DNA of 64,000 nucleotides from Paludibacter sp. (GTDB lineage Bacteria > Bacteroidota > Bacteroidia > Bacteroidales > Paludibacteraceae), in contig JBAXPM010000005.1 of assembly GCA_037132235.1 (NCBI GenBank), positions 13,320 through 77,319 of the forward strand, read 5' to 3'. This document shows positions 1-64,000 of this stretch, piece by piece. A program made the translations under genes and the position numbers. The notes below the pieces were generated by a model. It saw only the letters and a list, made by a program, of their open reading frames with translations, did no database searches and had not been told where the DNA came from. Numbering within the stretch: position 1 is the stretch's first letter; each line of letters begins with the position of its first letter.

Positions 1-450
1 TGCCGGTTTATGCACCTTTATGTTCGCGAATCTACAATTGCTGAAGATCTCGCTCTGGATATTTTTACCTACGTCTGGGAAAACCGCAAAACCCTGCAAA
101 TTCAACTTTCATTCAAAGCTTATCTATTTCAGGCTGCTCGTAATAAATGCCTGAATGAACTAAGAAAGAAAAAAAACACTGTTTCTTTAAATCAGGAGGA
201 TATCGATATTGAAGAAACCGATGTAATGAGTCTGGAAACCGAAGAACTCTATCGTTTGATTCAGGAAGCGGTATTGGCTTTGCCGGATAAATGTAAAGAA
301 GTATTTCAACTCAGCAGAACAGAAAATCTTAGCAACCAGGAAATTGCCACCCAATTAAATATTTCCGTAAAAACAGTTGAAGCTCAGATAACCAAAGCTT
401 TAAAGCGGATAAAAGACTTCCTGGGAGATTCCTATTCGTTTTTGTGGTAA
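1..450 (+). CDS. ECF-type sigma-70 factor, 5' end outside the window
   Basis: Frame 1 is open from base 1 (CRFMHLYV...AEDLALDIFTYVW...KAYLFQAARNKCLN). Region 4 motif LPDKCKEVFQLSR...LSNQEIA...ISVKTVEAQITKAL. Directly upstream of a FecR gene. Confidence 0.93.
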   Translation, partial: CRFMHLYVRESTIAEDLALDIFTYVWENRKTLQIQLSFKAYLFQAARNKCLNELRKKKNTVSLNQEDIDIEETDVMSLETEELYRLIQEAVLALPDKCKEVFQLSRTENLSNQEIATQLNISVKTVEAQITKALKRIKDFLGDSYSFLW

Positions 451-466
451 AAATTTTCAAACAGAC

Positions 467-496
467 GTAAGGGTTGGCACAGTTTTATGTGTCATA
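467..496 (+). promoter_or_regulatory. Putative ECF-sigma promoter upstream of fecR (GTAAGGGT...TGTGTCATA)
   Basis: Bipartite motif in the short sigma-fecR gap. It resembles motifs I recall at this position in Bacteroidota ECF/FecR loci. Not verified. Confidence 0.4.
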
Positions 497-522
497 CAAA
501 TAGAACCCTTAAATTGTCGGTT

Positions 523-1533
523 ATGGAAAAGAAACTCCCCTGGGATATTATTATCTCTAAACTTCGTGGTAGTCTTACAGTAGAAGATGCAATCAGTTTC
601 GAAAACTGGTTGAATGAGGAAGATAACCGTCAACTATTTCAACAACTTCAAACCGTTTGGGAAAATGTTCAGAATAAGGTGGCTACCTATGAACCTGATC
701 TTGAATATTACTGGAAAGAGCTATCGGCCAGAATTAATCAGGAAGACTCTCAATTAACTTCACCACAACTGGAAGTAAAATCAATACCTCTTAAACGATT
801 CTATCGTATTGTGGCTGCCGCATCTATTTTGTTGGCTATAACTTTTTCAGGTGCCTATTATTTGGGCAGGAATAATATTTCCAATCAATCTGCTCAACAA
901 ACTTATTCTTCTTTAACCGGAAAATCAAAAGTCATTCTTCCGGATGGTACTGAAGTATGGCTACATTCAAACACTACTCTTTCATACAATGCAAATTTTT
1001 CCAGCAATACACGTGAAGTCAACATGAATGGTGAAGCCTATTTTAGTGTTACTCATGATGCCAACAAACCCTTTATTGTTCACTCAAATTCATCTTCTGT
1101 AACCGTTCATGGTACAAAGTTTAACGTAAATTCATACGAATCTTCACAGAATATCTTAGTCAGTCTCTTTGAAGGTTCGGTTTCTATGAAAGCAGCTAAC
1201 AATAATGTGATGCTGAGACCCGGGCAGGAAGGATATTACGATAAATCAAAGAATAAACTAGAGGTTAAAGAGGGAGATGTAGAGTTTGCAAAATCATGGA
1301 CGAATGACCAATTGCGTTTTGAAAACAAAAATTTAAGAGAGGTATGCAAATATCTGTCAAAATGGTATTCTGTAGAAATTCAAGTAGATCCTTCAATATC
1401 TGATAGACAATCCTATTCATTTACATTACGAAACGAAAGTCTGGAGGAAATTACAAGATTACTTTCAAAGGTAAATACTATTAATTATCAGTTTGTAGAA
1501 AATAATAAACTAATTATTAAATCGAAAAAATAA
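523..1533 (+). CDS. fecR: FecR-family anti-sigma factor
   Basis: LPDGTEVWLHSNTTLSY, GEAYFSV, VHGTKFNV and C-terminal LRFENKNLREVCKYL motifs, with one TM segment. ATG 523 is preferred to 487. Confidence 0.93.
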   Translation: MEKKLPWDIIISKLRGSLTVEDAISFENWLNEEDNRQLFQQLQTVWENVQNKVATYEPDLEYYWKELSARINQEDSQLTSPQLEVKSIPLKRFYRIVAAASILLAITFSGAYYLGRNNISNQSAQQTYSSLTGKSKVILPDGTEVWLHSNTTLSYNANFSSNTREVNMNGEAYFSVTHDANKPFIVHSNSSSVTVHGTKFNVNSYESSQNILVSLFEGSVSMKAANNNVMLRPGQEGYYDKSKNKLEVKEGDVEFAKSWTNDQLRFENKNLREVCKYLSKWYSVEIQVDPSISDRQSYSFTLRNESLEEITRLLSKVNTINYQFVENNKLIIKSKK

Positions 1534-1573
1534 ACTGACAATATTAAATAACACCTTTATTAGCTAAATCACG

Positions 1574-4500
1574 ATGAATCTATTAAGAAACATATTATTT
1601 TATATTCTTCTGGCTGTTTCGTTATCAGTTTACTCTCAAAATAAGGATAAAATTATAACGGTTTCATTCTCAAATATTGAATTATCTGATGCAATACAAC
1701 GAATTGAAAAGATGAGTAATTATAGCTTTTTCTATGATTCAATGATAATTGATTTAACACAGAAGGTAAGTTTGAATGTAGTGAATGTAAGCGTTAAACA
1801 GGCAATTGCAGAGATGCTTAAAAACAACTCTTTAGATTTTGAAATTACAAACTCACAAATAGCGATTTTTCCAATTAAATCTTTAAAATCAACAACACCC
1901 AAATCAGAAAAGAAACGAGTAATAGTAGGAAATGTAGTGGATGAAAAAAATGCAGAAATAATTGGAGCAACAGTAAAGATTAACGGAACAAATACCGGTA
2001 CAGTTACGGATATTAAAGGACATTTTTCTTTGGAAGTTGACAATTTAGATGTTTTAATGATTTCGTATCTCGGTTATGATTCTCAATTATTTGATGTTGC
2101 AGGTAAGACAAATTGTACTGTGAAACTATTACAGTCAGACCGTAAATTAGATGAAATTATCATTACTGCACAAGCACTTGGACAAAAAAATGCTATTCAG
2201 AAACAGATAAACTCGAATACTCTTAAAAATGTAATTTCAGCAGAGAAACTTCAACAGAATCCCGATGCCAACACGATTGAAGCAATAGGACGCTTACCGG
2301 GAATTTCTGTAAATCGCTCGGCTGGAGAAGGTGCCGGGTTTTTATTACGCGGTTTGGATCAGTCTTATTCCAAAATATTGATAAACGGAGAACCATTGGC
2401 AGTTGGGCTTAATGCAATTTCAACTTACTCATTACAAGGTGTTGAAGTTTATAAATCACTTACAGCTAATTTGGAGGGTAACGCTGTTGCAGGGTCTGTT
2501 GATCTTACTTTAAGAGAAACTCCTAAAGGATTACACTATTCGGCTATGGTTCAATCGGGTTATAATGCATTGAATAATGATTTTGGAAATTATAACTTCG
2601 TAGGGCTTATCAGCAATCGTTTTTTTAGCGATAAGCTGGGCGTTTTTTTCTCTGTGAATGCTGATAGAGTAAACCGAAGTACTAACTTGATTAGCGTGGG
2701 ATACAACACAAATTATACTACAAATTTGAATGATCCCTTTTATATTAGTAGCCTTAACTTTAATCTCAACGAACGAATAAATTATAAGCAGTCTGCAGTT
2801 CTCACGTTGGATTATATAGCAAGCAAATCAACCATTCTGAATTTTCAATCCTTCCTTTCAGCCAGTAATTTTTACTCATCCAGTCAATCAAAAAATTTCA
2901 GCCCCGAAGGTAATACAGCTACTGTACCGATTCGGGTGACAATGAGTGAGATCCCCGAATACCGTAACTACGGAATAACCAGTAATTTCAGTGGAAGGAC
3001 GAAATTAAAATTTCTGAATTCAGTATTAAATTATGGAATTAGTTATACCTACAATAACACCAAAACTCCTGGCACAAGAAACTGGAGTTATACTTCCGAA
3101 ACAAGAGCCGATGGTTTACATCGCGATAGTTTGAAAGTTTTTACACCCGCTCAGGTTGCCAATAGCTTTGATGAAATTCTGACAAATTTAGCTGGCACTA
3201 AATTAGAAAGTATGACTTATGATCAGACAGAGGCATATAATAGCAGTTTTACACCCCGGGTTGATTATGAAATACCATTTAAAAGCACAACAGGTATTCT
3301 GCATGGAAAAATTCAGATTGGAGCAAAATACAGGCAATCCCACAACTATTTAGATAGAACTGTCGGGGTTGGATATGCGGGGAATAATGCCATATTTGGT
3401 GATTTTATTAAAAACAACTATAACTGGCCGACTGGAATTGTTGAGTTGGTGGTTTCTGGGCAAGAAAATAATTTTATGGGAGGTAATTATCTATTTGGAG
3501 ATAAATATTCTTTTGAACGCAACAATCTGGTTTTTGATGCATGGCAGTTGAATGGTAAACAAAAATATCTTGCCGGATCGACTGGTGGTTTAGGTGATGA
3601 CCCCAAATACTCTGGTTTTGTTTACGATTTGAATTCATCAGCAATGAACGATATCAATGAGACTCATTACTATGGAGCAGGATATATTATGCCTGAAATT
3701 AATTTAGGGGAGTGGCTTATGATTATGCCCGGATTTAGATATGAATATGAAAAAGCCGATATGAAAGCGGTGAGAGGGAGTGAAGTAACCCGCAGTTATT
3801 CTGTTTATGAGAATATAAATACAGCATTCGGATTAAAAGATTCTGTGGCAACCCGCGAAGATAATTTTTTACTTCCAATGCTACATGTCAGGATCAAACC
3901 TACAAAGTGGTTTTATGCCCATTTTTCATATACCCATACGGTCAGACGACCTAGTAGTGGAGTTTCGCCGTTTGAGTATTACAATGCACAGGATGCTTCA
4001 AACTACTCATATACAGCAGGAAATCCGAAACTAAAGACAGAACTTTGGCGTAGTTATGATTTGCAATTCACATTTCATGCCAAAAAATTAGGGCTTTTTT
4101 CTATTACAGGTTTTAGCAAAACAGTTCAAGATAAATTGTGGTCGAGGTCTTATAAACGAATTTCAGGCGAACCGATTCCGAATCCGGTTTTTAAAGACAA
4201 TGATCTGGTGAATATGACTGTATACGAAAATCACCCTTATCCAATTTTACTGGAGGGCATTGAAACAGAATGGCAAACTTCATTTGGATTCTTACCCAAA
4301 CCATTTTCTTATTTGACATTAAGCGTTAATTATACTTATACTCACGGAAAATCGCCTAATCCGTACACCCAACTCTATAAATATAAACCTGCAGGATCAC
4401 GTTATGAGTTGACAGGAAGAAAAGATTCAGTGGTTATTGAACCTATGACCGGTGTTCCAGAGCATGTGGTTAACATAACCATGGGCATTGAAATTAAAAA

Positions 4501-4780
4501 TTTCAAAAGCTACTTGTCCTATCAATATTCATCACAAAAAATATTACAAACTCATCCGAATGATTTAAGACTTTATGTTATTTCTGAACCTTATAGCAGG
4601 TTAGATTTTAATGCATCCTATGGTTTTGAACTTAAGAACAAAGGCACATTGGAAATAATATTTAAAGCAGCCAACTTAACAAATAGCGAAGACCGGATTA
4701 GATACAGGGATGAAAAACGACCTATTAGCATTGAACAATACGGTGTTACAGCTGACTTAGGCCTGAGATATAAATTTTGA
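1574..4780 (+). CDS. TonB-dependent receptor with STN and CarboxypepD_reg-like N-terminal domains; not a canonical SusC
   Basis: Signal peptide, STN-like SFSNIELSDAIQRIEK, GTVTDIKGHFSL, plug ISAEKLQQNPDANTIEAIGRLPGISV, C-terminal LGLRYKF. Lacks the SusC PLYVLDGFP and ATAIYGARG motifs seen at 24591. Confidence 0.9.
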   Translation: MNLLRNILFYILLAVSLSVYSQNKDKIITVSFSNIELSDAIQRIEKMSNYSFFYDSMIIDLTQKVSLNVVNVSVKQAIAEMLKNNSLDFEITNSQIAIFPIKSLKSTTPKSEKKRVIVGNVVDEKNAEIIGATVKINGTNTGTVTDIKGHFSLEVDNLDVLMISYLGYDSQLFDVAGKTNCTVKLLQSDRKLDEIIITAQALGQKNAIQKQINSNTLKNVISAEKLQQNPDANTIEAIGRLPGISVNRSAGEGAGFLLRGLDQSYSKILINGEPLAVGLNAISTYSLQGVEVYKSLTANLEGNAVAGSVDLTLRETPKGLHYSAMVQSGYNALNNDFGNYNFVGLISNRFFSDKLGVFFSVNADRVNRSTNLISVGYNTNYTTNLNDPFYISSLNFNLNERINYKQSAVLTLDYIASKSTILNFQSFLSASNFYSSSQSKNFSPEGNTATVPIRVTMSEIPEYRNYGITSNFSGRTKLKFLNSVLNYGISYTYNNTKTPGTRNWSYTSETRADGLHRDSLKVFTPAQVANSFDEILTNLAGTKLESMTYDQTEAYNSSFTPRVDYEIPFKSTTGILHGKIQIGAKYRQSHNYLDRTVGVGYAGNNAIFGDFIKNNYNWPTGIVELVVSGQENNFMGGNYLFGDKYSFERNNLVFDAWQLNGKQKYLAGSTGGLGDDPKYSGFVYDLNSSAMNDINETHYYGAGYIMPEINLGEWLMIMPGFRYEYEKADMKAVRGSEVTRSYSVYENINTAFGLKDSVATREDNFLLPMLHVRIKPTKWFYAHFSYTHTVRRPSSGVSPFEYYNAQDASNYSYTAGNPKLKTELWRSYDLQFTFHAKKLGLFSITGFSKTVQDKLWSRSYKRISGEPIPNPVFKDNDLVNMTVYENHPYPILLEGIETEWQTSFGFLPKPFSYLTLSVNYTYTHGKSPNPYTQLYKYKPAGSRYELTGRKDSVVIEPMTGVPEHVVNITMGIEIKNFKSYLSYQYSSQKILQTHPNDLRLYVISEPYSRLDFNASYGFELKNKGTLEIIFKAANLTNSEDRIRYRDEKRPISIEQYGVTADLGLRYKF

Positions 4781-4838
4781 AAATATTAATTACAATTATT
4801 GACTTTAAACAAATAATTCACCTTAAAAAAACAATGAA

Positions 4839-6629
4839 ATGAGAAAATTAAATTTACTATTTATTTTATGTTTATTTGCAGGTACATTTATGGTATCGGC
4901 TATGGATATTATTGACGTTGCTCCAGGTGTTGGAACTCTCAATGCTGCCATAAAACAGTATAAAGGAGATAAGATTTATCGGTTGAAAGATGGTTATAAC
5001 GGCTATTATGTGTTGGACGAAATTATCAATAACACTGGATTTGATCTTACCATTATTGGGGGAGGAACACCTGATGTGGGCGATCCAAAACCGACAATGC
5101 CGGCAACACTTCAAACCAGTGGAACTGGTGGAACACCTTTCAATTATATGTTTAATGTATTTGCAAACATTACACTCAGAGGTGTTTACTTTGCAAATGC
5201 TACTGCTGATGGCGTATTTAATGCTCAGTTCTTTATGGGAATTTCAGGAAATGATATTCGGGTGGTAATTGACAAATGTGTATTAGACCCAGCCGGAAGT
5301 CCTATTTACTGCAACGGTGGAAGTCCCAAAATTTATTTGACAAATAATTTGTTTAACCGACTTACTGTTCAGACTACCAGTGTGAATGGTCCGGTAAACT
5401 TTTATTTCCCCAATGACCAAAGCGGAGTAGATACTTTATATGTTGAAAACAATACTTTCATTGGTTTAAGTACTGCTGTTTTTTCGGATAACAACGCACC
5501 TGTTAAAAGCGGATTCACATGGATAAACCACAACACTTTTATTCAACATAAATGTCAGATAGATTGGATGTCGAATCAGGAAAAGTTCTTTTTCACCAAT
5601 AATTTATTGTACGACTGCCACGTAATCCCTTATGAAAGAGCATGGGTAGGTGGTTGGGATAATTATGCTACAGGCAATGTTTCGGAATTGCTTTGGTCGG
5701 CACCCGATGCCATAGTCAAAGCAAATGGTGTGGATATTGACTGGGGATACAATAAAATGACAAGTTTTGTGGCAAATAATATCGAATTCAAAAACCCAAA
5801 GTTTTATACAAACCTGTCTGATTTAAAAACATGGGCAACGAGTGTCGGTGCTGCATGTACCATGTATTATCAACCTCTTGTTTGGACACCCGATGTCCCA
5901 TGTCAGAACAGAGGTATTGATATAACCACCGCATTAGCAAACAATCCACAATCGGCAATATACAACAGTACACAATTCCCAACATGGAAAGCTGCTAATA
6001 ATAAATACGACATTGATCCTACATTTACTGATGTGCGGATAAAACAAAAATCCGATATATTGGCTCAATGGGCATTGCCTGCTATCAAAAAAGACTATTT
6101 TGGAAGTTATTATACCTCGACTGCTCACACGAGTCTCGACTGGTACTGGGACCCTGATGGAAAACTTGGTCAGAATGATACCTGGCCACTGTTTGATGGT
6201 ACATACTCAAATACAACTGCTCAAACAGCAGGTTTGGATGGTTTACCTGTTGGGGATCTAAACTGGTTTTCTGCAAAGAAGACGATTTGGCAAAATAATA
6301 AAACTGCCATAGATGCCCACATTTTAGCTCTGAATTTAGAAAAAATGAATCTTACTGCTATTAATAATGTCAGTGCTGATAGGGTAAAACTAATTGATAA
6401 TTTTCCAAATCCTTGCAAAGAAGTAGTTAATTTCAGAATTTCTGAAAATCAAACTACTGAAACAAGAATAGCTATATTTAATACATTGGGACAAACAGTA
6501 GAGGTTCTTAATATTGGAAGGGGAATAACTGACTTTGCATGGAATGTAACAAAAATTAAATCGGGTACTTATTATTACGAAACAACTATCAATGGCATCA
6601 AGCAAAATGGTGTTTTATTGAAAAAATAA
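4839..6629 (+). CDS. T9SS-secreted parallel beta-helix protein (DUF4957/DUF5123-like)
   Basis: Signal peptide; Asn-ladder repeats (VENNTFI, INHNTFI, FTNNLLYD); GLPVGDLNWF motif; CTD (NFPNPCKE...IFNTLGQ...SGTYYY). Confidence 0.7.
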   Translation: MRKLNLLFILCLFAGTFMVSAMDIIDVAPGVGTLNAAIKQYKGDKIYRLKDGYNGYYVLDEIINNTGFDLTIIGGGTPDVGDPKPTMPATLQTSGTGGTPFNYMFNVFANITLRGVYFANATADGVFNAQFFMGISGNDIRVVIDKCVLDPAGSPIYCNGGSPKIYLTNNLFNRLTVQTTSVNGPVNFYFPNDQSGVDTLYVENNTFIGLSTAVFSDNNAPVKSGFTWINHNTFIQHKCQIDWMSNQEKFFFTNNLLYDCHVIPYERAWVGGWDNYATGNVSELLWSAPDAIVKANGVDIDWGYNKMTSFVANNIEFKNPKFYTNLSDLKTWATSVGAACTMYYQPLVWTPDVPCQNRGIDITTALANNPQSAIYNSTQFPTWKAANNKYDIDPTFTDVRIKQKSDILAQWALPAIKKDYFGSYYTSTAHTSLDWYWDPDGKLGQNDTWPLFDGTYSNTTAQTAGLDGLPVGDLNWFSAKKTIWQNNKTAIDAHILALNLEKMNLTAINNVSADRVKLIDNFPNPCKEVVNFRISENQTTETRIAIFNTLGQTVEVLNIGRGITDFAWNVTKIKSGTYYYETTINGIKQNGVLLKK

Positions 6630-6637
6630 AAAAACAA

Positions 6638-6678
6638 ATTTCTTCCATTGTTTCTAAAAAAGAGACAATGGAAGAAAT
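6638..6678. other. Long intergenic stem-loop with no downstream U-tract (terminator or mRNA-stabilising hairpin)
   Basis: ATTTCTTCCATTGTTTCT-aaaaa-AGAGACAATGGAAGAAAT. Confidence 0.7.
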
Positions 6679-6722
6679 CCAAAACCAAACAATTATTTAT
6701 TAATCTTTAAAAAATTACTATT

Positions 6723-7490
6723 ATGAAAATCAAATTATTACTTCTATTATTGTGCGTTTTCTCAATGGTTAATGCCCAAATTACATGGGATTTTAAAACA
6801 GGTGTTGAGGGATGGGGCTCATATGGTGATGATGTTACCGTATCTCATGATGGGTCAGAAAATCTTGTTCTGACTTACACCGGTGGAGCCGATGCTACTA
6901 TTTCATACCCTACAATTTATAATGATACTCCAGTAAATGTTGCCAATGTCAATTTTTTCTACATGAAATTTGCTGCAACCAACTGGCCTAAGTCTTCTGT
7001 ATTGGTCAATATTTATTTTGAGATGGGAGGCAATAACTATTATGCCAATCAAACGATGAATGTGTCGAGTGGAGAATTCTCGTTTAATATCAGAACGGAA
7101 GTACAACACACCTGGAGTGTTTTACCTGCAACCGGAACACCTTCCAGAATAAGAATAGAAATTCCACATAATTCTGAATTAGCCGGTTCAAACTGGAATG
7201 GTGCTTCAATCAAAATTGATAAAATTTCATTCTTAAATTCACTTACAACTGGATTGTCTGAAAAGAGCGAGTCTAATATTTTAGTTTATCCAAATCCGGT
7301 TTCCGAATCATTCCAAATAAAGGGTGGAAAATTTGATAATCTGTCCATTTACAATGCTACCGGAAAACTTATTAAATCGGTCAATGCAAACCTTAGCTCC
7401 ATATCGGTAGCTGACTTTGCCAAAGGCTTGTATTTTGTAAAAATTCATTCCAATGGAATTACAAAAGTTGAAAAACTGATTGTTGAATAG
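6723..7490 (+). CDS. Small T9SS protein: one unnamed CBM-like domain (type B) plus CTD
   Basis: Signal peptide; WDFKTGVEGW...RIRIEIPH...W...IDKISF, homologous to the second domain of 18730..21801; CTD VYPNPVSE...KGLYFVKI. Confidence 0.8.
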   Translation: MKIKLLLLLLCVFSMVNAQITWDFKTGVEGWGSYGDDVTVSHDGSENLVLTYTGGADATISYPTIYNDTPVNVANVNFFYMKFAATNWPKSSVLVNIYFEMGGNNYYANQTMNVSSGEFSFNIRTEVQHTWSVLPATGTPSRIRIEIPHNSELAGSNWNGASIKIDKISFLNSLTTGLSEKSESNILVYPNPVSESFQIKGGKFDNLSIYNATGKLIKSVNANLSSISVADFAKGLYFVKIHSNGITKVEKLIVE

Positions 7491-7587
7491 AATTTTCTAA
7501 AATCATAAACTATTTACTTCACCACGCTGCAATTTGTCTGTTACTAAGACAAATTACTGTGTTGGTATAATTTCACACACTTATATC

Positions 7588-10500
7588 ATGCATAAATTCA
7601 GGTTATTACTGTTTTTTTTCTGTCTTGTCTCGTTATCTTCTATTGCGCAAACGTCATGGACTTTTGATACAAACCTTCAAGGTTGGCACGACCTAGGTGA
7701 TGGGCGCGATGTAACAGCAAGTTGGGAAAACGGGAATTTAAAAATGACTTATTCGGAGCGTTCACCAACAAATGGACCTCAGTTGTGGTTTCCTGCAGTA
7801 CAGGTTGATAATCTGAATTTTAGTGCAGCTTCCTATCCTTATTTTGAAATTTACTATCAGGCAAACTGGCCAACTGTTTTAAACGGAAAGGTGCTGATGA
7901 CACTTACAAAAACAGATAATACGGTTGTTCACTCATTTTTTGATTTCGACCCTACCGAGAATTTTATTTCGGTAGATATTGCTGCCAATGTACGTACGGA
8001 CTGGAATGGAAAGGCTTATGATGGGCAAATAAAATCAATACAATTGGAACTTCCGCACAATTCAAGTACCATTGCTAATCCGGCTACCAATTGGTTTGGG
8101 CTTAATACGCTGATTGATAAGATAAATTTAACTGCAACCCAAACACCTAAGCCCGACAACAGAAAGACAGTTAAATGGTCGTTTGAAACCAATTTTACGG
8201 ATGATGCTGCTCAGTTTGTTTGTGCTACTTCGGGTACTCCGGGTATAAATACCAGCAATTTTAAAAACGGAAAAGCTGCTTTGTATTTAGATGGTGACAG
8301 TTATCTTACAATACCCACAAATTCACTTTTCACATCGAAAGAACAAACCATATCATTTTGGATTAAAACGATTGGTAGTGCTCAGAAATACAGTTCGACA
8401 CCCGCAAACTTGTTCTCGTATAACAATGGAAACTACGATTTAGCCATTAATGGAGGTAAACTTAATTTTCAGAAAACATCACGTATTTGGGACAACCTAA
8501 CCACATGGAATAGTGGTGATTGGCAGCATGTGTCAATTGTAAACGAAAGGAATGTAATGACTTGTTACCTCAACGGAAAAAAATCAGTTGAATTGTTGAA
8601 TGTCCCGATGACAAACAGAACTGGTAATATTGTCATTGGAAATGGCGGATTAATGGCATATATCGACGATTTCTCGGTATATAATTATGCGCTCACTTCT
8701 ACAGAAATTGCTGCTCAAGGGTCGGTACCTTTAAATACAATCAGCGCATGGACATTTGATAAAGACCTTGAAGGTTGGCATGAAATTCAGGATGGAGTTG
8801 ACAGAGATGTTACATTGAGTTGGGAAGCCGGTGATATGAAACTGACTTATACGAATAAAGCGCTTACAAACGGACCACAATTGTGGTTTCCTCAGGTGGA
8901 AGTTGATACCAAGTTTGATGCATCTCTTTATCCTTACTGCGATATTTATTATCAAACTGTAGGTTGGCCGGTTTCCACTCCGGTGAAGGCAGTGCTGGAA
9001 ATGACCAAAGCAGATGGAACGATAGTATATTCCAATTTTGATATTGATCCAACACTAAATTTTGTTCGTGTTGATTTTTCAAACAGCATTCAAAGTAATG
9101 GTTCGGCTTATTCGGGTGAGATAATTAAAGTGCGATTAGAGTTACCTCAAAATACTTCAGCAACACCTGCTGGAAGTTGGTTTGGTGCATCGACAAAAAT
9201 TACAAAAATTGAATTCAAAGATGTTCAACCTACTGTAGATGCAAATTGGGATAGTTTGCTTGGTAAAAGTGCGTTCATAAAATCTGGTTTGACTAAATTG
9301 AATCGAGATGATTATCAATATCAGCCCATAGGTTTAGGTGGAACAACCATGCGTGTCGACCCCTGGGGATTTGGTTTTACAAAAGCACCTATGGCAAATC
9401 CGGGTACGTGGCATCCGCACGAACCATACCTTAGTTATCAGTATTGGTGGGATAATGCAGGTCATAGGTTTAATCCTTTCCTGCTGAAAGCAGGATATGG
9501 TGCAGCACTCAATCCCGGAACAATTACTGCTTTTAATCAAAAATTAGATATTCGTACCGGTGAACTCAGCATTGATCTGGGACTAACTGTTGATGGAACA
9601 ACATTCATTTCCAAACGAACAGTACTTGTTACTCCCGATGGTGTATTAGTAATCAGGGTTCAGGATACTGGAGCACCATCGCCATTGCAAGTCAATATAG
9701 CAGTAGAGCAGGATGTTCGAATATATAATAATGCCGGCATTTATAATGTGTCGCACGATCCATTTACCGGTTCAGCCACTTCACGCGAACAAAACAGCAC
9801 AAAAGGAACTGTGGTAACTGCAACCCGACCCAACACCAGCACCGCTTCGTTGGCAGTTGCGGTTGAGAGTGCTTCGAATGTTACAATAAGTACAGATAAT
9901 CAGATTGTAAGTACAACAGATCCAAACGGCATCGTAACTTACTATATTGCACCGACTTCATCATTCAACCCACTTACTCCAACAGTTACTTGGGATCATG
10001 CATGGAATGCTGCATACACAGCAAAACAAAAAGGATACGAAACGCTACGTCAGGAAACGGCAACGTGGTGGACTAACTATTTCAATCGTTCAAGAATTTC
10101 AGTGCCCGACGAAACAGTTCAGAAATTGTATATGCAATCGCTATATTATCATGGCGTTTACTTTGGAAATACCAAAATTCCCCCTGGATGTAATTCTACC
10201 GATATTGAAAGTTTTGGTGGAGCAGTTTGTCCCGAATATGATTTGGTTCTTAGTCAGTTAGCATTGCTATACACGGGTCATATTAGTGAATCTAAAAACA
10301 TCGCCGACTGGACGTATAGCGTGTTGCCAACAGCCAAATCAAATGCTGTAAATGGAATTACACACCATAATGTAACCAGAAAGTACGATAACGGTGCTAT
10401 TTACACTACCTTAATGGGTTATGATGGCGCACTTGGCGTTCAGCCAACAGTAAGTGAAGGAGCTAATCTGAATCAGAATTATCCGGGTGCAAATGCGTCA

Positions 10501-11712
10501 CTAATGGCACTTTCGTATCTCGATTATAGCAATGATGATACTTTTAAGGATAAAGCATTTGATATTCTGAAATCAACGACCTATGTATCGTTGCAGGATT
10601 TGACCTTTAATGGAAAAACCTATCAATGCAAAAATATGCCAAATACCGTTCAGCAAGCTTCGATACTTTACGGATATAATCAATGTGTAAAACGTGGAAT
10701 TGCTGATGTAGCATGGAGCATTTATGACGGAAAAATACTTATTCCTCAATCGACATTATTTGGTGATACGCTTATTGCCGGTGGTGCAGGAGCTTCCAGT
10801 CAGGAAGGTGTTGGCGATGCTACCTGGTTAACGCATGTTTGGTTTCACAATGTGGTAGATAAACATGACACCAAGGTATTGCCTAGTTATATCAACTCTG
10901 CAAAAACTACTACCGGCGATTACGTCTTCAATAATGGTACTATGGGTGTTGTAGCAGCCAAACTTGGATTGGGAAATGATGCATTATCGTGGTTGCAAAA
11001 ATACCAGCGTACCGACATTTTGTACGATGAAACCTGTTTTACAGAATCGAAAGGGCAACTGTTTTTGACTCCCGAAATAGGGGCGCATGGAACCTATATC
11101 TGCAACCTTACACAAATGTTGCTTGACCCTGATAATGAACAGAAATTAGATGTTTTCCCGGCAATACCAGACAGTTGGGAATATCGTCAGATAGGATTCG
11201 ACAGCTTAATGGCAAAAGGTGGCCTGAAAATTACCGCCACCCGTGATATCCAAAGTGTCAAAGTTGAACTAAAAAACTGTTCGAAACAGTCAGTAAGCAG
11301 AGAAGTAAGTATAAAGATTCCCCGCATGCTTGATGTGGATGGATTGTCATCATCGGATCTAAAAAACGGTTGTATTGTAAATAGTGTTTCGCTTCAACCC
11401 AACGAAACAAAGTTACTTGCATATAATTTCACGCCATCAAAAATTATATCCTCAATTCATACTATCACTACCGATACTGATGCGCTGAAATATAAAATCT
11501 ATCCAAATCCGAATTCAACCGGTTTGTTAAACGTGGCAAATGGTGAAAATGTAGATGAAGTTCAGATTTACTCATTAAAAGGAGAACTCTTAATGTCACG
11601 ACAGGGCAAAATAAATTCATATTCAATTAGTCAGTTAAACGCTGGAATTTATATTGTGTCTTTAAAGATTAACAAAAATCACTCAGTGAAACACATTTTG
11701 CTTGTAAAATAA
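7588..11712 (+). CDS. Multimodular T9SS enzyme: CBM-like / LamG-like / CBM-like / GH95- or GH65-like (alpha/alpha)6 domain / CTD
   Basis: ATG 7588 gives a clean signal peptide. LamG-like TISFWIK...WQHVSIV...YLNG...IDDFSVYNYAL. Catalytic-region motifs LRQETATWWTNYFNRSRISVPD and VFPAIPDSW. CTD IYPNP...AGIYIVSL. Confidence 0.7.
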   Translation: MHKFRLLLFFFCLVSLSSIAQTSWTFDTNLQGWHDLGDGRDVTASWENGNLKMTYSERSPTNGPQLWFPAVQVDNLNFSAASYPYFEIYYQANWPTVLNGKVLMTLTKTDNTVVHSFFDFDPTENFISVDIAANVRTDWNGKAYDGQIKSIQLELPHNSSTIANPATNWFGLNTLIDKINLTATQTPKPDNRKTVKWSFETNFTDDAAQFVCATSGTPGINTSNFKNGKAALYLDGDSYLTIPTNSLFTSKEQTISFWIKTIGSAQKYSSTPANLFSYNNGNYDLAINGGKLNFQKTSRIWDNLTTWNSGDWQHVSIVNERNVMTCYLNGKKSVELLNVPMTNRTGNIVIGNGGLMAYIDDFSVYNYALTSTEIAAQGSVPLNTISAWTFDKDLEGWHEIQDGVDRDVTLSWEAGDMKLTYTNKALTNGPQLWFPQVEVDTKFDASLYPYCDIYYQTVGWPVSTPVKAVLEMTKADGTIVYSNFDIDPTLNFVRVDFSNSIQSNGSAYSGEIIKVRLELPQNTSATPAGSWFGASTKITKIEFKDVQPTVDANWDSLLGKSAFIKSGLTKLNRDDYQYQPIGLGGTTMRVDPWGFGFTKAPMANPGTWHPHEPYLSYQYWWDNAGHRFNPFLLKAGYGAALNPGTITAFNQKLDIRTGELSIDLGLTVDGTTFISKRTVLVTPDGVLVIRVQDTGAPSPLQVNIAVEQDVRIYNNAGIYNVSHDPFTGSATSREQNSTKGTVVTATRPNTSTASLAVAVESASNVTISTDNQIVSTTDPNGIVTYYIAPTSSFNPLTPTVTWDHAWNAAYTAKQKGYETLRQETATWWTNYFNRSRISVPDETVQKLYMQSLYYHGVYFGNTKIPPGCNSTDIESFGGAVCPEYDLVLSQLALLYTGHISESKNIADWTYSVLPTAKSNAVNGITHHNVTRKYDNGAIYTTLMGYDGALGVQPTVSEGANLNQNYPGANASLMALSYLDYSNDDTFKDKAFDILKSTTYVSLQDLTFNGKTYQCKNMPNTVQQASILYGYNQCVKRGIADVAWSIYDGKILIPQSTLFGDTLIAGGAGASSQEGVGDATWLTHVWFHNVVDKHDTKVLPSYINSAKTTTGDYVFNNGTMGVVAAKLGLGNDALSWLQKYQRTDILYDETCFTESKGQLFLTPEIGAHGTYICNLTQMLLDPDNEQKLDVFPAIPDSWEYRQIGFDSLMAKGGLKITATRDIQSVKVELKNCSKQSVSREVSIKIPRMLDVDGLSSSDLKNGCIVNSVSLQPNETKLLAYNFTPSKIISSIHTITTDTDALKYKIYPNPNSTGLLNVANGENVDEVQIYSLKGELLMSRQGKINSYSISQLNAGIYIVSLKINKNHSVKHILLVK

Positions 11713-11763
11713 AAAATAAATTATTCATAAAATATGGCTATTGCCAACAAAAGATTATTCGAA

Positions 11764-13473
11764 ATGAGAAAAACATTTTTATTATCAACGGTTATTCTAG
11801 TGACGTTAAGTCAACTAATTTTAGCACAAAAAAAGACCGACCCTTCCAAAAACGGTCGAGCAGGATTCGATTATTTTGTAGGTATTGTAGGTAGTCCTTC
11901 GGTTATTGAAGATATAAGATGGGACGACAAACAACTGACAGATTTAAAGGAACTGGGCGTAAATATGCTCCAGTTGAGCATAGCATGGGGTGGAAAACCC
12001 GATAACGAAGTAATCAATCTCGAAGATTTGGACGATAAAGTGCAGATTGACAAATGGAAATTCCGAATTGCTCAATGTAAAAAACATGGACTCAAAACGT
12101 TGGCTCACTTTGGAATTCCACGCGTTCTGAACGCTAATCCGGTAAAGCCAGCCTGTATTTCTGATCCTGAAGTTCAGCAGAAATACGTTCAAATGATGAA
12201 TAAGTTTATGGCCACTTTTCCGGAAGTGAACGATGTGTTGATTTATACTTACGACCAGCAAGCATGGATTTGCAGCGAGTTTGGTCCTTGTCCGCGTTGT
12301 TCGGGTATTCCTATCAGCGATCGCTTACCTAACTTTATCAATATGTTGAAAAAAGCCATGCAAGAATCACGTCCGGGAGTAAAAACGATGCTCTGGTGGA
12401 AACCATGGGAACTCTCCAAAGGACAAACAATAGATATAGTGAAAAAAATTGATTCCGATGGTTTTGGTTTAATGCTGAATTCTTCGACCAGCAACGAAGT
12501 ATATCCTTTTAACGATGGCTCATTAAAATCGGATTTAGGCGTAAAACGTTTGGTGCAAAATGCTTACGAGCGGAATATCCCTGTTGTGGGTGAGTTTGAC
12601 CATACGCTTTACAAAGGATTGTATCAAATCGACGATTATTTTCCACGTTTGATTTACGAGCAAATGGCCGGTTGGAAAGAAATTACTGGTGTGGTAGGCG
12701 TAAAAGAATATTATGGTTTTGCTCCTTCAACCTATTCGGTGAATTATGCCATGCTTCATGCCTGGATGAAAAACCCGAATGCAACGGTGGGTGAATTGTT
12801 GAACCAGATTGCAGCACCTTATGGAAAAAAAACAGCTCCAATCATGATAAAAGCATGGGAATATGTGGCTCAGGCAGTGGAGGCATTTCCGTGGGATGTT
12901 ACTTATTTGATTGGTCCTATGGGATTAGATAAAGGAGAAAATGGTGAGCACAGCTGGGATTTTGTGAAAATTATCAATGGTACCTGGGATACACCAATTT
13001 GGGAGTCGAACCGTAGGGCAAACTTTATGCTGACCGACTCAAAAACTGCTCACCCATGGATATTTGAAGATACCGGTTTGCGGTTAGAAGACGCAGCGCA
13101 ACTTAATTTCAAAGCTGTTGAATTCTTCAATCAGGCTATTGCTCAAAACGAAAGTAAGGTTGAAGATATTACTAAACAAAGAGATTTTGTACAGCATACT
13201 GCCCGCTCTTTAAGAGGGAAAAGCATTCATTACGCACTAACAATTGCTGCACAGGATGCTCGAACAGTGGCTTATGACAAAGCGCAGTTCGAAAAAGTTT
13301 GTGCCCGTATAAAAAAACTGTTGGAACTCGATGTAAATAATGGTTACAAATTGGCGGCTGTAAAACTGGAAGAGTTTAATAAAAATCCAAAAACGTGGTT
13401 AGAGAGAAATTTCAATCCGCTTACTTATAAGTCTGAAGCAGAACCAAACTGGAGTAAATGGATTGCTCCCTGA
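11764..13473 (+). CDS. Uncharacterised exported protein, probable TIM-barrel glycoside hydrolase; paralogue of 16497..18302
   Basis: SPI-type signal peptide from ATG 11764. LKELGVNMLQLSIAWG and YTYDQQAWICSEFGPCPRC motifs are shared with the paralogue. Confidence 0.6.
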   Translation: MRKTFLLSTVILVTLSQLILAQKKTDPSKNGRAGFDYFVGIVGSPSVIEDIRWDDKQLTDLKELGVNMLQLSIAWGGKPDNEVINLEDLDDKVQIDKWKFRIAQCKKHGLKTLAHFGIPRVLNANPVKPACISDPEVQQKYVQMMNKFMATFPEVNDVLIYTYDQQAWICSEFGPCPRCSGIPISDRLPNFINMLKKAMQESRPGVKTMLWWKPWELSKGQTIDIVKKIDSDGFGLMLNSSTSNEVYPFNDGSLKSDLGVKRLVQNAYERNIPVVGEFDHTLYKGLYQIDDYFPRLIYEQMAGWKEITGVVGVKEYYGFAPSTYSVNYAMLHAWMKNPNATVGELLNQIAAPYGKKTAPIMIKAWEYVAQAVEAFPWDVTYLIGPMGLDKGENGEHSWDFVKIINGTWDTPIWESNRRANFMLTDSKTAHPWIFEDTGLRLEDAAQLNFKAVEFFNQAIAQNESKVEDITKQRDFVQHTARSLRGKSIHYALTIAAQDARTVAYDKAQFEKVCARIKKLLELDVNNGYKLAAVKLEEFNKNPKTWLERNFNPLTYKSEAEPNWSKWIAP

Positions 13474-13512
13474 TATAGTTGAAAGATTGAAAATTGCTTA
13501 ATAAATTTCAAA

Positions 13513-15033
13513 ATGAACAGGTTTCTTATTCCGGTTTCGGTATTGTTCTTTTCAGCATTGGTGAATGCTGAAAAGAAAGCACAACCTAACATTCTGTTTT
13601 TGTTGAGCGACGATCAGCGCTGGGATTCACAGGGCTGTTTTGGAAACAAAACAGTAAATACACCCGAGATTGACCTTCTTGCTGCCGAAGGAGTTCGGTT
13701 TAGCAATTCTTTTGTTACTTTTTCGGTGTCGTCGGCTAGCCGGGCAGTTATTCTCACCGGCATATATTCTCGTTCGCGTTCAAATGGTGCGGATGATTTA
13801 CCGGCAATTTGTACGCCGGAGAATTGGGAAAATACTTTTCCTGCTTTACTAAAAAAGAACGGATATTATACCGGATATATTGGTAAATGGGACATTGGAG
13901 TGGGTGAAAATGGGTTTCAACATGGAATGAATTTATTTGATTATTGGGGAGGCGATCGTTGGCATGGCAATTACTGGCACGAAAAGGATTGCAATTTTGT
14001 GACCAACGATGGAATAGCTCATAAAAAAGAAATCAGGTGTACGTGTGTAACCGGTAATGCCTGGGATGCTTCGCTTCCGCGAACTGGAAATAATGGCTTG
14101 GTTCATCCTATTCACACCGATGTAGAGGTGGTTCCAATGAAAGTCAAAACGTTTTTGGCATCGAGAGATAAACAAAAACCATTCTTCTTACAGGTTTCAT
14201 TCAGGTCGCCAAAAGATCCGTGGTCTGATTATCCAGTTGAAGTGAAAGATTATTATACCGATGATTCTATTGCAATATCACCAACAGCCAATTTGCAAAA
14301 TGCATTGTCACAGCCGGAGTTTCTTCAAAAATCAATGGCTGCAAACCATGCAAGAAATTTACTGAGAACAAAAGGATTGTTAGAGAATGAAATACGTAAG
14401 CATTATCGACTTGTAACTGGGATTGATATGTCTATTGGCAAACTCCGAAAAATATTGGCAGAGCAAGGCATTGAGGATAATACTATTATCGTATTTGCTT
14501 CAGATAATGGCACTTTTTTGGGAGAACATGGTTTTTGGGGTAAATGGCTGCCTTACGAAGAGTCTATGCGCGTTCCCCTGATAATTTATGACCCGCGCAT
14601 TAAGAAAGAAAGCGGTGGAAAAATAGTTGACGAAATGGTGCTGAATGTGGATTATGCGCCTACTTTTCTCGCATTTGCAGGCATAAAAACACCACGGTAT
14701 ATGCATGGAATGGATATTGGAAAACTTATGGCGGATGAAAAGATTAGCTGGAGAACCGACTGGTATTATGAACACAGCTGGTCTGCCAAAAGTCTTGATT
14801 CAACGGTAACACCAATTATTCCATCAGAAGCTGTCAGGACAAAAGAATGGAAATATATTTTATTCCCAAATCAGCAAGTAGAACAACTCTTTAATATTAA
14901 TAATGATCCCTTTGAAACTGTTGATTTAATCGCTAATCCATCGAATAAAAAGATGTTGGAAAAGCTAAGAGGAAGAATGAATTATTATAGAAAGTTATAC
15001 GAAAAAAGCAAGTTGAAAATTCGCAACATTTGA
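13513..15033 (+). CDS. Formylglycine-dependent (S1) sulfatase, Ser-type
   Basis: PNILFLLSDDQR, S-S-A-S-R-A-V-I-L-T-G, GYYTGYIGKW, SDNG...GEHG...GK...YEESMRVPLI; signal peptide. Confidence 0.92.
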   Translation: MNRFLIPVSVLFFSALVNAEKKAQPNILFLLSDDQRWDSQGCFGNKTVNTPEIDLLAAEGVRFSNSFVTFSVSSASRAVILTGIYSRSRSNGADDLPAICTPENWENTFPALLKKNGYYTGYIGKWDIGVGENGFQHGMNLFDYWGGDRWHGNYWHEKDCNFVTNDGIAHKKEIRCTCVTGNAWDASLPRTGNNGLVHPIHTDVEVVPMKVKTFLASRDKQKPFFLQVSFRSPKDPWSDYPVEVKDYYTDDSIAISPTANLQNALSQPEFLQKSMAANHARNLLRTKGLLENEIRKHYRLVTGIDMSIGKLRKILAEQGIEDNTIIVFASDNGTFLGEHGFWGKWLPYEESMRVPLIIYDPRIKKESGGKIVDEMVLNVDYAPTFLAFAGIKTPRYMHGMDIGKLMADEKISWRTDWYYEHSWSAKSLDSTVTPIIPSEAVRTKEWKYILFPNQQVEQLFNINNDPFETVDLIANPSNKKMLEKLRGRMNYYRKLYEKSKLKIRNI

Positions 15034-15057
15034 AAATTGAAAAACAACTTATAACTA

Positions 15058-16473
15058 ATGAAGACTAAGGTAGGATTATTTGGAATAGGACTTGATACAT
15101 ATTGGGCTCAATTTGAGGGATTACTCGACAATTTGAAAACATATCAGGAAGAAATCAGAAAACGCATCTCAGAATTTGGAGTGGAAGTTGCGGATGCTGG
15201 TATGGTGGATAATCCGGTGAAAGCCTGCGAGGCCGCCGACTATCTGAAAGCACAGGATGTGGAAATTGTGTTTCTATACGTTTCCACCTACGCGCTGTCT
15301 TCAACTGTATTACCGGTGGCTCAAAAACTAAAAGTGCCTGTTGTAATACTGAATTTACAACCTGTTGCCCAACTCGATTACGAGGCGTTTAATAAGTTGG
15401 GAGACCGTGGCAAAATGACCGGTCTATGGTTAGAACATTGTCAGGCTTGCTCAGTTCCGGAAATTGCCAGCGTATTTAATCGCTCAGGAATTCAGTATGA
15501 TTTTGTAACTGGATATCTTCATGATGAGGATGCCTGGGGTGAAATTGAAGCATGGACGGAAGCTGCACGAGTTGCAAACGCTTTACAAAACAACCGCATG
15601 GGAATTTTAGGGCATTATTACGGTGGTATGCTTGATGTGTATACCGATGTAACCAAACAATCAGCTGTGTTCGGAACTCATTTTGAAATGCTTGAAATGT
15701 GTGAACTTAAAAAATATCGTGATGACGTTACTGACAACGAAGTTAAGGCAAAAATTGAAGAATTTAATGTTGCTTTTGATATTGCTCCCGAATGTGAACT
15801 GAATGAAATAGAACGCGCAGCACGCACTTCCATTGCACTCGACAAATTAGTGGTAAATCATAATTTGGGTTCGATGGCATATTATTACGAAGGAGAATCG
15901 GGCAACGATTATGAAAATATCGTCACCTCGGTTATTGCCGGAAATACTTTACTTACTGGAAAGAATATTCCAGTAGCGGGTGAATGTGAGGTGAAGAATG
16001 CACAAGCAATGAAAATCATGGCTGAATTTGGTACCGGAGGTTCATTTTCGGAATTCTACCTAATGGATTTCAACGATGATGTAGTCATGCTTGGACATGA
16101 TGGCCCTGCTCATTTTGCCATTGCCGAAGGTCGTGTACGATTAGTCCCATTACCAATCTACCATGGAAAACCGGGTAAAGGATTATCTATCCAGATGACC
16201 GTGAAACACGGGCGGGTTACCTTACTTTCGGTAGTGGAAGGCAAAGATGGAGTGTTTCTGTTAGTTGCTGAGGGTGAATCAGTAGAAGGACCAATACTTG
16301 AAATTGGAAATACAAATAGTCGTTATCGTTTCCCAATTGGTGCAAAGCGATTTATGAATGAGTGGTCGAAACAAGGCCCTGCACACCATTGCGCCATTGG
16401 AGTTGGACATATTGCGGATAAAATTGAAAAGCTCGGTCAGATATTAGGAATTGAAGTTGTGGAAATTTGTTGA
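15058..16473 (+). CDS. L-fucose/L-arabinose isomerase family protein
   Basis: No signal peptide; ACSVPEI, AGECEVK, GHDGPAH and GPAHHCAIGVGH metal-binding motifs. Confidence 0.8.
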   Translation: MKTKVGLFGIGLDTYWAQFEGLLDNLKTYQEEIRKRISEFGVEVADAGMVDNPVKACEAADYLKAQDVEIVFLYVSTYALSSTVLPVAQKLKVPVVILNLQPVAQLDYEAFNKLGDRGKMTGLWLEHCQACSVPEIASVFNRSGIQYDFVTGYLHDEDAWGEIEAWTEAARVANALQNNRMGILGHYYGGMLDVYTDVTKQSAVFGTHFEMLEMCELKKYRDDVTDNEVKAKIEEFNVAFDIAPECELNEIERAARTSIALDKLVVNHNLGSMAYYYEGESGNDYENIVTSVIAGNTLLTGKNIPVAGECEVKNAQAMKIMAEFGTGGSFSEFYLMDFNDDVVMLGHDGPAHFAIAEGRVRLVPLPIYHGKPGKGLSIQMTVKHGRVTLLSVVEGKDGVFLLVAEGESVEGPILEIGNTNSRYRFPIGAKRFMNEWSKQGPAHHCAIGVGHIADKIEKLGQILGIEVVEIC

Positions 16474-16496
16474 GTTTCAAAAATAGAATTATCATT

Positions 16497-18302
16497 ATGA
16501 GTAAACAACTAATTTATATTTCATTGCTTATTGCACTGTTATCCTCTTGTAAACAAGTAGATACAAACCAGTCACTACAATACAAAGTTGGTATTTTGGG
16601 TGCTCCCTCTTCGCCCAATGTGGAATGGAACGACAAAAACATGGAGTTGATGAAAGAGCTGGGTTTCAATACCATGCAGCTTAATATTGCGTGGGGATAT
16701 CGTCCGGCTGATAATGCACTAAATCTCGAAGATGTGATTCCAGTTCCGGCTGAATTTCGATTGCCGGTTGATAACGATTCTACCCTGAATCAGAATAACG
16801 GTGGCTCCAAACGGTATTTACACAGTAAAGAACGTATTGCAAAACGTGCTGCAGAACTGAAGCATCGTATTGCTATGTGTAAAAAACACGGGATGCGTAC
16901 CATATTTCATTTTGGAGCTCCTTATGTGGTTTATCCTGCTGTAGAGCCACTTTCGCAATGCATTTCGGACCCTAAAACTATAAAACGTTATACAAAATTG
17001 ATTGAAAACTTTCACAAGGAATTTCCCGGAGTCGACGATTTATTGATGTATACTTACGATCAAAATGCCTGGTTGTGTAGCGAAGATGGACCATGCGAAA
17101 GCTGCAGTGCTGTTCCGTTGGATAAGCGTGTTTCCAATTTTGTGAATGTTTTAGCACAAACATGGAAAAAGCTGAATCCTGATGGTCGACTTTGGTGGGA
17201 ACCATGGGAAATTTCTGCCGGACAAACCTACGCTGCTATCGAAAAACTTGATGCCAGTTGCGTCGGTTTATCAATTCATTCGAGCATTACCGAAGTACAA
17301 ATTGCCACGCCAGCTGATCGTTGGTTTAAAAATGTTCTGACATTGGCAGTTGAACGTAAAATCTCTGTTTTAGGCGAAGTTTGGTTGGGTACTGCTACTG
17401 AAGAAATCGAGCCTTATATTTATTTGCCTTCACCGCTTACTACATTGAGAGCATTGCGAGCAATGAATAATGCTGGTAAACTTGCCGGAATAAAAGAGTA
17501 TTATGGCAATATTCCTGACCGTGAAGACCCAAATCTTCGAATGGCATCCATATTCTTTCACAAACCGGGAATCACCGATGTTAAAGCACTTGAATTGTTA
17601 GCTGAACCGTATAAAAATGCTTCAGAAAAAATTCAACTCTATTGGAAATATTCATCCGAAGTTATCGAAATGTACCCCTGGGATATTTCGTGGTTTAGTC
17701 GTGAGGTTGGAAGGAGCGATCCACAGCACTTACTTTCTGAAGCCACGTTGAAAGGTGCTTCGTGGGTAACACCATCATGGCTGTCGAACCGCAGAGCAGC
17801 ATTTATGCGTACGGTAGAAACCGATCAGCCACACTTTTGGATGTTGGAAGATGCACAGCTTCGTTTCGAAGCAACAGCCCGAAAAGTGGATCAGGCATTA
17901 GTGGCAGCTGAAGAAGCAAGAAAAGATATTCCAACGAAATATCTTGCTGAATTTGACATGGGAGTAAAAGAGTTGATTGGTTTTAAACAGCGTTGTTTGG
18001 CTTATACTTATCACATTAGGGAAACAAATCTTTGTAAAATAATGAGACGTTCGTTGACCAAAACAGGTAAGGTAAATGATGTAAACTTAACTGAATTAAG
18101 AACCACACTTTTAAAAGACCAACAAAACCAAGGGGCAAAAAATCGGCTTACACCGGCTGTTGAACTTCTGGACAAAGATGTGAAAAGTTTCTTAAAGAAG
18201 TATTTCAATAAACCTTTACCATCAGGTGTAAAAGCAGATATGTATTTTAATGATTCATTGCCACCCAATGTAAAAACAGTGTGGACACTAACATCAAAAT
18301 AG
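16497..18302 (+). CDS. Uncharacterised lipoprotein, probable TIM-barrel glycoside hydrolase; paralogue of 11764..13473
   Basis: Lipobox LLSSC from ATG 16497. MKELGFNTMQLNIAWG, YTYDQNAWLCSEDGPCESC, GIKEYYG and SNRRAAFM motifs. Confidence 0.6.
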   Translation: MSKQLIYISLLIALLSSCKQVDTNQSLQYKVGILGAPSSPNVEWNDKNMELMKELGFNTMQLNIAWGYRPADNALNLEDVIPVPAEFRLPVDNDSTLNQNNGGSKRYLHSKERIAKRAAELKHRIAMCKKHGMRTIFHFGAPYVVYPAVEPLSQCISDPKTIKRYTKLIENFHKEFPGVDDLLMYTYDQNAWLCSEDGPCESCSAVPLDKRVSNFVNVLAQTWKKLNPDGRLWWEPWEISAGQTYAAIEKLDASCVGLSIHSSITEVQIATPADRWFKNVLTLAVERKISVLGEVWLGTATEEIEPYIYLPSPLTTLRALRAMNNAGKLAGIKEYYGNIPDREDPNLRMASIFFHKPGITDVKALELLAEPYKNASEKIQLYWKYSSEVIEMYPWDISWFSREVGRSDPQHLLSEATLKGASWVTPSWLSNRRAAFMRTVETDQPHFWMLEDAQLRFEATARKVDQALVAAEEARKDIPTKYLAEFDMGVKELIGFKQRCLAYTYHIRETNLCKIMRRSLTKTGKVNDVNLTELRTTLLKDQQNQGAKNRLTPAVELLDKDVKSFLKKYFNKPLPSGVKADMYFNDSLPPNVKTVWTLTSK

Positions 18303-18358
18303 TTTTTTCTATATCAATTTATATATATACTTAAGTGTTGAATCTAAAATCTAAAAAA

Positions 18359-18673
18359 ATGGAACGAAAGGCATTTAAAATGTACCTCAAACCGGGTTTT
18401 GAGAAAGAGTACGAAAAACGGCACAGTGAAATTTGGCCTGAGCTGAAGGTACTTATTCAGCAAAGCGGTATATGTGATTATTCTATATTTTGGGATAAAG
18501 AAACTAATAATCTTTTTGCCATACAAAAAGTGAAAGGTGGTGCTGGTTCGCAGGATTTGGGCAAAAATCCAATAGTCCAAAAATGGTGGGCGTATATGGC
18601 GGACATAATGAAGACAAATTCAGATAATTCACCTGTCACGATCGAATTGAATGAAGTGTTTTATATGGAGTAA
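18359..18673 (+). CDS. rhaM: L-rhamnose mutarotase
   Basis: MERKAFKMYLKPGFEKEYEKRHSEIWPEL...DYSIF...QKWWAYMADIM...LNEVFYME. ATG 18359. Confidence 0.9.
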   Translation: MERKAFKMYLKPGFEKEYEKRHSEIWPELKVLIQQSGICDYSIFWDKETNNLFAIQKVKGGAGSQDLGKNPIVQKWWAYMADIMKTNSDNSPVTIELNEVFYME

Positions 18674-18729
18674 ATATCTTAAATTTAATTATATAACAAA
18701 ACAAATTACTAACTAAAAAAATTACAATC

Positions 18730-21700
18730 ATGAAAAAGAAATTATTTTTATTCTTGTGCTTTTTATCAATTGTTTTGACTGTTAATGCACAGACAGTATG
18801 GAATTTTACTTCCGATTTGGAAGGATGGCATGACCTGGGTGCAGGTCGTGATGTAGCCGCAAGCTGGCAATCGGGTGCACTAAAAATGACTTATTTAGAT
18901 GGTGGCAATGCTGGTACTCAGTTATGGTTTGCAGCTGTTCAGGTTGATAATCTGAGTTTCGCTGCAGCAAATTATCGTTATCTGGAATTAAATTATCAGG
19001 CAAATAACTGGCCAACTTCGTCGCCGGTTAAGATGTTAGTAACACTAACAAAGACAGATAATTCACTTGTATATTCATATATTGATATTGATCCTACGAA
19101 AAACTTCCTTTCAATTGATATACAGGCGAATAATCCGGGTTGGGGACAGACTTATAGTGGCACAATAAAATCAATTCAACTCGAACTGCCTCATAATGGA
19201 GCTGCGGCTTCAAATCCTGCTACAAACTGGTATAGTGCTAGCACATTAATTGATAAGATTAAGGTGACAAATACTCAGACACCACAGGACATAGCATGGG
19301 ATTTCGCAACAACAATTGAAGGTTGGAATCCTTATGGAGACGATGTTACAACATCTCATAGTGGTTCAAATCTGGTAGTAACTTATACAGGAGGTGGTGA
19401 TGGTGTATATGCTTACCCAACAATTTACAAAGACGTATCAATTGATGCTGCCAATATTGATCAGTTTTATATGAAATTTACAGCCCATAATTGGGTTAAA
19501 ACCTCTGTTTTAGTCAATATTGTATTTGAAATTGGCGGTACACCTTATTATGCAAACCAAACTATGACAGTCGCAAATGGAGAATTTACATTCGATATCA
19601 GAGATGGCATACTAGCTAATTGGGGTAAGTTGCCACTTACAGGCAATATTTCACGCATACGAATTGAAATTCCTCATAGTAGCCAATCAGGAACTCCTTC
19701 GGATTGGAATGGTGCAACCCTCGATATAGACCGAATTGTATTTTCAAAAAAACAGATTCCTGATCCACCTACCAACATTGTTGCAACAGCCGGAAATGCA
19801 CAGGCATCGGTAGCTTTCACAGCACCAGCAAGCAATGGTGGCTCAACAATTCTTGATTATACCGTTACTTCAAGCCCGGGAGGTTTAACACAAACCGGCG
19901 CTTCAAGTCCGATAGTGGTTACCGGACTTAGCAATGGTACAGCTTATACATTTACCGTTACTGCACGTAATAGCGTAGGTAGCAGTGCGGCAAGTTCGGC
20001 TTCAAGTGCAATAACTCCAAAAACAGTACCGGGTGCACCAACCATTGGAACAGCTACCGCAGGTAATGCACAGGCATCGGTAGCTTTCACTGCCCCAGCA
20101 AGCAATGGTGGTTCATCAATTATTGATTATACAGTAACTTCAAACCCGGGTAGCATAACAGCAACCGGAGCATCAAGTCCGTTAGTTGTAACAGGCCTTA
20201 CCAACGGAACGGCTTATACCTTTACCGTTACAGCACGTAACAGTGCAGGCAGTGGTTCAGCAAGTGATGCTTCTAATTCAATAACACCCGTGTCACCATC
20301 AGTAACCGTATCGAGTGATGCAAATCTTTCAAGCTATTCACCATCTTCAGCAACTGATGTAACTGTTTCAGCCGGAACTCTTACAGTAGATGTTGATGCA
20401 ACGGTAAAGACGATGACTGTTGCTCCGGGTGCAAAACTGACATTAGCTTCAGGAAAATCATTGTCTGTAGTAGGTGCACTGACTCTTCATAGCGATGCTA
20501 GCGCTACAGCTACTTTTGTAGACAATGGAGGAACGCTTACAGCAGGAACTACAAACGTTCAACAATACCTGACTTCAGGTCGTAACTGGTATGTTTCAAG
20601 TCCTGTATCAGGAGCAAAAAGTGATGTATTCTCAGCAAGTTCAGGCAGTCCGGTTTATTCGTACGATGAAGTACATGGCAGCACAACACCATGGCCAACT
20701 ATTACCAATACAACAACTGACCTTACAGTAATGAAAGGATATGTTACTACTGTCCCTTCGAACGGAGTAATTACTTTCAGCGGTACGTTGAATACCGGAG
20801 CGCAAGAGATTGGTCTTACCCAAACATCAGGTCAAGTTAAAAATGGATTTAATTTGGTAGGTAATCCATATCCAAGTTATTTAGACTGGAGTAGTATAAC
20901 AAAAACCAATATGTTGACCACCATGTGGTATCGTACCAAAACATCGGGCGATGTATATACATTTGATACCTATAATGCAAGTGGTAACATAGCAACCTCA
21001 AACGGAGCAAAAGCAGTAACCAACCTGATTCCTCCAATGCAGGCATTCTGGGTACATGTTCAAACGGGTTTTGCTTCAAGCACACTTTCTGTAACCAACA
21101 ATCAACGGGCTCATGCCGATAACAGTTCAAATACTTTCAAAGCTAAAGCAAGTATTGAAGCTCAATCTGTATTACGGTTAGAAGTATCGAACGGAACAAA
21201 CAGCGATCAGGCATTGGTTAACTTTAATTCAAATGCATCGAATGGTCTTGATAGCTATGACTCACCAAAATTGTCGAATGAGTCAGCGTCTATTCCTGAG
21301 ATTTATACCCTGGCAGGAACTGAACAGGTTGTAATCAATGGTGTAAACGACCTGAATCAACTGACATTAGGTTTCACAACCGGCGAAGCAAATAACTTCA
21401 CTATCAAAACTTCTCAGTTTGCAAACTTTGCAAGTGGAACTCAGATTATTCTTCGTGATAATTTGTTGAATTACGAACAGGATTTGACCTTGGGTGATTA
21501 CAACTTCTATTCCGATGTAACAGCTAACAATGAAACCCGCTTTACAGTATTGTTCAAAGCTCCATCGGTAGCAACCGGTATCAACCCGAACTCAAACGGC
21601 AATGTTTGGATTTCAATTGCCAACAATCAGATTGTGGTTAACGGAGCAAGCGCTGGAACTTCAGTAGCAGTTTACAATGCAGTTGGTCAGAAAATTATGT

Positions 21701-21801
21701 CTGATATGACTCAATTGAAAAAATCATTGGCTACCGGAGTTTACATGGTAACGGTAACCAATGCAGGTAAGAGTGTAACACAAAAAGTAATTATTAAATA
21801 G
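18730..21801 (+). CDS. Non-catalytic T9SS protein ending PUL1: CBM-like type A, type B, 2x FN3, conserved unnamed C-terminal domain, CTD
   Basis: N-terminal domains match 7588 and 6723. Two FN3 repeats (PTNIVATAGNAQASVAFTAP...YTFTVTARN). GFNLVGNPYPSYLDW domain is shared with 39229..43146. Confidence 0.85.
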   Translation: MKKKLFLFLCFLSIVLTVNAQTVWNFTSDLEGWHDLGAGRDVAASWQSGALKMTYLDGGNAGTQLWFAAVQVDNLSFAAANYRYLELNYQANNWPTSSPVKMLVTLTKTDNSLVYSYIDIDPTKNFLSIDIQANNPGWGQTYSGTIKSIQLELPHNGAAASNPATNWYSASTLIDKIKVTNTQTPQDIAWDFATTIEGWNPYGDDVTTSHSGSNLVVTYTGGGDGVYAYPTIYKDVSIDAANIDQFYMKFTAHNWVKTSVLVNIVFEIGGTPYYANQTMTVANGEFTFDIRDGILANWGKLPLTGNISRIRIEIPHSSQSGTPSDWNGATLDIDRIVFSKKQIPDPPTNIVATAGNAQASVAFTAPASNGGSTILDYTVTSSPGGLTQTGASSPIVVTGLSNGTAYTFTVTARNSVGSSAASSASSAITPKTVPGAPTIGTATAGNAQASVAFTAPASNGGSSIIDYTVTSNPGSITATGASSPLVVTGLTNGTAYTFTVTARNSAGSGSASDASNSITPVSPSVTVSSDANLSSYSPSSATDVTVSAGTLTVDVDATVKTMTVAPGAKLTLASGKSLSVVGALTLHSDASATATFVDNGGTLTAGTTNVQQYLTSGRNWYVSSPVSGAKSDVFSASSGSPVYSYDEVHGSTTPWPTITNTTTDLTVMKGYVTTVPSNGVITFSGTLNTGAQEIGLTQTSGQVKNGFNLVGNPYPSYLDWSSITKTNMLTTMWYRTKTSGDVYTFDTYNASGNIATSNGAKAVTNLIPPMQAFWVHVQTGFASSTLSVTNNQRAHADNSSNTFKAKASIEAQSVLRLEVSNGTNSDQALVNFNSNASNGLDSYDSPKLSNESASIPEIYTLAGTEQVVINGVNDLNQLTLGFTTGEANNFTIKTSQFANFASGTQIILRDNLLNYEQDLTLGDYNFYSDVTANNETRFTVLFKAPSVATGINPNSNGNVWISIANNQIVVNGASAGTSVAVYNAVGQKIMSDMTQLKKSLATGVYMVTVTNAGKSVTQKVIIK

Positions 21802-21873
21802 ATTATTAAAAAATAATTGTTGATTGATTTAAGTAGTTTTTTCATAAAACCTTAACTATGATTTGTTTACAAC

Positions 21874-21919
21874 CTTTATTTATCATCTGCTCCACGTTGG
21901 AGTTGGTGATAAAATAAAG
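21874..21919 (+). other. Conserved stem-loop upstream of the 55-aa ORF (copy 1)
   Basis: CATCTGCTCCA-cgt-TGGAGTTGGTG core, extended by TTAT/ATAA pairing. Same position as the hairpin at 43216..43263. Confidence 0.6.
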
Positions 21920-21963
21920 AAAAAATTAAGACTAAAATCAAACCAACTTAAAAATAAAATATT

Positions 21964-22131
21964 ATGAACACAAAAAGCAACCAATACATCGCACCACAAG
22001 TGGAACGCATAGAATTAGACAACGAAATTGCTTTACAACTCGAATCAACTCCACCTAAAGCACCGGGAGAAGCTCATTTAAATGCACCAGAGTATTTTAA
22101 TAATGATCCGTTTAAAAACAATAAAATTTAA
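21964..22131 (+). CDS. 55-aa small protein, not in the ORF track: MNTKSNQYIAPQVERIELDNEIALQLESTPPKAPGEAHLNAPEYFNNDPFKNNKI
   Basis: A-rich RBS-type leader. 50/55 aa identical to 43307..43474, with 14 synonymous versus 5 non-synonymous codon differences. Followed by a terminator. Confidence 0.85.
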   Translation: MNTKSNQYIAPQVERIELDNEIALQLESTPPKAPGEAHLNAPEYFNNDPFKNNKI

Positions 22132-22173
22132 TCGTGTTATTAAGTTCTCTCTGATAAATTAGTTTAATAAGGT

Positions 22174-22213
22174 AGAAAGAATGTTTGTTAAATCAAACAT
22201 TCTTTCTTTTTTT
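22174..22213 (+). terminator. Intrinsic terminator ending PUL1
   Basis: AGAAAGAATGTTTG-ttaaat-CAAACATTCTTTCT followed by a T-run. Confidence 0.85.
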
Positions 22214-22436
22214 AGTGTAGATAAATTGAAAATTGTCGAAAACTTCTTAGGCTTAAAGTAAAATAATTTCAGACAGGATATATTAATCATTTGTTGTTAA
22301 TGTACAACTAACTTTACAGAAGTTCATTACAGGTTTATTACAAAAAATCACGGACCGTAGGATACTGGTGTAACGGAACTTGCCTGACAAACCAGAAAGT
22401 ACAGATTGCTAAAATAGCTTCTCATATGACTGATAA

Positions 22437-22544
22437 GATACCCTGGTGCTGGCCATTGCCATCGAATTCGGAACACAGGATGCCTTTGGAAATCAGATAC
22501 CACAAAAAGGCGCAGGAGCGGCGATGGTGCTGGGCTTGGGGTAG
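22437..22544 (+). pseudogene. Possible orphan 3' gene fragment (DTLVLAIAIEFGTQDAFGNQIPQKGAGAAMVLGLG*)
   Basis: GC-richer, protein-like frame ending in TAG, with in-frame TGA TAA immediately upstream and no start codon. Confidence 0.3.
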
Positions 22545-22681
22545 ACTTTTAATAGGTAGTTTGCAATTGGCAGTATGCAGTGTATTGACATTTACCAAAA
22601 TTGCCGGCAAATAACATCCCTAATTTATCAAAGACGCTTGGACTTAGAAACCAAGATACTGCAATATAATACAAAAAATAC

Positions 22682-22689
22682 TACATTTG
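22682..22689 (+). promoter_or_regulatory. Bacteroidota primary-sigma -7 element (TACATTTG)
   Basis: Matches TAnnTTTG, 54 nt upstream of the ECF sigma ATG. Confidence 0.65.
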
Positions 22690-22742
22690 CATATTGATTC
22701 AATCAAATCTAATCAAATTGGCCAATCTAAAACAGCTCACAA

Positions 22743-23327
22743 ATGGCTCTCTCTGAAAAAGAAGAATTGGAATTACTTAGGATTGCTTCCAAGCAGTCTT
22801 TTGAGGCTCTTTATCATCGGTATAGTGGCAAGCTGTATAATTTCGTAATGAAGATATCCAAGGGAGATACTTACATTGCTGAAGAATTGGTTCAACGTAC
22901 TTTTATTAAGGTTTGGGAAACCAGAGAGTATATCGATTCAGATAAATCATTTATTTCCTACTTGTGTACCATTGCCAAAAATATGCTTCTAAACGAGTAT
23001 GAGCATCAAACTGTTCAATTTATTTATAGTGAATATGTGAAAGTAAATACAGCTGATGTTGATAGCTCAACTGAAAAGGAAGTTGATAAAAATTTATTAG
23101 AAGAATATATTGATAAGCTAGCGGACAACTTACCTCCCAAACGAAGAGAAATTTTTATTTTAAGCCGAAAGGAAGGCCTTTCCAATAAGAAAATTGCTGA
23201 AAGACTTCATATAACTGAAAGTACTATTGAAACACAACTTTCGAAGGCATTGGCATTTATGAAAAGTCAAATGCAAAAACATTATGAGTTGATATTGATA
23301 ATTTTAATTTCACTATCCTTAAAGTAA
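22743..23327 (+). CDS. ECF-type sigma-70 factor
   Basis: FEALYHRYSGKLYNF...AEELVQRTFIKVW; LPPKRREIFILSRKEGLSNKKIAERLHITESTIETQLSKAL. Confidence 0.93.
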   Translation: MALSEKEELELLRIASKQSFEALYHRYSGKLYNFVMKISKGDTYIAEELVQRTFIKVWETREYIDSDKSFISYLCTIAKNMLLNEYEHQTVQFIYSEYVKVNTADVDSSTEKEVDKNLLEEYIDKLADNLPPKRREIFILSRKEGLSNKKIAERLHITESTIETQLSKALAFMKSQMQKHYELILIILISLSLK

Positions 23328-23343
23328 TGTTAATAGTTTTTGT

Positions 23344-23374
23344 TGAGTAGTGAAAAAGAAACGAATAGCTGTAT
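23344..23374 (+). promoter_or_regulatory. Putative ECF-sigma promoter upstream of fecR (TGAGTAG...CTGTAT)
   Basis: Bipartite motif in the sigma-fecR gap, at the position equivalent to 467..496. Recalled, not verified. Confidence 0.35.
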
Positions 23375-23398
23375 ACATTAATATAGAACAAAGATTAT

Positions 23399-24421
23399 AT
23401 GCAAAAGGAAGAATGTATTGACATATTTGAACGTTATATTCAGAATCGGGCAAGTGATGATGAAATAAAACGCTTAAGTAGTTGGATTAGAAATAATCAA
23501 GAAATTTCACTGTGGCTTGAACAGCAAATTTTGGCTTCGTCATCTACTATTGATAATGAAGTAAAAATGCGTATGTTGAGAAATATTGAAAGTGAAATAA
23601 ACTTAGAACCCGAAGAAGATAGCACTCTTTCTGCTCAAACGAATATTCGATTACAGTTTAATAAGTGGTTGCGTGTGGCAGCCATGTTTATCCTTCCTAT
23701 GCTTACGGCTGCGGGAATGTATTTTTATATGTCTAGGCAATCATCATCAACTGCTCCTTTAGTAATAGCCGTTGAACGAGGACAGAAGGCAAATATAACG
23801 CTACCCGATGGAAGTAAAGTGTGGTTGAATTCTCAATCTAAACTAACCTATTCCGATAATTTTAATGTAGAGAAAAGAGAGTTACAGCTAAATGGAGAAG
23901 CTTATTTTGAGGTTGCTCATAATCCGAATAAACCTTTTATAGTTCATAGTAATGATATTTCCGTTGAAGCATTAGGTACTGCATTTGGCATTAAGGCATA
24001 TAATGAGGATAACCTGATTTCCTCTATACTTATGCGTGGTAAAGTCAGAGTTATTACACCCGATGGTGAAGCTATCTTACTGCCAAATGATAGAATAATG
24101 TATGATAAGACTTCACATCAAAAAACAACGGGTACTGTAACGAATGCAACTGACTTTACCGGTTGGATTCATAACGAACTGCGTTTTGAAAATGAATCAC
24201 TTGGTGAGATTGCAAAAAGTATTCAACGTATTTATAATGTTGAAATAATCTTTGCTTCGGAGAAACTCAAGAATCAACGTTACACGGGAACTGTAAATAA
24301 TAACAGTTTAGAAAGTGTACTTAATATTATAACATTAACTTCTCCCATCTCTTTTGAAATAGACAAGCAACAAGTCAAACTGTATGAGAACAAAAAAATA
24401 ATGAATCAGTATAACCCTTAA
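23399..24421 (+). CDS. fecR: FecR-family anti-sigma factor
   Basis: RGQKANITLPDGSKVWLNSQSKLTY, LNGEAYFEV, ALGTAFGI, LRFENESLGEI. Confidence 0.93.
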   Translation: MQKEECIDIFERYIQNRASDDEIKRLSSWIRNNQEISLWLEQQILASSSTIDNEVKMRMLRNIESEINLEPEEDSTLSAQTNIRLQFNKWLRVAAMFILPMLTAAGMYFYMSRQSSSTAPLVIAVERGQKANITLPDGSKVWLNSQSKLTYSDNFNVEKRELQLNGEAYFEVAHNPNKPFIVHSNDISVEALGTAFGIKAYNEDNLISSILMRGKVRVITPDGEAILLPNDRIMYDKTSHQKTTGTVTNATDFTGWIHNELRFENESLGEIAKSIQRIYNVEIIFASEKLKNQRYTGTVNNNSLESVLNIITLTSPISFEIDKQQVKLYENKKIMNQYNP

Positions 24422-24447
24422 AATCTGAAGGCTATTGGTCGAAATAC

Positions 24448-24483
24448 AAACAGCAAGTTGATATTTGATTCGGCTTGCTGTTT
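24448..24483 (+). terminator. Stem-loop between fecR and susC (terminator or attenuator candidate)
   Basis: AAACAGCAAGTTGA-tatttgat-TCGGCTTGCTGTTT followed by CTTGTTT. Confidence 0.55.
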
Positions 24484-24590
24484 CTTGTTTAAAATTGCTT
24501 GTTAAATATAGATTCTGAATAGTGGAAATTTATTTCAGAACTGTAAACTATATAACGACCTGAAAATTTTAATAATTCAACTATATAATA

Positions 24591-27500
24591 ATGAAAAGAA
24601 AAATCATCACAAATCCACTCAAAAAGACTTTGCTTAAAGGATGTCTCCTCTTATTCCTTGCACTATTTTCAACAAGTCTGACTGCACAAATTACCGTCGA
24701 TGTATCCAACAAATCGTTAAAAGAGATTCTAAAGGTAATAGAAACTAAAAGCGAATATCGCTTTTTCTATAATGAAGGTTTAAAGGGACTTGATAATGTC
24801 GTTTCTTTAAAGGTGACAAATGCAACTATTGAGAAAACAATGTCTATACTTTTAGAGAATACTGAAATTAACTTCAGACTTGACAAAAATAATTTGGTAT
24901 TACTTGTTGCTAAAATCAAAATAAATCAGAGTGAGTCAAAAAAAATTAACGGCTTGGTAACCGATGAAAAAGGCGACCCAATTATCGGAGCATCAGTAAT
25001 GCTAAAGGGTGAAAAGACTGGTACTATTACTAATATAAATGGCAACTTTTCGATAGAAGCAAGTTCCCAATCAACTTTAGTGTTTTCCTATATTGGATAT
25101 CAAGCCAGAGAAATTAAAATTGACTCTCAAACTTCATTAAATGTCAAGCTTATTGAAAATAATAGGGCACTAGATGAAGTGATAGTAGTTGGTTATGGCA
25201 CTATGAAGAAAAGTGATATTAATGCTGCAATAGTGTCAATTAAACCGGAAGAATTACAGATGAATTCGGCCTCCTCACTTACCCAAACTCTTTCTGGAAA
25301 GGCAGCCGGATTAACGGTTTTAGGCGGCAGTGCTCAACCTGGTGGTGGGCAGCAAGTGTTGATACGTGGAGCAGCATCTGTTGGGGCTGGAAATGATCCA
25401 TTGTATGTACTTGATGGATTTCCGGTATCAAATGCAAATATTGATCCCGGAAGTGGTACAAGATATTCACAAGGTGATAGAAATTTTCTAAACACACTTA
25501 ATCCCAATGATATAGCATCAATTGAAATATTAAAAGACGCTTCTGCTACAGCAATCTATGGTGCCAGAGGTTGTAATGGTGTTATATTGATTACAACAAA
25601 GCGTGGAAGTAATGGATTTAAAGTTGACTATTCAGGAAATTATTCAGTTCAAACTATTGCCAAACGCCCGGTTATGCTGACTGCTTCAGAACAGATGACA
25701 GAGACAAATAACTATATGTACGAAGAATATTTGATGAGATATAAAGCATATCCCTACGGTACAAGGGATGTAAGTACTTTACCCACATTTAAACAAAAAT
25801 ATACTCAAGATCAGATAGCAGCAGCAGGAACAGGAACTGATTGGTATGGGTTAATTACACAATTAGGGATAATTAATCAACAGAATATCTCAATTAGTAA
25901 GGGTTCTGAAGATACTAAAGTATTATTCTCTATGAATTATTTCGATCAGCAGGGTGTAATAAAATCATCAGGTTTGAAACGTTATTCCGGCAGGTTAAAT
26001 GTTGATCAAAAACTAACATCATGGCTTGATTTTAGCATTTCTTTATCTGGTTCAGTTGTAGATAATACCAATGCTGCATTAGGTGGTGGTGAAAATGAAA
26101 ATTCAGGAATCATTCAGTCTGCGCTTCAATACTCACCTAATACACAGGCCATCAGAGATGATAATGGCGAGTATTTATTAAATCCAAGTCAGGCATTGAT
26201 TCCTAATCCACTCTCATTTTTAGATATAACGGATAATACCAATGAAAAAAGATGGCTTACAAATGCATTTTTCAATATTCATTTAAATAAATATGCCAGT
26301 TTGAAACTTAGCGCAGGTATGGATGATGATAAAGCATTACGTAGTTTGTACTTACCAAAAACTTTTATGTATGGAAAAGGTCAAAATGGTGTTGCATCAA
26401 TTGTTGATAACTCCAAAACGGATTATTTGACTGAAGCTACATTTTCATACATAAGAGACTTCACGAAAGATCATCATTTTAGTGCTGTATTAGGATATTC
26501 ATTCCAGCAATTAAATATACTGGGAAACAGTGCCAATACTTACGATTTTTTTACAGATGCCTTTTTATATAATAAATTATCCGTTGGAGCAGGGACTCCA
26601 AATGTTGATTCATGGCGTTCCCAATCTGTAATGGCATCCTATTTTGGTAGGGTACAATATTCATTGCTCGACAGGTATTTGTTTACAGTAACCGGTCGTG
26701 CAGATGGGAGCGATAAATTTGGAAAAAATCATAAATACGGATTTTTCCCTTCCGGGGCTTTTGCCTGGAGAGTAACACAAGAACCCTTTATGCAAGAACA
26801 AAAAATAGTATCAGATTTGAAACTCAGATTAAGTTTGGGGCAAACTGGAAATAGTAATATTGGAAACAATGCATACGAATATTATGCGGCAGATGGCCAT
26901 AATTATTATATGAGTGGCATTCCAACTATAGGTGTAGGTCTTATTCAGTTAGCTAACCCAGATTTAAAATGGGAAACTACATCCGAAGCAAATTTTGGTA
27001 TTGATTTTGGTTTTTTAAAAAACAGAATTAGTGGAAGCTTTGAACTCTTCTACAAACAAATTGACGACTTATTATCATCTATGCCTTTAATGTCCAATTC
27101 TATCTTAAGCAGTGTTCCTGCAAATATAGGAAAAACTGAAAGTAAAGGATTAGAATTGACTATTAATACTTTTAATTTGACAGGAGTTTTGAAATGGAAT
27201 ACAAATTTTACATTGACAAGCTATAGGGATAAATGGCTTGAACGCAACCCCAATTATATACTTCAACCTTTTGAAAAAGCAGGTGACCCAATTAATGCGG
27301 TTTATGGATTTATCCCGGAAGGTTTAATGCAACCGGGTGAAGTTGTCTCAACTATGCCTCAGTTGATACCTGGTCAAATGAAAATCAAGGATGTAAGTGA
27401 GGATGGGAAGATAGATAACAAGGATATGGTTTTACTTGGAGTTAACGCTCCAAAGTTCACCATGGGCATAAACAATAGTTTCATGTATAAGAACTTTGAT

Positions 27501-27932
27501 TTCAGTTTTTTCCTATATTCTTCGCTTGGACGACTGGGATGGTCACATATGAATTTTAAATATGGTACAGGTTTCGAAATATTAACTATAAAAAACGGGA
27601 ATGATTTCTTAACTGATATACAAAATAGGTGGTCAAGTAACAATATGACTTCTACAATGCCGAGTGGATTTAGAAATCCTTACTTACTTGATGGACAATA
27701 TGCGCATGAAGATGCCTCCTATCTACGATTAAAAAATATAACACTGGGTTATAATTTTAAAGGAAAACTAATCAAAACAAATCATATAAACAATTGTCGA
27801 TTATATGTCGATGTGCAGAATGTTTTGACATTAACAAAGTTTTCCGGACTTGATCCTGAAGTAGAAAATAATAGTGCTCCCTATCCACTTCAACGAACGT
27901 TTTCAGTAGGATTAAATTTAACGTTAAACTAA
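24591..27932 (+). CDS. susC: SusC/RagA TonB-dependent transporter with STN domain
   Basis: DPLYVLDGFP, LNPNDIASIEILKDASATAIYGARG, ASYFGRVQY, NPDLKWETT, YPLQRTFSVGLNLTL. Confidence 0.95.
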   Translation: MKRKIITNPLKKTLLKGCLLLFLALFSTSLTAQITVDVSNKSLKEILKVIETKSEYRFFYNEGLKGLDNVVSLKVTNATIEKTMSILLENTEINFRLDKNNLVLLVAKIKINQSESKKINGLVTDEKGDPIIGASVMLKGEKTGTITNINGNFSIEASSQSTLVFSYIGYQAREIKIDSQTSLNVKLIENNRALDEVIVVGYGTMKKSDINAAIVSIKPEELQMNSASSLTQTLSGKAAGLTVLGGSAQPGGGQQVLIRGAASVGAGNDPLYVLDGFPVSNANIDPGSGTRYSQGDRNFLNTLNPNDIASIEILKDASATAIYGARGCNGVILITTKRGSNGFKVDYSGNYSVQTIAKRPVMLTASEQMTETNNYMYEEYLMRYKAYPYGTRDVSTLPTFKQKYTQDQIAAAGTGTDWYGLITQLGIINQQNISISKGSEDTKVLFSMNYFDQQGVIKSSGLKRYSGRLNVDQKLTSWLDFSISLSGSVVDNTNAALGGGENENSGIIQSALQYSPNTQAIRDDNGEYLLNPSQALIPNPLSFLDITDNTNEKRWLTNAFFNIHLNKYASLKLSAGMDDDKALRSLYLPKTFMYGKGQNGVASIVDNSKTDYLTEATFSYIRDFTKDHHFSAVLGYSFQQLNILGNSANTYDFFTDAFLYNKLSVGAGTPNVDSWRSQSVMASYFGRVQYSLLDRYLFTVTGRADGSDKFGKNHKYGFFPSGAFAWRVTQEPFMQEQKIVSDLKLRLSLGQTGNSNIGNNAYEYYAADGHNYYMSGIPTIGVGLIQLANPDLKWETTSEANFGIDFGFLKNRISGSFELFYKQIDDLLSSMPLMSNSILSSVPANIGKTESKGLELTINTFNLTGVLKWNTNFTLTSYRDKWLERNPNYILQPFEKAGDPINAVYGFIPEGLMQPGEVVSTMPQLIPGQMKIKDVSEDGKIDNKDMVLLGVNAPKFTMGINNSFMYKNFDFSFFLYSSLGRLGWSHMNFKYGTGFEILTIKNGNDFLTDIQNRWSSNNMTSTMPSGFRNPYLLDGQYAHEDASYLRLKNITLGYNFKGKLIKTNHINNCRLYVDVQNVLTLTKFSGLDPEVENNSAPYPLQRTFSVGLNLTLN

Positions 27933-27947
27933 TTAGATTATAATATT

Positions 27948-29426
27948 ATGAAAATTATGAATTTCAAACAAATAATTATACTTCTCTCAATAGGATTCTT
28001 AATTTCCTCATGCGAAGGAAACTTAGAACCAAAAATTTTTGATCGGGTTGCTCCAAGTAACTTTTATAAAACCTCTAATGATCTTAAAGCAGCAACCACT
28101 TCGATTTATTGGGAACTTAAAGAAAATGGTTGGGGACCTTACATGGTATCCGATGGTAGTCGGTTTATTATGAATGAGGTGGCAACTGAAGAATGGACAT
28201 GTAAATGGAGTTGGGATGCATTTTTAAATCTCAATTGGATTATTGGAGAAAATATGGCCTATAAATTTTATGGCTCAACGATGACCGCTACCACAAAAGC
28301 TACTTATGTTATTGAAAAAATTAAAGAATCTCCGGTTGAAGAATCTATAAAGTCCAAATATATTGCCGAATTGAGATGTTTGAGAGGTTATTTTGCTGCA
28401 GATTTATATATGTTGTACGGGCCATTACCCATAATTGTAACAAGAGATGAAGCATTTTATCCTACTTCAACCTACAAACCAAGCCGTCCTACTAAAGAGT
28501 GGATGGCAAGCTATGTGGAGAATGAACTGAATGAATGTTCAAAAAGTTTACCTATCACTCAAACAGATTGGGGAAGATGCACTAAAGGTGCCGCTTTAGC
28601 AAAATTGCTGAAATTGTATTTATATGAAAATAAATGGCAGCAAGCCGATTCAGTAGCATCAGTCATTATGACATTAGGTTACCAACTTCAGGGTAATTAT
28701 GCAAGTATTTTTACGGTAGACAATGAAAAAAATTCTGAGATTATTTTTGCAGTTCCATGTGAACCTAAAGACCAGTTTGGACTACTTTGGTTCGATAATG
28801 CTTTACCACCTGATTTCAAATCAAGTATCGGTGTAAATTATACCGCATGGAATGGCTGGCGAATTCCATGGGCATTTTATGATAGCTTCGAATCAGGGGA
28901 TAAACGGAAGAATCTTATTTTTCAGACCTATACAAGTAAAACAGGACAGACAGTAAATCTACGAACAGCTGGTGATGTGGGTGGATTGGCTATGAAATAC
29001 GGAGAAGATCCAAGTAATCCGGGACAATGGGCAGGCAATGATTATATACAATTTAGATATGCTGACGTACTGCTATGTAAGGCGGAGGCATTAAATGAAA
29101 TAAACGCTGCACCTACTCAGGAAATCATCGACCTACTTAATCAAGTTCGATCTAGGGCATTTGATAATTTTGACGCTTCAAATCACAAATTAAAATTATC
29201 AGCATTTACAACTAAAGAAATAATGCGAGATCAAATTTTAAAAGATCGTGGTTGGGAACTATGGTGTGAAGGTGTTAGGCGTGAGGATTTGCTACGACAC
29301 GGTAAATATCTTAATGTGGCAACTTCGGTGGGAGCTACTTTTGTGAGTGATAAAAATCTACTTTATCCGATACCTTCTTTTGCTCTTAATGAAAATCCCA
29401 ATTTATTACAAAATATAGGTTATTAA
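27948..29426 (+). CDS. susD: SusD/RagB lipoprotein
   Basis: Lipobox LISSC; RYADVLLCKAEALNE, DRGWELWCEGVRREDLLR, YPIP; directly after susC. Confidence 0.93.
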   Translation: MKIMNFKQIIILLSIGFLISSCEGNLEPKIFDRVAPSNFYKTSNDLKAATTSIYWELKENGWGPYMVSDGSRFIMNEVATEEWTCKWSWDAFLNLNWIIGENMAYKFYGSTMTATTKATYVIEKIKESPVEESIKSKYIAELRCLRGYFAADLYMLYGPLPIIVTRDEAFYPTSTYKPSRPTKEWMASYVENELNECSKSLPITQTDWGRCTKGAALAKLLKLYLYENKWQQADSVASVIMTLGYQLQGNYASIFTVDNEKNSEIIFAVPCEPKDQFGLLWFDNALPPDFKSSIGVNYTAWNGWRIPWAFYDSFESGDKRKNLIFQTYTSKTGQTVNLRTAGDVGGLAMKYGEDPSNPGQWAGNDYIQFRYADVLLCKAEALNEINAAPTQEIIDLLNQVRSRAFDNFDASNHKLKLSAFTTKEIMRDQILKDRGWELWCEGVRREDLLRHGKYLNVATSVGATFVSDKNLLYPIPSFALNENPNLLQNIGY

Positions 29427-29543
29427 TATTTAATATAACATGAATTTGTCTTGTATGTGCATAATCAATAATTGCCCAATACATTTAATACCCAATATCT
29501 ATATTCACATAAAATCAATCATTAATTTATAAATTTAGTCATT

Positions 29544-30545
29544 ATGAAAAAGCTACTATTTTCTTTAATCATTTTATTGTCCTCAACAATTCTTTTTGCT
29601 GAGAGTCGAATTATCTACAGTCAAGATTTTGAATCAGCTGTAGTAGGAACAGATCTGCTTGGAAACGTGCAGGTTAAAAACTTCAACACAGGTGGAGGTT
29701 CAGCATGGACTTACGATATTGCCACTGGGGCTCAAGCACTATCAGGTAGTAAGTCGGCACATTTAAATATTCAGAACCCAGGCAACCAATGGTGGGGCTT
29801 ACAATTTAAAGTTGAAGATGCTGCATTAACTACAGTTGGAAAAGGAATGAGCTATAATATTACTTTTAAGATAAAGTCATCCACAAGCAATAACAAATTC
29901 CAATTTTATGTTCAGACAACAAGTGGATTTGAGAAAGATATTACTGTAACTACTGCAAACGTAGCTCAAGTAGTTTCAATTGATACAACCCCTATGGATA
30001 ATAGTGGAATGGCCAATTTTCTTTGGGCTTTTGGTAGTAATGCAAATGTTGGAGATGTATGGATCGATGATATTGTAATCAGCGAAATATATACACCTAT
30101 AAATGTTTTTGAAAACTTCAATACTGTTGTTCCCGGAGCTTCAAATATAGGCGACTTTGATTTAGGAAATTTTGGAAACGGAGTATGGACTTTTGGTGTT
30201 GAACAAGTTGGTGCAGATCCTGCCAATAAATGTGCCCGATTGAATATTACTCAAAATAGTGATGATTGGTGGACATTACAATTCAAAAACACTAAATATA
30301 ATGCAGTGAAAGGGAAACAGTATGTAATTGGATTTCAAGCAAAATCAGATATTTCAAACAGTTTACTTTTCAGAATGGAAGGTGTTGTTTCGTTCGAACA
30401 ACGCGTCAATCTTACTAATTCATTTCAAAGTTTTTCAATCGAGTCTACAGCGATGGATACAAGTGGGCCAGTCGGTTTTATGTGGGCTTTTGGGCGTCCC
30501 ACTTTATTAGGTACGATTTGGATTGATGATATTACAATTAAAGAG
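29544..30545 (+). repeat. ~1 kb segment duplicated at ~39229..40230 (signal peptide and two CBM4/9-like domains)
   Basis: Long shared peptides such as DIATGAQALSGSKSAHLNIQNPGNQWWGLQFKVEDAALTTV, with matching nucleotide runs. Confidence 0.92.
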
Positions 30546-30806
30546 AAAGGATTAACCACTGCAGTTGAAAAAATCAATAATTCGACAATGGACAAAATCA
30601 GGTTCACAAAAGGTGAATTACTATTCCTGTCCGATACTCATGCTGAAGTATTAGTGTATGACCTTACCGGATCACTTATAACCAGACAAAAAGTTCAAGG
30701 AATAAATAGTCAAATACATTTGAATAATAATTACAATGTAGTAATTATTAAATGTGTAGATAAAAACGGAAATGTTTCTATCAATAAATTAATCTCACAG
30801 AACTAA
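29544..30806 (+). CDS. Non-catalytic T9SS protein: 2x CBM4/9-like domains plus CTD-like tail
   Basis: Two repeats with WW(G/T)LQFK...(N/G)F(L/M)WAFG...WIDDI; C-terminal VYDLTGSLI. Confidence 0.7.
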   Translation: MKKLLFSLIILLSSTILFAESRIIYSQDFESAVVGTDLLGNVQVKNFNTGGGSAWTYDIATGAQALSGSKSAHLNIQNPGNQWWGLQFKVEDAALTTVGKGMSYNITFKIKSSTSNNKFQFYVQTTSGFEKDITVTTANVAQVVSIDTTPMDNSGMANFLWAFGSNANVGDVWIDDIVISEIYTPINVFENFNTVVPGASNIGDFDLGNFGNGVWTFGVEQVGADPANKCARLNITQNSDDWWTLQFKNTKYNAVKGKQYVIGFQAKSDISNSLLFRMEGVVSFEQRVNLTNSFQSFSIESTAMDTSGPVGFMWAFGRPTLLGTIWIDDITIKEKGLTTAVEKINNSTMDKIRFTKGELLFLSDTHAEVLVYDLTGSLITRQKVQGINSQIHLNNNYNVVIIKCVDKNGNVSINKLISQN

Positions 30807-31034
30807 TAATTCTAATACAGTTTAATTGATGTTTTATTATTTGCAGTGGATTTATTCAGACTTAATCATGAGTAAAATTTATTTACTGCAAATATTAATC
30901 CATTTCAGTAGAGGAGACGAATATACGCCGACAAATAAAAATGTGTTATTTTTTTGTACATGAAGTATTATTAAACATTACATTGATATTGAATTAAATA
31001 ATTATTACTAATTAATCATTTAAAATTTACTTTT

Positions 31035-31814
31035 ATGAAAAAACTATTCTTTATTTTTTTGACATTAATGTCATCGATTTCACTTTTTTCTGCTAATGTA
31101 GTGGTATATAGTGAAAATTTTGAAAATGCAACAGTTGCTGCAACGACTATAGGTAACGGTGATGCCATGAATTATGGCGGAGGTGCAGTTTGGACTTTTG
31201 GATTGGAAACGAATTATCCAATTACTGGTTTAAAATCAGCTTATTTTAATGTTACAAACACCGGATCTGACTGGTGGACATTGCAATATCGGATTGATTC
31301 AAGATTTTCGGTTAAACAAGGTGTTCAATATAAAGTTACTTTTAATATTCAATCATCTGTTGCTAATACAATCGGGTTTAATGTTCAAGATGCTGTCGAT
31401 TTCAAACAAACTTTAAACTTAAAAGGAGCTTATACTATTGAAAAATTTTCAATTACAACAACTCCAATGGATAGAGACGATGCAAAAGCAAATTTTATGT
31501 GGGCATTTGGTAAACCAGGAGTTCCGGGAGAAATATGGATTGATGATATCGTGATTGAAGAGTTGGGGTCATCGGCTGTAGATGAAAATTTTATTGAAAA
31601 AATAAAGGTTTGGTCAACTGGAAATAAGCTTATCATTGATTCACCTGAGTTGTGTTCTGTTAATGTTTATAGTATTACGGGTCAACAAATTCTTTCAACT
31701 CCATTAAATTTTTCAGGCAGAACAAGTATTAATATTTCTGACAACAAATTTGTGCTTGTAAAACTAACATCTACAAATGGAGTTTCGAAAATGATTAAAG
31801 TTCTTATGAATTAA
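31035..31814 (+). CDS. Non-catalytic T9SS protein: one CBM4/9-like domain plus CTD-like tail
   Basis: DWWTLQY...ANFMWAFG...IWIDDI, homologous to the domains in 29544; tail VYSITGQQI. Confidence 0.7.
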   Translation: MKKLFFIFLTLMSSISLFSANVVVYSENFENATVAATTIGNGDAMNYGGGAVWTFGLETNYPITGLKSAYFNVTNTGSDWWTLQYRIDSRFSVKQGVQYKVTFNIQSSVANTIGFNVQDAVDFKQTLNLKGAYTIEKFSITTTPMDRDDAKANFMWAFGKPGVPGEIWIDDIVIEELGSSAVDENFIEKIKVWSTGNKLIIDSPELCSVNVYSITGQQILSTPLNFSGRTSINISDNKFVLVKLTSTNGVSKMIKVLMN

Positions 31815-31820
31815 ATTTTT

Positions 31821-31860
31821 AGAGGAAACAATTTTCTATTCATAGAATATTGTTTCCTCT
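31821..31860. other. Long intergenic stem-loop
   Basis: AGAGGAAACAATTTTCTAT-tc-ATAGAATATTGTTTCCTCT. Confidence 0.65.
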
Positions 31861-31875
31861 GTTATAACTAAAAAA

Positions 31876-33636
31876 ATGTCAGTACACCGCATTATTAAAT
31901 CTTTTGTTTTAATTACAGTAATCATTATTGGGTCTGCTTTTCATGTAGTAGCAGAGGGTTTCTCAAATCCAATATCACCCTACTTACCTGATGATTTTCC
32001 AGATCCTTGTATTGTTTATTATAATGGTTATTATTATGCTGTGCATTCGGAAAATGGATCATCTCAAATAGCCGTTTATAAATCAAAAAGACTTGAAAAT
32101 CTGTATTATGGATCAAAAACAATAGTTTGGGTTGCACCTTCAGGTACCGACCATTCTGAAGCAATTTGGGCACCTTATTTACAATATATACAAGGCAATT
32201 GGTATATATATTATACTGCAACTTCGGGAGGTGTGCTGAAAAATCACAGGATGTTTGCCTTAATGGGAAACACCCAAGATCCACAAGGCTCTTATTATGA
32301 TTTGGGCAGCATATATGCTACAAACACTAATTTCTATGCTATAGATGGGAAAGTTATTGTAAAACCAACTGATGGATCCATATATTTCGTGTGGTCAGGA
32401 GCTTCATCACTTCCAAATCAAAATATTTATATAGCACCTATGGGAGATCCAACGTTTATAAGCGGCTCAGCAGTTATGATAAGTGGTAGTGTCGCAAATT
32501 GGGAAAATCAGGTACATGAATCACCGGCATTTATTTATAAAAACGGGAAATCAATTATAGCATATTCAACTGGAGAATTATTGAATCCGGGCATTGATGG
32601 ATACAAGACAGGAACACTCACAAATACAAACGGAAATTATTTAAATGCAAATTCATGGGTTAAAAGTTCAGGTTCCCTTTTTCAGTATTATTCAGGAGTA
32701 GATGGCGAAGTGTATGCACCAGGTGCATGTCGTTTTATTAAATCTCCGGATGGAACTGAAGATTGGCTGATTTATCATGCAAAACACTTTAATGATGCTA
32801 ATTATAATAGAGAAATAAGAGCTCAAAAGTTTACCTGGGATGCCAATAATAATCCTTTACTAGATCACCCCATCCCATCAGGAATCATTATGGCAGTTCC
32901 TTCCGGGCAGGATTCTTTGCCTGCAGAGATTACAAATGGAGGAACCTATAAAATTGTAGCACGTAATAGTTCACTTGCACTATCTGTGCAATTAAGTTCT
33001 TCACAACCGGGAGCTTTAATTGAGCAACGGAGTTTTACAGGAGCAAATAATCAAAAATGGGTAATTACTAATTTAGGTAATGGCTTTTATAAAATTATCT
33101 CAAAAAATAGCGGACTCGCTTTGGGAATAACTAATAGTACCATTAATAGTGGAGCTACTCTGGAACAACAAACATATACTGGTCTGAATAATCAACAATG
33201 GAAAATATGTAATATAGGGAATAGATATTATGTGTTGACTTCAAAGTTTAGTCAAAAATGTATGGATGTAACTGGTGATGTTGTAACTGAAGGTGCTTTA
33301 ATTGATCAATGGCCTTTTTTTGGAAATTATAATCAGCAATGGGCTTTGGTCAATATAACAGAAACTACAATCTCTGAAACTTATTCTGACTTAAAAAACA
33401 GTTTGAAAGTTTACCCCAATCCAACTAGCGATAAATTATTTATTGAATTCAATGAAATTGGTAAAAGTAATTCCTATGAAATTTTAGATGTGACGGGCAA
33501 AACCATATCACATAATTCAACTGCTTTAGAAACAAAGTTATTAGAAATAAATGTATCATCATTCCATTCAGGGATATATTTACTCAAATTAATGCAGGAC
33601 AACAAAGTTTCATATAAAAGTTTCATTAAAGATTAG
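31876..33636 (+). CDS. GH43 hydrolase with ricin-B (CBM13) domain and T9SS CTD
   Basis: FPDPCIV, IWAPYL, AIDG, VHESP five-bladed propeller motifs; QxW repeats (NQKW, NQQW, NQQW); VYPNP...SGIYLLKL. Confidence 0.9.
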   Translation: MSVHRIIKSFVLITVIIIGSAFHVVAEGFSNPISPYLPDDFPDPCIVYYNGYYYAVHSENGSSQIAVYKSKRLENLYYGSKTIVWVAPSGTDHSEAIWAPYLQYIQGNWYIYYTATSGGVLKNHRMFALMGNTQDPQGSYYDLGSIYATNTNFYAIDGKVIVKPTDGSIYFVWSGASSLPNQNIYIAPMGDPTFISGSAVMISGSVANWENQVHESPAFIYKNGKSIIAYSTGELLNPGIDGYKTGTLTNTNGNYLNANSWVKSSGSLFQYYSGVDGEVYAPGACRFIKSPDGTEDWLIYHAKHFNDANYNREIRAQKFTWDANNNPLLDHPIPSGIIMAVPSGQDSLPAEITNGGTYKIVARNSSLALSVQLSSSQPGALIEQRSFTGANNQKWVITNLGNGFYKIISKNSGLALGITNSTINSGATLEQQTYTGLNNQQWKICNIGNRYYVLTSKFSQKCMDVTGDVVTEGALIDQWPFFGNYNQQWALVNITETTISETYSDLKNSLKVYPNPTSDKLFIEFNEIGKSNSYEILDVTGKTISHNSTALETKLLEINVSSFHSGIYLLKLMQDNKVSYKSFIKD

Positions 33637-33767
33637 TATCAAACAGCTTTAAATAAGTTTAAGATGTTGATTTATTTTACATAACAATTATGAATACAGG
33701 CAATTACATATTACGTTGATAATTTGTCCTGCAATATCCATAAGACTTGTCAAAAACAATTAGTTTC

Positions 33768-34757
33768 ATGAAAAATGTTTTTATAATCTCACTACTTTTT
33801 ATCGGTTTAAATTGTTCATGCAATCCAAAAACGAATGAGCCACAAATTAATCCAAAAGATACTACCACAAACCAGGTAGATAAAAGTTATAATATTGACA
33901 TTAAGGATTTTAAAATGAGAGATCCATTTGTGTTTGTTGATACAATCGGGAAACGATATTTAATACACGCAAGTGCAGGTAATAACAAAACATTGATAGT
34001 ATATGAGAGTAAAAATCTAACAAAGTGGAAGCTACTTGGAACATCCTTTACTGCACCATCAAATTTTTGGGGAAAACTCGATTTTTGGGCTCCTGACATG
34101 TTTGAATACAAGGGAAAGTATTATATAACTGCAACGTTTAGTGCCAGTAATGTGAATAGAGCTTGTGCTATTTTGGTTTCAGATTTACCGGAGGGTCCAT
34201 ATCTCCCACTTGTTAATAATCCTATTACTCCAAGCAGTTGGGCAAGTTTGGATGCAACCATTTATATTGACAATGGACAACCCTATTTACTTTATTGTCG
34301 TGAATGGCTTGAAGTAGTAGATGGACAAATTTATATTCAGAAGTTAAGCGACGATTTAAGCAAAACGATTGGAGATCCACAGTTGTTATTTAGTGCTACA
34401 TCAGCAAATTGGGTAGGAGCGATAACTTCTGGTAATGGTATTACTGGTCAGGTAACAGATGCACCTTTCATATATAAAACTTCTGAAAATAAACTTATTA
34501 TGATATGGTCGAGCTTTGCAAAAAGTAATGGTAAATATAGTATTGGATTAGCTCGTTCAACCTCAGGTTTGATAACCGGCCCATGGGTTCAGGATCCAAA
34601 TCCTCTTAACAATGATGATGGTGGACATGCAATGATATTTAAAAGTTTTGATGGAAGAACAAAAATATCATACCATTCACCCAATACTTATCCTAATTAT
34701 GTAACTATATATGATTTAGATTTATACCAAGGTAATGTAACAATTATAAATCAATAA
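33768..34757 (+). CDS. GH43 lipoprotein
   Basis: ATG 33768 with Cys lipobox (LNCSC); MRDPFV, FWAPDM, SLDATIY, VTDAPF, GGHAMIF. Confidence 0.88.
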   Translation: MKNVFIISLLFIGLNCSCNPKTNEPQINPKDTTTNQVDKSYNIDIKDFKMRDPFVFVDTIGKRYLIHASAGNNKTLIVYESKNLTKWKLLGTSFTAPSNFWGKLDFWAPDMFEYKGKYYITATFSASNVNRACAILVSDLPEGPYLPLVNNPITPSSWASLDATIYIDNGQPYLLYCREWLEVVDGQIYIQKLSDDLSKTIGDPQLLFSATSANWVGAITSGNGITGQVTDAPFIYKTSENKLIMIWSSFAKSNGKYSIGLARSTSGLITGPWVQDPNPLNNDDGGHAMIFKSFDGRTKISYHSPNTYPNYVTIYDLDLYQGNVTIINQ

Positions 34758-34759
34758 AC

Positions 34760-36961
34760 ATGATATTCAAAAAGTCATTAATAATTATTTCCTTTATTAC
34801 AGGATTTTTTTCTGTTCATGCATCAAACTCATTGATTCCGGTCGAATGTTCAAAAATCAGTTTAATATTAAGAAAGGAAAGCAATGATAGAATTACTATA
34901 GTATTTTTTGGAGATAAATTTGATGGATCCAGTTCACTTTTAAATAAGCACTTTAAAGACCGACCTGATACTGATGAAGAATTCACACCGGTATTATTTC
35001 CTGCTTATGGAGGCAGAAATTATTTGGAGCCGATTTTGAAACTTACCCATTCTGATGGTTCTGAAACTTGTGAGATAAAGTTTGATTCCATAGTTCAAAC
35101 TAAAATCAGCCAAAATATAAAAAGAACGACAATCCTCTTAAGTGATAAAGTTTATAAGTTAAATGTAGCTGTGATTTTTGATGCTTATTGGAACGAAAAT
35201 ATTATTACGCAACAAATAAAAATTTCGAATAACGAAAAAGGCAATGTCACATTAGAGCGGTTTTATTCATCGTATTTACCTGTTTCAGCATCGCAATATT
35301 ACTTAACTCATTTTAATGGCACCTGGGCGAATGAAATGCAAATTCATCAATCGTTATTGACACAAGGCACTACTGTTATTGAATCGAAGAAAGAAGTTCG
35401 TGCAACACAATCAGAAAATCCATCTTTTATACTTTCTCTTGATAAAGAAGTCCAACCGGATTGTGGAGAGGTAATTCTTGGTGCGTTAGCATGGTCAGGT
35501 AATTATAAAATCAATTTTGAACTTGATGAATGCAACACTTTAAATATTCTCTCCGGAATAAATCCTTTTGCTTCTTCGTATCGTTTAGCCCCTAAACAGG
35601 TTTTGTCAACACCTCAAATGATATGGACTTATAGCAGTTCGGGATATGGACAAGCGTCAAGAAATATGCATGATTGGGCTCGTAACTATGCCTTACGTGG
35701 TGGGGATCAACCTGGCAAAATAGTTTTAAATAGTTGGGAAGGTGCCTATTTTTCATTTGATGAGAAAGTAATAAAAGGCATGATTGATAATGCAGCCGAA
35801 ATGGGTATTGAAACTTTTGTATTGGATGATGGCTGGTTTGGAAATGAATTTCCCCGCAATTCTGATAATCAAGGCTTAGGCGATTGGCAGGTTAACCAGA
35901 AGAAACTACCGAATGGAATTAATGATTTGGCAGATTATGCAGTATCGAAAGGACTAAAATTTGGAATCTGGATTGAACCGGAAATGGTTAATCCGAAAAG
36001 TAATTTAGCAAAACAAAAACCCGGATGGATCGTAAAGAGCCCTGATAGAGATATACCTACTTTACGTAATCAATGGTTGTTAGATTTAACCAATCCTGAA
36101 GTTCAAAACTATGTTTATTCCGTATTTAAAAATACAATTCAACTTTCTCCAAATATCTCTTACGTCAAGTGGGATGCAAATAGACATATTGAGAGTTTTG
36201 GTTCCACCTATTTACCGGCAAAAGAGCAAAGTCGTTTTTGGATTGAATATGTAAAAGGTCTTTATTCTGTTTATGAGCGGATTAATAAAGATTTTCCAAC
36301 CATAGAGATTCAATTATGCTCTTCCGGTGGAGGAAGATTAGAATATGGAGCATTGCCTTTTCACAATGAATTTTGGGCTAGCGATAATACAGATCCTTTT
36401 TCCCGATTATATATTCAGTTTGCAACGAATCTGATTTATCCACCAAAAGCAACTGCTTCACATGTAACCATTAGTCCGAATCATCAGACAGGGAATACAT
36501 CGTCTATAAAATTTAGATTTGATGTAGCCATGATGGGAAGGTTAGGTATTGAACTTCAACCAAAAGACTTATCAATAAATGAGCTGAACTTTGTAAAACA
36601 GTCGATTGCGACCTATAAAAAATTAAGACCTATTGTTGATTTTGGAGATTGGTATCCTCTTCGCAGCCCATATAATTCAGATAAATATTCAGCAACACAA
36701 TTTGTCTCAAAAGACAAAAAAGAATCTTTATTATTCGCATTCAGTTTAGATTTTCATCCCCGAACTTTTATGCCAAATTTTAAATTAGCCGGTTTGGATA
36801 AAGATAAGGAATACAAAATTATAGAACAAAATATTTTAAATAAACAATCTTTCTGGGGTAATAATATGTCTTTTACGGGAGATTATTTGATGACTGTTGG
36901 TGTAAATCTCAACATCCTTTTAAGAGGAGAAAGTACTTTACTATACCTTCAGGAGCAATAA
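34760..36961 (+). CDS. GH36 alpha-galactosidase
   Basis: LNSWEGAYF, FVLDDGWFG, LGDW, FGIWIEPEMVN, YVKWDANR, CSSGGGR, WASDNTD. Confidence 0.93.
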   Translation: MIFKKSLIIISFITGFFSVHASNSLIPVECSKISLILRKESNDRITIVFFGDKFDGSSSLLNKHFKDRPDTDEEFTPVLFPAYGGRNYLEPILKLTHSDGSETCEIKFDSIVQTKISQNIKRTTILLSDKVYKLNVAVIFDAYWNENIITQQIKISNNEKGNVTLERFYSSYLPVSASQYYLTHFNGTWANEMQIHQSLLTQGTTVIESKKEVRATQSENPSFILSLDKEVQPDCGEVILGALAWSGNYKINFELDECNTLNILSGINPFASSYRLAPKQVLSTPQMIWTYSSSGYGQASRNMHDWARNYALRGGDQPGKIVLNSWEGAYFSFDEKVIKGMIDNAAEMGIETFVLDDGWFGNEFPRNSDNQGLGDWQVNQKKLPNGINDLADYAVSKGLKFGIWIEPEMVNPKSNLAKQKPGWIVKSPDRDIPTLRNQWLLDLTNPEVQNYVYSVFKNTIQLSPNISYVKWDANRHIESFGSTYLPAKEQSRFWIEYVKGLYSVYERINKDFPTIEIQLCSSGGGRLEYGALPFHNEFWASDNTDPFSRLYIQFATNLIYPPKATASHVTISPNHQTGNTSSIKFRFDVAMMGRLGIELQPKDLSINELNFVKQSIATYKKLRPIVDFGDWYPLRSPYNSDKYSATQFVSKDKKESLLFAFSLDFHPRTFMPNFKLAGLDKDKEYKIIEQNILNKQSFWGNNMSFTGDYLMTVGVNLNILLRGESTLLYLQEQ

Positions 36962-37001
36962 TCTATTATTCAAAATTCAACTAATAATCTTTTATTCTTT
37001 T

Positions 37002-39209
37002 ATGATGAAAAAATCAAATTCACTAACTACAATTATAATTTTATTTATTATAGGTGCTTTATTTTTTTCTGCAAATTCATCTTTTTGTCAAGATGCAAAA
37101 AATACAAACTCAACTATCCAGGAACAGGTTTGGTCACAACAAAAAGCAAATACATGGTATTCCGCTCAACCTTGGCTTAGTGGTTGTAACTATCAACCTG
37201 CCACAGCCATCAATCAAATAGAAATGTGGCAAGCCGATACCTTTGACGCGACTACTATCGACAAAGAATTGGGTTGGGCGGAAGAATTGGGATTTACAAC
37301 CATGCGCGTGTTTTTGAGCAGTGTTGTTTGGAAAAATGATGCTGACGGATTAAAAAAACGGATAAACCAATTTTTGGACATATCATCTAAACACAACATT
37401 AAACCCATGTTTGTTTTCTTCGATGATTGTTGGAATCCGGAATCTTCTTATGGAAAACAACCAGACCCCAAACCGGGCATTCATAATTCAGGCTGGGTAC
37501 GAGATCCCAGTGTTTCTTTGCGAGAAGACCCTACAAAATTATTCCCAATCTTGGAGAAATATGTAAAAGATATAATAGAAACATTTAAGAACGACAATCG
37601 CATACTTCTTTGGGATTTATATAATGAACCAGGTAACAGCAAACACGGTATTACATCCTTGCCTTTATTAAAAAACGTTTTCAAATGGGCTCGTGAAGTC
37701 AATCCAACGCAGCCTTTAACCTCAGGGATTTGGTATTTTGGAAGTAATGAACTGAATGTTTTCCAGGTTGAAAATTCCGATATTATCACTTATCATAATT
37801 ATTCAGGAGTAAAGGATCATCAGTCGGAAATCAATTATTTGAAAATGTTTAACCGCCCATTGATTTGCACCGAGTACATGGCACGAAAACATGATAGTAA
37901 GTTCGAAAATATCATGCCTCTGCTTAAAAGAAATCATGTAGGAGCTATCAATTGGGGTTTTGTTTCTGGTAAAACAAATACAATTTTTGCCTGGGATGAA
38001 CCAATGCCAACTGTCAAAGAGCCTAAATTGTGGTTTCATGATATTTATCGACAAGACAAAACGCCATTTAATCAGGATGAAATTAACGCTATAAAAAGAA
38101 TAAACTTAAAAGCTTACGGAGAAAAACTCATTCAAAATGATGATTTCAAAGGGACGATTAATGGAAAGGATATTCTTTTATATACTTTGGAAAATAAAAA
38201 TGGTCTGACAGCCCAAATTACAAACTTTGGAGGAAGAATAGTCACTTTGTGGACTCCCGATCGGAATGGTCATTTTGCAGATATTGTCACCGGATTCACC
38301 AACTTAAAAGAATATCTTTCAGGCAAAGAGGTTTATTTTGGTGCATTGATAGGTCGTTATGGAAACCGCATTGCAAAAGGGCAATTTTCATTAGATGGAA
38401 AAGCCTATAATTTGCCTATTAATAATGGAGTTAACACTTTGCACGGAGGTCCTAAAGGGTTTAACAATGTCGTATGGGATGCCCGTCAATTTAAGAACTC
38501 AAAAAATGAAGATGCGCTGGAATTAAAGTACTTATCGGTTGATGGAGAAGAAGGTTTTCCGGGTAATTTAAATGTTACAGTTATTTATACACTGACAAAT
38601 GAAAATGAATTAAAAATTGAATACTCGGCGACTACTGATAAAAAAACGGTGATTAATCTCACAAGCCATGCTTTTTTTAATCTTCATGGTTTCTCTGAAG
38701 GAAAGGCCGAGTCAATCAATTCACATATATTGCAAATAAACGGATCAAAATATACTCCAACCGACGATGGTTTAATACCTATCGGAAAAATAGTATCAGT
38801 AGCCCGAACACCTATGGACTTTACAAAAGCAACTGAAATTGGGAAAAGAGTCAATGAGCCATTCCAGGCATTAATCTACGGAAAGGGTTACGACCATAAC
38901 TGGATTTTAAACAAAAAACAAGGAGAAATGACTGAAGCAGCAGTTATTTATGAACCGTCAAACGGTCGACAGATGCGTGTTATTACCGATCAACCGGCAT
39001 TGCAGTTTTATGGTGGAAACTTCTTTGAAGGAAAAGATACAGGGAAATACGGTGAAGTATATAATTATAGAACCTCATTCGCCTTAGAAACACAACATTA
39101 TCCGGATAGTCCTAATCATGCAAACTTTCCGAGTACAGTTTTAAATTCGGGGGAAACATATAAGCACATTTGTGTATATAAATTTGATATAAATAAATCT
39201 AATTATTAA
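37002..39209 (+). CDS. Fusion of a GH5-like hydrolase (GH5_13-like, by recall) and aldose 1-epimerase (GalM)
   Basis: N-half: GCNYQPATAINQIEMWQ, WDLYNEP, CTEYMAR. C-half: YFGALIGRYGNRI, LHGG, GEEGFPG, NLTSHAFFNL, GYDHNW, ALETQHYPDSPN. One continuous frame. Confidence 0.88.
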   Translation: MMKKSNSLTTIIILFIIGALFFSANSSFCQDAKNTNSTIQEQVWSQQKANTWYSAQPWLSGCNYQPATAINQIEMWQADTFDATTIDKELGWAEELGFTTMRVFLSSVVWKNDADGLKKRINQFLDISSKHNIKPMFVFFDDCWNPESSYGKQPDPKPGIHNSGWVRDPSVSLREDPTKLFPILEKYVKDIIETFKNDNRILLWDLYNEPGNSKHGITSLPLLKNVFKWAREVNPTQPLTSGIWYFGSNELNVFQVENSDIITYHNYSGVKDHQSEINYLKMFNRPLICTEYMARKHDSKFENIMPLLKRNHVGAINWGFVSGKTNTIFAWDEPMPTVKEPKLWFHDIYRQDKTPFNQDEINAIKRINLKAYGEKLIQNDDFKGTINGKDILLYTLENKNGLTAQITNFGGRIVTLWTPDRNGHFADIVTGFTNLKEYLSGKEVYFGALIGRYGNRIAKGQFSLDGKAYNLPINNGVNTLHGGPKGFNNVVWDARQFKNSKNEDALELKYLSVDGEEGFPGNLNVTVIYTLTNENELKIEYSATTDKKTVINLTSHAFFNLHGFSEGKAESINSHILQINGSKYTPTDDGLIPIGKIVSVARTPMDFTKATEIGKRVNEPFQALIYGKGYDHNWILNKKQGEMTEAAVIYEPSNGRQMRVITDQPALQFYGGNFFEGKDTGKYGEVYNYRTSFALETQHYPDSPNHANFPSTVLNSGETYKHICVYKFDINKSNY

Positions 39210-39228
39210 CTTTTTAATTTTAGTCATT

Positions 39229-42200
39229 ATGAAAAAACTATTATTAACTTTAATCATTTTGTTGAGCTCAACAATTCTTTTTGCTCAAAGTCGCATTATC
39301 TACAGTCAAGATTTTGAATCAGCTGTAGCAGGAACTAATCTACTTGGAAATATGCAAGTTCAAAACTATAATGCTGGTGGAGGTGCAGCATGGACTTACG
39401 ATATTGCCACTGGTGCGCAAGCACTATCGGGTAGTAAATCAGCACATTTGAATATTCAGAACCCCGGTAACCAATGGTGGGGATTGCAATTCAAAGTTGA
39501 AGATGCCGCATTAACAACAGTTGTAAAAGGGATGAGCTATAATATTACTTTTAAGATTAAGTCATCTACAAGCAATAACAAGTTTCAATTTTATGTTCAA
39601 GGTCAAAGTGGATTTGAACAGGATATAACAATACCTACTGCAAATGTAACTCAAGTAGTTTCAATTGATACAACACCTATGGAAAATAGTGGAACTGCCA
39701 ATTTCTTGTGGGCATTTGGTTATAATCCTAATGTTGGTAATATATGGATAGATGATATTGTAATAACAGAGAAATATACACCAATTAATTTCTCTGAAAA
39801 CTTTAATACAGTAGTTCCGGGAGTTTCAAATATTGGTGACTTTGATTTAGCAAATTATGGAAATGGAGCGTGGACTTTTGGTGTTGAACAAGTTGGTGCA
39901 GATCCTTTAAATAAATGTGCCCGATTAAATATTACTCAAAATAGTGATGCATGGTGGACCTTACAATTTAAAAATTCAAAGCTGATCGCAGTACAGGGGA
40001 AGCAATATGTAATTAATTTTAAAGCAAAATCAAATATTTCAAACAGCTTACTTGTCAGAATGGAAGGTGTTGTTTCATTTGAACAACGTGTCAATCTTAC
40101 TAGTTCATACCAAAACTTCTCAATCGAGTCTACAGCAATGGATAATACTGGTCCAGTCGGTTTTATGTGGGCTTTTGGGAATCCCACTTCATTAGGTACA
40201 ATATGGATTGATGATATTACAATTCAACAGAAACGATTAATAACAGGAGGTACTACAGCTAATTCATTTACTACAACCTACGGTACTGTATCAGCAGCAC
40301 AAACATTTCCTATTTCCGGAACTGGTTTAATTGCTGATATTACTGCCACAGCTCCAACTGGTTTTGAAGTATCAAGCAATGGTTCAACCTATGGTGCTAC
40401 AGCTACATTTACCCAAACTTCGGGTAATGTTAGTGGTACATTAAGCGTTCGTTTAGCTGCAAATGCAGCTGTTTCAGGTTCTTATAATTCACAAAACATA
40501 GTATTATCAAGTACCGGAACTAGCTCAGTAAATATCATTACTGCCGCAAGCGGAAACACGGTAACTGCCAAAGCCTTGAGTGTCGGTTCAGCTTCTATCG
40601 CTTCTAAAGCATATAATGGCAGTGCAACCTCAGGCACAGTAACTCCAGGTTCACTCTCAGGTTTTGTAGGTTCAGAAACCGTAACCATTAATACCGCGGT
40701 AGGAACATATGCCGATGCTAATGTGGGTACTGGCAAAACTGCAACTATTGTTTATACCCTTGCTGATGGAACAAATAATGGTAAGGCAGTTAATTATAGT
40801 TTGGCAAATGGTTCAGCAAATGGGAATATAACTTCCAAACAATTAAATGTTACAGCTGGCGCTCAATCAGTAGCTTATGGCACAGCAGCTTCCACAGTTA
40901 CAGCTGCAGGTTCATACACACTGTCCGGTTTAGTAAATGGCGAGTTAGCAGCAAATGTAATTAGTGGTACAGCAACTTATTCAACCAATTATACCAATAC
41001 TACTACTGCAGGATCATCGGGCGTAACCATAACGTATAGTTCAGGCTTAACATCTGCCAATGGTAATTATTGGTTTCAAGCCGTGGCTGGTTCAATAACC
41101 ATTCTAAAAGTCAATTCAAGCATATCAGTTACCGGAACTACAAGTTTTAACTACAATGGTTCAGCACAAGGTCCTGCAAGTTCAAACGTAACAGGCTCAA
41201 CAGGTGCGGTAACTTATAGTTATGTGGGAACAGGTGGAACAATTTATAGTGCAAGTGCAACAGCACCAACAGCAGTAGGAAGTTATACTGTAACAGCTAG
41301 TGTAGCAGCTGATGCAAATTATAATGGAGCAAGTTCATCTGCAACCGGCTTTACAATTTCAGCCGTTGCTCCGGGTGCTCCAATAGCAGCGACAGCTACT
41401 GCAGGAAATGCTCAGGCTTCAGTTGCCTTTACAGCACCTGGCGATAATGGAGGTTCAGCAATTATTGACTATACTGTAACTTCAAGTCCCGGTGGTTTGA
41501 CAGCAACAGGAGCTTCAAGCCCGATCGTTGTAACAGGTCTTACCAACGGAACAGGGTATACCTTTACCGTTACAGCACGTAACAGTGCAGGTAGCAGTTC
41601 GGCAAGTGATGCTTCAAATTCAGTAACTCCGGTATCACCTTCAGTTACTGTATCATCTGATGCCAATCTGTCAAGCTACACTACTACTTCAGCAACTGAT
41701 GTAACTGTTTCAGCAGGTGAACTTACCGTTGATGCAGATGCTACTGTGAAAACAATGACTGTTGCTCCGGGAGCAAAACTCACCTTGGCTTCAGGAAAAA
41801 CACTGACTGTTGCAGGTGCATTAACTCTTCAGAGTGATGCTACAGGAACTGCAACCTTCGTTGATAATGGTGGTACAGTTTCTGCAGGATCAACCAATGT
41901 TCAGCAATACCTGACTACCGGACGTAACTGGTATATTTCAAGTCCAGTTTCAGGAGCAACTGCTGCAATATTTAATCCGGCCGGATTGAGCAACTTACTT
42001 TACAGCTATGACGAAACACATGGCAGTACAGCACCATGGCCTGCAATTACTAATAATGCAACAGGTCTTACAGTAATGAAAGGTTATGTGGCTAATATGG
42101 CTTCAAGCGGAGTAGTAACTTTCACTGGTACGTTGAATACCGGTGCTCAAGAGATTGGTCTTACCCAAACATCAGGTCAGGTTAAAAATGGATTTAATTT

Positions 42201-43146
42201 GGTAGGTAATCCATATCCAAGTTATTTAGACTGGAGTAGTATAACAAAAACCAATATGTTGACCACCATGTGGTATCGTACCAAAACATCGGGCGATGTA
42301 TATACATTTGATACCTATAATGCAAGTGGTAACATAGCAACCTCAAACGGAGCAAAAGCAGTAACCAACCTGATTCCTCCAATGCAGGCATTCTGGGTAC
42401 ATGTTCAAACGGGTTTTGCTTCAAGCACACTTGCTGTAACCAATGCTCAACGCGCACATGCTGATAACAGTTCAAATACTTTCAAAGCTAAAGCAGTTAC
42501 TTCTCAATCTGTATTACGTCTGGTAGTATCGAACGGAATAAACAGCGATCAGGCTTTGGTTAACTTTAATTCAAATGCATCGAATGGTCTTGATAGCTAT
42601 GACTCACCAAAATTGTCGAATGAGTCAGCGTCTATTCCTGAGATTTATACGTTGGCAGGAACTGAACAGGTTGTAATCAATGGTGTGAACGATGCAACAG
42701 AACTTGCTTTAGGTTTCACCACCGGTGAAGCAGGTAACTTCAGCATCAAAGCTTCTCAGTTTGCAAACTTTGCAAGTGGAACACAAATCGTTCTTCGTGA
42801 CAATTTGTTGAACTACGAACAGGATTTGACCCTTGCAGATTACAACTTCTATTCTGATGTAACAGCTAATAATGAAACCCGCTTTACAGTGTTGTTCAAA
42901 GCTCCTTCGGTAGCAACAGGAATTAACCCGAACACAACCGGTAATGTTTGGATTTCAATCAATGGTAACAATCAGATTGTGGTAAACGGAGCAAACGCTG
43001 GAACTTCAGTAGCAGTTTACAATGCAGTTGGTCAGAAAATTATGTCTGATATGACTCAGTTGAAAAAATCATTGGCTACCGGAGTTTACATGGTAACAGT
43101 AACCAATGCAGGTAAGAGTGTAACACAAAAAGTAATTATCAAATAA
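39229..43146 (+). CDS. Non-catalytic T9SS protein ending PUL2: 2x CBM4/9-like, Ig/YDG/MBG-like stalk, FN3, conserved C-terminal domain, CTD
   Basis: N-terminus duplicates 29544. YDG-like ASKAYNGS...TYADANVGTGKT. C-terminal part from the FN3 onward is shared with 18730..21801. Confidence 0.85.
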   Translation: MKKLLLTLIILLSSTILFAQSRIIYSQDFESAVAGTNLLGNMQVQNYNAGGGAAWTYDIATGAQALSGSKSAHLNIQNPGNQWWGLQFKVEDAALTTVVKGMSYNITFKIKSSTSNNKFQFYVQGQSGFEQDITIPTANVTQVVSIDTTPMENSGTANFLWAFGYNPNVGNIWIDDIVITEKYTPINFSENFNTVVPGVSNIGDFDLANYGNGAWTFGVEQVGADPLNKCARLNITQNSDAWWTLQFKNSKLIAVQGKQYVINFKAKSNISNSLLVRMEGVVSFEQRVNLTSSYQNFSIESTAMDNTGPVGFMWAFGNPTSLGTIWIDDITIQQKRLITGGTTANSFTTTYGTVSAAQTFPISGTGLIADITATAPTGFEVSSNGSTYGATATFTQTSGNVSGTLSVRLAANAAVSGSYNSQNIVLSSTGTSSVNIITAASGNTVTAKALSVGSASIASKAYNGSATSGTVTPGSLSGFVGSETVTINTAVGTYADANVGTGKTATIVYTLADGTNNGKAVNYSLANGSANGNITSKQLNVTAGAQSVAYGTAASTVTAAGSYTLSGLVNGELAANVISGTATYSTNYTNTTTAGSSGVTITYSSGLTSANGNYWFQAVAGSITILKVNSSISVTGTTSFNYNGSAQGPASSNVTGSTGAVTYSYVGTGGTIYSASATAPTAVGSYTVTASVAADANYNGASSSATGFTISAVAPGAPIAATATAGNAQASVAFTAPGDNGGSAIIDYTVTSSPGGLTATGASSPIVVTGLTNGTGYTFTVTARNSAGSSSASDASNSVTPVSPSVTVSSDANLSSYTTTSATDVTVSAGELTVDADATVKTMTVAPGAKLTLASGKTLTVAGALTLQSDATGTATFVDNGGTVSAGSTNVQQYLTTGRNWYISSPVSGATAAIFNPAGLSNLLYSYDETHGSTAPWPAITNNATGLTVMKGYVANMASSGVVTFTGTLNTGAQEIGLTQTSGQVKNGFNLVGNPYPSYLDWSSITKTNMLTTMWYRTKTSGDVYTFDTYNASGNIATSNGAKAVTNLIPPMQAFWVHVQTGFASSTLAVTNAQRAHADNSSNTFKAKAVTSQSVLRLVVSNGINSDQALVNFNSNASNGLDSYDSPKLSNESASIPEIYTLAGTEQVVINGVNDATELALGFTTGEAGNFSIKASQFANFASGTQIVLRDNLLNYEQDLTLADYNFYSDVTANNETRFTVLFKAPSVATGINPNTTGNVWISINGNNQIVVNGANAGTSVAVYNAVGQKIMSDMTQLKKSLATGVYMVTVTNAGKSVTQKVIIK

Positions 43147-43215
43147 ATTTTCATAAATAATTGTTGATTGATTTAAGTAGTTTTTTTCATAAAACCTTAA
43201 CTATGATTTGTTTGC

Positions 43216-43263
43216 TTTCTTTTCAATCACCTACTCTGTATTGGAGTAGGTGGAAAGGAGAAA
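43216..43263 (+). other. Conserved stem-loop upstream of the 55-aa ORF (copy 2)
   Basis: Perfect 9-bp stem CACCTACTC-tgtattg-GAGTAGGTG, extended by pyrimidine/purine flanks. Confidence 0.65.
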
Positions 43264-43306
43264 ATCAATAAAACATAAAATCAAACCAACTTAAAAAATA
43301 AATAGT

Positions 43307-43474
43307 ATGGAAACTAAAAACAACCAATACATCGCACCGCAGGTGGAACGCATTGAACTTGACAATGAAATTGCTCTGCAATTGGAATCAACTCCACCAA
43401 AAGCACCAGGTGAAGCTCATTTAAATGCTCCTGAGTTTTTCAATAATGATCCGTTTAAATCGAATAAAGTGTAA
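43307..43474 (+). CDS. 55-aa small protein, not in the ORF track: METKNNQYIAPQVERIELDNEIALQLESTPPKAPGEAHLNAPEFFNNDPFKSNKV
   Basis: Paralogue of 21964..22131 with mostly synonymous differences; same context. Confidence 0.85.
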   Translation: METKNNQYIAPQVERIELDNEIALQLESTPPKAPGEAHLNAPEFFNNDPFKSNKV

Positions 43475-43515
43475 ACTGATTCTTTAGGTTTTCTCTGATA
43501 GTTAGTTTTTTAGGT

Positions 43516-43556
43516 AAGAAAGAATGTTTGTTAAATCAAGCATTCTTTCTTTTTTT
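43516..43556 (+). terminator. Intrinsic terminator ending PUL2
   Basis: AAGAAAGAATGTTTG-ttaaat-CAAGCATTCTTTCTT followed by a T-run. Confidence 0.85.
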
Positions 43557-43838
43557 AGTTTAGATAAATTGAAAATTGTCGAAAACTTCTTAGGCTTAAA
43601 GTAAAATAATTAATTGTAATATATTATTTTTGCACAACCAATATGAAATTAACTGTGTAAAGTGTTTTGGGCAAACAAACAATTGATTAAGCTTAAAAGT
43701 AGATGAATTTTGATTATTGTTTTCGACACTCCACCTCGGTTTGTAACGAGGAACACATGGTTCGGCGTTAGTAACGCAAAAGTAGAAACTGAATCTCTCG
43801 AGATTGGTTATTGCCGATGCTGATGAATGGGTAGGTAA

Positions 43839-44144
43839 CCCATTCCGCTATGCGGTATTCCCCTTAAAAAGGGGAAAATGGGGGAAGAAGAAAGAGAAAT
43901 ATAAGAAAATATAATATGACCCCCTCCTCCGCCAGCTGGCGGATCGACCCCCTGCAAGGTGGACATTTACTAAGTGCGGGGATTTGTGGCTCTAATTAAA
44001 ATAAGCTCGTGATTTTGCGGGTTTGATTTGAAATTTGATTAAGTCTAATGTTAGAGTGTTTTTACAAATGCTTATTAATTGTAAATAATCTCGCGTCCAA
44101 TAAATCTTCCCTTTTGTAAAGGGAAGTACCCGCAGGGGGATGGG
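43839..44144. repeat. Three related two-hairpin REP-like elements: 43839..43876 (+), 43920..43964 (+, degenerate), 44106..44144 (-)
   Basis: CCCATTCCGCTATGCGGTATTCCCCTTAAAAAGGGGAA versus the reverse complement of the third, CCCATCCCCCTGCGGGTACTTCCCTTTACAAAAGGGAAG. Confidence 0.6.
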
Positions 44145-44172
44145 ATTATATTATATTAAAAAAAAACATACC

Positions 44173-44532
44173 ATGCCTGACCAACTCAACAACCGCCCTG
44201 AAATGCTACCATTCCGGCGCAAGCTTCGCAAGCACATGACTGCTGCCGAAGTGGCATTGTGGGTGATGATTAAGGACAGACAGCTGGTAGGCGAACGGTT
44301 CAGACGGCAATTTAGTGTGGGGCATTACGTGCTTGATTTCTATTGCCCGAAATACAAACTAGCCGTGGAGCTTGACGGAGCAGGACATTTTACGGAGGAA
44401 GGTAAGGAATATGATGCACGGCGAACGGAATATTTGAACTCAGTGGGAATTCGGGTGATACGGTTTGAGAACCTGGAAGTGTTTAATTATCCGGGGCAGG
44501 TGCTGGAAGAGATAAAGAAGAACCTGAAGTAA
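44173..44532 (+). CDS. DUF559 / Vsr-like PD-(D/E)XK endonuclease
   Basis: RRKLRKHMTAAEVALW...FRRQFSVGHYVLDFYCP...LAVELDGAGH...DARRTEYL...GIRVIRF. ATG 44173 is preferred to 44140, which lies inside a repeat. Confidence 0.9.
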   Translation: MPDQLNNRPEMLPFRRKLRKHMTAAEVALWVMIKDRQLVGERFRRQFSVGHYVLDFYCPKYKLAVELDGAGHFTEEGKEYDARRTEYLNSVGIRVIRFENLEVFNYPGQVLEEIKKNLK

Positions 44533-44567
44533 GAAGGGCGGAAAAAATTCTTCAAATAGAACAAAAT

Positions 44568-45089
44568 ATGTCAAAGGCAAGCTTAAAGAAATACTTACAA
44601 TCACTCCCTAAAGAGCAAATGATTGAAACCGTACTGGAAATGTACGATAATATGAAGCCTGTAAAGGAATACCTCGAATTCTTTCTGAATCCGAACGAAA
44701 AAGAAATGTTTGAGAAGTACAGAAACGTTATTATCAATGAATTTTATCCAAAAGGAAAATATACCGAACCCAAAACACGTTTTTCGGTAGCCAAAAAAGC
44801 CATAGCCGATTTTCGTGCATTGAAACCCTCACCGGAATTATTGGCAGATATGATGCTTACTCTGCCCGAAATGGCTTGTCAGTTTACACACGATTATGGG
44901 GATATGTCGGAACAATACTACAACAGTGCTTATAATAACTTTAAAGCCGCATTGGAATATATGCATAAAAATAGCTTATTAGATTCATTCAAACTTCGGT
45001 GTGTAGATTGTCTGAAATGGGCCTCCGATTGTGGATATGACTTTACAGGTGACATGTCAGATGTTTATTATCAGTATTATAACGATTAA
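44568..45089 (+). CDS. Conserved hypothetical helical protein (DUF6155-like)
   Basis: MSKASLKKYLQSLPKEQMIE...KEYLEFFL...YRNVIINEFYP...RFSVAKKAI. Family assigned from recall. Confidence 0.65.
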   Translation: MSKASLKKYLQSLPKEQMIETVLEMYDNMKPVKEYLEFFLNPNEKEMFEKYRNVIINEFYPKGKYTEPKTRFSVAKKAIADFRALKPSPELLADMMLTLPEMACQFTHDYGDMSEQYYNSAYNNFKAALEYMHKNSLLDSFKLRCVDCLKWASDCGYDFTGDMSDVYYQYYND

Positions 45090-45102
45090 TTTGTAGCGCA
45101 AG

Positions 45103-45133
45103 GACCTAACAGGTTTCGAAAACCTGTTAGGTC
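45103..45133. repeat. REP-like perfect palindrome
   Basis: GACCTAACAGGTTT-cga-AAACCTGTTAGGTC: 14-bp stem, 3-nt loop, no U-tract. Confidence 0.7.
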
Positions 45134-45155
45134 TGAATAAATATAAACAAAAGAT

Positions 45156-45782
45156 ATGCAAAAACATTTCAAAATAAGTCTGTTTACTTTGATGGCACTA
45201 TGCCTGTTGTGCACGAATATGGCAGCCCAAAGCATAGTCCGCACCCCCATTTATACTGTAAATTTCAGCAATGCCCTGCATGAGCCCCTGTGGATAAGTT
45301 ATAAACTTTACCGGGGTGGGGGTGATTGCAGCCGGGCAGGGTTTCGCTTTTATAACGATATTGACAGTCTGCAAACGGCTACCGATAAAGATTATGCCCG
45401 TTCGGGTTACGATAAAGGTCACCTGGCCAATGCAGAGGATTTTGCGTACGACTGCACAAAAGACGAGCTCACCTTCCGCTATTACAACTGCCTGCCTCAA
45501 ACACCCAACCTGAACAGGGGAGTGTGGAAAGTGAACGAAGAGCAGGTGCGCGAGTGGTCCCAGTCGGATTCGCTGTTGGTGGTATGCGGTGGTAGTTTTG
45601 GAAAGAAGAAGATAGGCCGCGTGGCTGTGCCCGATTATTGCTGGAAGGTGGTACAGTCGCTCAGCAACAAAAAGGTGCTGTTTTGCGGATGGTTTACGAA
45701 TACAAGCACGGCCACCGTGGAGGAAGTTTCGGTTGCAGAACTGCTTAAACGTACAGGGATGGTGATAGAATTGAAAAGATAG
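45156..45782 (+). CDS. Secreted DNA/RNA non-specific endonuclease (NucA-like, His-Me finger)
   Basis: Signal peptide; GYDKGHLANAEDF, NCLPQTPNLNRGVWK, VPDYCWKVV. Confidence 0.88.
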   Translation: MQKHFKISLFTLMALCLLCTNMAAQSIVRTPIYTVNFSNALHEPLWISYKLYRGGGDCSRAGFRFYNDIDSLQTATDKDYARSGYDKGHLANAEDFAYDCTKDELTFRYYNCLPQTPNLNRGVWKVNEEQVREWSQSDSLLVVCGGSFGKKKIGRVAVPDYCWKVVQSLSNKKVLFCGWFTNTSTATVEEVSVAELLKRTGMVIELKR

Positions 45783-45808
45783 GAGATTTATTGAAAGTTA
45801 GAATAATC

Positions 45809-45845
45809 AAAAAGTGAACAGACCCTCAGCCTGTTCACTTTTTTT
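45809..45845 (+). terminator. Intrinsic terminator
   Basis: AAAAAGTGAACAG-accctcagc-CTGTTCACTTTTTTT. Confidence 0.85.
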
Positions 45846-45961
45846 TAGCATTAGGTTGAAAAAAGTGTCGGTAAACTTTGCAGAATAAAAATAACGATGT
45901 AAATTTGTAAAAGAAACAGGCAATAGATTTTTAGTTTAACCCAATAAATTGGTAAGGTAGT

Positions 45962-47011
45962 ATGCAATTAGAGAAAACAGATAAGACAGTAGAAATATTA
46001 GAAAAGACAATTAAAACGATTTCTCCCTTTAATGATGAAACTAAATATATATTTGATAAAAGTCAGAATTTTATAGCAAGTATTCGGAATGCTTTCGGGG
46101 AAATTAAATTAATAGACTTCGAGGGTCTTGATACTGAATTGTGGAATAGTTATTCTACCATAAATCAAACATATAAACTGAAAAATGCAATAAATAAACG
46201 GTTTGAGGTGCTATTAAACTGGCAAAAAGATAGTACAACTATAGCACATTTAAACATTATAGTAATAGAGCATTTAAATAGATTTGTTGAAAGACAAAAA
46301 ACTGTTTTTCAGCGATATACTTCACAGGAATTTACCGAACTACAACATTATTATACAAGAATTTCACACCGCTTGTTTGTAGCAAAATTAGAACTGAATA
46401 AACTGAAAGAAGAAATAGAAAAAAGAGAGACTGAGCTACAGAGGAAAAGACATCCGGTATTATCGGAGGTATTGGACTTAGAGGAAATAAAGTTGGCAGA
46501 TAATAAAAAAGAAGAGTTTAACCTGTTACTTCAAAATATGGCTGATCATCAGTTTTTTGTAAGCAGGTATCATTCAAGTCCGGTGTTAAAGGAGGATGTT
46601 TTAAGTTTGTTTGGAAGATTTCTGAACACCCAATTCGAAATAGTTGAAGCAATTACTCCCGAAGAATCGAGTGGCAATATAGAAGTAAAATTGAAAGACT
46701 TAAAATCATTCCCTGAATTTATACTTCATGAGAAAAGGGAACAGATAGCAATGGAGATTCGCAAAGAATTTTCGAATGAAAAAGGTAAGGCAATAAGATT
46801 GTTGCTGGGTGCTATGGAGCTAAATACACCTCCGTTGCTTACTATAGGCAAAGGGAAGGGGAAGGAAATTTATACGGCAATGTCGGCATACTTTAACAGG
46901 GATATTGGCAGCTATCAATCGGTAATCGGTCACATAGTCAATCAGAAAACGAACCTGGAAGGTGTAGATATCAGACTGAATCACCTGTTAAAGAAAGTAG
47001 AGAACGAATAG
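45962..47011 (+). CDS. Hypothetical helical protein, possibly an integrative-element remnant
   Basis: 349-aa open frame with TAAATTTG at 45900..45907 upstream. No recognisable catalytic motif. Confidence 0.6.
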   Translation: MQLEKTDKTVEILEKTIKTISPFNDETKYIFDKSQNFIASIRNAFGEIKLIDFEGLDTELWNSYSTINQTYKLKNAINKRFEVLLNWQKDSTTIAHLNIIVIEHLNRFVERQKTVFQRYTSQEFTELQHYYTRISHRLFVAKLELNKLKEEIEKRETELQRKRHPVLSEVLDLEEIKLADNKKEEFNLLLQNMADHQFFVSRYHSSPVLKEDVLSLFGRFLNTQFEIVEAITPEESSGNIEVKLKDLKSFPEFILHEKREQIAMEIRKEFSNEKGKAIRLLLGAMELNTPPLLTIGKGKGKEIYTAMSAYFNRDIGSYQSVIGHIVNQKTNLEGVDIRLNHLLKKVENE

Positions 47012-47016
47012 AATAG

Positions 47017-47098
47017 CTTGATTCAGCTTGATTATTCTTGTTTAAACTTGTTTAAACTTGTTTGTTCTTGAATACAAGATTAAACAAGTAAATGCTTG
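47017..47098. repeat. Helically phased CTTG array
   Basis: CTTG at 47017, 47027, 47037, 47047, 47057 and 47067; CAAG at 47075 and 47085; CTTG at 47095. Confidence 0.85.
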
Positions 47099-47402
47099 AT
47101 TATTAGAGGAATTATTTTATATTACTTTGCAGCACAATTTAATTATTGCGCTGCATTTTTTTTAGGCAGTGCTAAAAGATAAAGTAATATGGCTAAAAAA
47201 TTTATTGTTTACGAAAAAGACACTCAAAGGTCTTGGGACTCTTTGAGACCGAGGTCACGCTCACCACCAAAATAGAACATGCATCCGAATACAGGTATGT
47301 TTGTACGTATTGAACAAAATAATACCAGGGTGAGATAAAGAAACGACACTAACACAGTGGCAAAACAAATAGAAATAACAAACAAATTTAAAATAAAATA
47401 AA

Positions 47403-48050
47403 ATGGGAAAAATGTTTTTAGGAATCCTCGGAGGATTCACAGGAACCGTTGGAACCGTAATAGGTTCAAGTAATCGTAAAGGTGAGGATATTATCCGTGC
47501 CAAAACCAAAAAGACACGCACTTCTAATAGTGTAGCACAGGTTAATCAGCGTACCAAGTTTGGTTTAGTAACTGCATTTATGCAGGCTATTAATTTCATT
47601 CTTAAATTTAGCTTCAAACAAGCGTCAGGCGATGCCATGACTCCGTATAATTACGCATGTCAGTATGCCTTAAAGAATGCCATAGCGGGTGAAGCACCTG
47701 ATTTTGAGCTGGATTATAGTAAAGTGCTGATTAGTGAGGGACCCTTAGCCCGTGAAGCTGTGGCGAATGCACAAGCTGTAGATGATAAAATCACATTCAG
47801 TTGGGATGATATTTCTGAAAATGGATTGTGCGATCCTAAAGACAAGGCTGTTATGGTGGTTTATAACGTCGATAAAGCTGAAATCAGCTACTCAGACAGT
47901 GCTGTAACACGTGGAAGCAAGACCGGAACACTGGCATTGCCTTATGCCGAAACAGGAGATAACCTGCTGTTTTATCTGTTCTTCAGGTCAGAAACTGATC
48001 CGACTATCGTTTCCACAAGTCAGTATCTTGGATGCCTGACAGTTTCTTAG
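47403..48050 (+). CDS. DUF6266-like protein
   Basis: GILGGFTGTVGTVIGS N-terminus, QVNQRTKFGLV...F, LDYSKVLISEG, beta-rich C-half. Family assigned from recall. Confidence 0.7.
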   Translation: MGKMFLGILGGFTGTVGTVIGSSNRKGEDIIRAKTKKTRTSNSVAQVNQRTKFGLVTAFMQAINFILKFSFKQASGDAMTPYNYACQYALKNAIAGEAPDFELDYSKVLISEGPLAREAVANAQAVDDKITFSWDDISENGLCDPKDKAVMVVYNVDKAEISYSDSAVTRGSKTGTLALPYAETGDNLLFYLFFRSETDPTIVSTSQYLGCLTVS

Positions 48051-48072
48051 GTATCTGCTTGTTTTTCAAATG

Positions 48073-48104
48073 AAAAGCCTCTGCATGAACTTGCAGGGGC
48101 TTTT
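48073..48104 (+). terminator. Intrinsic terminator candidate
   Basis: AAAAGCCTCTGCA-tgaact-TGCAGGGGCTTTT. Confidence 0.65.
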
Positions 48105-48202
48105 GTGTAAAACAGAATTGCAGTCCCCTGAATTCAAAGAACCGAAAATCATCATTTGATTGAATATTTTCATAAATCTTTGTGTTATAAAGAATTATTT
48201 TG

Positions 48203-48210
48203 TACTTTTG
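48203..48210 (+). promoter_or_regulatory. -7 promoter element of the rimP-nusA-infB operon (TACTTTTG)
   Basis: Matches TAnnTTTG. Confidence 0.7.
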
Positions 48211-48231
48211 TCCCCGAAATAGAATATGGAG

Positions 48232-48251
48232 GAGGGGACAACAGTCCCCTC
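48232..48251 (+). promoter_or_regulatory. rimP 5' leader hairpin (attenuator-like)
   Basis: GAGGGGAC-aaca-GTCCCCTC followed by GTTTGTTGTT, between the promoter and ATG 48273. Confidence 0.6.
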
Positions 48252-48272
48252 GTTTGTTGTTATAACTCAAAT

Positions 48273-48740
48273 ATGATTTTAAAAGAGGCTATAAATCAGA
48301 TAGTTGAAAATTATCTTGTTGAAACAGATTATTATCTGGTGGATGTGAAAATCACTCCTGATAATCGAATTTCAGTAGAAATTGATTCTTTTGAAGGTGT
48401 TTCTATCGACTTTTGCGCCGAGCTAAATAAACATATTGAGGCTCAATTTGATAGAGAAGTGGAAGATTTTGAACTGGAAGTAAGTTCAGCGGGACTGACC
48501 GAGCCGTTCAAAGTAATAAAACAGTACGAGAAAAATATTGATAACGAGGTAGAGGTGCTAACCAAAACTGGTAAGAAATTTACCGGAATGCTGGCTGAAG
48601 TACGTGAAACGGAATTTGTACTGGAAATTGAGAAAACAGAAAAACCCGAAGGTTCGAAGCGCAAAGTGACAGTGATAGAAAGCCTTACGTTTAAATACGA
48701 AGAAATAAAACATACAAAATATATTATTAGATTCAAATAA
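48273..48740 (+). CDS. rimP: Ribosome maturation factor RimP
   Basis: VSIDFCAELNKHIE...DREVEDFELEVSSAGLTEPF; first gene of the rimP-nusA-infB operon. ATG 48273. Confidence 0.95.
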   Translation: MILKEAINQIVENYLVETDYYLVDVKITPDNRISVEIDSFEGVSIDFCAELNKHIEAQFDREVEDFELEVSSAGLTEPFKVIKQYEKNIDNEVEVLTKTGKKFTGMLAEVRETEFVLEIEKTEKPEGSKRKVTVIESLTFKYEEIKHTKYIIRFK

Positions 48741-48743
48741 GCC

Positions 48744-50003
48744 ATGAGCAAAAAAGAAACAGTTAGCTTAATTGATACCTTTTCGGAATTTAAGGAGCTA
48801 AAAAGCATCGACAGAAGTACATTAATAAGTGTAATGGAAGAGTCATTCCGTAATGTGATTTCAAAATTGTTTGGAACAGACGAAAATTATGATGTGATTA
48901 TCAACCCTGATAAGGGTGACTTTGAAATCTATCGTAACCGTACTATTGTTGCCGATGAAGACCTCCAGGATCCTAACACGGAAATAACGCTTACTGAAGC
49001 ACACAAAATTGAAGAAGACTTTGAAATTGGTGAAGATGTTACCGAAACGGTTGATTTTATGAGCTTTGGCCGAAGAGCAATTCTGACACTTCGCCAAACA
49101 CTTTCATCGAAAATCCTTGAACTTCAGAAGGACAATGTATTTGCGAAATACAGTGATATGGTTGGCCAGATTGTAAGTGCCGAGCTTTATCAAATCTGGA
49201 AAAAAGAAATGTTGCTGATTGACGATGAAGGAAATGAACTTTATTTGCCTAAAACAGAACAAATCCCAACCGATTTTTACCGCAAAGGTGACACGGTACG
49301 TGCGGTTGTGGCTGTGGTTGAGAATAAAAATAATAACCCGAAAATTATCCTTTCACGTATTTCTCCCGTTTTCCTCGAAAGACTTTTCGAACTGGAAGTG
49401 CCTGAAATTCATGAAGGGTTGATTACCATTAAAAAAATTGCACGCATCCCCGGCGAACGCGCCAAAGTGGCTGTAGAATCGTACGATGATCGCATTGATC
49501 CGGTTGGAGCTTGTGTGGGTGTGAAAGGTTCACGTATCCATGGAATCGTTCGTGAGTTACGCAACGAAAATATTGATGTTATCAATTATACAAACAATCT
49601 TAGTTTGTTTATTTCCAGATCATTAAGCCCTGCGAAAATATCTTCAATCCGCTTGAATGAAGTTGAGAAAAAAGCTGAAATCTATCTGAAACCTGAAGAG
49701 GTTTCACAAGCTATCGGTAAAGGAGGTTTGAATATCAAACTAGCCGGAATGCTTACCGGATATACACTTGACGTGTTCCGCGAAATGGATGAAAATGAAG
49801 ACACTGAAGATATCTACCTGGACGAATTCAGCGACGAAATAGATCAGTGGGTTATTGATGCACTTAAAGCTATCGGTTGCGATACAGCCAAGAGTGTTCT
49901 TGCCATTTCGCGTCAGGATTTGATAACACGTACTGATTTGGAAGAAGAAACCATCGACGAAGTGTTGGCTATTCTGGCTTCCGAATTTGAAGAGGAAGAA
50001 TGA
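48744..50003 (+). CDS. nusA: Transcription termination/antitermination factor NusA
   Basis: FLERLFELEVPEI, ARIPGERAKVAV, IDPVGACVGVKGSRI, AIGKGGLNIKLA. Confidence 0.98.
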   Translation: MSKKETVSLIDTFSEFKELKSIDRSTLISVMEESFRNVISKLFGTDENYDVIINPDKGDFEIYRNRTIVADEDLQDPNTEITLTEAHKIEEDFEIGEDVTETVDFMSFGRRAILTLRQTLSSKILELQKDNVFAKYSDMVGQIVSAELYQIWKKEMLLIDDEGNELYLPKTEQIPTDFYRKGDTVRAVVAVVENKNNNPKIILSRISPVFLERLFELEVPEIHEGLITIKKIARIPGERAKVAVESYDDRIDPVGACVGVKGSRIHGIVRELRNENIDVINYTNNLSLFISRSLSPAKISSIRLNEVEKKAEIYLKPEEVSQAIGKGGLNIKLAGMLTGYTLDVFREMDENEDTEDIYLDEFSDEIDQWVIDALKAIGCDTAKSVLAISRQDLITRTDLEEETIDEVLAILASEFEEEE

Positions 50004-50110
50004 TTCCGTTTCTCGTTTAAAGTTTCACGTTTCGTGTTGAATAGAAAATGGTGAAACTCTGAAAATAAACACGGAACACTAAACATCAAACGTAAAAATA
50101 TCAAAAATAT

Positions 50111-53095
50111 ATGTCTATAAGATTAAGTAAAGCCTGTAAGGATTTGAATATCGGAATACATACCGCTATCGAATCTTTAGCAAAGAAAGGTCATAAATTT
50201 CCTCTGGATCCCAATCTGAAATTAGAGGACGATTTATACCTTTTGCTTGCCAAGGAATTTAATAAAGATATGGCTCTGAAACTGGAATCGGAGCGGTTAA
50301 GTCAGGAGCGTTCATTGAAAGAAAAAGCTCCGTCTGTTGCAATTGAAGGTTACAATCAACCAAAACCGGTTGAAAAAAAGCCGGAAACTATTTCTGTTTC
50401 TGTACCTCAGGACAAATTGCCTCAATTTAAATCTGTAGGACAAATTGATTTGAATGCAAACGCAAAACCTGCTGCACCAAAACAACCTGCCGAAAAAGTT
50501 GAGAAAGAAACAATTCAGGAAGTTCAGAAGCCGGTTGTAGAAAAAGCCGAACCTGTTAAGAAAGAAGAGCCTAAAGTAATTGATACGCCTAAACCGGAAC
50601 CTGTAAAAGCAACACCTGTTGCAGAAGAAAAACCTGCATCAAAAGTTCCGGAAAAACAAGCTGATAAAACTCCGGTAACAGCTAAAGAAGAAGTAAAAGT
50701 TGAGCCTGCAACGATTGAAAAACCTATTGCCGAGAAGCAGGAAGTACCGGTAAAAGAGATTGTTGCCGAAAAAGTAGAAGTTATTGAAGATGAGATATTT
50801 ACATTAGGAAAAAATACAATTGATGTTTCACCGGTTGTAATCGGAACAATTGATCTGGATTTACTGAACCAAAGCACTCGTCCAAAAGCCAAGACAAAGG
50901 AACAAAAGCGCAAGGAACGTGATGAAAAGAGTAAAATTTATTCAGATGGCAAAAAGCCCCTTGCAAATGACAAGAAGTTAGTTTTGGGAGGAGCTGCAAC
51001 GGCAACAGACTCAGGTCATCCAAAGAAAAAACGTGAACGGTTCTCAAATCAGAAAGTTGACATCACAAAAGCAGCTCAGACCAATGTTCAGGGCTTTGCT
51101 CAACCGAAGAAAGTTACGCCCGGAAATGCAAAACCACAGCCGGGAGGAAATAACAAGGACAGGACTAAAAAACCTCTGAAAACAGTTGTAAACGAGGAAG
51201 ATGTACAGAAACAAATAAAAGAAACCCTTGCTCGTCTTTCGGGTGCCAATAAAAAAGGGAAAGGTTCTAAATATCGCCGTGATAAACGAGATAGTGTTAG
51301 TGCACGTCAACAGGAACAGGCTCAACGCGAACGCGATGAGGAAAGCGTAATTAAACTGACTGAATTTGTAACTGCCAGCGAATTGGCTGTGATGATGGAT
51401 GTGAGTGTAAATCAGGTTATTGCAACCTGTATGAATATTGGGTTGATGGTTTCTATCAATCAACGGTTGGACGCAGAAACAATCAACATTGTTGCCGAAG
51501 AATTCGGATTTTCGACAGAATATGTAAGTGCTGATGTTATTGAGGCTATTGGTGAAGAAGAAGTTGATACCGAAGAAGATTTGTTACCACGTGCTCCGAT
51601 TGTAACCGTTATGGGTCACGTCGACCATGGTAAAACTTCGCTGCTCGATTATATCCGTAAAGCCAATGTAATTGCCGGAGAAGCCGGAGGTATTACGCAG
51701 CATATCGGGGCATATAATGTGAAACTCGAAAACGGACAACGAATTACGTTCCTTGATACTCCGGGTCATGAGGCATTTACCGCAATGCGTGCCCGTGGAG
51801 CAAAAGTGACCGATATTGCCATTATTATTGTGGCTGCCGACGATAACGTGATGCCGCAAACCATTGAGGCAATCAATCACGCTGCGGCTGCAAATGTTCC
51901 TATGATTTTTGCCATCAATAAAGTAGATAAACCGGGTGCAAATCCCGAAAAAATCAAGGAAACGCTGGCACAAATGAATTACCTGGTTGAAGACTGGGGT
52001 GGAAAATACCAATCGCAGGATATTTCGGCTAAAAAAGGTGATGGTATTGCAGAGTTGCTTGAAAAAGTGTTGCTTGAAGCTGAAATTCTTGAATTGAAAG
52101 CTAATCCTAACAAACGAGCTATAGGTTCTGTCATTGAATCAACGCTGGATAAAGGTCGCGGTTATGTATCAACAGTTTTGGTTGAAAACGGTACACTTCG
52201 TCAGGGTGATGTAATCCTTGCCGGAACATATTTTGGAAAAGTAAAAGCTATGTTTAACGAACGTAATCAACGTATTACGGAAGTAAAACCAGCTGAACCG
52301 GTATTGGTTTTAGGTTTAAACGGAGCACCTCAGGCAGGTGACAACTTTAATGTGATGGCTTCAGAACAGGAAGCTCGTCAGGTTGCCAACAAACGTGAAC
52401 AACTACAACGTGAACAAAGTATCCGTACTAAAAAGCACTTTACACTCGACGAATTGGGTCGCCGTATCGCACTTGGTGATTTCAAAGAACTTAATATCAT
52501 TGTGAAAGGTGATGTGGATGGTTCGGTTGAAGCTCTTTCTGATTCGTTGCTCAAACTCTCTACTGAAAATATTCAAGTGAATGTAATACACAAAGCTGTG
52601 GGTGCCATTTCCGATTCAGATATCATGTTAGCCGCTGCATCCAATGCTATTATTTGCGGATTCCAGGTTCGACCTACTTCTACAGCCCGCAAAATGGCTG
52701 ATAAAGAAGAAATTGATATCCGCTTGTATTCCATTATTTACGATGCAATTGAAGAAATCAAGTCAGCTATGGAAGGTATGCTTTCTCCTGAAATTAAGGA
52801 AGAAATTACTGCTACAGTTGAAATTATTGAAGTCTTTAAAATCACGAAAGTTGGAACTGTTGCCGGATGTTTGGTTCGTGAAGGTAAAATCAAACGCAGC
52901 AATAAAATCCGCATTATTCGCGATGGCATAGTTGTTTATTCGGGAGAGTTGGATTCTCTGAAACGTTTTAAGGAAGATGTAAAAGAGGTTGGTACAAACT
53001 ACGAGTGTGGACTTAACATCAAGAACTACAACGATATCCGCGTTGGTGATATGATTGAAAGTTACGAAGAAACGGAAGTTAGAAAAACACTTTAA
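50111..53095 (+). CDS. infB: Translation initiation factor IF-2
   Basis: [53 protein letters not shown]. Confidence 0.99.
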
Positions 53096-53123
53096 GATAT
53101 CAAATAAGTAAGCTTAAAAATTT

Positions 53124-53162
53124 AAGCCGGTAATCTGAAATTCAGATTACCGGCTTTTTTTT
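53124..53162 (+). terminator. Intrinsic terminator after infB
   Basis: AAGCCGGTAATCTGA-aa-TTCAGATTACCGGCTT region followed by a T-run. Confidence 0.9.
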
Positions 53163-53239
53163 GTTGCCAAACAAACCTTCATTATTTTGTTTAATTCTAA
53201 ATAAAATATAAAAAAAGGAGCATTCACACTGTAACGGTT

Positions 53240-53247
53240 TATATTTG
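53240..53247 (+). promoter_or_regulatory. -7 promoter element (TATATTTG)
   Basis: TAnnTTTG match upstream of 53343. Confidence 0.5.
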
Positions 53248-53342
53248 CAGAATCTTAAAAACGTATAGTTTGCTTAATGTATGTAAGTAAAATGAATTTA
53301 ATTACGGAAATATTTCAGTAATACGCATGAAAAAATATAAAA

Positions 53343-53705
53343 ATGAAAGTAAATATTAATTGGCTCCGCGTTGTTTATATAGCCGGTGTCGTTGCCATGT
53401 GTTTGTCTTCCATAGACCCGATGGAAGGTTCTGTCGGAATTCTGGTTGGTAGTATTCTGGTTGCATTATCAACTTTTCTGACTAAAGATCGTCACTGGAA
53501 AGTATTTATATACAGCACTTTTGCAATTATTGTAGGTGTATTTTTCTTATGGCTGTTTACATGGTTGGGCGGTATAGGTGGAAATTCAAGGTATTCTCTC
53601 TGGTGGGGTATAACTATGATTCCATATCCACTTGGCTGGCTTGTAACAATAGTATTGTTAATCGCGCGAATTTTCAAAAAACCTGTTCAGGAAACAAATA
53701 CCTGA
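53343..53705 (+). CDS. Small integral membrane protein (about four TM helices)
   Basis: Hydrophobic segments throughout; 33 nt upstream of acs. Confidence 0.7.
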   Translation: MKVNINWLRVVYIAGVVAMCLSSIDPMEGSVGILVGSILVALSTFLTKDRHWKVFIYSTFAIIVGVFFLWLFTWLGGIGGNSRYSLWWGITMIPYPLGWLVTIVLLIARIFKKPVQETNT

Positions 53706-53738
53706 GCAAAATCTAACTATAACTTAATAATTTTATAC

Positions 53739-55634
53739 ATGAGTAATCCGACAGAAAACAAATTTTATTTTCCATCACAGGATATTGTCAATCAGGCTAA
53801 TGTGAAAGAATATGATGAGCTTTACAAGTATTCAATTGAAAACCGTGAACAATTTTGGGCTGAACAAGGCGAGAAACTTTCGTGGTACAAAAAATGGGAC
53901 AAGGTAATTGATGATTCCAATCCTCCGTTTTACAAATGGTTTAGTGGGGCAAAGACGAATATCGTTCATAACGCTATTGACCGACATCAACATACGGAAG
54001 TGCGAAATAAACTGGCTTTGATATGGGAAGGTGAACCGGGAGATGTCCGTTCATTCTCTTATCATGCATTGAATCGTGAGGTATGTCAGTTTGCCAATAT
54101 TCTGAAAAGCATGGGTGTGAAGAAAGGCGATGTGGTGACGATTTATATGCCGCAAATACCCGAACAGATTTTTGCTATGTTAGCTTGTGCTAAAATTGGT
54201 GCTGTTCACAGCGTGGTGTATGGTGGTTTTAGTCACGAAGCTCTGGCTGATAGAATCAATGATGCCAATAGTCGGGTGGTAATTACAGCCGATGGCGGTT
54301 TTCGTCGTGGTAAAGTGGTTGAAATGAAATCGGTGGTCAACAAAGCCATGGAACTTTCGCCCACCATGGAAATCTGCATTACCGTGAAACGAACCAATGT
54401 AGATGTGTATATGGAAAATGGACGTGATTACTGGTATCATGATTTGGCAGCATTACCAATTGCTTCCTCCAAATGCGATACTGAAGAGTTGGATGCCGAT
54501 GATACACTCTTTTTACTTTATACTTCGGGTTCAACCGGACGCCCTAAAGCTATGATTCATACTCATGCCGGTTACAGTGTTTACACTTCAACCACACATC
54601 GCATGGTATTTGATATTAAACCGGATGACCGCTATTGGTGTGCTGCCGATCCGGGCTGGATTACCGGTCATAGTTATATTGTTTACGGTCCATTGATGAA
54701 TGGTGCCACCATTATTATGTACGAAGGTGCGCCAACCTATCCATATCCCGACCGTTGGTGGAAAATGGTGGAACGCTACGGCATCAACATTTTATATACT
54801 TCGCCAACAGCCATTCGTGGGTTAATGCGATTCGGCGACTCGTGGCCTAACCGTAACGATTTGAGTTCGCTGCGTTTGCTTGGTTCAGTGGGCGAGCCGA
54901 TTAATCCTGAGGCCTGGCGCTGGTATCATGAAGTTATAGGGAACAGTAAATGTCCGATTATGGATACCTGGTGGCAGACTGAAACCGGTGGTTTTATGAT
55001 TACGCCACTCCCGGTTACTCCTCTTAAACCCGGATCGGGAACAAAACCGTTTTTCGGGAATGAAATTGCTGTAGTTGATGAAGATGGAAATGAGGTGAAA
55101 GCAGGTGAGGAGGGAACACTGGTAATAAAATCGCCGTGGCCAGGAATGACAGCAGGAATTTTCAAAGATCCGGATCGCTATCTCGACATTTACTGGTCGA
55201 AATACAAAAAGCAGGGCTGGTATCTGACCGGGGACTCGGCAAAAAAGGACGAAGACGGTTATTTCTGGATAATCGGTCGTACCGACGATGTGATAAAAGT
55301 GAGTGGCTATCGCCTTGGAAGTGCTGAAATAGAAAGCGTTATGATAAGTCATCCTGCCATTGCCGAATCGGCTGCCATCGCGTTGCCGCACCCTGTAAAA
55401 GGGAATTGCATTCATATTTTTGCCATTCTACGTAACGGCTACGAAGCAAGTCTGGAAATGGAACACGACCTTATAAACCATATGGTTACACATATGGGAC
55501 CAATTGCTAAACCTGAAGCCATAACCATCGTAGATCAGTTACCCAAAACCCGAAGCGGAAAAATTATGCGACGCGTATTGAAAGCCCGTGCATTGGGCTT
55601 GCCCGATGGTGATTTAAGTACGCTCGAAGAATAA
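53739..55634 (+). CDS. acs: Acetyl-CoA synthetase (AMP-forming)
   Basis: LYTSGSTGRPK, WCAADPGWITGHSY, LGSVGEPINPEAW, DTWWQTETGG, LPKTRSGKIMRRVL. Confidence 0.96.
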   Translation: MSNPTENKFYFPSQDIVNQANVKEYDELYKYSIENREQFWAEQGEKLSWYKKWDKVIDDSNPPFYKWFSGAKTNIVHNAIDRHQHTEVRNKLALIWEGEPGDVRSFSYHALNREVCQFANILKSMGVKKGDVVTIYMPQIPEQIFAMLACAKIGAVHSVVYGGFSHEALADRINDANSRVVITADGGFRRGKVVEMKSVVNKAMELSPTMEICITVKRTNVDVYMENGRDYWYHDLAALPIASSKCDTEELDADDTLFLLYTSGSTGRPKAMIHTHAGYSVYTSTTHRMVFDIKPDDRYWCAADPGWITGHSYIVYGPLMNGATIIMYEGAPTYPYPDRWWKMVERYGINILYTSPTAIRGLMRFGDSWPNRNDLSSLRLLGSVGEPINPEAWRWYHEVIGNSKCPIMDTWWQTETGGFMITPLPVTPLKPGSGTKPFFGNEIAVVDEDGNEVKAGEEGTLVIKSPWPGMTAGIFKDPDRYLDIYWSKYKKQGWYLTGDSAKKDEDGYFWIIGRTDDVIKVSGYRLGSAEIESVMISHPAIAESAAIALPHPVKGNCIHIFAILRNGYEASLEMEHDLINHMVTHMGPIAKPEAITIVDQLPKTRSGKIMRRVLKARALGLPDGDLSTLEE

Positions 55635-55663
55635 AGACCTAAAGTAGATAAACTGGAATTTTT

Positions 55664-55713
55664 AACCGGAGTTTTAATGGTAATATGCCATTAAACTCCG
55701 GTTATTTTTTTTT
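55664..55713 (+). terminator. Intrinsic terminator after acs
   Basis: AACCGGAGTTTTAATGG-taatatg-CCATTAAACTCCGGTT followed by A and T9. Confidence 0.85.
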
Positions 55714-55802
55714 AAACCACTAAAGTCTTGTCTTATTAAATGTTTTGCAACATATTTCAAGAAAAAACAGCCTGTTTTCTTTTTTATTATTGACAATCAT
55801 AG

Positions 55803-55810
55803 TAACTTTG
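55803..55810 (+). promoter_or_regulatory. -7 promoter element (TAACTTTG) of the lyase/esterase operon
   Basis: TAnnTTTG match 49 nt upstream of ATG 55859. Confidence 0.65.
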
Positions 55811-55858
55811 TTCGCGATTAAAAATTGGTTGACCAATATATTGTAAAATCATAATAAT

Positions 55859-58216
55859 ATGTATAAATCATTACTGATTTCTCTGTTTTTTCTAATCACT
55901 TCCTTAGGAATCAGTGCAACCGATTATCATTTTCAGGAAGGATTTGCCAGTTCGTCTCCTGCCGGATGGACAAGGCAATGCAGCTCTACAACTTCAGTAA
56001 ATCATACCGGACTCACATTCTCAGGAGCGTATGCCATAAAGTTTGATCCTGCTGGTTCGGGTAGGTACGGAAAAAACCTTATCAGTCCTCAGGTGACGGG
56101 TGCTGATACTTTATCATTCTACGTTTCAAAAAATGCCAATGCCACTTACATGACGCTTTATGTGGGTAAGGTTGTTGGCACCGATACAACAATAATAAGT
56201 ACATATAATGCATTTAATTTCCCCAATAAAGCATCAACGCCCGGATTTACAAAGATTTCAATTCCGATAAAAGACTCTTTATCAACATTTAAAGTGATTT
56301 TTTACGCCACAGTATCTACTGATCCTAATTTTGTAAATTTAGGCTGGTTTGTGGTGGATGATATTGAATTGTCGAAATACCAGACTACTATTCCTGTTAC
56401 ACCACCAACTTCTGTGGCTAAAATCAGTACTAATTTTGGCGATGGAACGTGGGGAACTATTGCAAGTACAGCCTACACAACCGGTAACTATCCTTCTTCA
56501 ACCATTAATGGATTTAATCTGGTAAAAGCATATTTGTATACCGGTACAATGACTTGTCCTAATGGCGAAACCCACACAAACCGTATAGCAGTTGATCGGA
56601 ATACACAATCGGGAGCTATAGAGTTTCCTACACTCACTACCGTTGGTGAAGTGGAGATTCATGCTGTAACGGGTACTACAGCTATGAGTTTCAGGTTGGA
56701 AGAATTGGTGAATAATGCCTGGCAGACGGTTGGAACATATACTACCATTAAAACTCCTGATAGTGTTTATGTGATTCCTTTGGTAAGAAACTCTGAAACA
56801 AAACTACGAATCGCCAACAATACAGGAAGCGGACTTTATGTCTATAAAATTGTCACCCGCACACTTCAGGAAACACTTGATCTGACACTCAGAAGTTCTT
56901 CGCCCGCAGAAGGTGAGATATGCTTTTCGAACCTGAAAAAGACCATTACGCTTACTTTCAATAAAAGTGTTCAGAAAGGAAGTGGTACTATATTACTGAA
57001 TGGAGTTTTACTTCCGTTGGATAGTTGCAAATTTTCGGGAACAACAGTTACTATGCCGGTAGCGCTGACAACTACAAGTTCAGCCAATAAAAATTACACG
57101 TTGAGTATTTCAACCGGAACATTTATTGAAGCGGGAAATGCCACAAACTTATCAAAAGCAATTACAGTAAATTTCCAGACTATTCACTCTGTAGCATATC
57201 CTTCCAATTACAATGGATTGCTTGACGTGGTTTACAAAAATGTGAACAGCACGAATTGCCGTATGGATATTTACTATCCAACTGATGCAGTCAAACCGGT
57301 TCCGGTAGTTATCAATATGCATGGTGGCGGCTGGGTAAGCGGTGCTAAAGAAGAACAGGGTGGTTTCAATATGTATTTCAATCAGGGTTGGGCAGTGGCC
57401 AATGTGGAATACCGCATGCGCAACGAAATTCTTGCTCCTGCAGCTGTTGAAGATGTGCGTGGAGCTATGCAGTATTTGCTGAATCATGCCGATGAATTGC
57501 ATATTGACCGGACTAAAATTGTATTTCAGGGTGGTTCGGCCGGAGGACATTTGGCACTGACAGGTGGCTATTTGCAAAATAACAGAATCTATGATAATGA
57601 TTGTCAGCAATATGCAGGCACAATTAAGGTTATGGCCGTGATCGACAAATACGGTGCTGCTGATTTAATGACCTTCGCTCCGGTTTATTCTGGAATGGTT
57701 GCTTGGTTGGGATCTCGTTATACTGATTCAGTTTTTGTAAAATCACTATCACCTTACGAAATGATAGATATTAATACACCTCCAACATACATTATTCACG
57801 GCGATGCCGACCCAACTATTCCCTACACACAATCGGTACGATTACAGGCAAAATTGCAGGCAGCCGGAGTGAAAAATAAATTTCTGACAGTACCCGGTGG
57901 TGGTCATGGTGGTTTCCCCGATGCTTATAATACCCAAATGGAAACTGAAGTAATAGCCTTTTTGGGTGAAGTGATAAATTCACAAGCAATTTCTTCTGTT
58001 TGTCAATCGAAAGACAACAATATTAATTTAAATCTTTCTGGAAACAATCTAAATATTATATCCAACGAAAAAACGCTCACTTCAGTCTATGATTGTATGG
58101 GTAGATTGTTAGTTCAGAGTCACGAAAATACTATTAAACTCAACCAATCAGGTTTGTTTATCGTGAAAGTGAAGACCGCACTTTCAGAATCAAATTATAA
58201 AGTAATTATTAAATGA
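55859..58216 (+). CDS. T9SS multidomain esterase: two beta-sandwich domains, Ig-like domain, alpha/beta-hydrolase (BD-FAE-like), CTD
   Basis: MDIYYP, HGGGW, GGSAGGH nucleophile elbow, IHGDADPTIP, GGGHG; tail VYDCMGRLL...GLFIVKV. Confidence 0.85.
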   Translation: MYKSLLISLFFLITSLGISATDYHFQEGFASSSPAGWTRQCSSTTSVNHTGLTFSGAYAIKFDPAGSGRYGKNLISPQVTGADTLSFYVSKNANATYMTLYVGKVVGTDTTIISTYNAFNFPNKASTPGFTKISIPIKDSLSTFKVIFYATVSTDPNFVNLGWFVVDDIELSKYQTTIPVTPPTSVAKISTNFGDGTWGTIASTAYTTGNYPSSTINGFNLVKAYLYTGTMTCPNGETHTNRIAVDRNTQSGAIEFPTLTTVGEVEIHAVTGTTAMSFRLEELVNNAWQTVGTYTTIKTPDSVYVIPLVRNSETKLRIANNTGSGLYVYKIVTRTLQETLDLTLRSSSPAEGEICFSNLKKTITLTFNKSVQKGSGTILLNGVLLPLDSCKFSGTTVTMPVALTTTSSANKNYTLSISTGTFIEAGNATNLSKAITVNFQTIHSVAYPSNYNGLLDVVYKNVNSTNCRMDIYYPTDAVKPVPVVINMHGGGWVSGAKEEQGGFNMYFNQGWAVANVEYRMRNEILAPAAVEDVRGAMQYLLNHADELHIDRTKIVFQGGSAGGHLALTGGYLQNNRIYDNDCQQYAGTIKVMAVIDKYGAADLMTFAPVYSGMVAWLGSRYTDSVFVKSLSPYEMIDINTPPTYIIHGDADPTIPYTQSVRLQAKLQAAGVKNKFLTVPGGGHGGFPDAYNTQMETEVIAFLGEVINSQAISSVCQSKDNNINLNLSGNNLNIISNEKTLTSVYDCMGRLLVQSHENTIKLNQSGLFIVKVKTALSESNYKVIIK

Positions 58217-58926
58217 GAAAATATTCGAAGCATACTGTATTTATTTCCGGAATCTGGATAGCACTTTCATTGCTGGCAATTAATTTACAGCCAGTTAAAG
58301 CACAAAACAAATCGGTATCGAAGGAGGATAAATATGCAAAAGAAATAGCGCAGTTTGCTCAGGAAGATAAAAAAGGGATTGACTCAAACAATCTGGTGGT
58401 ATTTATTGGCAGTTCTACATTGAGAAAATGGACTGATATGCAAAGCTATTTTCCGCAATCCAATATCCTGAATCATGGATTTGGAGGTTCACGACTTGCT
58501 GAAGCTATTTATTTTGCCGATAAATTCGTTTATCAATACAAGCCGGCTCAGGTGGTGCTCTACGAAGGAGATAACGATTTGGGCGGCGGAATTCCGGTTG
58601 AAACTTTATTTGCGGATTTAAAGAAGTTTGTTCAGCAAACCGAGATAAAATTACCAAAAACTCAGATCGTTTTATTGTCGGTAAAATACAGTCCGCGCCG
58701 GAATGCTCAACGCGAACAGTTTAAAGAATATAATGCAAAAATGAAAGAATTTGCAGCTACAAAACCGAATCTGAAATATGTAGATATCGCTTCAGTGGTG
58801 CTAAACGAAAACGACACTTATCGGAAAGAATTATTCACTGGTGACAGTTTGCATGTAAATGCAGATTGTTACAAACTCTTCGCTAAAAAAATAGAACCCT
58901 TCTTAATCAAAAAACAAACTAAATAA
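58213..58926 (+). CDS. SGNH/GDSL-family esterase
   Basis: VFIGSSTLRKW, NHGFGGS, YEGDNDL, DSLHVN; signal peptide; ATGA overlap with the upstream gene. Confidence 0.9.
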   Translation: MRKYSKHTVFISGIWIALSLLAINLQPVKAQNKSVSKEDKYAKEIAQFAQEDKKGIDSNNLVVFIGSSTLRKWTDMQSYFPQSNILNHGFGGSRLAEAIYFADKFVYQYKPAQVVLYEGDNDLGGGIPVETLFADLKKFVQQTEIKLPKTQIVLLSVKYSPRRNAQREQFKEYNAKMKEFAATKPNLKYVDIASVVLNENDTYRKELFTGDSLHVNADCYKLFAKKIEPFLIKKQTK

Positions 58927-58928
58927 TC

Positions 58929-60500
58929 ATGAGAAACAATTTCAGAACTCAACTAATTATTGTTGGATTATTCATTTTCAGCCTTGTAAATGCTCAAAAT
59001 CTAAAACTTGGCGAACTTTTCAACGAAGGCGCTGTACTTCAGCGCAATGCCAAAGTTACTGTTTGGGGAACTGCAGCTCCAACTTCCAGTGTTTCTGTCA
59101 GTATTCAGGGAAAACAGCTTCAATCCAAAAGTGATCAATTCGGAAAATGGAGTGTCAACATAGCTTCTTTGAAGGAAGGCGGACCATATGAAATGTCTGT
59201 TAGTTCGGCAAAAGAAACCTTGAAAATCAACGAAATATATGTTGGTGAGGTCTGGATTGCCGGTGGACAATCGAATATGGGCTTTATGCTACAAAATGCT
59301 GTTGGAGGAAAAGAAGAAGCCGCCAATGCAACGAATAAAAATATCAGATTCGTGATGGTTCCATACAAACCATATGAAGGATATAAAAGTAAAGGTGATA
59401 TGAACTGGCACACCGCAACATATGAAAATAATGTTGCTGAAATGTCTGCTGTGGGATATTATTTTGCCAAAGACCTTCAGAAAAAACTGAATGTTCCGGT
59501 TGGTGTAATTTGCTGCTACAAAGGCGGTTCTGGTGCAGAAACCTGGATGACCCGCGACTGGTTGCTGAAAAGTCCTGTTACTTCGCCCATCGTTGAAAAT
59601 TATGAAAGCTATTTAAGCGAAATGGGCAAAAAGAAATACGAAGAACTTTTCAGTGCTTATCAGGCTGAAACAAAAGCCTACCGCGATTCGGTAAAAGCCG
59701 GAAACACGAAAGTTGTGGCACCAAAGGAACCGATGGGTGAAAAACATTTCAATCGTCCGTATGGACTTTACCACACCATGCTGGAGCGCTGTATTCCGTA
59801 TTCGATAAAAGGTGTCATCTGGTATCAGGGCGAACATAATTCCGGTCGGGCAGAACAATATCGTACCTTATTTCCTGCATTGATAGCCGAATGGCGTAAC
59901 GATTTCAAGAATCCCGATATGCCGTTTCTGTTTGTTCAGTTAGCAAATTATGGAAAAGCGGATGCCAACAACCGACCAATCTGGCCGGAACAACGTGAAG
60001 CTCAACTTTTGACCTGGCAAAAAGTAAAAAACACAGGAATGGCAGTGACCATGGATATCGGCGAAAAAGACAACATTCACCCTCCCCGAAAAGAACAGGT
60101 TGGAAAGCGATTGGCTGCTATCGCGTTTAATAACGTTTATGGTATTACTGTGCCTTATTCCGGACCGGTATATAAAAATGTGGAATTTAAAGGAAATCAG
60201 GCTATTTTGTCTTTCGATTTTGTGTACGGTGGCCTGAAAACCGATGGCGAATTGCTGGGATTCAGTATCTGTGCTGATGATAAAAACTTTATTCCTGCCA
60301 AAGCTGAAATCAAAGGAAATCAGATTGTGGTTTATGCCGAGAGCATTTCGAAACCGATAGCCGTGCGTTACGGTTGGGCAAATTGGAGTGAAGGAAATCT
60401 GTTCAACAATGCCGGTCTGCCTGCAAGTCCGTTCCGTACCGATGATTTTCCTATGCTGACCGCCGGAAAGAAAAGTGATGTTTATAAAATCAGCAAATAA
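58929..60500 (+). CDS. Sialate O-acetylesterase-family (SASA) carbohydrate esterase
   Basis: GEVWIAGGQSNM, GVIWYQGEHN, PFLFVQLANY, NIHPPRK, LFNNAGLPASPFRTD. Confidence 0.9.
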   Translation: MRNNFRTQLIIVGLFIFSLVNAQNLKLGELFNEGAVLQRNAKVTVWGTAAPTSSVSVSIQGKQLQSKSDQFGKWSVNIASLKEGGPYEMSVSSAKETLKINEIYVGEVWIAGGQSNMGFMLQNAVGGKEEAANATNKNIRFVMVPYKPYEGYKSKGDMNWHTATYENNVAEMSAVGYYFAKDLQKKLNVPVGVICCYKGGSGAETWMTRDWLLKSPVTSPIVENYESYLSEMGKKKYEELFSAYQAETKAYRDSVKAGNTKVVAPKEPMGEKHFNRPYGLYHTMLERCIPYSIKGVIWYQGEHNSGRAEQYRTLFPALIAEWRNDFKNPDMPFLFVQLANYGKADANNRPIWPEQREAQLLTWQKVKNTGMAVTMDIGEKDNIHPPRKEQVGKRLAAIAFNNVYGITVPYSGPVYKNVEFKGNQAILSFDFVYGGLKTDGELLGFSICADDKNFIPAKAEIKGNQIVVYAESISKPIAVRYGWANWSEGNLFNNAGLPASPFRTDDFPMLTAGKKSDVYKISK

Positions 60501-60521
60501 AAGCTTGTATTCTGCTTATCT

Positions 60522-61691
60522 ATGAAAAAATTCGTTTTTAATATCGTATTGTTGTTTTCCTGTTTATCAGCTGTTTTTGGTCAAACTCGTCTGTGGAATA
60601 TCGACAGACTGAATCAGCAGAAATCACTGACTTCCGAAGCTGCAAAATCAATCCTGAGAGCCGCCGACAGGGCAATGTCGACAGATATCCTTACTGTAAT
60701 GGATAAGGAAACCTTTCCACCCAGTAGTGATAAACATGATTATATCAGTGCCGGACGTTACTGGTGGCCAGATCCCAAAAATCCCGGTGGTCCGTATATC
60801 AGAAAAGATGGGGTTGTGAATCGTGAAATTGACAAATTTGATCGAGGGATTTTAGCTACTATGGCTAAAAGTGTAAAAGATTTATCGGTGGCTTATTATC
60901 TGACTTCAGATGAAAGTTATGCCCAAAAAGCTGTTCAGAATCTTCGTAAATGGTTTTTAAATCCTTCTACAAAAATGAATCCGAATATGAATTTCGGCCA
61001 AACCATTACCGGACGAAATAATGGAAAAGGGCGTGGAGAAGGCATTATCGATACTTATTCGTTTATGGACATGTTGGATGGTGTGGAATTACTTAAAACG
61101 TCAAAACACTTTACTCCGCAAGTTGCAGAAGGATTGAAAAACTGGTTTTCATCCTATCTGGACTGGATGATGACCACTGAAATCGGCAACGAGGAATACA
61201 CTGCAAAAAATAATCATGGAACAGCTTTTGATGTACAGGCAACACGCTATGCACTTTTTGTGGGTAAGGAAGATATTGCCCGTAAATTTATTGCTGAATT
61301 CCCCGAACGCAGGCTTTTCACGCAGATTGAACCTGACGGCTCACAGCCGCTCGAACTTGCACGCACCACCGCGTTAGGATATTCCACCTTCAACCTGACT
61401 CATATTTTAGATATGTGTTGTCTGGCAAAATCCCTGAACGTTGATTTATTTAGTGCTAAATCACAGGATGGAAGAAGCATTTTGAAAGCAATTGATTTTC
61501 TGACTCAGTTTGTGGGAAAACCGCAAAGCCATTTTCCGTACAAACAGATTAAGGAATGGGACAGCGTTCAGAAAAAGCTCTGCTGGCAACTGTATCGTGC
61601 AGATAAATTTCTCACAAAACCTGTTTATGTGAAGTTCTACAGAAACAAAATAAGCGATTCGGATAAAGATGATAATGTATTGTTTTACTAA
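60522..61691 (+). CDS. Alginate_lyase (PF05426)-type polysaccharide lyase, PL38-like
   Basis: DKHDYISAGRYWWPDP...PYIRKDG, MNPNMNFGQ, NNHGT, QIEPDGSQPLELART. Confidence 0.85.
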   Translation: MKKFVFNIVLLFSCLSAVFGQTRLWNIDRLNQQKSLTSEAAKSILRAADRAMSTDILTVMDKETFPPSSDKHDYISAGRYWWPDPKNPGGPYIRKDGVVNREIDKFDRGILATMAKSVKDLSVAYYLTSDESYAQKAVQNLRKWFLNPSTKMNPNMNFGQTITGRNNGKGRGEGIIDTYSFMDMLDGVELLKTSKHFTPQVAEGLKNWFSSYLDWMMTTEIGNEEYTAKNNHGTAFDVQATRYALFVGKEDIARKFIAEFPERRLFTQIEPDGSQPLELARTTALGYSTFNLTHILDMCCLAKSLNVDLFSAKSQDGRSILKAIDFLTQFVGKPQSHFPYKQIKEWDSVQKKLCWQLYRADKFLTKPVYVKFYRNKISDSDKDDNVLFY

Positions 61692-61700
61692 AACTTATCG

Positions 61701-62864
61701 ATGAAAAAAACCGTTTTTTGCTTCATAATCTTTATCCTGACTATCGGAAGTACTTCCGGTCAGCCGCTGCTTTGGAATATCGAAAAGTTGAATCGGGCAA
61801 AAATAGAAAATCCAGGGTTGACAGAGCAGATTGTGAAAGATGCCGACAAACTACTTAAAAAGAAAATTGCTTCGGTAGTTGAAAAAGAGAAACCAGCTCC
61901 AAGCGGTGATAAACATGACTATATAAGTTGTGCGCCTTATTACTGGCCTGATCCGGCAAATCCGACCGGGCCGTATATCCGCCGGGATGGCGAATCAAAC
62001 AAAGCGGTTTTAACACCCGATAAGAAAAATATGGGTTCGCTCATTTATGGGGTTGTTCAATTGTCGCTTGCCTATCAACTCACTTCGGATGAGAGATATG
62101 CAGCGAAAGCAGTCGATAATCTGCGTATCTGGTTTTTGAATCCGGCAACCAGAATGAATCCGAATCTGAATTTCGGACAGACCATTTACGGTCGGTTAGG
62201 CGGGAAAGGTCGCGGTGCAGGGATGATTGAAACGTATCGGTTTGTTGAACTGCTTGATGGAGTGGAATTGCTCAAAAAATCACCATCGTTAACCGAGGCC
62301 GACCTTCAGAAACTGAAAAACTGGTTTTATGAGTACCTGCAATGGATGATGACTTCCGAAGTTGGTAATCAGGAATATAACGCTAAAAATAACCATGGAA
62401 CAGCATTTGATGTTCAGGCAATTCGGTATGCGTTGTTTGTTGGGAAAGAGGATATTGCACGTAAAAACCTGAATGATTTTCCGGCACGCAGGCTTTTCGC
62501 GCAAATTGAGCCGGATGGTAAACAACCGGCCGAGTTGGTTCGAACCAAAGCGCTTCATTACTCAGTATTTAATCTGATTCATATACTTGATATCTGCTTC
62601 ATTGCCAAGACAATGGATGTTGATTTATATAATCTGAAATCTGAGGATGGCAGAAGTATTAGTAAAGCGTTGGAATATGTGGCCCAGTTTGCAGGAAAGC
62701 CGAAAAGTGCCTTTCCATACCAGCAAATTTCCGATTGGGACGGTGCTCAAAAAAAGCTATTTTTACAGCTGTATCGTGCCGACTTGTTATCACAAAGACC
62801 ATTTTTTGAAATTTATTATAAAGAAAAATTAAAGGACATAAAACAAAATCTGATATTTAATTAA
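61701..62864 (+). CDS. Alginate_lyase (PF05426)-type polysaccharide lyase, PL38-like; tandem paralogue
   Basis: GDKHDYISCAPYYWPDP...PYIRRDG, MNPNLNFGQ, NNHGT, QIEPDGKQPAELVRT. Confidence 0.85.
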   Translation: MKKTVFCFIIFILTIGSTSGQPLLWNIEKLNRAKIENPGLTEQIVKDADKLLKKKIASVVEKEKPAPSGDKHDYISCAPYYWPDPANPTGPYIRRDGESNKAVLTPDKKNMGSLIYGVVQLSLAYQLTSDERYAAKAVDNLRIWFLNPATRMNPNLNFGQTIYGRLGGKGRGAGMIETYRFVELLDGVELLKKSPSLTEADLQKLKNWFYEYLQWMMTSEVGNQEYNAKNNHGTAFDVQAIRYALFVGKEDIARKNLNDFPARRLFAQIEPDGKQPAELVRTKALHYSVFNLIHILDICFIAKTMDVDLYNLKSEDGRSISKALEYVAQFAGKPKSAFPYQQISDWDGAQKKLFLQLYRADLLSQRPFFEIYYKEKLKDIKQNLIFN

Positions 62865-62866
62865 AA

Positions 62867-64000
62867 ATGAAATACAAACTGCTTTTATTTATTCTCACAA
62901 TTTGCTCACTGACAGTAAACGCCCGAAAAACTCAGGTAACTTCAGCTACACAGGTTAACAGTGGAAGCTGGAGTGCCGGTGATACCATTGAGTGGAAAAA
63001 CGGAACATGGACAAATCAGGTTGTATCCTTTAAAGCAACAGGTACAGCAGCTCAGCCAATTGTTTTAATGGCTCAGACTCCGGGCTTAGTAATTCTTACC
63101 GGTGCTTCACATATTGGATTTTCAGGTAGTTGCATCGAAGTTTCCGGTCTTTTCTTCAAAAACGGAAATCTGAGTACTTCCGAAATAATCGGATTCAGAA
63201 CTTCTTCATCTGAATTTGCGAACAACTGCCGCGTAACAAACTGTGCAATTGTTGATTGTAATCCGGCCGACAGTACAATAGATACGAAATGGGTTTCGCT
63301 TTATGGAGCCAATAACAGGGTGGATCATTGCAGTTTTCAGAATAAAAGCAATATGGGCACCCTGTTGGTGGTTTGGCTTACAGCCGGAATTATACCAAAT
63401 CATATTGTGGACAATAATTATTTTGGTTACAGGAATTCAAATGTTGATGCCACCGGCGCAGAATTAAACGGTCAGGAAATTATGCGGCTTGGAGATAGTT
63501 CAACCTCCATGCAAACCGCAGGAATTCAGGTTACGAATAATTTCTTCGAACATTGCAACGGTGAAATTGAAATTATTTCCAACAAATCCTGTGGGAATTT
63601 GTTTAGCAACAATCTTTTTTTCGAATGTCGTGGAATGTTAACTCTGAGGCATGGAAACGCAAGCACGGTAGAAGGAAATTATTTTTTCGGGAATGGTATT
63701 TCAGGTTCCGGAGGTGTTCGTATAATTGGCGAAAGTCATAAAGTGTACAATAATTATTTTGACAAACTTCGTGGAACAGATTCCCGATCGGCAATTTGTA
63801 TGATGAGAGGAAAATTAAATTCGTTGGCAAATGAATATTTTCAGGTAAAAAATGCTTTGGTAACTTTCAATACTATAGTTGATTGTAGCCAGTCATTCAG
63901 TATTAATTACAACAGTGGAACCACTTACACCATGCCACCAATTGGTTCTGTAATTGCACATAATAACGTTTACAATAGCACATCTTCAAACGTCAATGTG
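62867..64000 (+). CDS. PL6 (chondroitinase B / alginate lyase) beta-helix lyase, cut by the window end and not in the ORF track
   Basis: My translation from ATG 62867: signal peptide, AGDTIEWKNGTW, WVSLYGANNRVDHC, NGQEIMRLGDS, NGEIEIISNKS, GMLTLRHGN. Confidence 0.9.
   Translation, partial: MKYKLLLFILTICSLTVNARKTQVTSATQVNSGSWSAGDTIEWKNGTWTNQVVSFKATGTAAQPIVLMAQTPGLVILTGASHIGFSGSCIEVSGLFFKNGNLSTSEIIGFRTSSSEFANNCRVTNCAIVDCNPADSTIDTKWVSLYGANNRVDHCSFQNKSNMGTLLVVWLTAGIIPNHIVDNNYFGYRNSNVDATGAELNGQEIMRLGDSSTSMQTAGIQVTNNFFEHCNGEIEIISNKSCGNLFSNNLFFECRGMLTLRHGNASTVEGNYFFGNGISGSGGVRIIGESHKVYNNYFDKLRGTDSRSAICMMRGKLNSLANEYFQVKNALVTFNTIVDCSQSFSINYNSGTTYTMPPIGSVIAHNNVYNSTSSNVNV

Follow-up and report, generated by a model that had tools for sequence, protein, structure and literature searches.

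A non-SusC TonB-dependent transporter and a type IX-secreted beta-helix protein form a conserved gene pair in Bacteroidota and other phyla

Which protein serves as the partner of a TonB-dependent transporter that heads a putative glycan locus in Bacteroidota and has no SusD beside it? This question is raised by a 64,000-nucleotide stretch of a Paludibacter sp. genome (contig JBAXPM010000005.1; hereafter the window), in which a receptor gene is followed by a gene encoding a beta-helix protein with a type IX secretion system (T9SS) sorting domain. The original prediction held that the latter protein acts as an alternative lid or binding partner of the receptor. Its premise that no SusD lies within 1–22 kb was confirmed both by protein profiles, SusD (PF07980) being absent from all proteins of this part of the window, and by a search of the entire genome in six frames with PF07980, which returned 17 matches, the sole one on this contig being located at 28980–29423 of the window. 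About 17 canonical SusC/SusD pairs are present in the host genome.

Layout of the locus and class of the transporter

All genes described here are on the + strand. The locus begins with an ECF sigma factor (positions 1–450), whose ORF runs in from beyond the window edge and lacks its 5' end; it carries Sigma70_r2 and r4_2 domains and matches TIGR02985 with 139 bits (cut-off 126) over model positions 20–162 only. It is followed by a FecR-type anti-sigma factor (487–1533; PF04773, 69.9 bits; PF16344 (FecR_C), 57 bits), by the transporter of 1068 residues (1574–4780; Pfam, NCBIfam and AlphaFold2) and, after a gap of 58 bp, by the beta-helix protein of 596 residues, which belongs to an unnamed family (4839–6629; CTD profiles, AlphaFold2 and VIA-align). 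The remainder of the one-strand locus (6723–21801) encodes a T9SS protein of 255 residues, a LamG/GH95-65-like T9SS protein (1392 residues), two unnamed paralogues (579 and 611 residues), a sulfatase, a sugar isomerase-like protein and an fn3 T9SS protein (1023 residues). The 579- and 611-residue proteins, considered as candidates for a hidden SusD, have neither a SusD match nor a PDB sequence match. Homologous loci contain, in addition, genes for RhaA, RhaM, RhaT and a sugar kinase. A promoter and terminator scan of the locus gave no difference from shuffled sequences and does not inform the operon structure; the best explanation of the gene content is that the pair forms the head of a roughly 22-kb, one-strand glycan utilisation locus.

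The transporter consists of an STN signalling domain (residues 50–100, 1721–1873; PF07660, 47.2 bits), a CarboxypepD_reg-like N-terminal extension (CarbopepD_reg_2, residues 117–196, 1922–2161; PF13715, 50 bits), and a Plug (residues 218–307) and beta-barrel (residues about 321–1068) encoded at 2225–4777 and recognized by PF07715 (53 bits), PF00593 (66 bits) and the strand pattern of the model. It thereby belongs to the TonB-dependent transporters in general and, on sequence criteria, to the transducers, as it combines an N-terminal STN domain with adjacent ECF sigma and FecR genes. The predicted wiring of the receptor to FecR signalling is consistent with these profile matches to all three components, and, among related loci, the transporters that have a FecR gene upstream are all of the long (1070 residues or more), STN-bearing form. 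Together, the ECF sigma factor, the anti-sigma factor FecR and the STN domain would constitute a trans-envelope relay by which substrate engaging the transporter switches the locus on.

The assignment of the barrel to a subfamily was examined by comparison of two NCBIfam models. TIGR01782 aligns with residues 192–1068 of the receptor over its full length (model positions 1–868 of 868) and scores 261.9 bits, below the NCBI cut-off of 310, so that TIGR01782 is the closest named subfamily rather than a formal assignment. The SusC model TIGR04056 matches only residues 117–262, with 101.1 bits (cut-off 368), and this segment corresponds to the CarboxypepD_reg extension and the start of the plug, and to nothing else. 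The TIGR04057 SusC signature has no match in the receptor, which on both counts lies outside the SusC/RagA family, understood as a full-length match above 368 bits together with the plug signature. The SusC encoded at 24591, taken as a control, scores 867 bits on the SusC model and 63.6 bits on the signature; the original view that the receptor has a SusC-like N terminus without the SusC features of this neighbor is thus borne out. The AlphaFold2 model (pLDDT 86.2) retrieves PhuR with a Foldseek E value of 1e-28, and its nearest solved folds are the classical transporters PhuR, PirA, FoxA, PfeA, HasR and FecA, with TbpA also near, the first SusC appearing at rank 42. Furthermore, all 45 partner transporters of the beta-helix family match TIGR01782 and none of the 45 carries the SusC signature. 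By these profile comparisons, the receptor is a TonB-dependent transporter and not a SusC.

TIGR01782 (TonB-Xanth-Caul) groups the carbohydrate transporters of CUT loci in Xanthomonas and Caulobacter (cited in PMC13543919). The window receptor resembles them in the full-length barrel alignment and in being, by its context, a SusD-less glycan importer among CAZyme genes, but it falls short of their score threshold and has, besides an STN domain, a CarboxypepD_reg extension of the Bacteroidota type. A further difference is the dedicated T9SS partner gene, which is not known from the proteobacterial CUT loci.

Export, fold and conserved residues of the beta-helix protein

The protein encoded downstream ends with a T9SS type-A C-terminal sorting domain (CTD; residues 519–595, 6393–6623), which is above cut-off for PF18962 (34.3 bits against 27) and TIGR04183 (26.5 bits against 23) and matches the T9SS-bound CTDs 8glj_D and 8glk_D. 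Its signal peptide ends with VSA, and the Cys inside it is not in a lipobox. Since the genome also encodes the T9SS machinery (PorU, 1150 bits; PorV, 523 bits), the protein has the CTD, Sec signal and host system of a type-A cargo. It is not a member of the SusD/RagB family, with no PF07980 match even at E 0.1, and no Pfam or NCBIfam family other than the CTD was found in it.

The AlphaFold2 model (pLDDT 90.3) displays a right-handed parallel beta-helix followed by a helix/loop subdomain and the CTD. The beta-helix (residues 23–317, 4905–5789) is supported by the model, VIA-align, profile comparison and conservation blocks; its rung strands extend over residues 105–317 and its conserved Asn ladder is formed by the turns ENNTF, NHNTF and TNNL, one rung apart. 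The helix/loop subdomain (residues 320–500, 5796–6338), delimited by model secondary structure and block conservation, differs between subfamilies save for its end, which contains the most conserved stretch of the family, W449-P450...Y456...GLPxGDLNWF...K481 (6183–6281), made of invariant columns of two family alignments. The identification of a CTD-bearing beta-helix protein as the next gene product was correct, but the protein does not end with GLPVGDLNWF, as had been stated: this motif (residues 468–477) closes the part preceding the CTD. Across three subfamilies, block 461–480 has the same consensus in 55% of its columns. Conserved residues being placed by their secondary-structure position in the model, conservation across subfamilies is restricted to the turns of the Asn ladder and to a single motif rich in aromatic residues (449–481), the remainder being variable, as would be expected of a constant interface combined with variable ligand sites. 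D198, E203 and H231 are also conserved, on successive rungs, and could form a metal or active site, as judged from the sequence. CBM-type inserts (F5/8 type C, CBM35) are present in some members of the family.

As whole-model Foldseek searches of the PDB and AFDB clusters yielded low TM scores driven mostly by the CTD, VIA-align over all representatives was used for fold matching. The protein aligns with about 50 beta-helix structures at Z 14–28, and the top match by far is the C-terminal domain of the PL6 alginate lyase-type enzyme BcAlyPL6 (residues 426–747, Z 28.3), followed by that of AlyGC (residues 440–727, Z 23.4), other beta-helices reaching 19 or less. Profile comparison to the PL6 C-terminal domain gives an E value of 3e-4, at a sequence identity of 12–18%. 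Among 60 family members, 6 match PF13229, and none matches the PL6 catalytic Pfam domain or any GH or PL family. The protein does not qualify as a PL6, which requires the catalytic N-terminal domain, Ca site and Lys/Arg residues: the match is confined to the non-catalytic C-terminal domain. While the N-terminal cap and rung motifs are common to the window protein and the C-terminal domains of BcAlyPL6 (7dmk), AlyGC (5gkd) and BoPL6, the window module is free-standing, secreted and devoid of a lyase domain, and adds about 165 residues (the helix/loop subdomain), the invariant GDLNWF motif and the T9SS CTD. In a two-domain PL6 lyase, the C-terminal domain is non-catalytic, binds polyguluronate and docks on another protein domain with a Kd of 6.9 uM (PMC12992946). 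A weak match to DUF4957 (6e-4) was obtained for 2 of the 60 family members and none for the window protein. Beta-helix surface proteins of the DUF4957/DUF5123 type are encoded beside uptake genes in Bacteroides PULs and are lipoproteins that accompany SusC/SusD, whereas the window protein would, in the reading that we favor below, replace SusD.

Conservation and history of the gene pair

Linkage of the two genes was examined in 59 copies of the beta-helix gene with enough flanking DNA. In 48 of them, a transporter gene of the same type and strand ends upstream at a distance of 600 bp or less; in 52 it lies within 3 kb, and in 2 further copies it is located directly downstream, which brings the linked copies to 54/59. 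The pairing is also present in 7/7 further contigs. Conversely, when the search was seeded with the barrel alone, the beta-helix gene came next in all 8 loci having downstream DNA, and the window genome contains exactly one such transporter and one such beta-helix protein, which are adjacent. The pair therefore proves conserved when looked at from either gene. The 4 copies (of 59) without a nearby transporter are found beside GH106, GH120 or a GntR regulator.

Pairs occur in Bacteroidota, Ignavibacteriota, Calditrichota and KSB1, in agreement with the original statement that similar pairs exist in Ignavibacteria-like lineages, under the control of ECF, AraC, LacI or HTCS regulators. The neighboring enzymes vary: rhamnose catabolism with AraC, GH78/GH20/GH106 with HTCS, GH28/GH106/sulfatase with LacI, GH95/GH43, GH115/GH3/GH9 or GH94/GH130/GH125, so that pair loci carry rhamnose, xylan or mannan enzymes and the family tracks the transporter and not any one enzyme class. 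Relatives at 30–36% identity group with rhamnose enzymes. The family is large, as the signature pattern retrieved at least 577 relatives in contigs of species-representative genomes and about 1450 clusters were counted at 50% identity. A profile search of relatives with the full alignment was swamped by CTD-only matches; only full-length rows were used and a CTD-free alignment was rebuilt. No earlier description of the transporter/beta-helix pair was found in a literature search conducted largely without subscription journals.

The two proteins have parallel histories. Patristic distances in the transporter and beta-helix trees correlate with r 0.906, a value reached by 0 of 2000 Mantel permutations; the nearest neighbor is identical in both trees for 33 of 41 rows, and paralogous pairs on one contig (L010, L043) fall into matching separate clades in both. 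This is a conserved, co-evolving gene pair. Against a partnership, adjacent genes that are inherited together have congruent trees even without physical interaction of their products. The suggestion that the transporter had been imported from Ignavibacteria found no support: the window pair is not nested in Ignavibacteriota in either tree but groups with a Tannerella MAG as the sister lineage of a clade made up of Bacteroidota only (support 88 for the beta-helix protein and 98 for the transporter), and the GC content of the window is unremarkable. The distribution is patchy, with carriers making up 6 of 24 genomes of the same genus and, elsewhere in the order, 7 of 120 genera, and the pair behaves as an accessory module.

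Possible role of the pair in glycan capture

Gene linkage, and the fact that the closest structural relative is a non-catalytic glycan-binding domain, lead us to propose with moderate confidence that the beta-helix protein acts as a partner of the transporter that captures glycans at the cell surface. In this scheme, the transporter would have a classical TonB-dependent barrel of 22-strand type, of the carbohydrate class seen in Xanthomonas and Caulobacter. The beta-helix protein would cross the outer membrane via the T9SS, lose its CTD to the PorU sortase and remain on the cell surface, where it would bind either the target glycan or the oligosaccharides that the T9SS-exported enzymes of this locus release, and hand them to the transporter by direct contact, without catalysis of its own. 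It would fill the role of SusD (SGBP-A) by means of a fold, an export route and an anchor that are unrelated to those of SusD, and the pair may replace a SusC/SusD pair. The glycan handled by the window subfamily is probably rhamnose-containing and sulfated. Type-A CTD cargo may also be released into the medium instead of being anchored, which argues against surface retention, and the transporter-less copies imply that the beta-helix protein can work without a transporter, which counts against the capture role.

The pair recalls SusC/SusD (RagA/RagB) in several respects: a TonB-dependent transporter gene precedes the gene of an exported partner at the head of a glycan-degrading operon, ECF/anti-sigma/STN control and the N-terminal CarboxypepD_reg extension are common to both, and the pair has been duplicated and diversified as a unit. 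It differs in its non-SusC barrel without the TIGR04057 signature and in its partner, a beta-helix with a signal peptidase I signal and a T9SS CTD instead of a TPR-like protein with a lipoprotein anchor; moreover, SusCD is known as a complex and the window pair as a gene pair only. Classical barrels supplied by a secreted or surface protein of their own are also encountered in HasR/HasA (hemophore) and TbpA/TbpB, but these import haem or iron, and their partners differ in fold and export route.

The likeness in gene position to SusD, the single copy per transporter, the agreement of the two trees and an invariant motif that might serve as hinge or interface would all suit a true SusD-like lid, opening and closing over the ligand site like a pedal bin on the extracellular face of the barrel. 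We regard such a lid as quite improbable, since a rigid, elongated beta-helix is unrelated to the TPR-like SusD and lacks a lipid anchor to tether it near the barrel, which is itself closer to classical transporters than to SusC, and since copies without a transporter exist. Still less credit is due to the idea that the genes are simply co-transcribed neighbors and that the protein is a general T9SS adhesin or structural surface protein with no role in uptake: these genomes encode a great many T9SS cargo proteins, with several CTD proteins in many of the loci, but reciprocal linkage over a minimum of four phyla and four types of regulator, and the adjacency of the only two such genes in the window genome, make this very unlikely.

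A stronger contender, although we still consider it unlikely, is an enzymatic role: the beta-helix protein would be an endo-acting glycanase or lyase, secreted by the T9SS and representing a new family, that cuts the polymer at the surface and whose gene is kept beside the importer of its products. The fold is common to many lyases, GH28/GH141 hydrolases and phage depolymerases (Z 14–19), the orphan copies stand among GH106 rhamnosidases and sulfatases, and the relatives at 30–36% identity keep company with rhamnose enzymes. D198, E203 and H231, as a candidate metal or active site, and the CBM-type inserts, more typical of enzymes, point the same way and against a capture partner. On the other hand, the best structural match, by a wide margin, is to a non-catalytic domain, no GH or PL model matched, and the conserved Asn/His residues occupy a repeated turn motif of successive rungs, as in a structural ladder. 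Furthermore, a single catalytic chemistry is unlikely across rhamnose-sulfate, xylan and mannan loci, and the bona fide enzymes of the same loci are far less tightly linked to a single transporter clade.

A bolder extension of the glycan-capture reading, which we advance only tentatively and deem unlikely, is that the T9SS beta-helix protein and the non-SusC transporter form a stable surface complex, a lipoprotein-free counterpart of SusCD, which would be the import module of SusD-poor lineages (Ignavibacteriota, Calditrichota and KSB1) and would persist as an accessory module in some Bacteroidales beside canonical SusCD.

Glycan uptake in Bacteroidota and their relatives is now predicted via SusC/SusD pairs, and loci with the present pair are missed, its partner protein being currently annotated as nothing more than a "T9SS sorting domain protein". 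This large family spans several phyla that matter in sediment, sludge and soil environments. If the partner does bind glycans and dock on the transporter, the pair would represent a second, independently evolved way to feed polymers into a TonB-dependent barrel and a direct link between the T9SS and nutrient import, and would provide a new marker for polysaccharide loci as well as a new non-catalytic carbohydrate-binding scaffold.

Gene array and transporter type

The window starts with a 22-kb gene array, all on one strand. The array opens with an ECF sigma factor gene (1-450; TIGR02985, 139 bits) whose 5' part is missing at the window edge, the model match running from position 20 of 162, so that the locus starts upstream of the window. 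It is followed by genes for a FecR anti-sigma factor (487-1533), a TonB-dependent transporter of 1068 aa (1574-4780) and a protein of 596 aa with a T9SS C-terminal sorting domain (CTD), hereafter the beta-helix protein (4839-6629). Further downstream are two T9SS cargo proteins (6723-7490 and 7534-11712, the latter with a LamG domain and a weak GH65N-like match), two unnamed paralogues of 579 and 611 aa (11734-13473 and 16467-18302), a sulfatase (13513-15033), a sugar-isomerase-like protein of 471 aa (15058-16473) and an fn3-rich T9SS protein (18730-21801). A second, canonical locus occupies 22743-43146 and encodes an ECF sigma factor, FecR, SusC at 24591, SusD at 27948, then GH43 enzymes (one with RicinB and a T9SS CTD), GH36, a fusion of GH and aldose epimerase, other enzymes and a T9SS protein of 1305 aa; both uptake designs thus stand side by side in one genome.

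The original prediction, that the receptor shares with SusC only its N-terminal domains and that no SusD lies in the first 22 kb, was correct on both counts. According to Pfam, the transporter comprises STN (50-100), CarbopepD_reg_2 (117-196), Plug (218-307) and barrel domains. In NCBIfam, the SusC model TIGR04056 covers residues 117-262 only (101 bits) and the TIGR04057 SusC signature was not found, while the control, SusC at 24591, scores 867 bits with the signature present. Residues 192-1068 align to all 868 positions of TIGR01782 (TonB-Xanth-Caul) with 261.9 bits, where the cut-off is 310. The AlphaFold2 model (pLDDT 86.2) is nearest to the classical transporters PhuR, PirA, FoxA, PfeA, HasR and FecA, the first SusC ranking 42nd among the structures close to it. 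As for SusD, PF07980 run against the six-frame translation of the entire genome gave 17 matches, the sole one on this contig being the SusD of the second locus (28980-29423). Canonical SusC genes number about 17 in this genome, against a single transporter of the studied type and a single beta-helix copy; these last two adjoin.

Conservation and distribution of the pair

Searched in species-representative genomes, a signature-motif pattern of the beta-helix family brought up at least 577 relatives. Eighty loci were taken for analysis, with 59 beta-helix copies that have at least 3.3 kb of upstream DNA. In 48 of these 59, a same-strand homologue of the window's transporter ends no more than 600 bp upstream, as the original prediction of a conserved gene pair had it; allowing 3 kb, with one gene between, raises the count to 52, and the transporter is directly downstream in 2 more. 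Five copies are without a transporter nearby, one of them lying 3.2 kb downstream of a transporter to which another copy is already adjacent; the other four lack any transporter, their upstream gene being a GH106 rhamnosidase in two cases and a GntR regulator or GH120 in the others. These copies (L068:2098-6588, L055:4639-10010, L049 and L057) often have sulfatases around them. Furthermore, the pair is present in all 7 further contigs reached by exact protein look-up. Conversely, when plug and barrel alone (residues 190-1068) were searched at E 1e-50 against one genome per genus of the order (121 in all), matches occurred in 8 genomes, and at all 8 loci other than the window's own for which downstream DNA is available, a beta-helix family member comes directly after the transporter. 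TIGR01782 is matched by each of the 45 partner transporters scanned, the SusC signature by none. In related loci the transporter is long and STN-bearing where FecR lies upstream and begins at the CarboxypepD_reg domain elsewhere. Two partner transporter genes are interrupted in the assemblies: L008:4740-7829 has an internal stop, and L089:6893-9887 is read as a pair of ORFs (398 and 518 aa), reflecting either decay or MAG assembly errors.

The transporter and beta-helix trees, built on 41 pairs, are congruent (patristic distance r 0.906, reached in 0 of 2000 Mantel permutations), with the same nearest neighbour in both for 33 of the 41 rows; where one contig bears two pairs (L010 and L043), these fall in separate clades that match between the trees. 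This congruence shows that the two genes move and duplicate together; linked inheritance alone can yield it, and contact between the proteins does not follow from it. That the pair is a genomic unit is well supported.

By record title, the pairs belong to Bacteroidales (Paludibacter, Tannerella, Prolixibacteraceae MAGs), Ignavibacteriota (Melioribacter, Ignavibacteriaceae), Calditrichota, KSB1 and a few doubtful bins. At E 1e-30, a profile searched against 1.84 billion representatives gave 1450 clusters, looser cut-offs taking in CTD-only matches. Within Bacteroidales the pair is an accessory module: full-length beta-helix members are found in 6 of 24 other genomes of the genus, at one to three copies per carrier genome, and, of the 120 other genera in the order, 7 have the transporter clade. 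An import from Ignavibacteria had been suggested, but recent import is not supported: GC content is ordinary, and in both trees the window's pair falls outside the Ignavibacteriota rows. With a Tannerella MAG it forms a long branch whose sister is an all-Bacteroidota clade (beta-helix tree, support 88; transporter tree, 98).

Structure and possible role of the beta-helix protein

The beta-helix protein starts with a signal of the signal-peptidase-I type ending in VSA, without lipobox. Its AlphaFold2 model (60-sequence alignment; pLDDT 90.3, pTM 0.80) consists of a right-handed beta-helix (residues about 23-317), a helix/loop subdomain (320-500), a short linker and an Ig-like CTD (519-595). No Pfam family spans it; among 60 members, Beta_helix is matched in 6 and DUF4957, weakly, in 2, and Pfam lyase or hydrolase families in none. 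Conserved over three subfamilies are the ENNTF, NHNTF and TNNL turns one rung apart, which are a structural Asn ladder, and a signature at 449-481 that is rich in aromatic residues (WP, Y, GLPxGDLNWF, K), the remainder being variable. Longer members of 690-870 aa (L019:4808-7075, L033, L035, L039, L045, L061; P0062, P0065, P0068) have one more domain, placed after the beta-helix part and ahead of the CTD, of F5/8 type C (PF00754) or fasciclin type; in a structure-related Balneolota cluster it is CBM35.

Exhaustive structural comparison placed on top the C-terminal domains of two-domain PL6 alginate lyases (BcAlyPL6 chain 426-747, Z 28.3; AlyGC chain 440-727, Z 23.4), every other beta-helix having Z of at most 19. 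The family sequence profile recovers the same domains (E 3e-4 and 1.4e-3), and the N-terminal cap and the rung motifs fall in register. The PL6 C-terminal domain is catalytically inactive, binds polyguluronate and docks onto the catalytic domain with a Kd of 6.9 uM (PMC12992946). We favour, at about an even chance, a role in surface glycan capture: an ECF/FecR/STN relay would turn the locus on, the beta-helix protein would be exported by the T9SS (PorU and PorV are encoded in the genome), its CTD would be cleaved and the protein retained at the surface, where it would bind glycan and then deliver it to the transporter. A stronger form of this proposal, in which the protein acts as a strict SusD-like lid, appears unlikely.

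An enzymatic function is somewhat less improbable than such a lid: beta-helix folds are usually put to that use, D198, E203 and H231 are conserved, some members bear CBM-type inserts and transporter-less copies exist. Against it, none of the 60 members matches a Pfam lyase or hydrolase family, and the closest fold is an inactive domain. Mere co-transcription of the two genes fits poorly with their reciprocal linkage and seems very improbable.

Neighbouring genes and novelty

One relative (P0017, 58% identity to the window) shares the unnamed enzyme and the LamG protein of the window and has RhaM, a sugar kinase, RhaA, RhaT and an AraC regulator. Relatives at about 30-35% are surrounded by GH78, GH106, GH20, GH28 and sulfatases with HTCS or LacI regulators, and those at 23-25% by GH115/GH3/GH9/esterases, GH95/GH43 or GH94/GH130/GH125, with LacI- or XylR-type regulators where one is seen. 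The beta-helix family therefore tracks the transporter and not one enzyme class or regulator. Judging from the neighbour genes, the likeliest substrate of the window's locus is a rhamnose-containing sulfated glycan. The protein at 15058-16473 has weak matches only (L-arabinose isomerase, 58.9 bits; sulfoquinovose isomerase SftI, 55.4 bits), and L021, L024 and L037 have copies with 81-85% identity close to their beta-helix pairs; the protein may be an as yet unnamed sugar isomerase associated with such loci.

Full-text literature searches found no description of the pair; in a review of bacterial glycoside transporters from September 2026, T9SS and beta-helix partners both go unmentioned. For the xylan cluster of Rhodothermus marinus, a published table gives, without comment, the TonB receptor Rmar_1070 followed by a hypothetical T9SS-sorting-domain protein, Rmar_1071 (PMC6987092); the two may be a cultured, tractable case of the pair. 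Glycan import modules made of a transporter and a partner are already known, and the genomic pair described here would be a further form of them.

What the first reader, a model, noticed from the sequence alone, without database searches (positions are those of the whole stretch)
6723..19750. Unnamed ~150-160 aa CBM-like domain in five copies and two subtypes within PUL1
Seen: type A occurs at ~7650-8140, ~8740-9225 and ~18790-19280 (W.F..DL.GWH...RDV..SW..G..K.TY...QLWF..V.VD...LELP(H/Q)N...W...I.KI). Type B occurs at ~6780-7240 and ~19290-19750 (WDF....EGW..YGDDVT.SH...YPTIY...YANQTM...RIRIEIPH...WNGA...ID.I.F). Both share W.F....GW at the start and LE(L/I)P...W...I..I at the end. The domain is found alone, flanking a catalytic domain, and as an A+B tandem on the terminal protein. 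Inference: a beta-sandwich CBM family specific for the PUL1 glycan.
Basis: partly seen in the sequence, partly recalled or inferred. Interest (0 to 1): 0.65.

Follow-up and report, generated by a model that had tools for sequence, protein, structure and literature searches.

The report
Unannotated sugar-binding-like domain, five copies
Three secreted surface proteins in one sugar-utilisation gene cluster of a freshwater Bacteroidales bacterium carry five copies of a rare, unannotated 160-residue beta-sandwich module. It looks like a new family of carbohydrate-binding modules, but binding has not been tested.

Summary
Five copies of a ~160-aa domain lie at the stated coordinates, in two subtypes. 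Type A copies are 50-63% identical to each other, and A versus B is 27-28% (BLASTP 3e-14; hhalign probability 99.5%). These are the only copies in the 3.5-Mb genome.

AlphaFold gives a confident all-beta jelly roll (pLDDT 96.6). Its nearest solved structures are many different CBM families (CBM X584, 28, 27, 11, 22, 17, 30, 4) at a flat Z of 9-12 and 8-14% identity. No Pfam, NCBIfam or PDB-sequence match was found. The profile-profile match to CBM_4_9 reaches only 19% probability. dbCAN/CAZy could not be run.

The family is rare: 42 clusters among 1.84 billion, 0 of 300 genomes in the organism's own family, and 3 of 400 in its order.

Elsewhere the domain is fused to SASA esterase, BNR sialidase-like, beta-helix plus dockerin and GH43-like modules. 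In this window it extends a GH95/GH65/GH139-fold module that also exists without it in other phyla.

The two A copies in the 1392-aa protein flank a Laminin_G_3 domain, not the catalytic module.

Best reading: a new CBM family displayed on T9SS-anchored proteins. The likely target is a sulfated rhamnose- or fucose-containing glycan. Binding is inferred, not shown. This is a moderately interesting, routine type of discovery.

The parts
6723..7490 (+). Gene for a 255-aa protein (P0003): signal peptide, one type B domain, T9SS C-terminal sorting domain
   Evidence: ORF. Por_Secre_tail at residues 188-254, E 2.4e-14. About 20 orthologues at 61-77% identity, all named 'hypothetical'.
6771..7250 (+). 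Type B domain, copy 1 (P0003 residues 17-176)
   Evidence: HMM match E 4.7e-67. Alignment. B clade.
7588..11712 (+). Gene for the large enzyme (P0001). Layout: signal peptide, A, Laminin_G_3, A, GH95/GH65-fold module, T9SS sorting domain. The ORF list starts it at TTG 7534, but ATG 7588 is the likely start.
   Evidence: ORF. The 98%-identical orthologue P0064 is 1374 aa, which equals 1392 minus 18.
7645..8151 (+). Type A domain, copy 1 (P0001 residues 38-206); this is the copy that was modelled
   Evidence: HMM E 3.6e-81. AlphaFold pLDDT 96.6, all-beta.
8290..8712 (+). Laminin_G_3 (ConA-like) domain lying between the two A copies
   Evidence: PF13385, E 2.5e-16, residues 253-393.
8734..9234 (+). 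Type A domain, copy 2 (P0001 residues 401-567)
   Evidence: HMM E 1.4e-77. 50% identical to copy 1.
9256..11478 (+). Catalytic-type module: N-terminal beta-sandwich, (alpha/alpha)6 barrel, C-terminal beta-sandwich; fold of GH95/GH65/GH139
   Evidence: Model pLDDT 92.8. Foldseek best hits are GH95 1,2-alpha-L-fucosidases, E 1e-27, TM 0.7, 12% identity. Stand-alone ~770-aa homologues exist.
11497..11697 (+). T9SS C-terminal sorting domain of P0001
   Evidence: PF18962, E 1.2e-8.
18730..21801 (+). Gene for a 1023-aa non-catalytic surface protein (P0002). Layout: signal peptide, A, B, two FN3 domains, long stalk of unknown function, T9SS sorting domain.
   Evidence: The C-terminal part resembles only generic T9SS cargo.
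18784..19287 (+). Type A domain, copy 3 (P0002 residues 19-186)
   Evidence: HMM E 1.0e-77.
19285..19761 (+). Type B domain, copy 2 (P0002 residues 186-344)
   Evidence: HMM E 1.4e-68.
13513..15033 (+). S1 sulfatase (context: a clue to the target glycan)
   Evidence: Pfam Sulfatase plus SGSH_C. [quoted passage not shown]
18335..18673 (+). L-rhamnose mutarotase (context)
   Evidence: PF05336, E 2.8e-30.

Best explanation
The repeat is a previously unannotated family of non-catalytic carbohydrate-binding modules with the beta-jelly-roll (galactose-binding-domain-like) fold.

It sits directly behind the signal peptide of three proteins. The type IX secretion system exports these proteins and tethers them to the cell surface by their C-terminal ends. 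The modules therefore point away from the cell.

The three carriers look like this:
- The 255-aa protein (B only) and the 1023-aa protein (A, B, two FN3 domains, stalk) have no catalytic part. They would act as surface glycan-binding proteins.
- The 1392-aa protein uses an A-LamG-A extension to hold a GH95/GH65-fold glycosidase on the polymer.

Types A and B are old paralogues with different loop residues. They probably recognise different epitopes of the same glycan.

The companion genes are an S1_25-like sulfatase, a rhamnose mutarotase and an aldose isomerase. A related locus also has a GH29 fucosidase. Together these point to a sulfated L-rhamnose- or L-fucose-containing polysaccharide of freshwater algae or cyanobacteria.

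Shown: the repeats, their homology, the fold, the modular context, the rarity and the restriction to this locus. Inferred: sugar binding, the ligand, and different specificities for A and B.
For: 1. Fold. The model has pLDDT 96.6 and is all-beta. Of the 50 best VIA-align matches, most are CBMs (X584, 28, 27, 11, 22, 17, 30, 8, 29, 86, 15, 4) at Z 8.5-11.8, covering 130-145 of 171 residues. Foldseek agrees.

2. Modularity.
- The GH95-fold module occurs alone as ~770-aa proteins in Planctomycetota, Verrucomicrobiota and Hydrogenedentes. About 30 Bacteroidales proteins carry it with the A-LamG-A extension.
- Elsewhere the domain is fused to SASA esterase, GH43 (weak match), BNR_2, beta-helix plus dockerin, DUF4450, PKD and FN3 modules.

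3. Constraint. Between orthologues the A copies are conserved as well as the catalytic module (50-75%). They are better conserved than LamG or the sorting domain.

4. Locus restriction and synteny.
- All 5 copies lie in one locus.
- Two related MAGs, G301 and G302, give 6 and 5 matches; in G302 all five lie on one contig.
- The whole gene order is kept in lake-metagenome contigs.
- A variant locus has a protein with 5 copies next to a GH29 fucosidase.

5. Composition. The domain is Trp-rich (5-7 Trp per ~165 aa). Subtype-specific invariant aromatics lie in loops.

6. Precedent. The top structural neighbour, 8qx6, was likewise an unassigned repeat found in an SGBP and on a GH. It was then shown to bind glycan (bioRxiv 10.1101/2023.09.07.556657).

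7. Ligand clue. The sulfatase's best solved relative is the S1_25 rhamnose-3-sulfate sulfatase, and a rhaM gene is present.
Against: No binding experiment exists.

The fold is shared with non-binding or non-glycan modules. Examples are a phage baseplate protein, CIA30, MAM, laminin IV and the chondroitinase ABC N-domain, at the same Z of 9-12.

No single CBM family stands out, so function cannot be transferred from a close relative.

The domains are acidic (pI 4.5-4.9, net charge -4 to -9). That does not favour simple electrostatic binding of a polyanionic sulfated glycan.

CAZy/dbCAN membership was not tested.
Confidence: 0.65

Rival explanations
1. The domain is a structural or protein-protein interaction module with no sugar binding. 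It might dock the T9SS-anchored proteins onto each other, or onto the SusD-less TonB-dependent transporter, or act as a rigid spacer.
For: The same superfold occurs in non-glycan contexts at equal Z: phage baseplate 8gtc at Z 11.8, complex I assembly factor 7zkq at 10.9, and MAM and laminin IV domains. PUL1 has no SusD, so some protein has to cooperate with the transporter. The domains are acidic.
Against: The domain is attached to unrelated carbohydrate-active modules (SASA, BNR, beta-helix plus dockerin, GH95-fold). It also occurs with different anchoring systems (T9SS, PEP-CTERM, dockerin). That pattern fits a substrate-targeting module better than a partner-specific docking module. Spacers are not usually conserved as strongly as the catalytic domain.
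Confidence: 0.17
2. The domain is simply a divergent member of an existing numbered CAZy CBM family (for example the CBM4/9/22 group, or a recently created family). HMMER-level searches would have missed this.
For: The N-terminal F..GW motif aligns weakly with CBM4 of C. fimi CenC (1gu3/1ulo, E about 1). It also aligns weakly with a CBM_4_9 alignment (hhalign pairwise E 0.0012, probability 19%, 49 columns). One of the 59 domains touches PF02018 at E 0.13. dbCAN was not available.
Against: No family-level match appears in Pfam-A, NCBIfam or any PDB chain sequence, even with a 59-sequence profile. The structural Z values are flat across about 12 families, with 8-14% identity. True family members usually stand out.
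Confidence: 0.13
3. The domain has a catalytic or metal-dependent accessory activity on the glycan, using the near-invariant D22, E135, P137, H138 and D158 residues.
For: The E-(L/I)-P-H motif and an Asp are conserved in both subtypes.
Against: H138 is not conserved in the distant members of the family (19%). The fold neighbours are binding modules, not enzymes. In this superfold, conserved acidic residues typically bind structural Ca2+ (general knowledge, not tested here).
Confidence: 0.05

Closest known systems
Laminarin-binding CBM 'X584' (called CBMxx in the preprint) of Christiangramia forsetii, PDB 8qx6
   Same: It is the best structural match (Z 11.8, 139 residues aligned, rmsd 2.8). 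It follows the same logic: a previously unassigned beta-sandwich, repeated in a non-catalytic surface glycan-binding protein and also appended to a glycoside hydrolase in a Bacteroidota PUL.
   Different: Identity is only 12%, and the 59-sequence profile does not find it at E <= 10. Its carrier there is described as an SGBP; here all three carriers bear a T9SS sorting domain. Its ligand is a neutral beta-1,3-glucan, whereas this locus points to sulfated deoxyhexose glycans.
CBM4/CBM9/CBM22/CBM16/CBM11/CBM17/CBM28/CBM27/CBM30 (beta-jelly-roll, mostly type B CBMs; Pfam CBM_4_9, CBM_17_28 and others)
   Same: Same superfold and size, Z 9-11.4. The N-terminal F..GW motif weakly resembles the start of CBM4/CBM_4_9. 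These modules are also appended to glycoside hydrolases.
   Different: There is no significant sequence or profile match. This family has its own conserved signature: W5, F7, G13-W14, D22, Y36, W75, W120, E135-x-P137-H138 and W150. It also has a narrow, patchy distribution.
Ulvan-binding domain of the Nonlabens ulvanivorans ulvan lyase (PMC5361163)
   Same: Functional analogy only. It is a non-catalytic binding module on a T9SS-secreted enzyme that acts on a sulfated rhamnose-containing polysaccharide.
   Different: It lies between the catalytic domain and the sorting domain, not at the N-terminus.
SusD / SusE/F-type surface glycan-binding lipoproteins of canonical PULs
   Same: The proposed role is the same: capture of the target glycan at the cell surface, next to a SusC-like transporter.
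   Different: The fold and the anchoring differ entirely (T9SS sorting domain rather than lipid anchor). PUL1 has no SusD gene, whereas the neighbouring PUL2 has one.

Membership tests
Carbohydrate-binding module (CAZy definition) | A contiguous sequence with a discrete, independent fold | tested here: met
   The 171-aa segment folds alone at pLDDT 96.6, pTM 0.91. It occurs as the only module besides the sorting domain in P0003.
Carbohydrate-binding module (CAZy definition) | Found within, or appended to, carbohydrate-active enzymes | tested here: met
   It is fused to a GH95/GH65-fold module. That module exists without it elsewhere. In other proteins it is fused to SASA esterase, BNR_2, beta-helix plus dockerin, and GH43 (weak) modules.
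Carbohydrate-binding module (CAZy definition) | Demonstrated carbohydrate-binding activity | not testable with these tools
   This needs ITC, affinity gels or glycan arrays on recombinant modules.
Beta-jelly-roll / galactose-binding-domain-like CBM superfold | Two-sheet antiparallel beta-sandwich of about 130-180 residues that superposes on known members | tested here: met
   68 PDB cluster representatives reach Z >= 8, and CBM families dominate the 50 best matches listed; 130-145 residues align at rmsd about 3 A. Foldseek probability is 1.00 for CBM4, 11, 16, 22 and 28.
Pfam CBM_4_9 (PF02018) and other Pfam CBM families | Sequence match above the family's gathering threshold | tested here: not met
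   No Pfam hit for the three proteins over the domain. Of 59 domains scanned, the best CBM hit is one member at E 0.13. hhalign against a CBM_4_9 alignment gives probability 19%.
CBM X584 / CBMxx (8qx6) | Sequence-family membership | tested here: not met
   12% identity in the structural alignment. It is not retrieved by the A2 profile at E <= 10 against all PDB sequences.
Any numbered CAZy CBM family (dbCAN HMMs) | dbCAN HMM hit | not testable with these tools
   No dbCAN library was available. Families that have a solved structure are covered indirectly by the negative PDB-sequence profile search.

The most novel reading that the evidence does not exclude
The A and B modules would be the glycan-capture apparatus of a non-canonical, SusD-less uptake system. 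In that system T9SS-anchored binding proteins replace SusD and SGBP lipoproteins next to an ECF/anti-sigma-coupled TonB transporter. They would also define a new CBM family with a specificity not yet represented in CAZy: sulfated L-rhamnose or L-fucose epitopes of freshwater algal or cyanobacterial polysaccharides.
Probability: 0.3. Interest if true: 0.6.

Novelty: new variant of a known kind. Interest (0 to 1): 0.42.

Why it matters
If binding is confirmed, this would found a new CBM family. It might also give the first module specific for sulfated deoxyhexose glycans in freshwater systems. That would be useful as a probe for such polysaccharides and for annotating a set of 'hypothetical' T9SS proteins.

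It would also document a PUL-like system that uses T9SS-displayed binding proteins in place of SusD. Its enzyme belongs to an unclassified GH95/GH65-fold family.

New CBM families are found regularly, however. The result would extend current understanding of glycan capture rather than overturn it.

Tried and rejected
- The search for related loci with alignments A1 and A2 failed because no stretch was conserved enough. I used the single protein P0003 instead.
- The small 5-sequence profile gave a PDB hit to a racemase (3mkc, E 0.0025). It vanished with the 59-sequence profile, which instead gave a chalcone synthase at E 0.075. Both are unrelated folds, and I treat both as chance.
- Literature searches for this domain or locus found nothing specific.
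- The scan's own index holds no look-alike of the domain.
- Cluster look-up of the distant members returned only 'hypothetical protein' and no taxa.
- I considered electrostatic binding of a sulfated polyanion. The domains are acidic, so this is not supported as a simple mechanism.
- I tried to locate the binding face from strand order and conservation. Conserved, subtype-specific residues are enriched in loops 17-23, 44-49, 74-80, 120-127 and 136-153. Without coordinates the two ends of the sandwich differ only modestly (about 62% against 48% conserved positions), so I make no claim about the site.
- The metatranscriptome run gave only two short contigs on the locus (7639-7838 and 12412-12590). 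This is a hint of expression, not proof.
Full report
**Observation.** Between 6.7 and 21.8 kb the window holds three + strand genes whose products begin with a signal peptide followed at once by the repeat.
- P0003 (6723-7490, 255 aa) has one copy.
- P0001 (ORF 7534-11712; likely start ATG 7588) has two copies.
- P0002 (18730-21801, 1023 aa) has two adjacent copies.

Identities and statistics are as follows:
- Type A copies are 50-63% identical to each other, and type A versus B is 27-28%.
- BLASTP gives E 5e-58 for A1/A2 and 3e-14 for A/B.
- An HMM built from type A alone retrieves all type B domains, and the reverse also works. hhalign gives probability 99.5%.

A profile search of the organism's whole 3.53-Mb assembly finds exactly these five copies and no others.

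**Architecture.** All three proteins end in a T9SS type A sorting domain.
- P0003 is nothing but B plus the sorting domain.
- P0002 is A-B-FN3-FN3 followed by about 430 residues that resemble only generic T9SS cargo stalks, with no enzyme signature.
- In P0001 the two A copies flank a Laminin_G_3 domain (residues 253-393).

The catalytic-type part of P0001 is residues ~575-1315. I modelled it from 52 homologues (pLDDT 92.8). It has the beta-sandwich / (alpha/alpha)6 / beta-sandwich build of GH95, GH65 and GH139. GH95 1,2-alpha-L-fucosidases are the best Foldseek hits (E 1e-27, TM about 0.7, about 12% identity).

This module occurs on its own as ~770-800-aa proteins without any Pfam domain, some from Planctomycetota, Verrucomicrobiota and Hydrogenedentes. 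About 30 proteins of 1224-1715 aa (most about 1375 aa) carry one to four type A copies ahead of it, usually as A-LamG-A; the few with source names are Bacteroidales MAGs. The repeat is therefore an accessory module added to an autonomous enzyme.

**Fold.** I modelled copy A1 with an alignment of 59 domain instances. The model is very confident (pLDDT 96.6, pTM 0.91) and all-beta.
- Foldseek against the PDB lists CBM22-type, CBM28, CBM4, CBM11, CBM16 and CBM30 modules and the CBM-like N-domain of GH50 agarases, at TM 0.45-0.60 and 7-15% identity.
- An exhaustive VIA-align pass over 48,161 chains gives a flat top. It includes the laminarin-binding CBM X584 (8qx6, Z 11.8), a phage baseplate protein (11.8), CBM28 (11.4), the chondroitinase ABC N-domain (11.3), CBM27 and CBM11 (11.2), then CBM22, 17, 30, 8, 29, 86, 15 and 4 at Z 8.5-10.8.
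- AlphaFold DB and ESM Atlas searches find the same shape in unannotated stretches of multidomain extracytoplasmic proteins.

The fold is thus the common beta-jelly-roll of type B/C CBMs. No family stands out as the parent.

**Family membership by sequence.**
- Pfam-A and NCBIfam see nothing over the domain.
- Scanning all 59 domains singly gives only one member touching CBM_4_9, at E 0.13.
- The 59-sequence profile against every PDB chain sequence gives nothing below E 0.07. CBM4 of CenC appears at E about 1, over the N-terminal F..GW motif only.
- I built a CBM_4_9 alignment from 28 domains found in related genomes. hhalign against the family profile gave probability 19% over 49 columns, against 0.2% for a reversed control.

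So there may be a very remote link to the CBM4/9 group, but the domain is not a member of it. I could not run dbCAN, so membership of a recent CAZy family without a Pfam model or a solved structure remains untested.

**Distribution.**
- A HMMER pass over 1.84 billion cluster representatives finds only 42 at E <= 1e-3 and 24 at E <= 1e-10.
- None of 300 sampled genomes of the organism's own family carries the domain, including the 32 sampled from its own genus.
- In its order, 3 of 400 sampled genomes carry it, and only one of those is a strong match.
- Close relatives of the locus come from an uncultured Paludibacter MAG and an uncultured Bacteroidales MAG. These give 6 and 5 matches; in the Bacteroidales MAG all five lie on one contig in the same layout.
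- Lake-metagenome contigs keep the complete gene order: ECF sigma, FecR, STN-TonB receptor, 596-aa T9SS protein, B protein, A-LamG-A enzyme, 579-aa protein, sulfatase, isomerase.
- The DNA itself is found in lake and freshwater metagenomes.
- A variant locus holds a 1774-aa protein with five copies, other multi-copy proteins and a GH29 alpha-L-fucosidase.
- More distant members are fused to SASA esterase, BNR_2 with TSP3 repeats, beta-helix with dockerin, DUF4450, a weak GH43 match, PKD, or a PEP-CTERM anchor. The domain is therefore not tied to T9SS or to one enzyme class.

**Constraint and subtypes.** Across 17 orthologues of P0001 the A copies keep 44-98% identity. This tracks the catalytic module (50-98%) and exceeds LamG and the sorting domain.

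In a tree of the 59 domains, type B is a well-supported clade (SH-aLRT 98). Type A is a looser one (SH-aLRT 80). Within A, the internal copy (A2) and the N-terminal copies form separate orthologous groups, so the duplications predate the spread of the locus.

Conserved positions are:
- Family-wide, at 80% or more in both subtypes: W5, F7, G13, W14, D22, Y36, W75, Y96, W120, G127, E135, P137, H138, W150 and I157; of these only F7, W14 and P137 are invariant across all 59 domains.
- Type A only: H15, R21, W27, the GPQLWF loop, Y66, D102-P103 and Y125.
- Type B only: Y17, Y49, Y53, K70, the YYANQTM strand, R113 and R133, plus deletions in three loops.

The domains are Trp-rich and acidic (pI 4.5-4.9).

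**What the locus probably eats.**
- The sulfatase's best solved relative by a wide margin is 6hr5 (E 2.8e-67, next best 2.8e-51). [quoted passage not shown] S1_25 also contains a sulfatase active on sulfated fuco-oligosaccharides (PMC9096561).
- The locus also encodes an L-rhamnose mutarotase and an arabinose/fucose-isomerase-like protein.
- The enzyme fold is that of alpha-L-fucosidases.

Together these point to a sulfated 6-deoxy-L-hexose glycan. This is inference from context.

**Mechanism proposed.** T9SS export tethers the three proteins by their C-termini, which puts the N-terminal modules outermost. P0003 and P0002 would act as non-catalytic glycan-binding proteins. P0001 would use A-LamG-A to stay on the polymer.

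PUL1 has no SusD, while the neighbouring PUL2 has a normal SusC/SusD pair and uses a known ricin-type CBM on its T9SS GH43. The new modules may therefore supply the capture function in PUL1.

The closest structural neighbour, CBMxx/X584, has the same history. It was an unassigned repeat in an SGBP and on a GH, and was then shown to bind its glycan. I put this reading at about 0.65.

The main rivals are:
- a non-glycan docking or spacer module (0.17);
- a missed membership of an existing CAZy family (0.13; this concerns novelty only);
- an accessory catalytic or metal-dependent role (0.05).

**Verdict.** The feature is real and statistically solid. It is a rare, unannotated beta-sandwich module family with two conserved subtypes, best read as a new CBM family. 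The function is plausible but untested. A new family within a very well-known kind of module is of moderate interest. The SusD-less, T9SS-based context and the probable sulfated deoxyhexose target add some value.

Noticed in passing
window 7534-7590: The ORF list starts the large gene at TTG 7534. The 98%-identical orthologue P0064 is 18 residues shorter (1374 aa). This fits a start at ATG 7588 (MHKFRLL...), which is followed by a typical signal peptide.
   Followed up: partly
window 9256-11478: The C-terminal 740 residues of P0001 form a GH95/GH65/GH139-fold module with no Pfam family above threshold and only about 12% identity to solved GH95 enzymes. More than 50 stand-alone ~770-aa homologues were found, a few with source names from Planctomycetota, Verrucomicrobiota and Hydrogenedentes. 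It is possibly an unclassified GH family.
   Followed up: partly
window 13513-15033: [quoted passage not shown] This is unexpected for a freshwater anaerobe.
   Followed up: partly
window 1574-6629: PUL1 has an STN-domain TonB-dependent receptor under ECF sigma/FecR control but no SusD. The next gene is a 596-aa T9SS protein with no Pfam or PDB match. This pairing is conserved in lake-metagenome contigs (L011, L012) and in the P0023 locus.
   Followed up: partly
window 11734-13473 and 16467-18302: Two proteins of 579 and 611 aa have no Pfam, NCBIfam or (for the first) PDB sequence match. The 579-aa gene is syntenic in related loci.
   Followed up: no
window 20700-21850: In lake metagenomes the 3' end of the P0002 gene shows 5-10 times higher summed contig depth than the rest of the locus, and many 'skip' joints. 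The stalk and sorting-domain region is probably shared with paralogues or other community members.
   Followed up: no
window 7639-7838 and 12412-12590: Two short contigs from a freshwater metatranscriptome library map here at 94-97% identity. One lies inside type A copy 1. This is a hint that a close relative's locus is transcribed in situ; DNA carry-over is not excluded.
   Followed up: no
metagenome contig carrying P0023 (no DNA held): This is a variant of the locus in which the domain family is expanded. One 1774-aa protein has five copies (B, A, A, B, A), with a LamG_3 domain (221-364) between the first two. It lies next to a 1214-aa B-LamG-A-PKD protein, a 1378-aa GH95-fold enzyme and a GH29 fucosidase.
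   Followed up: partly
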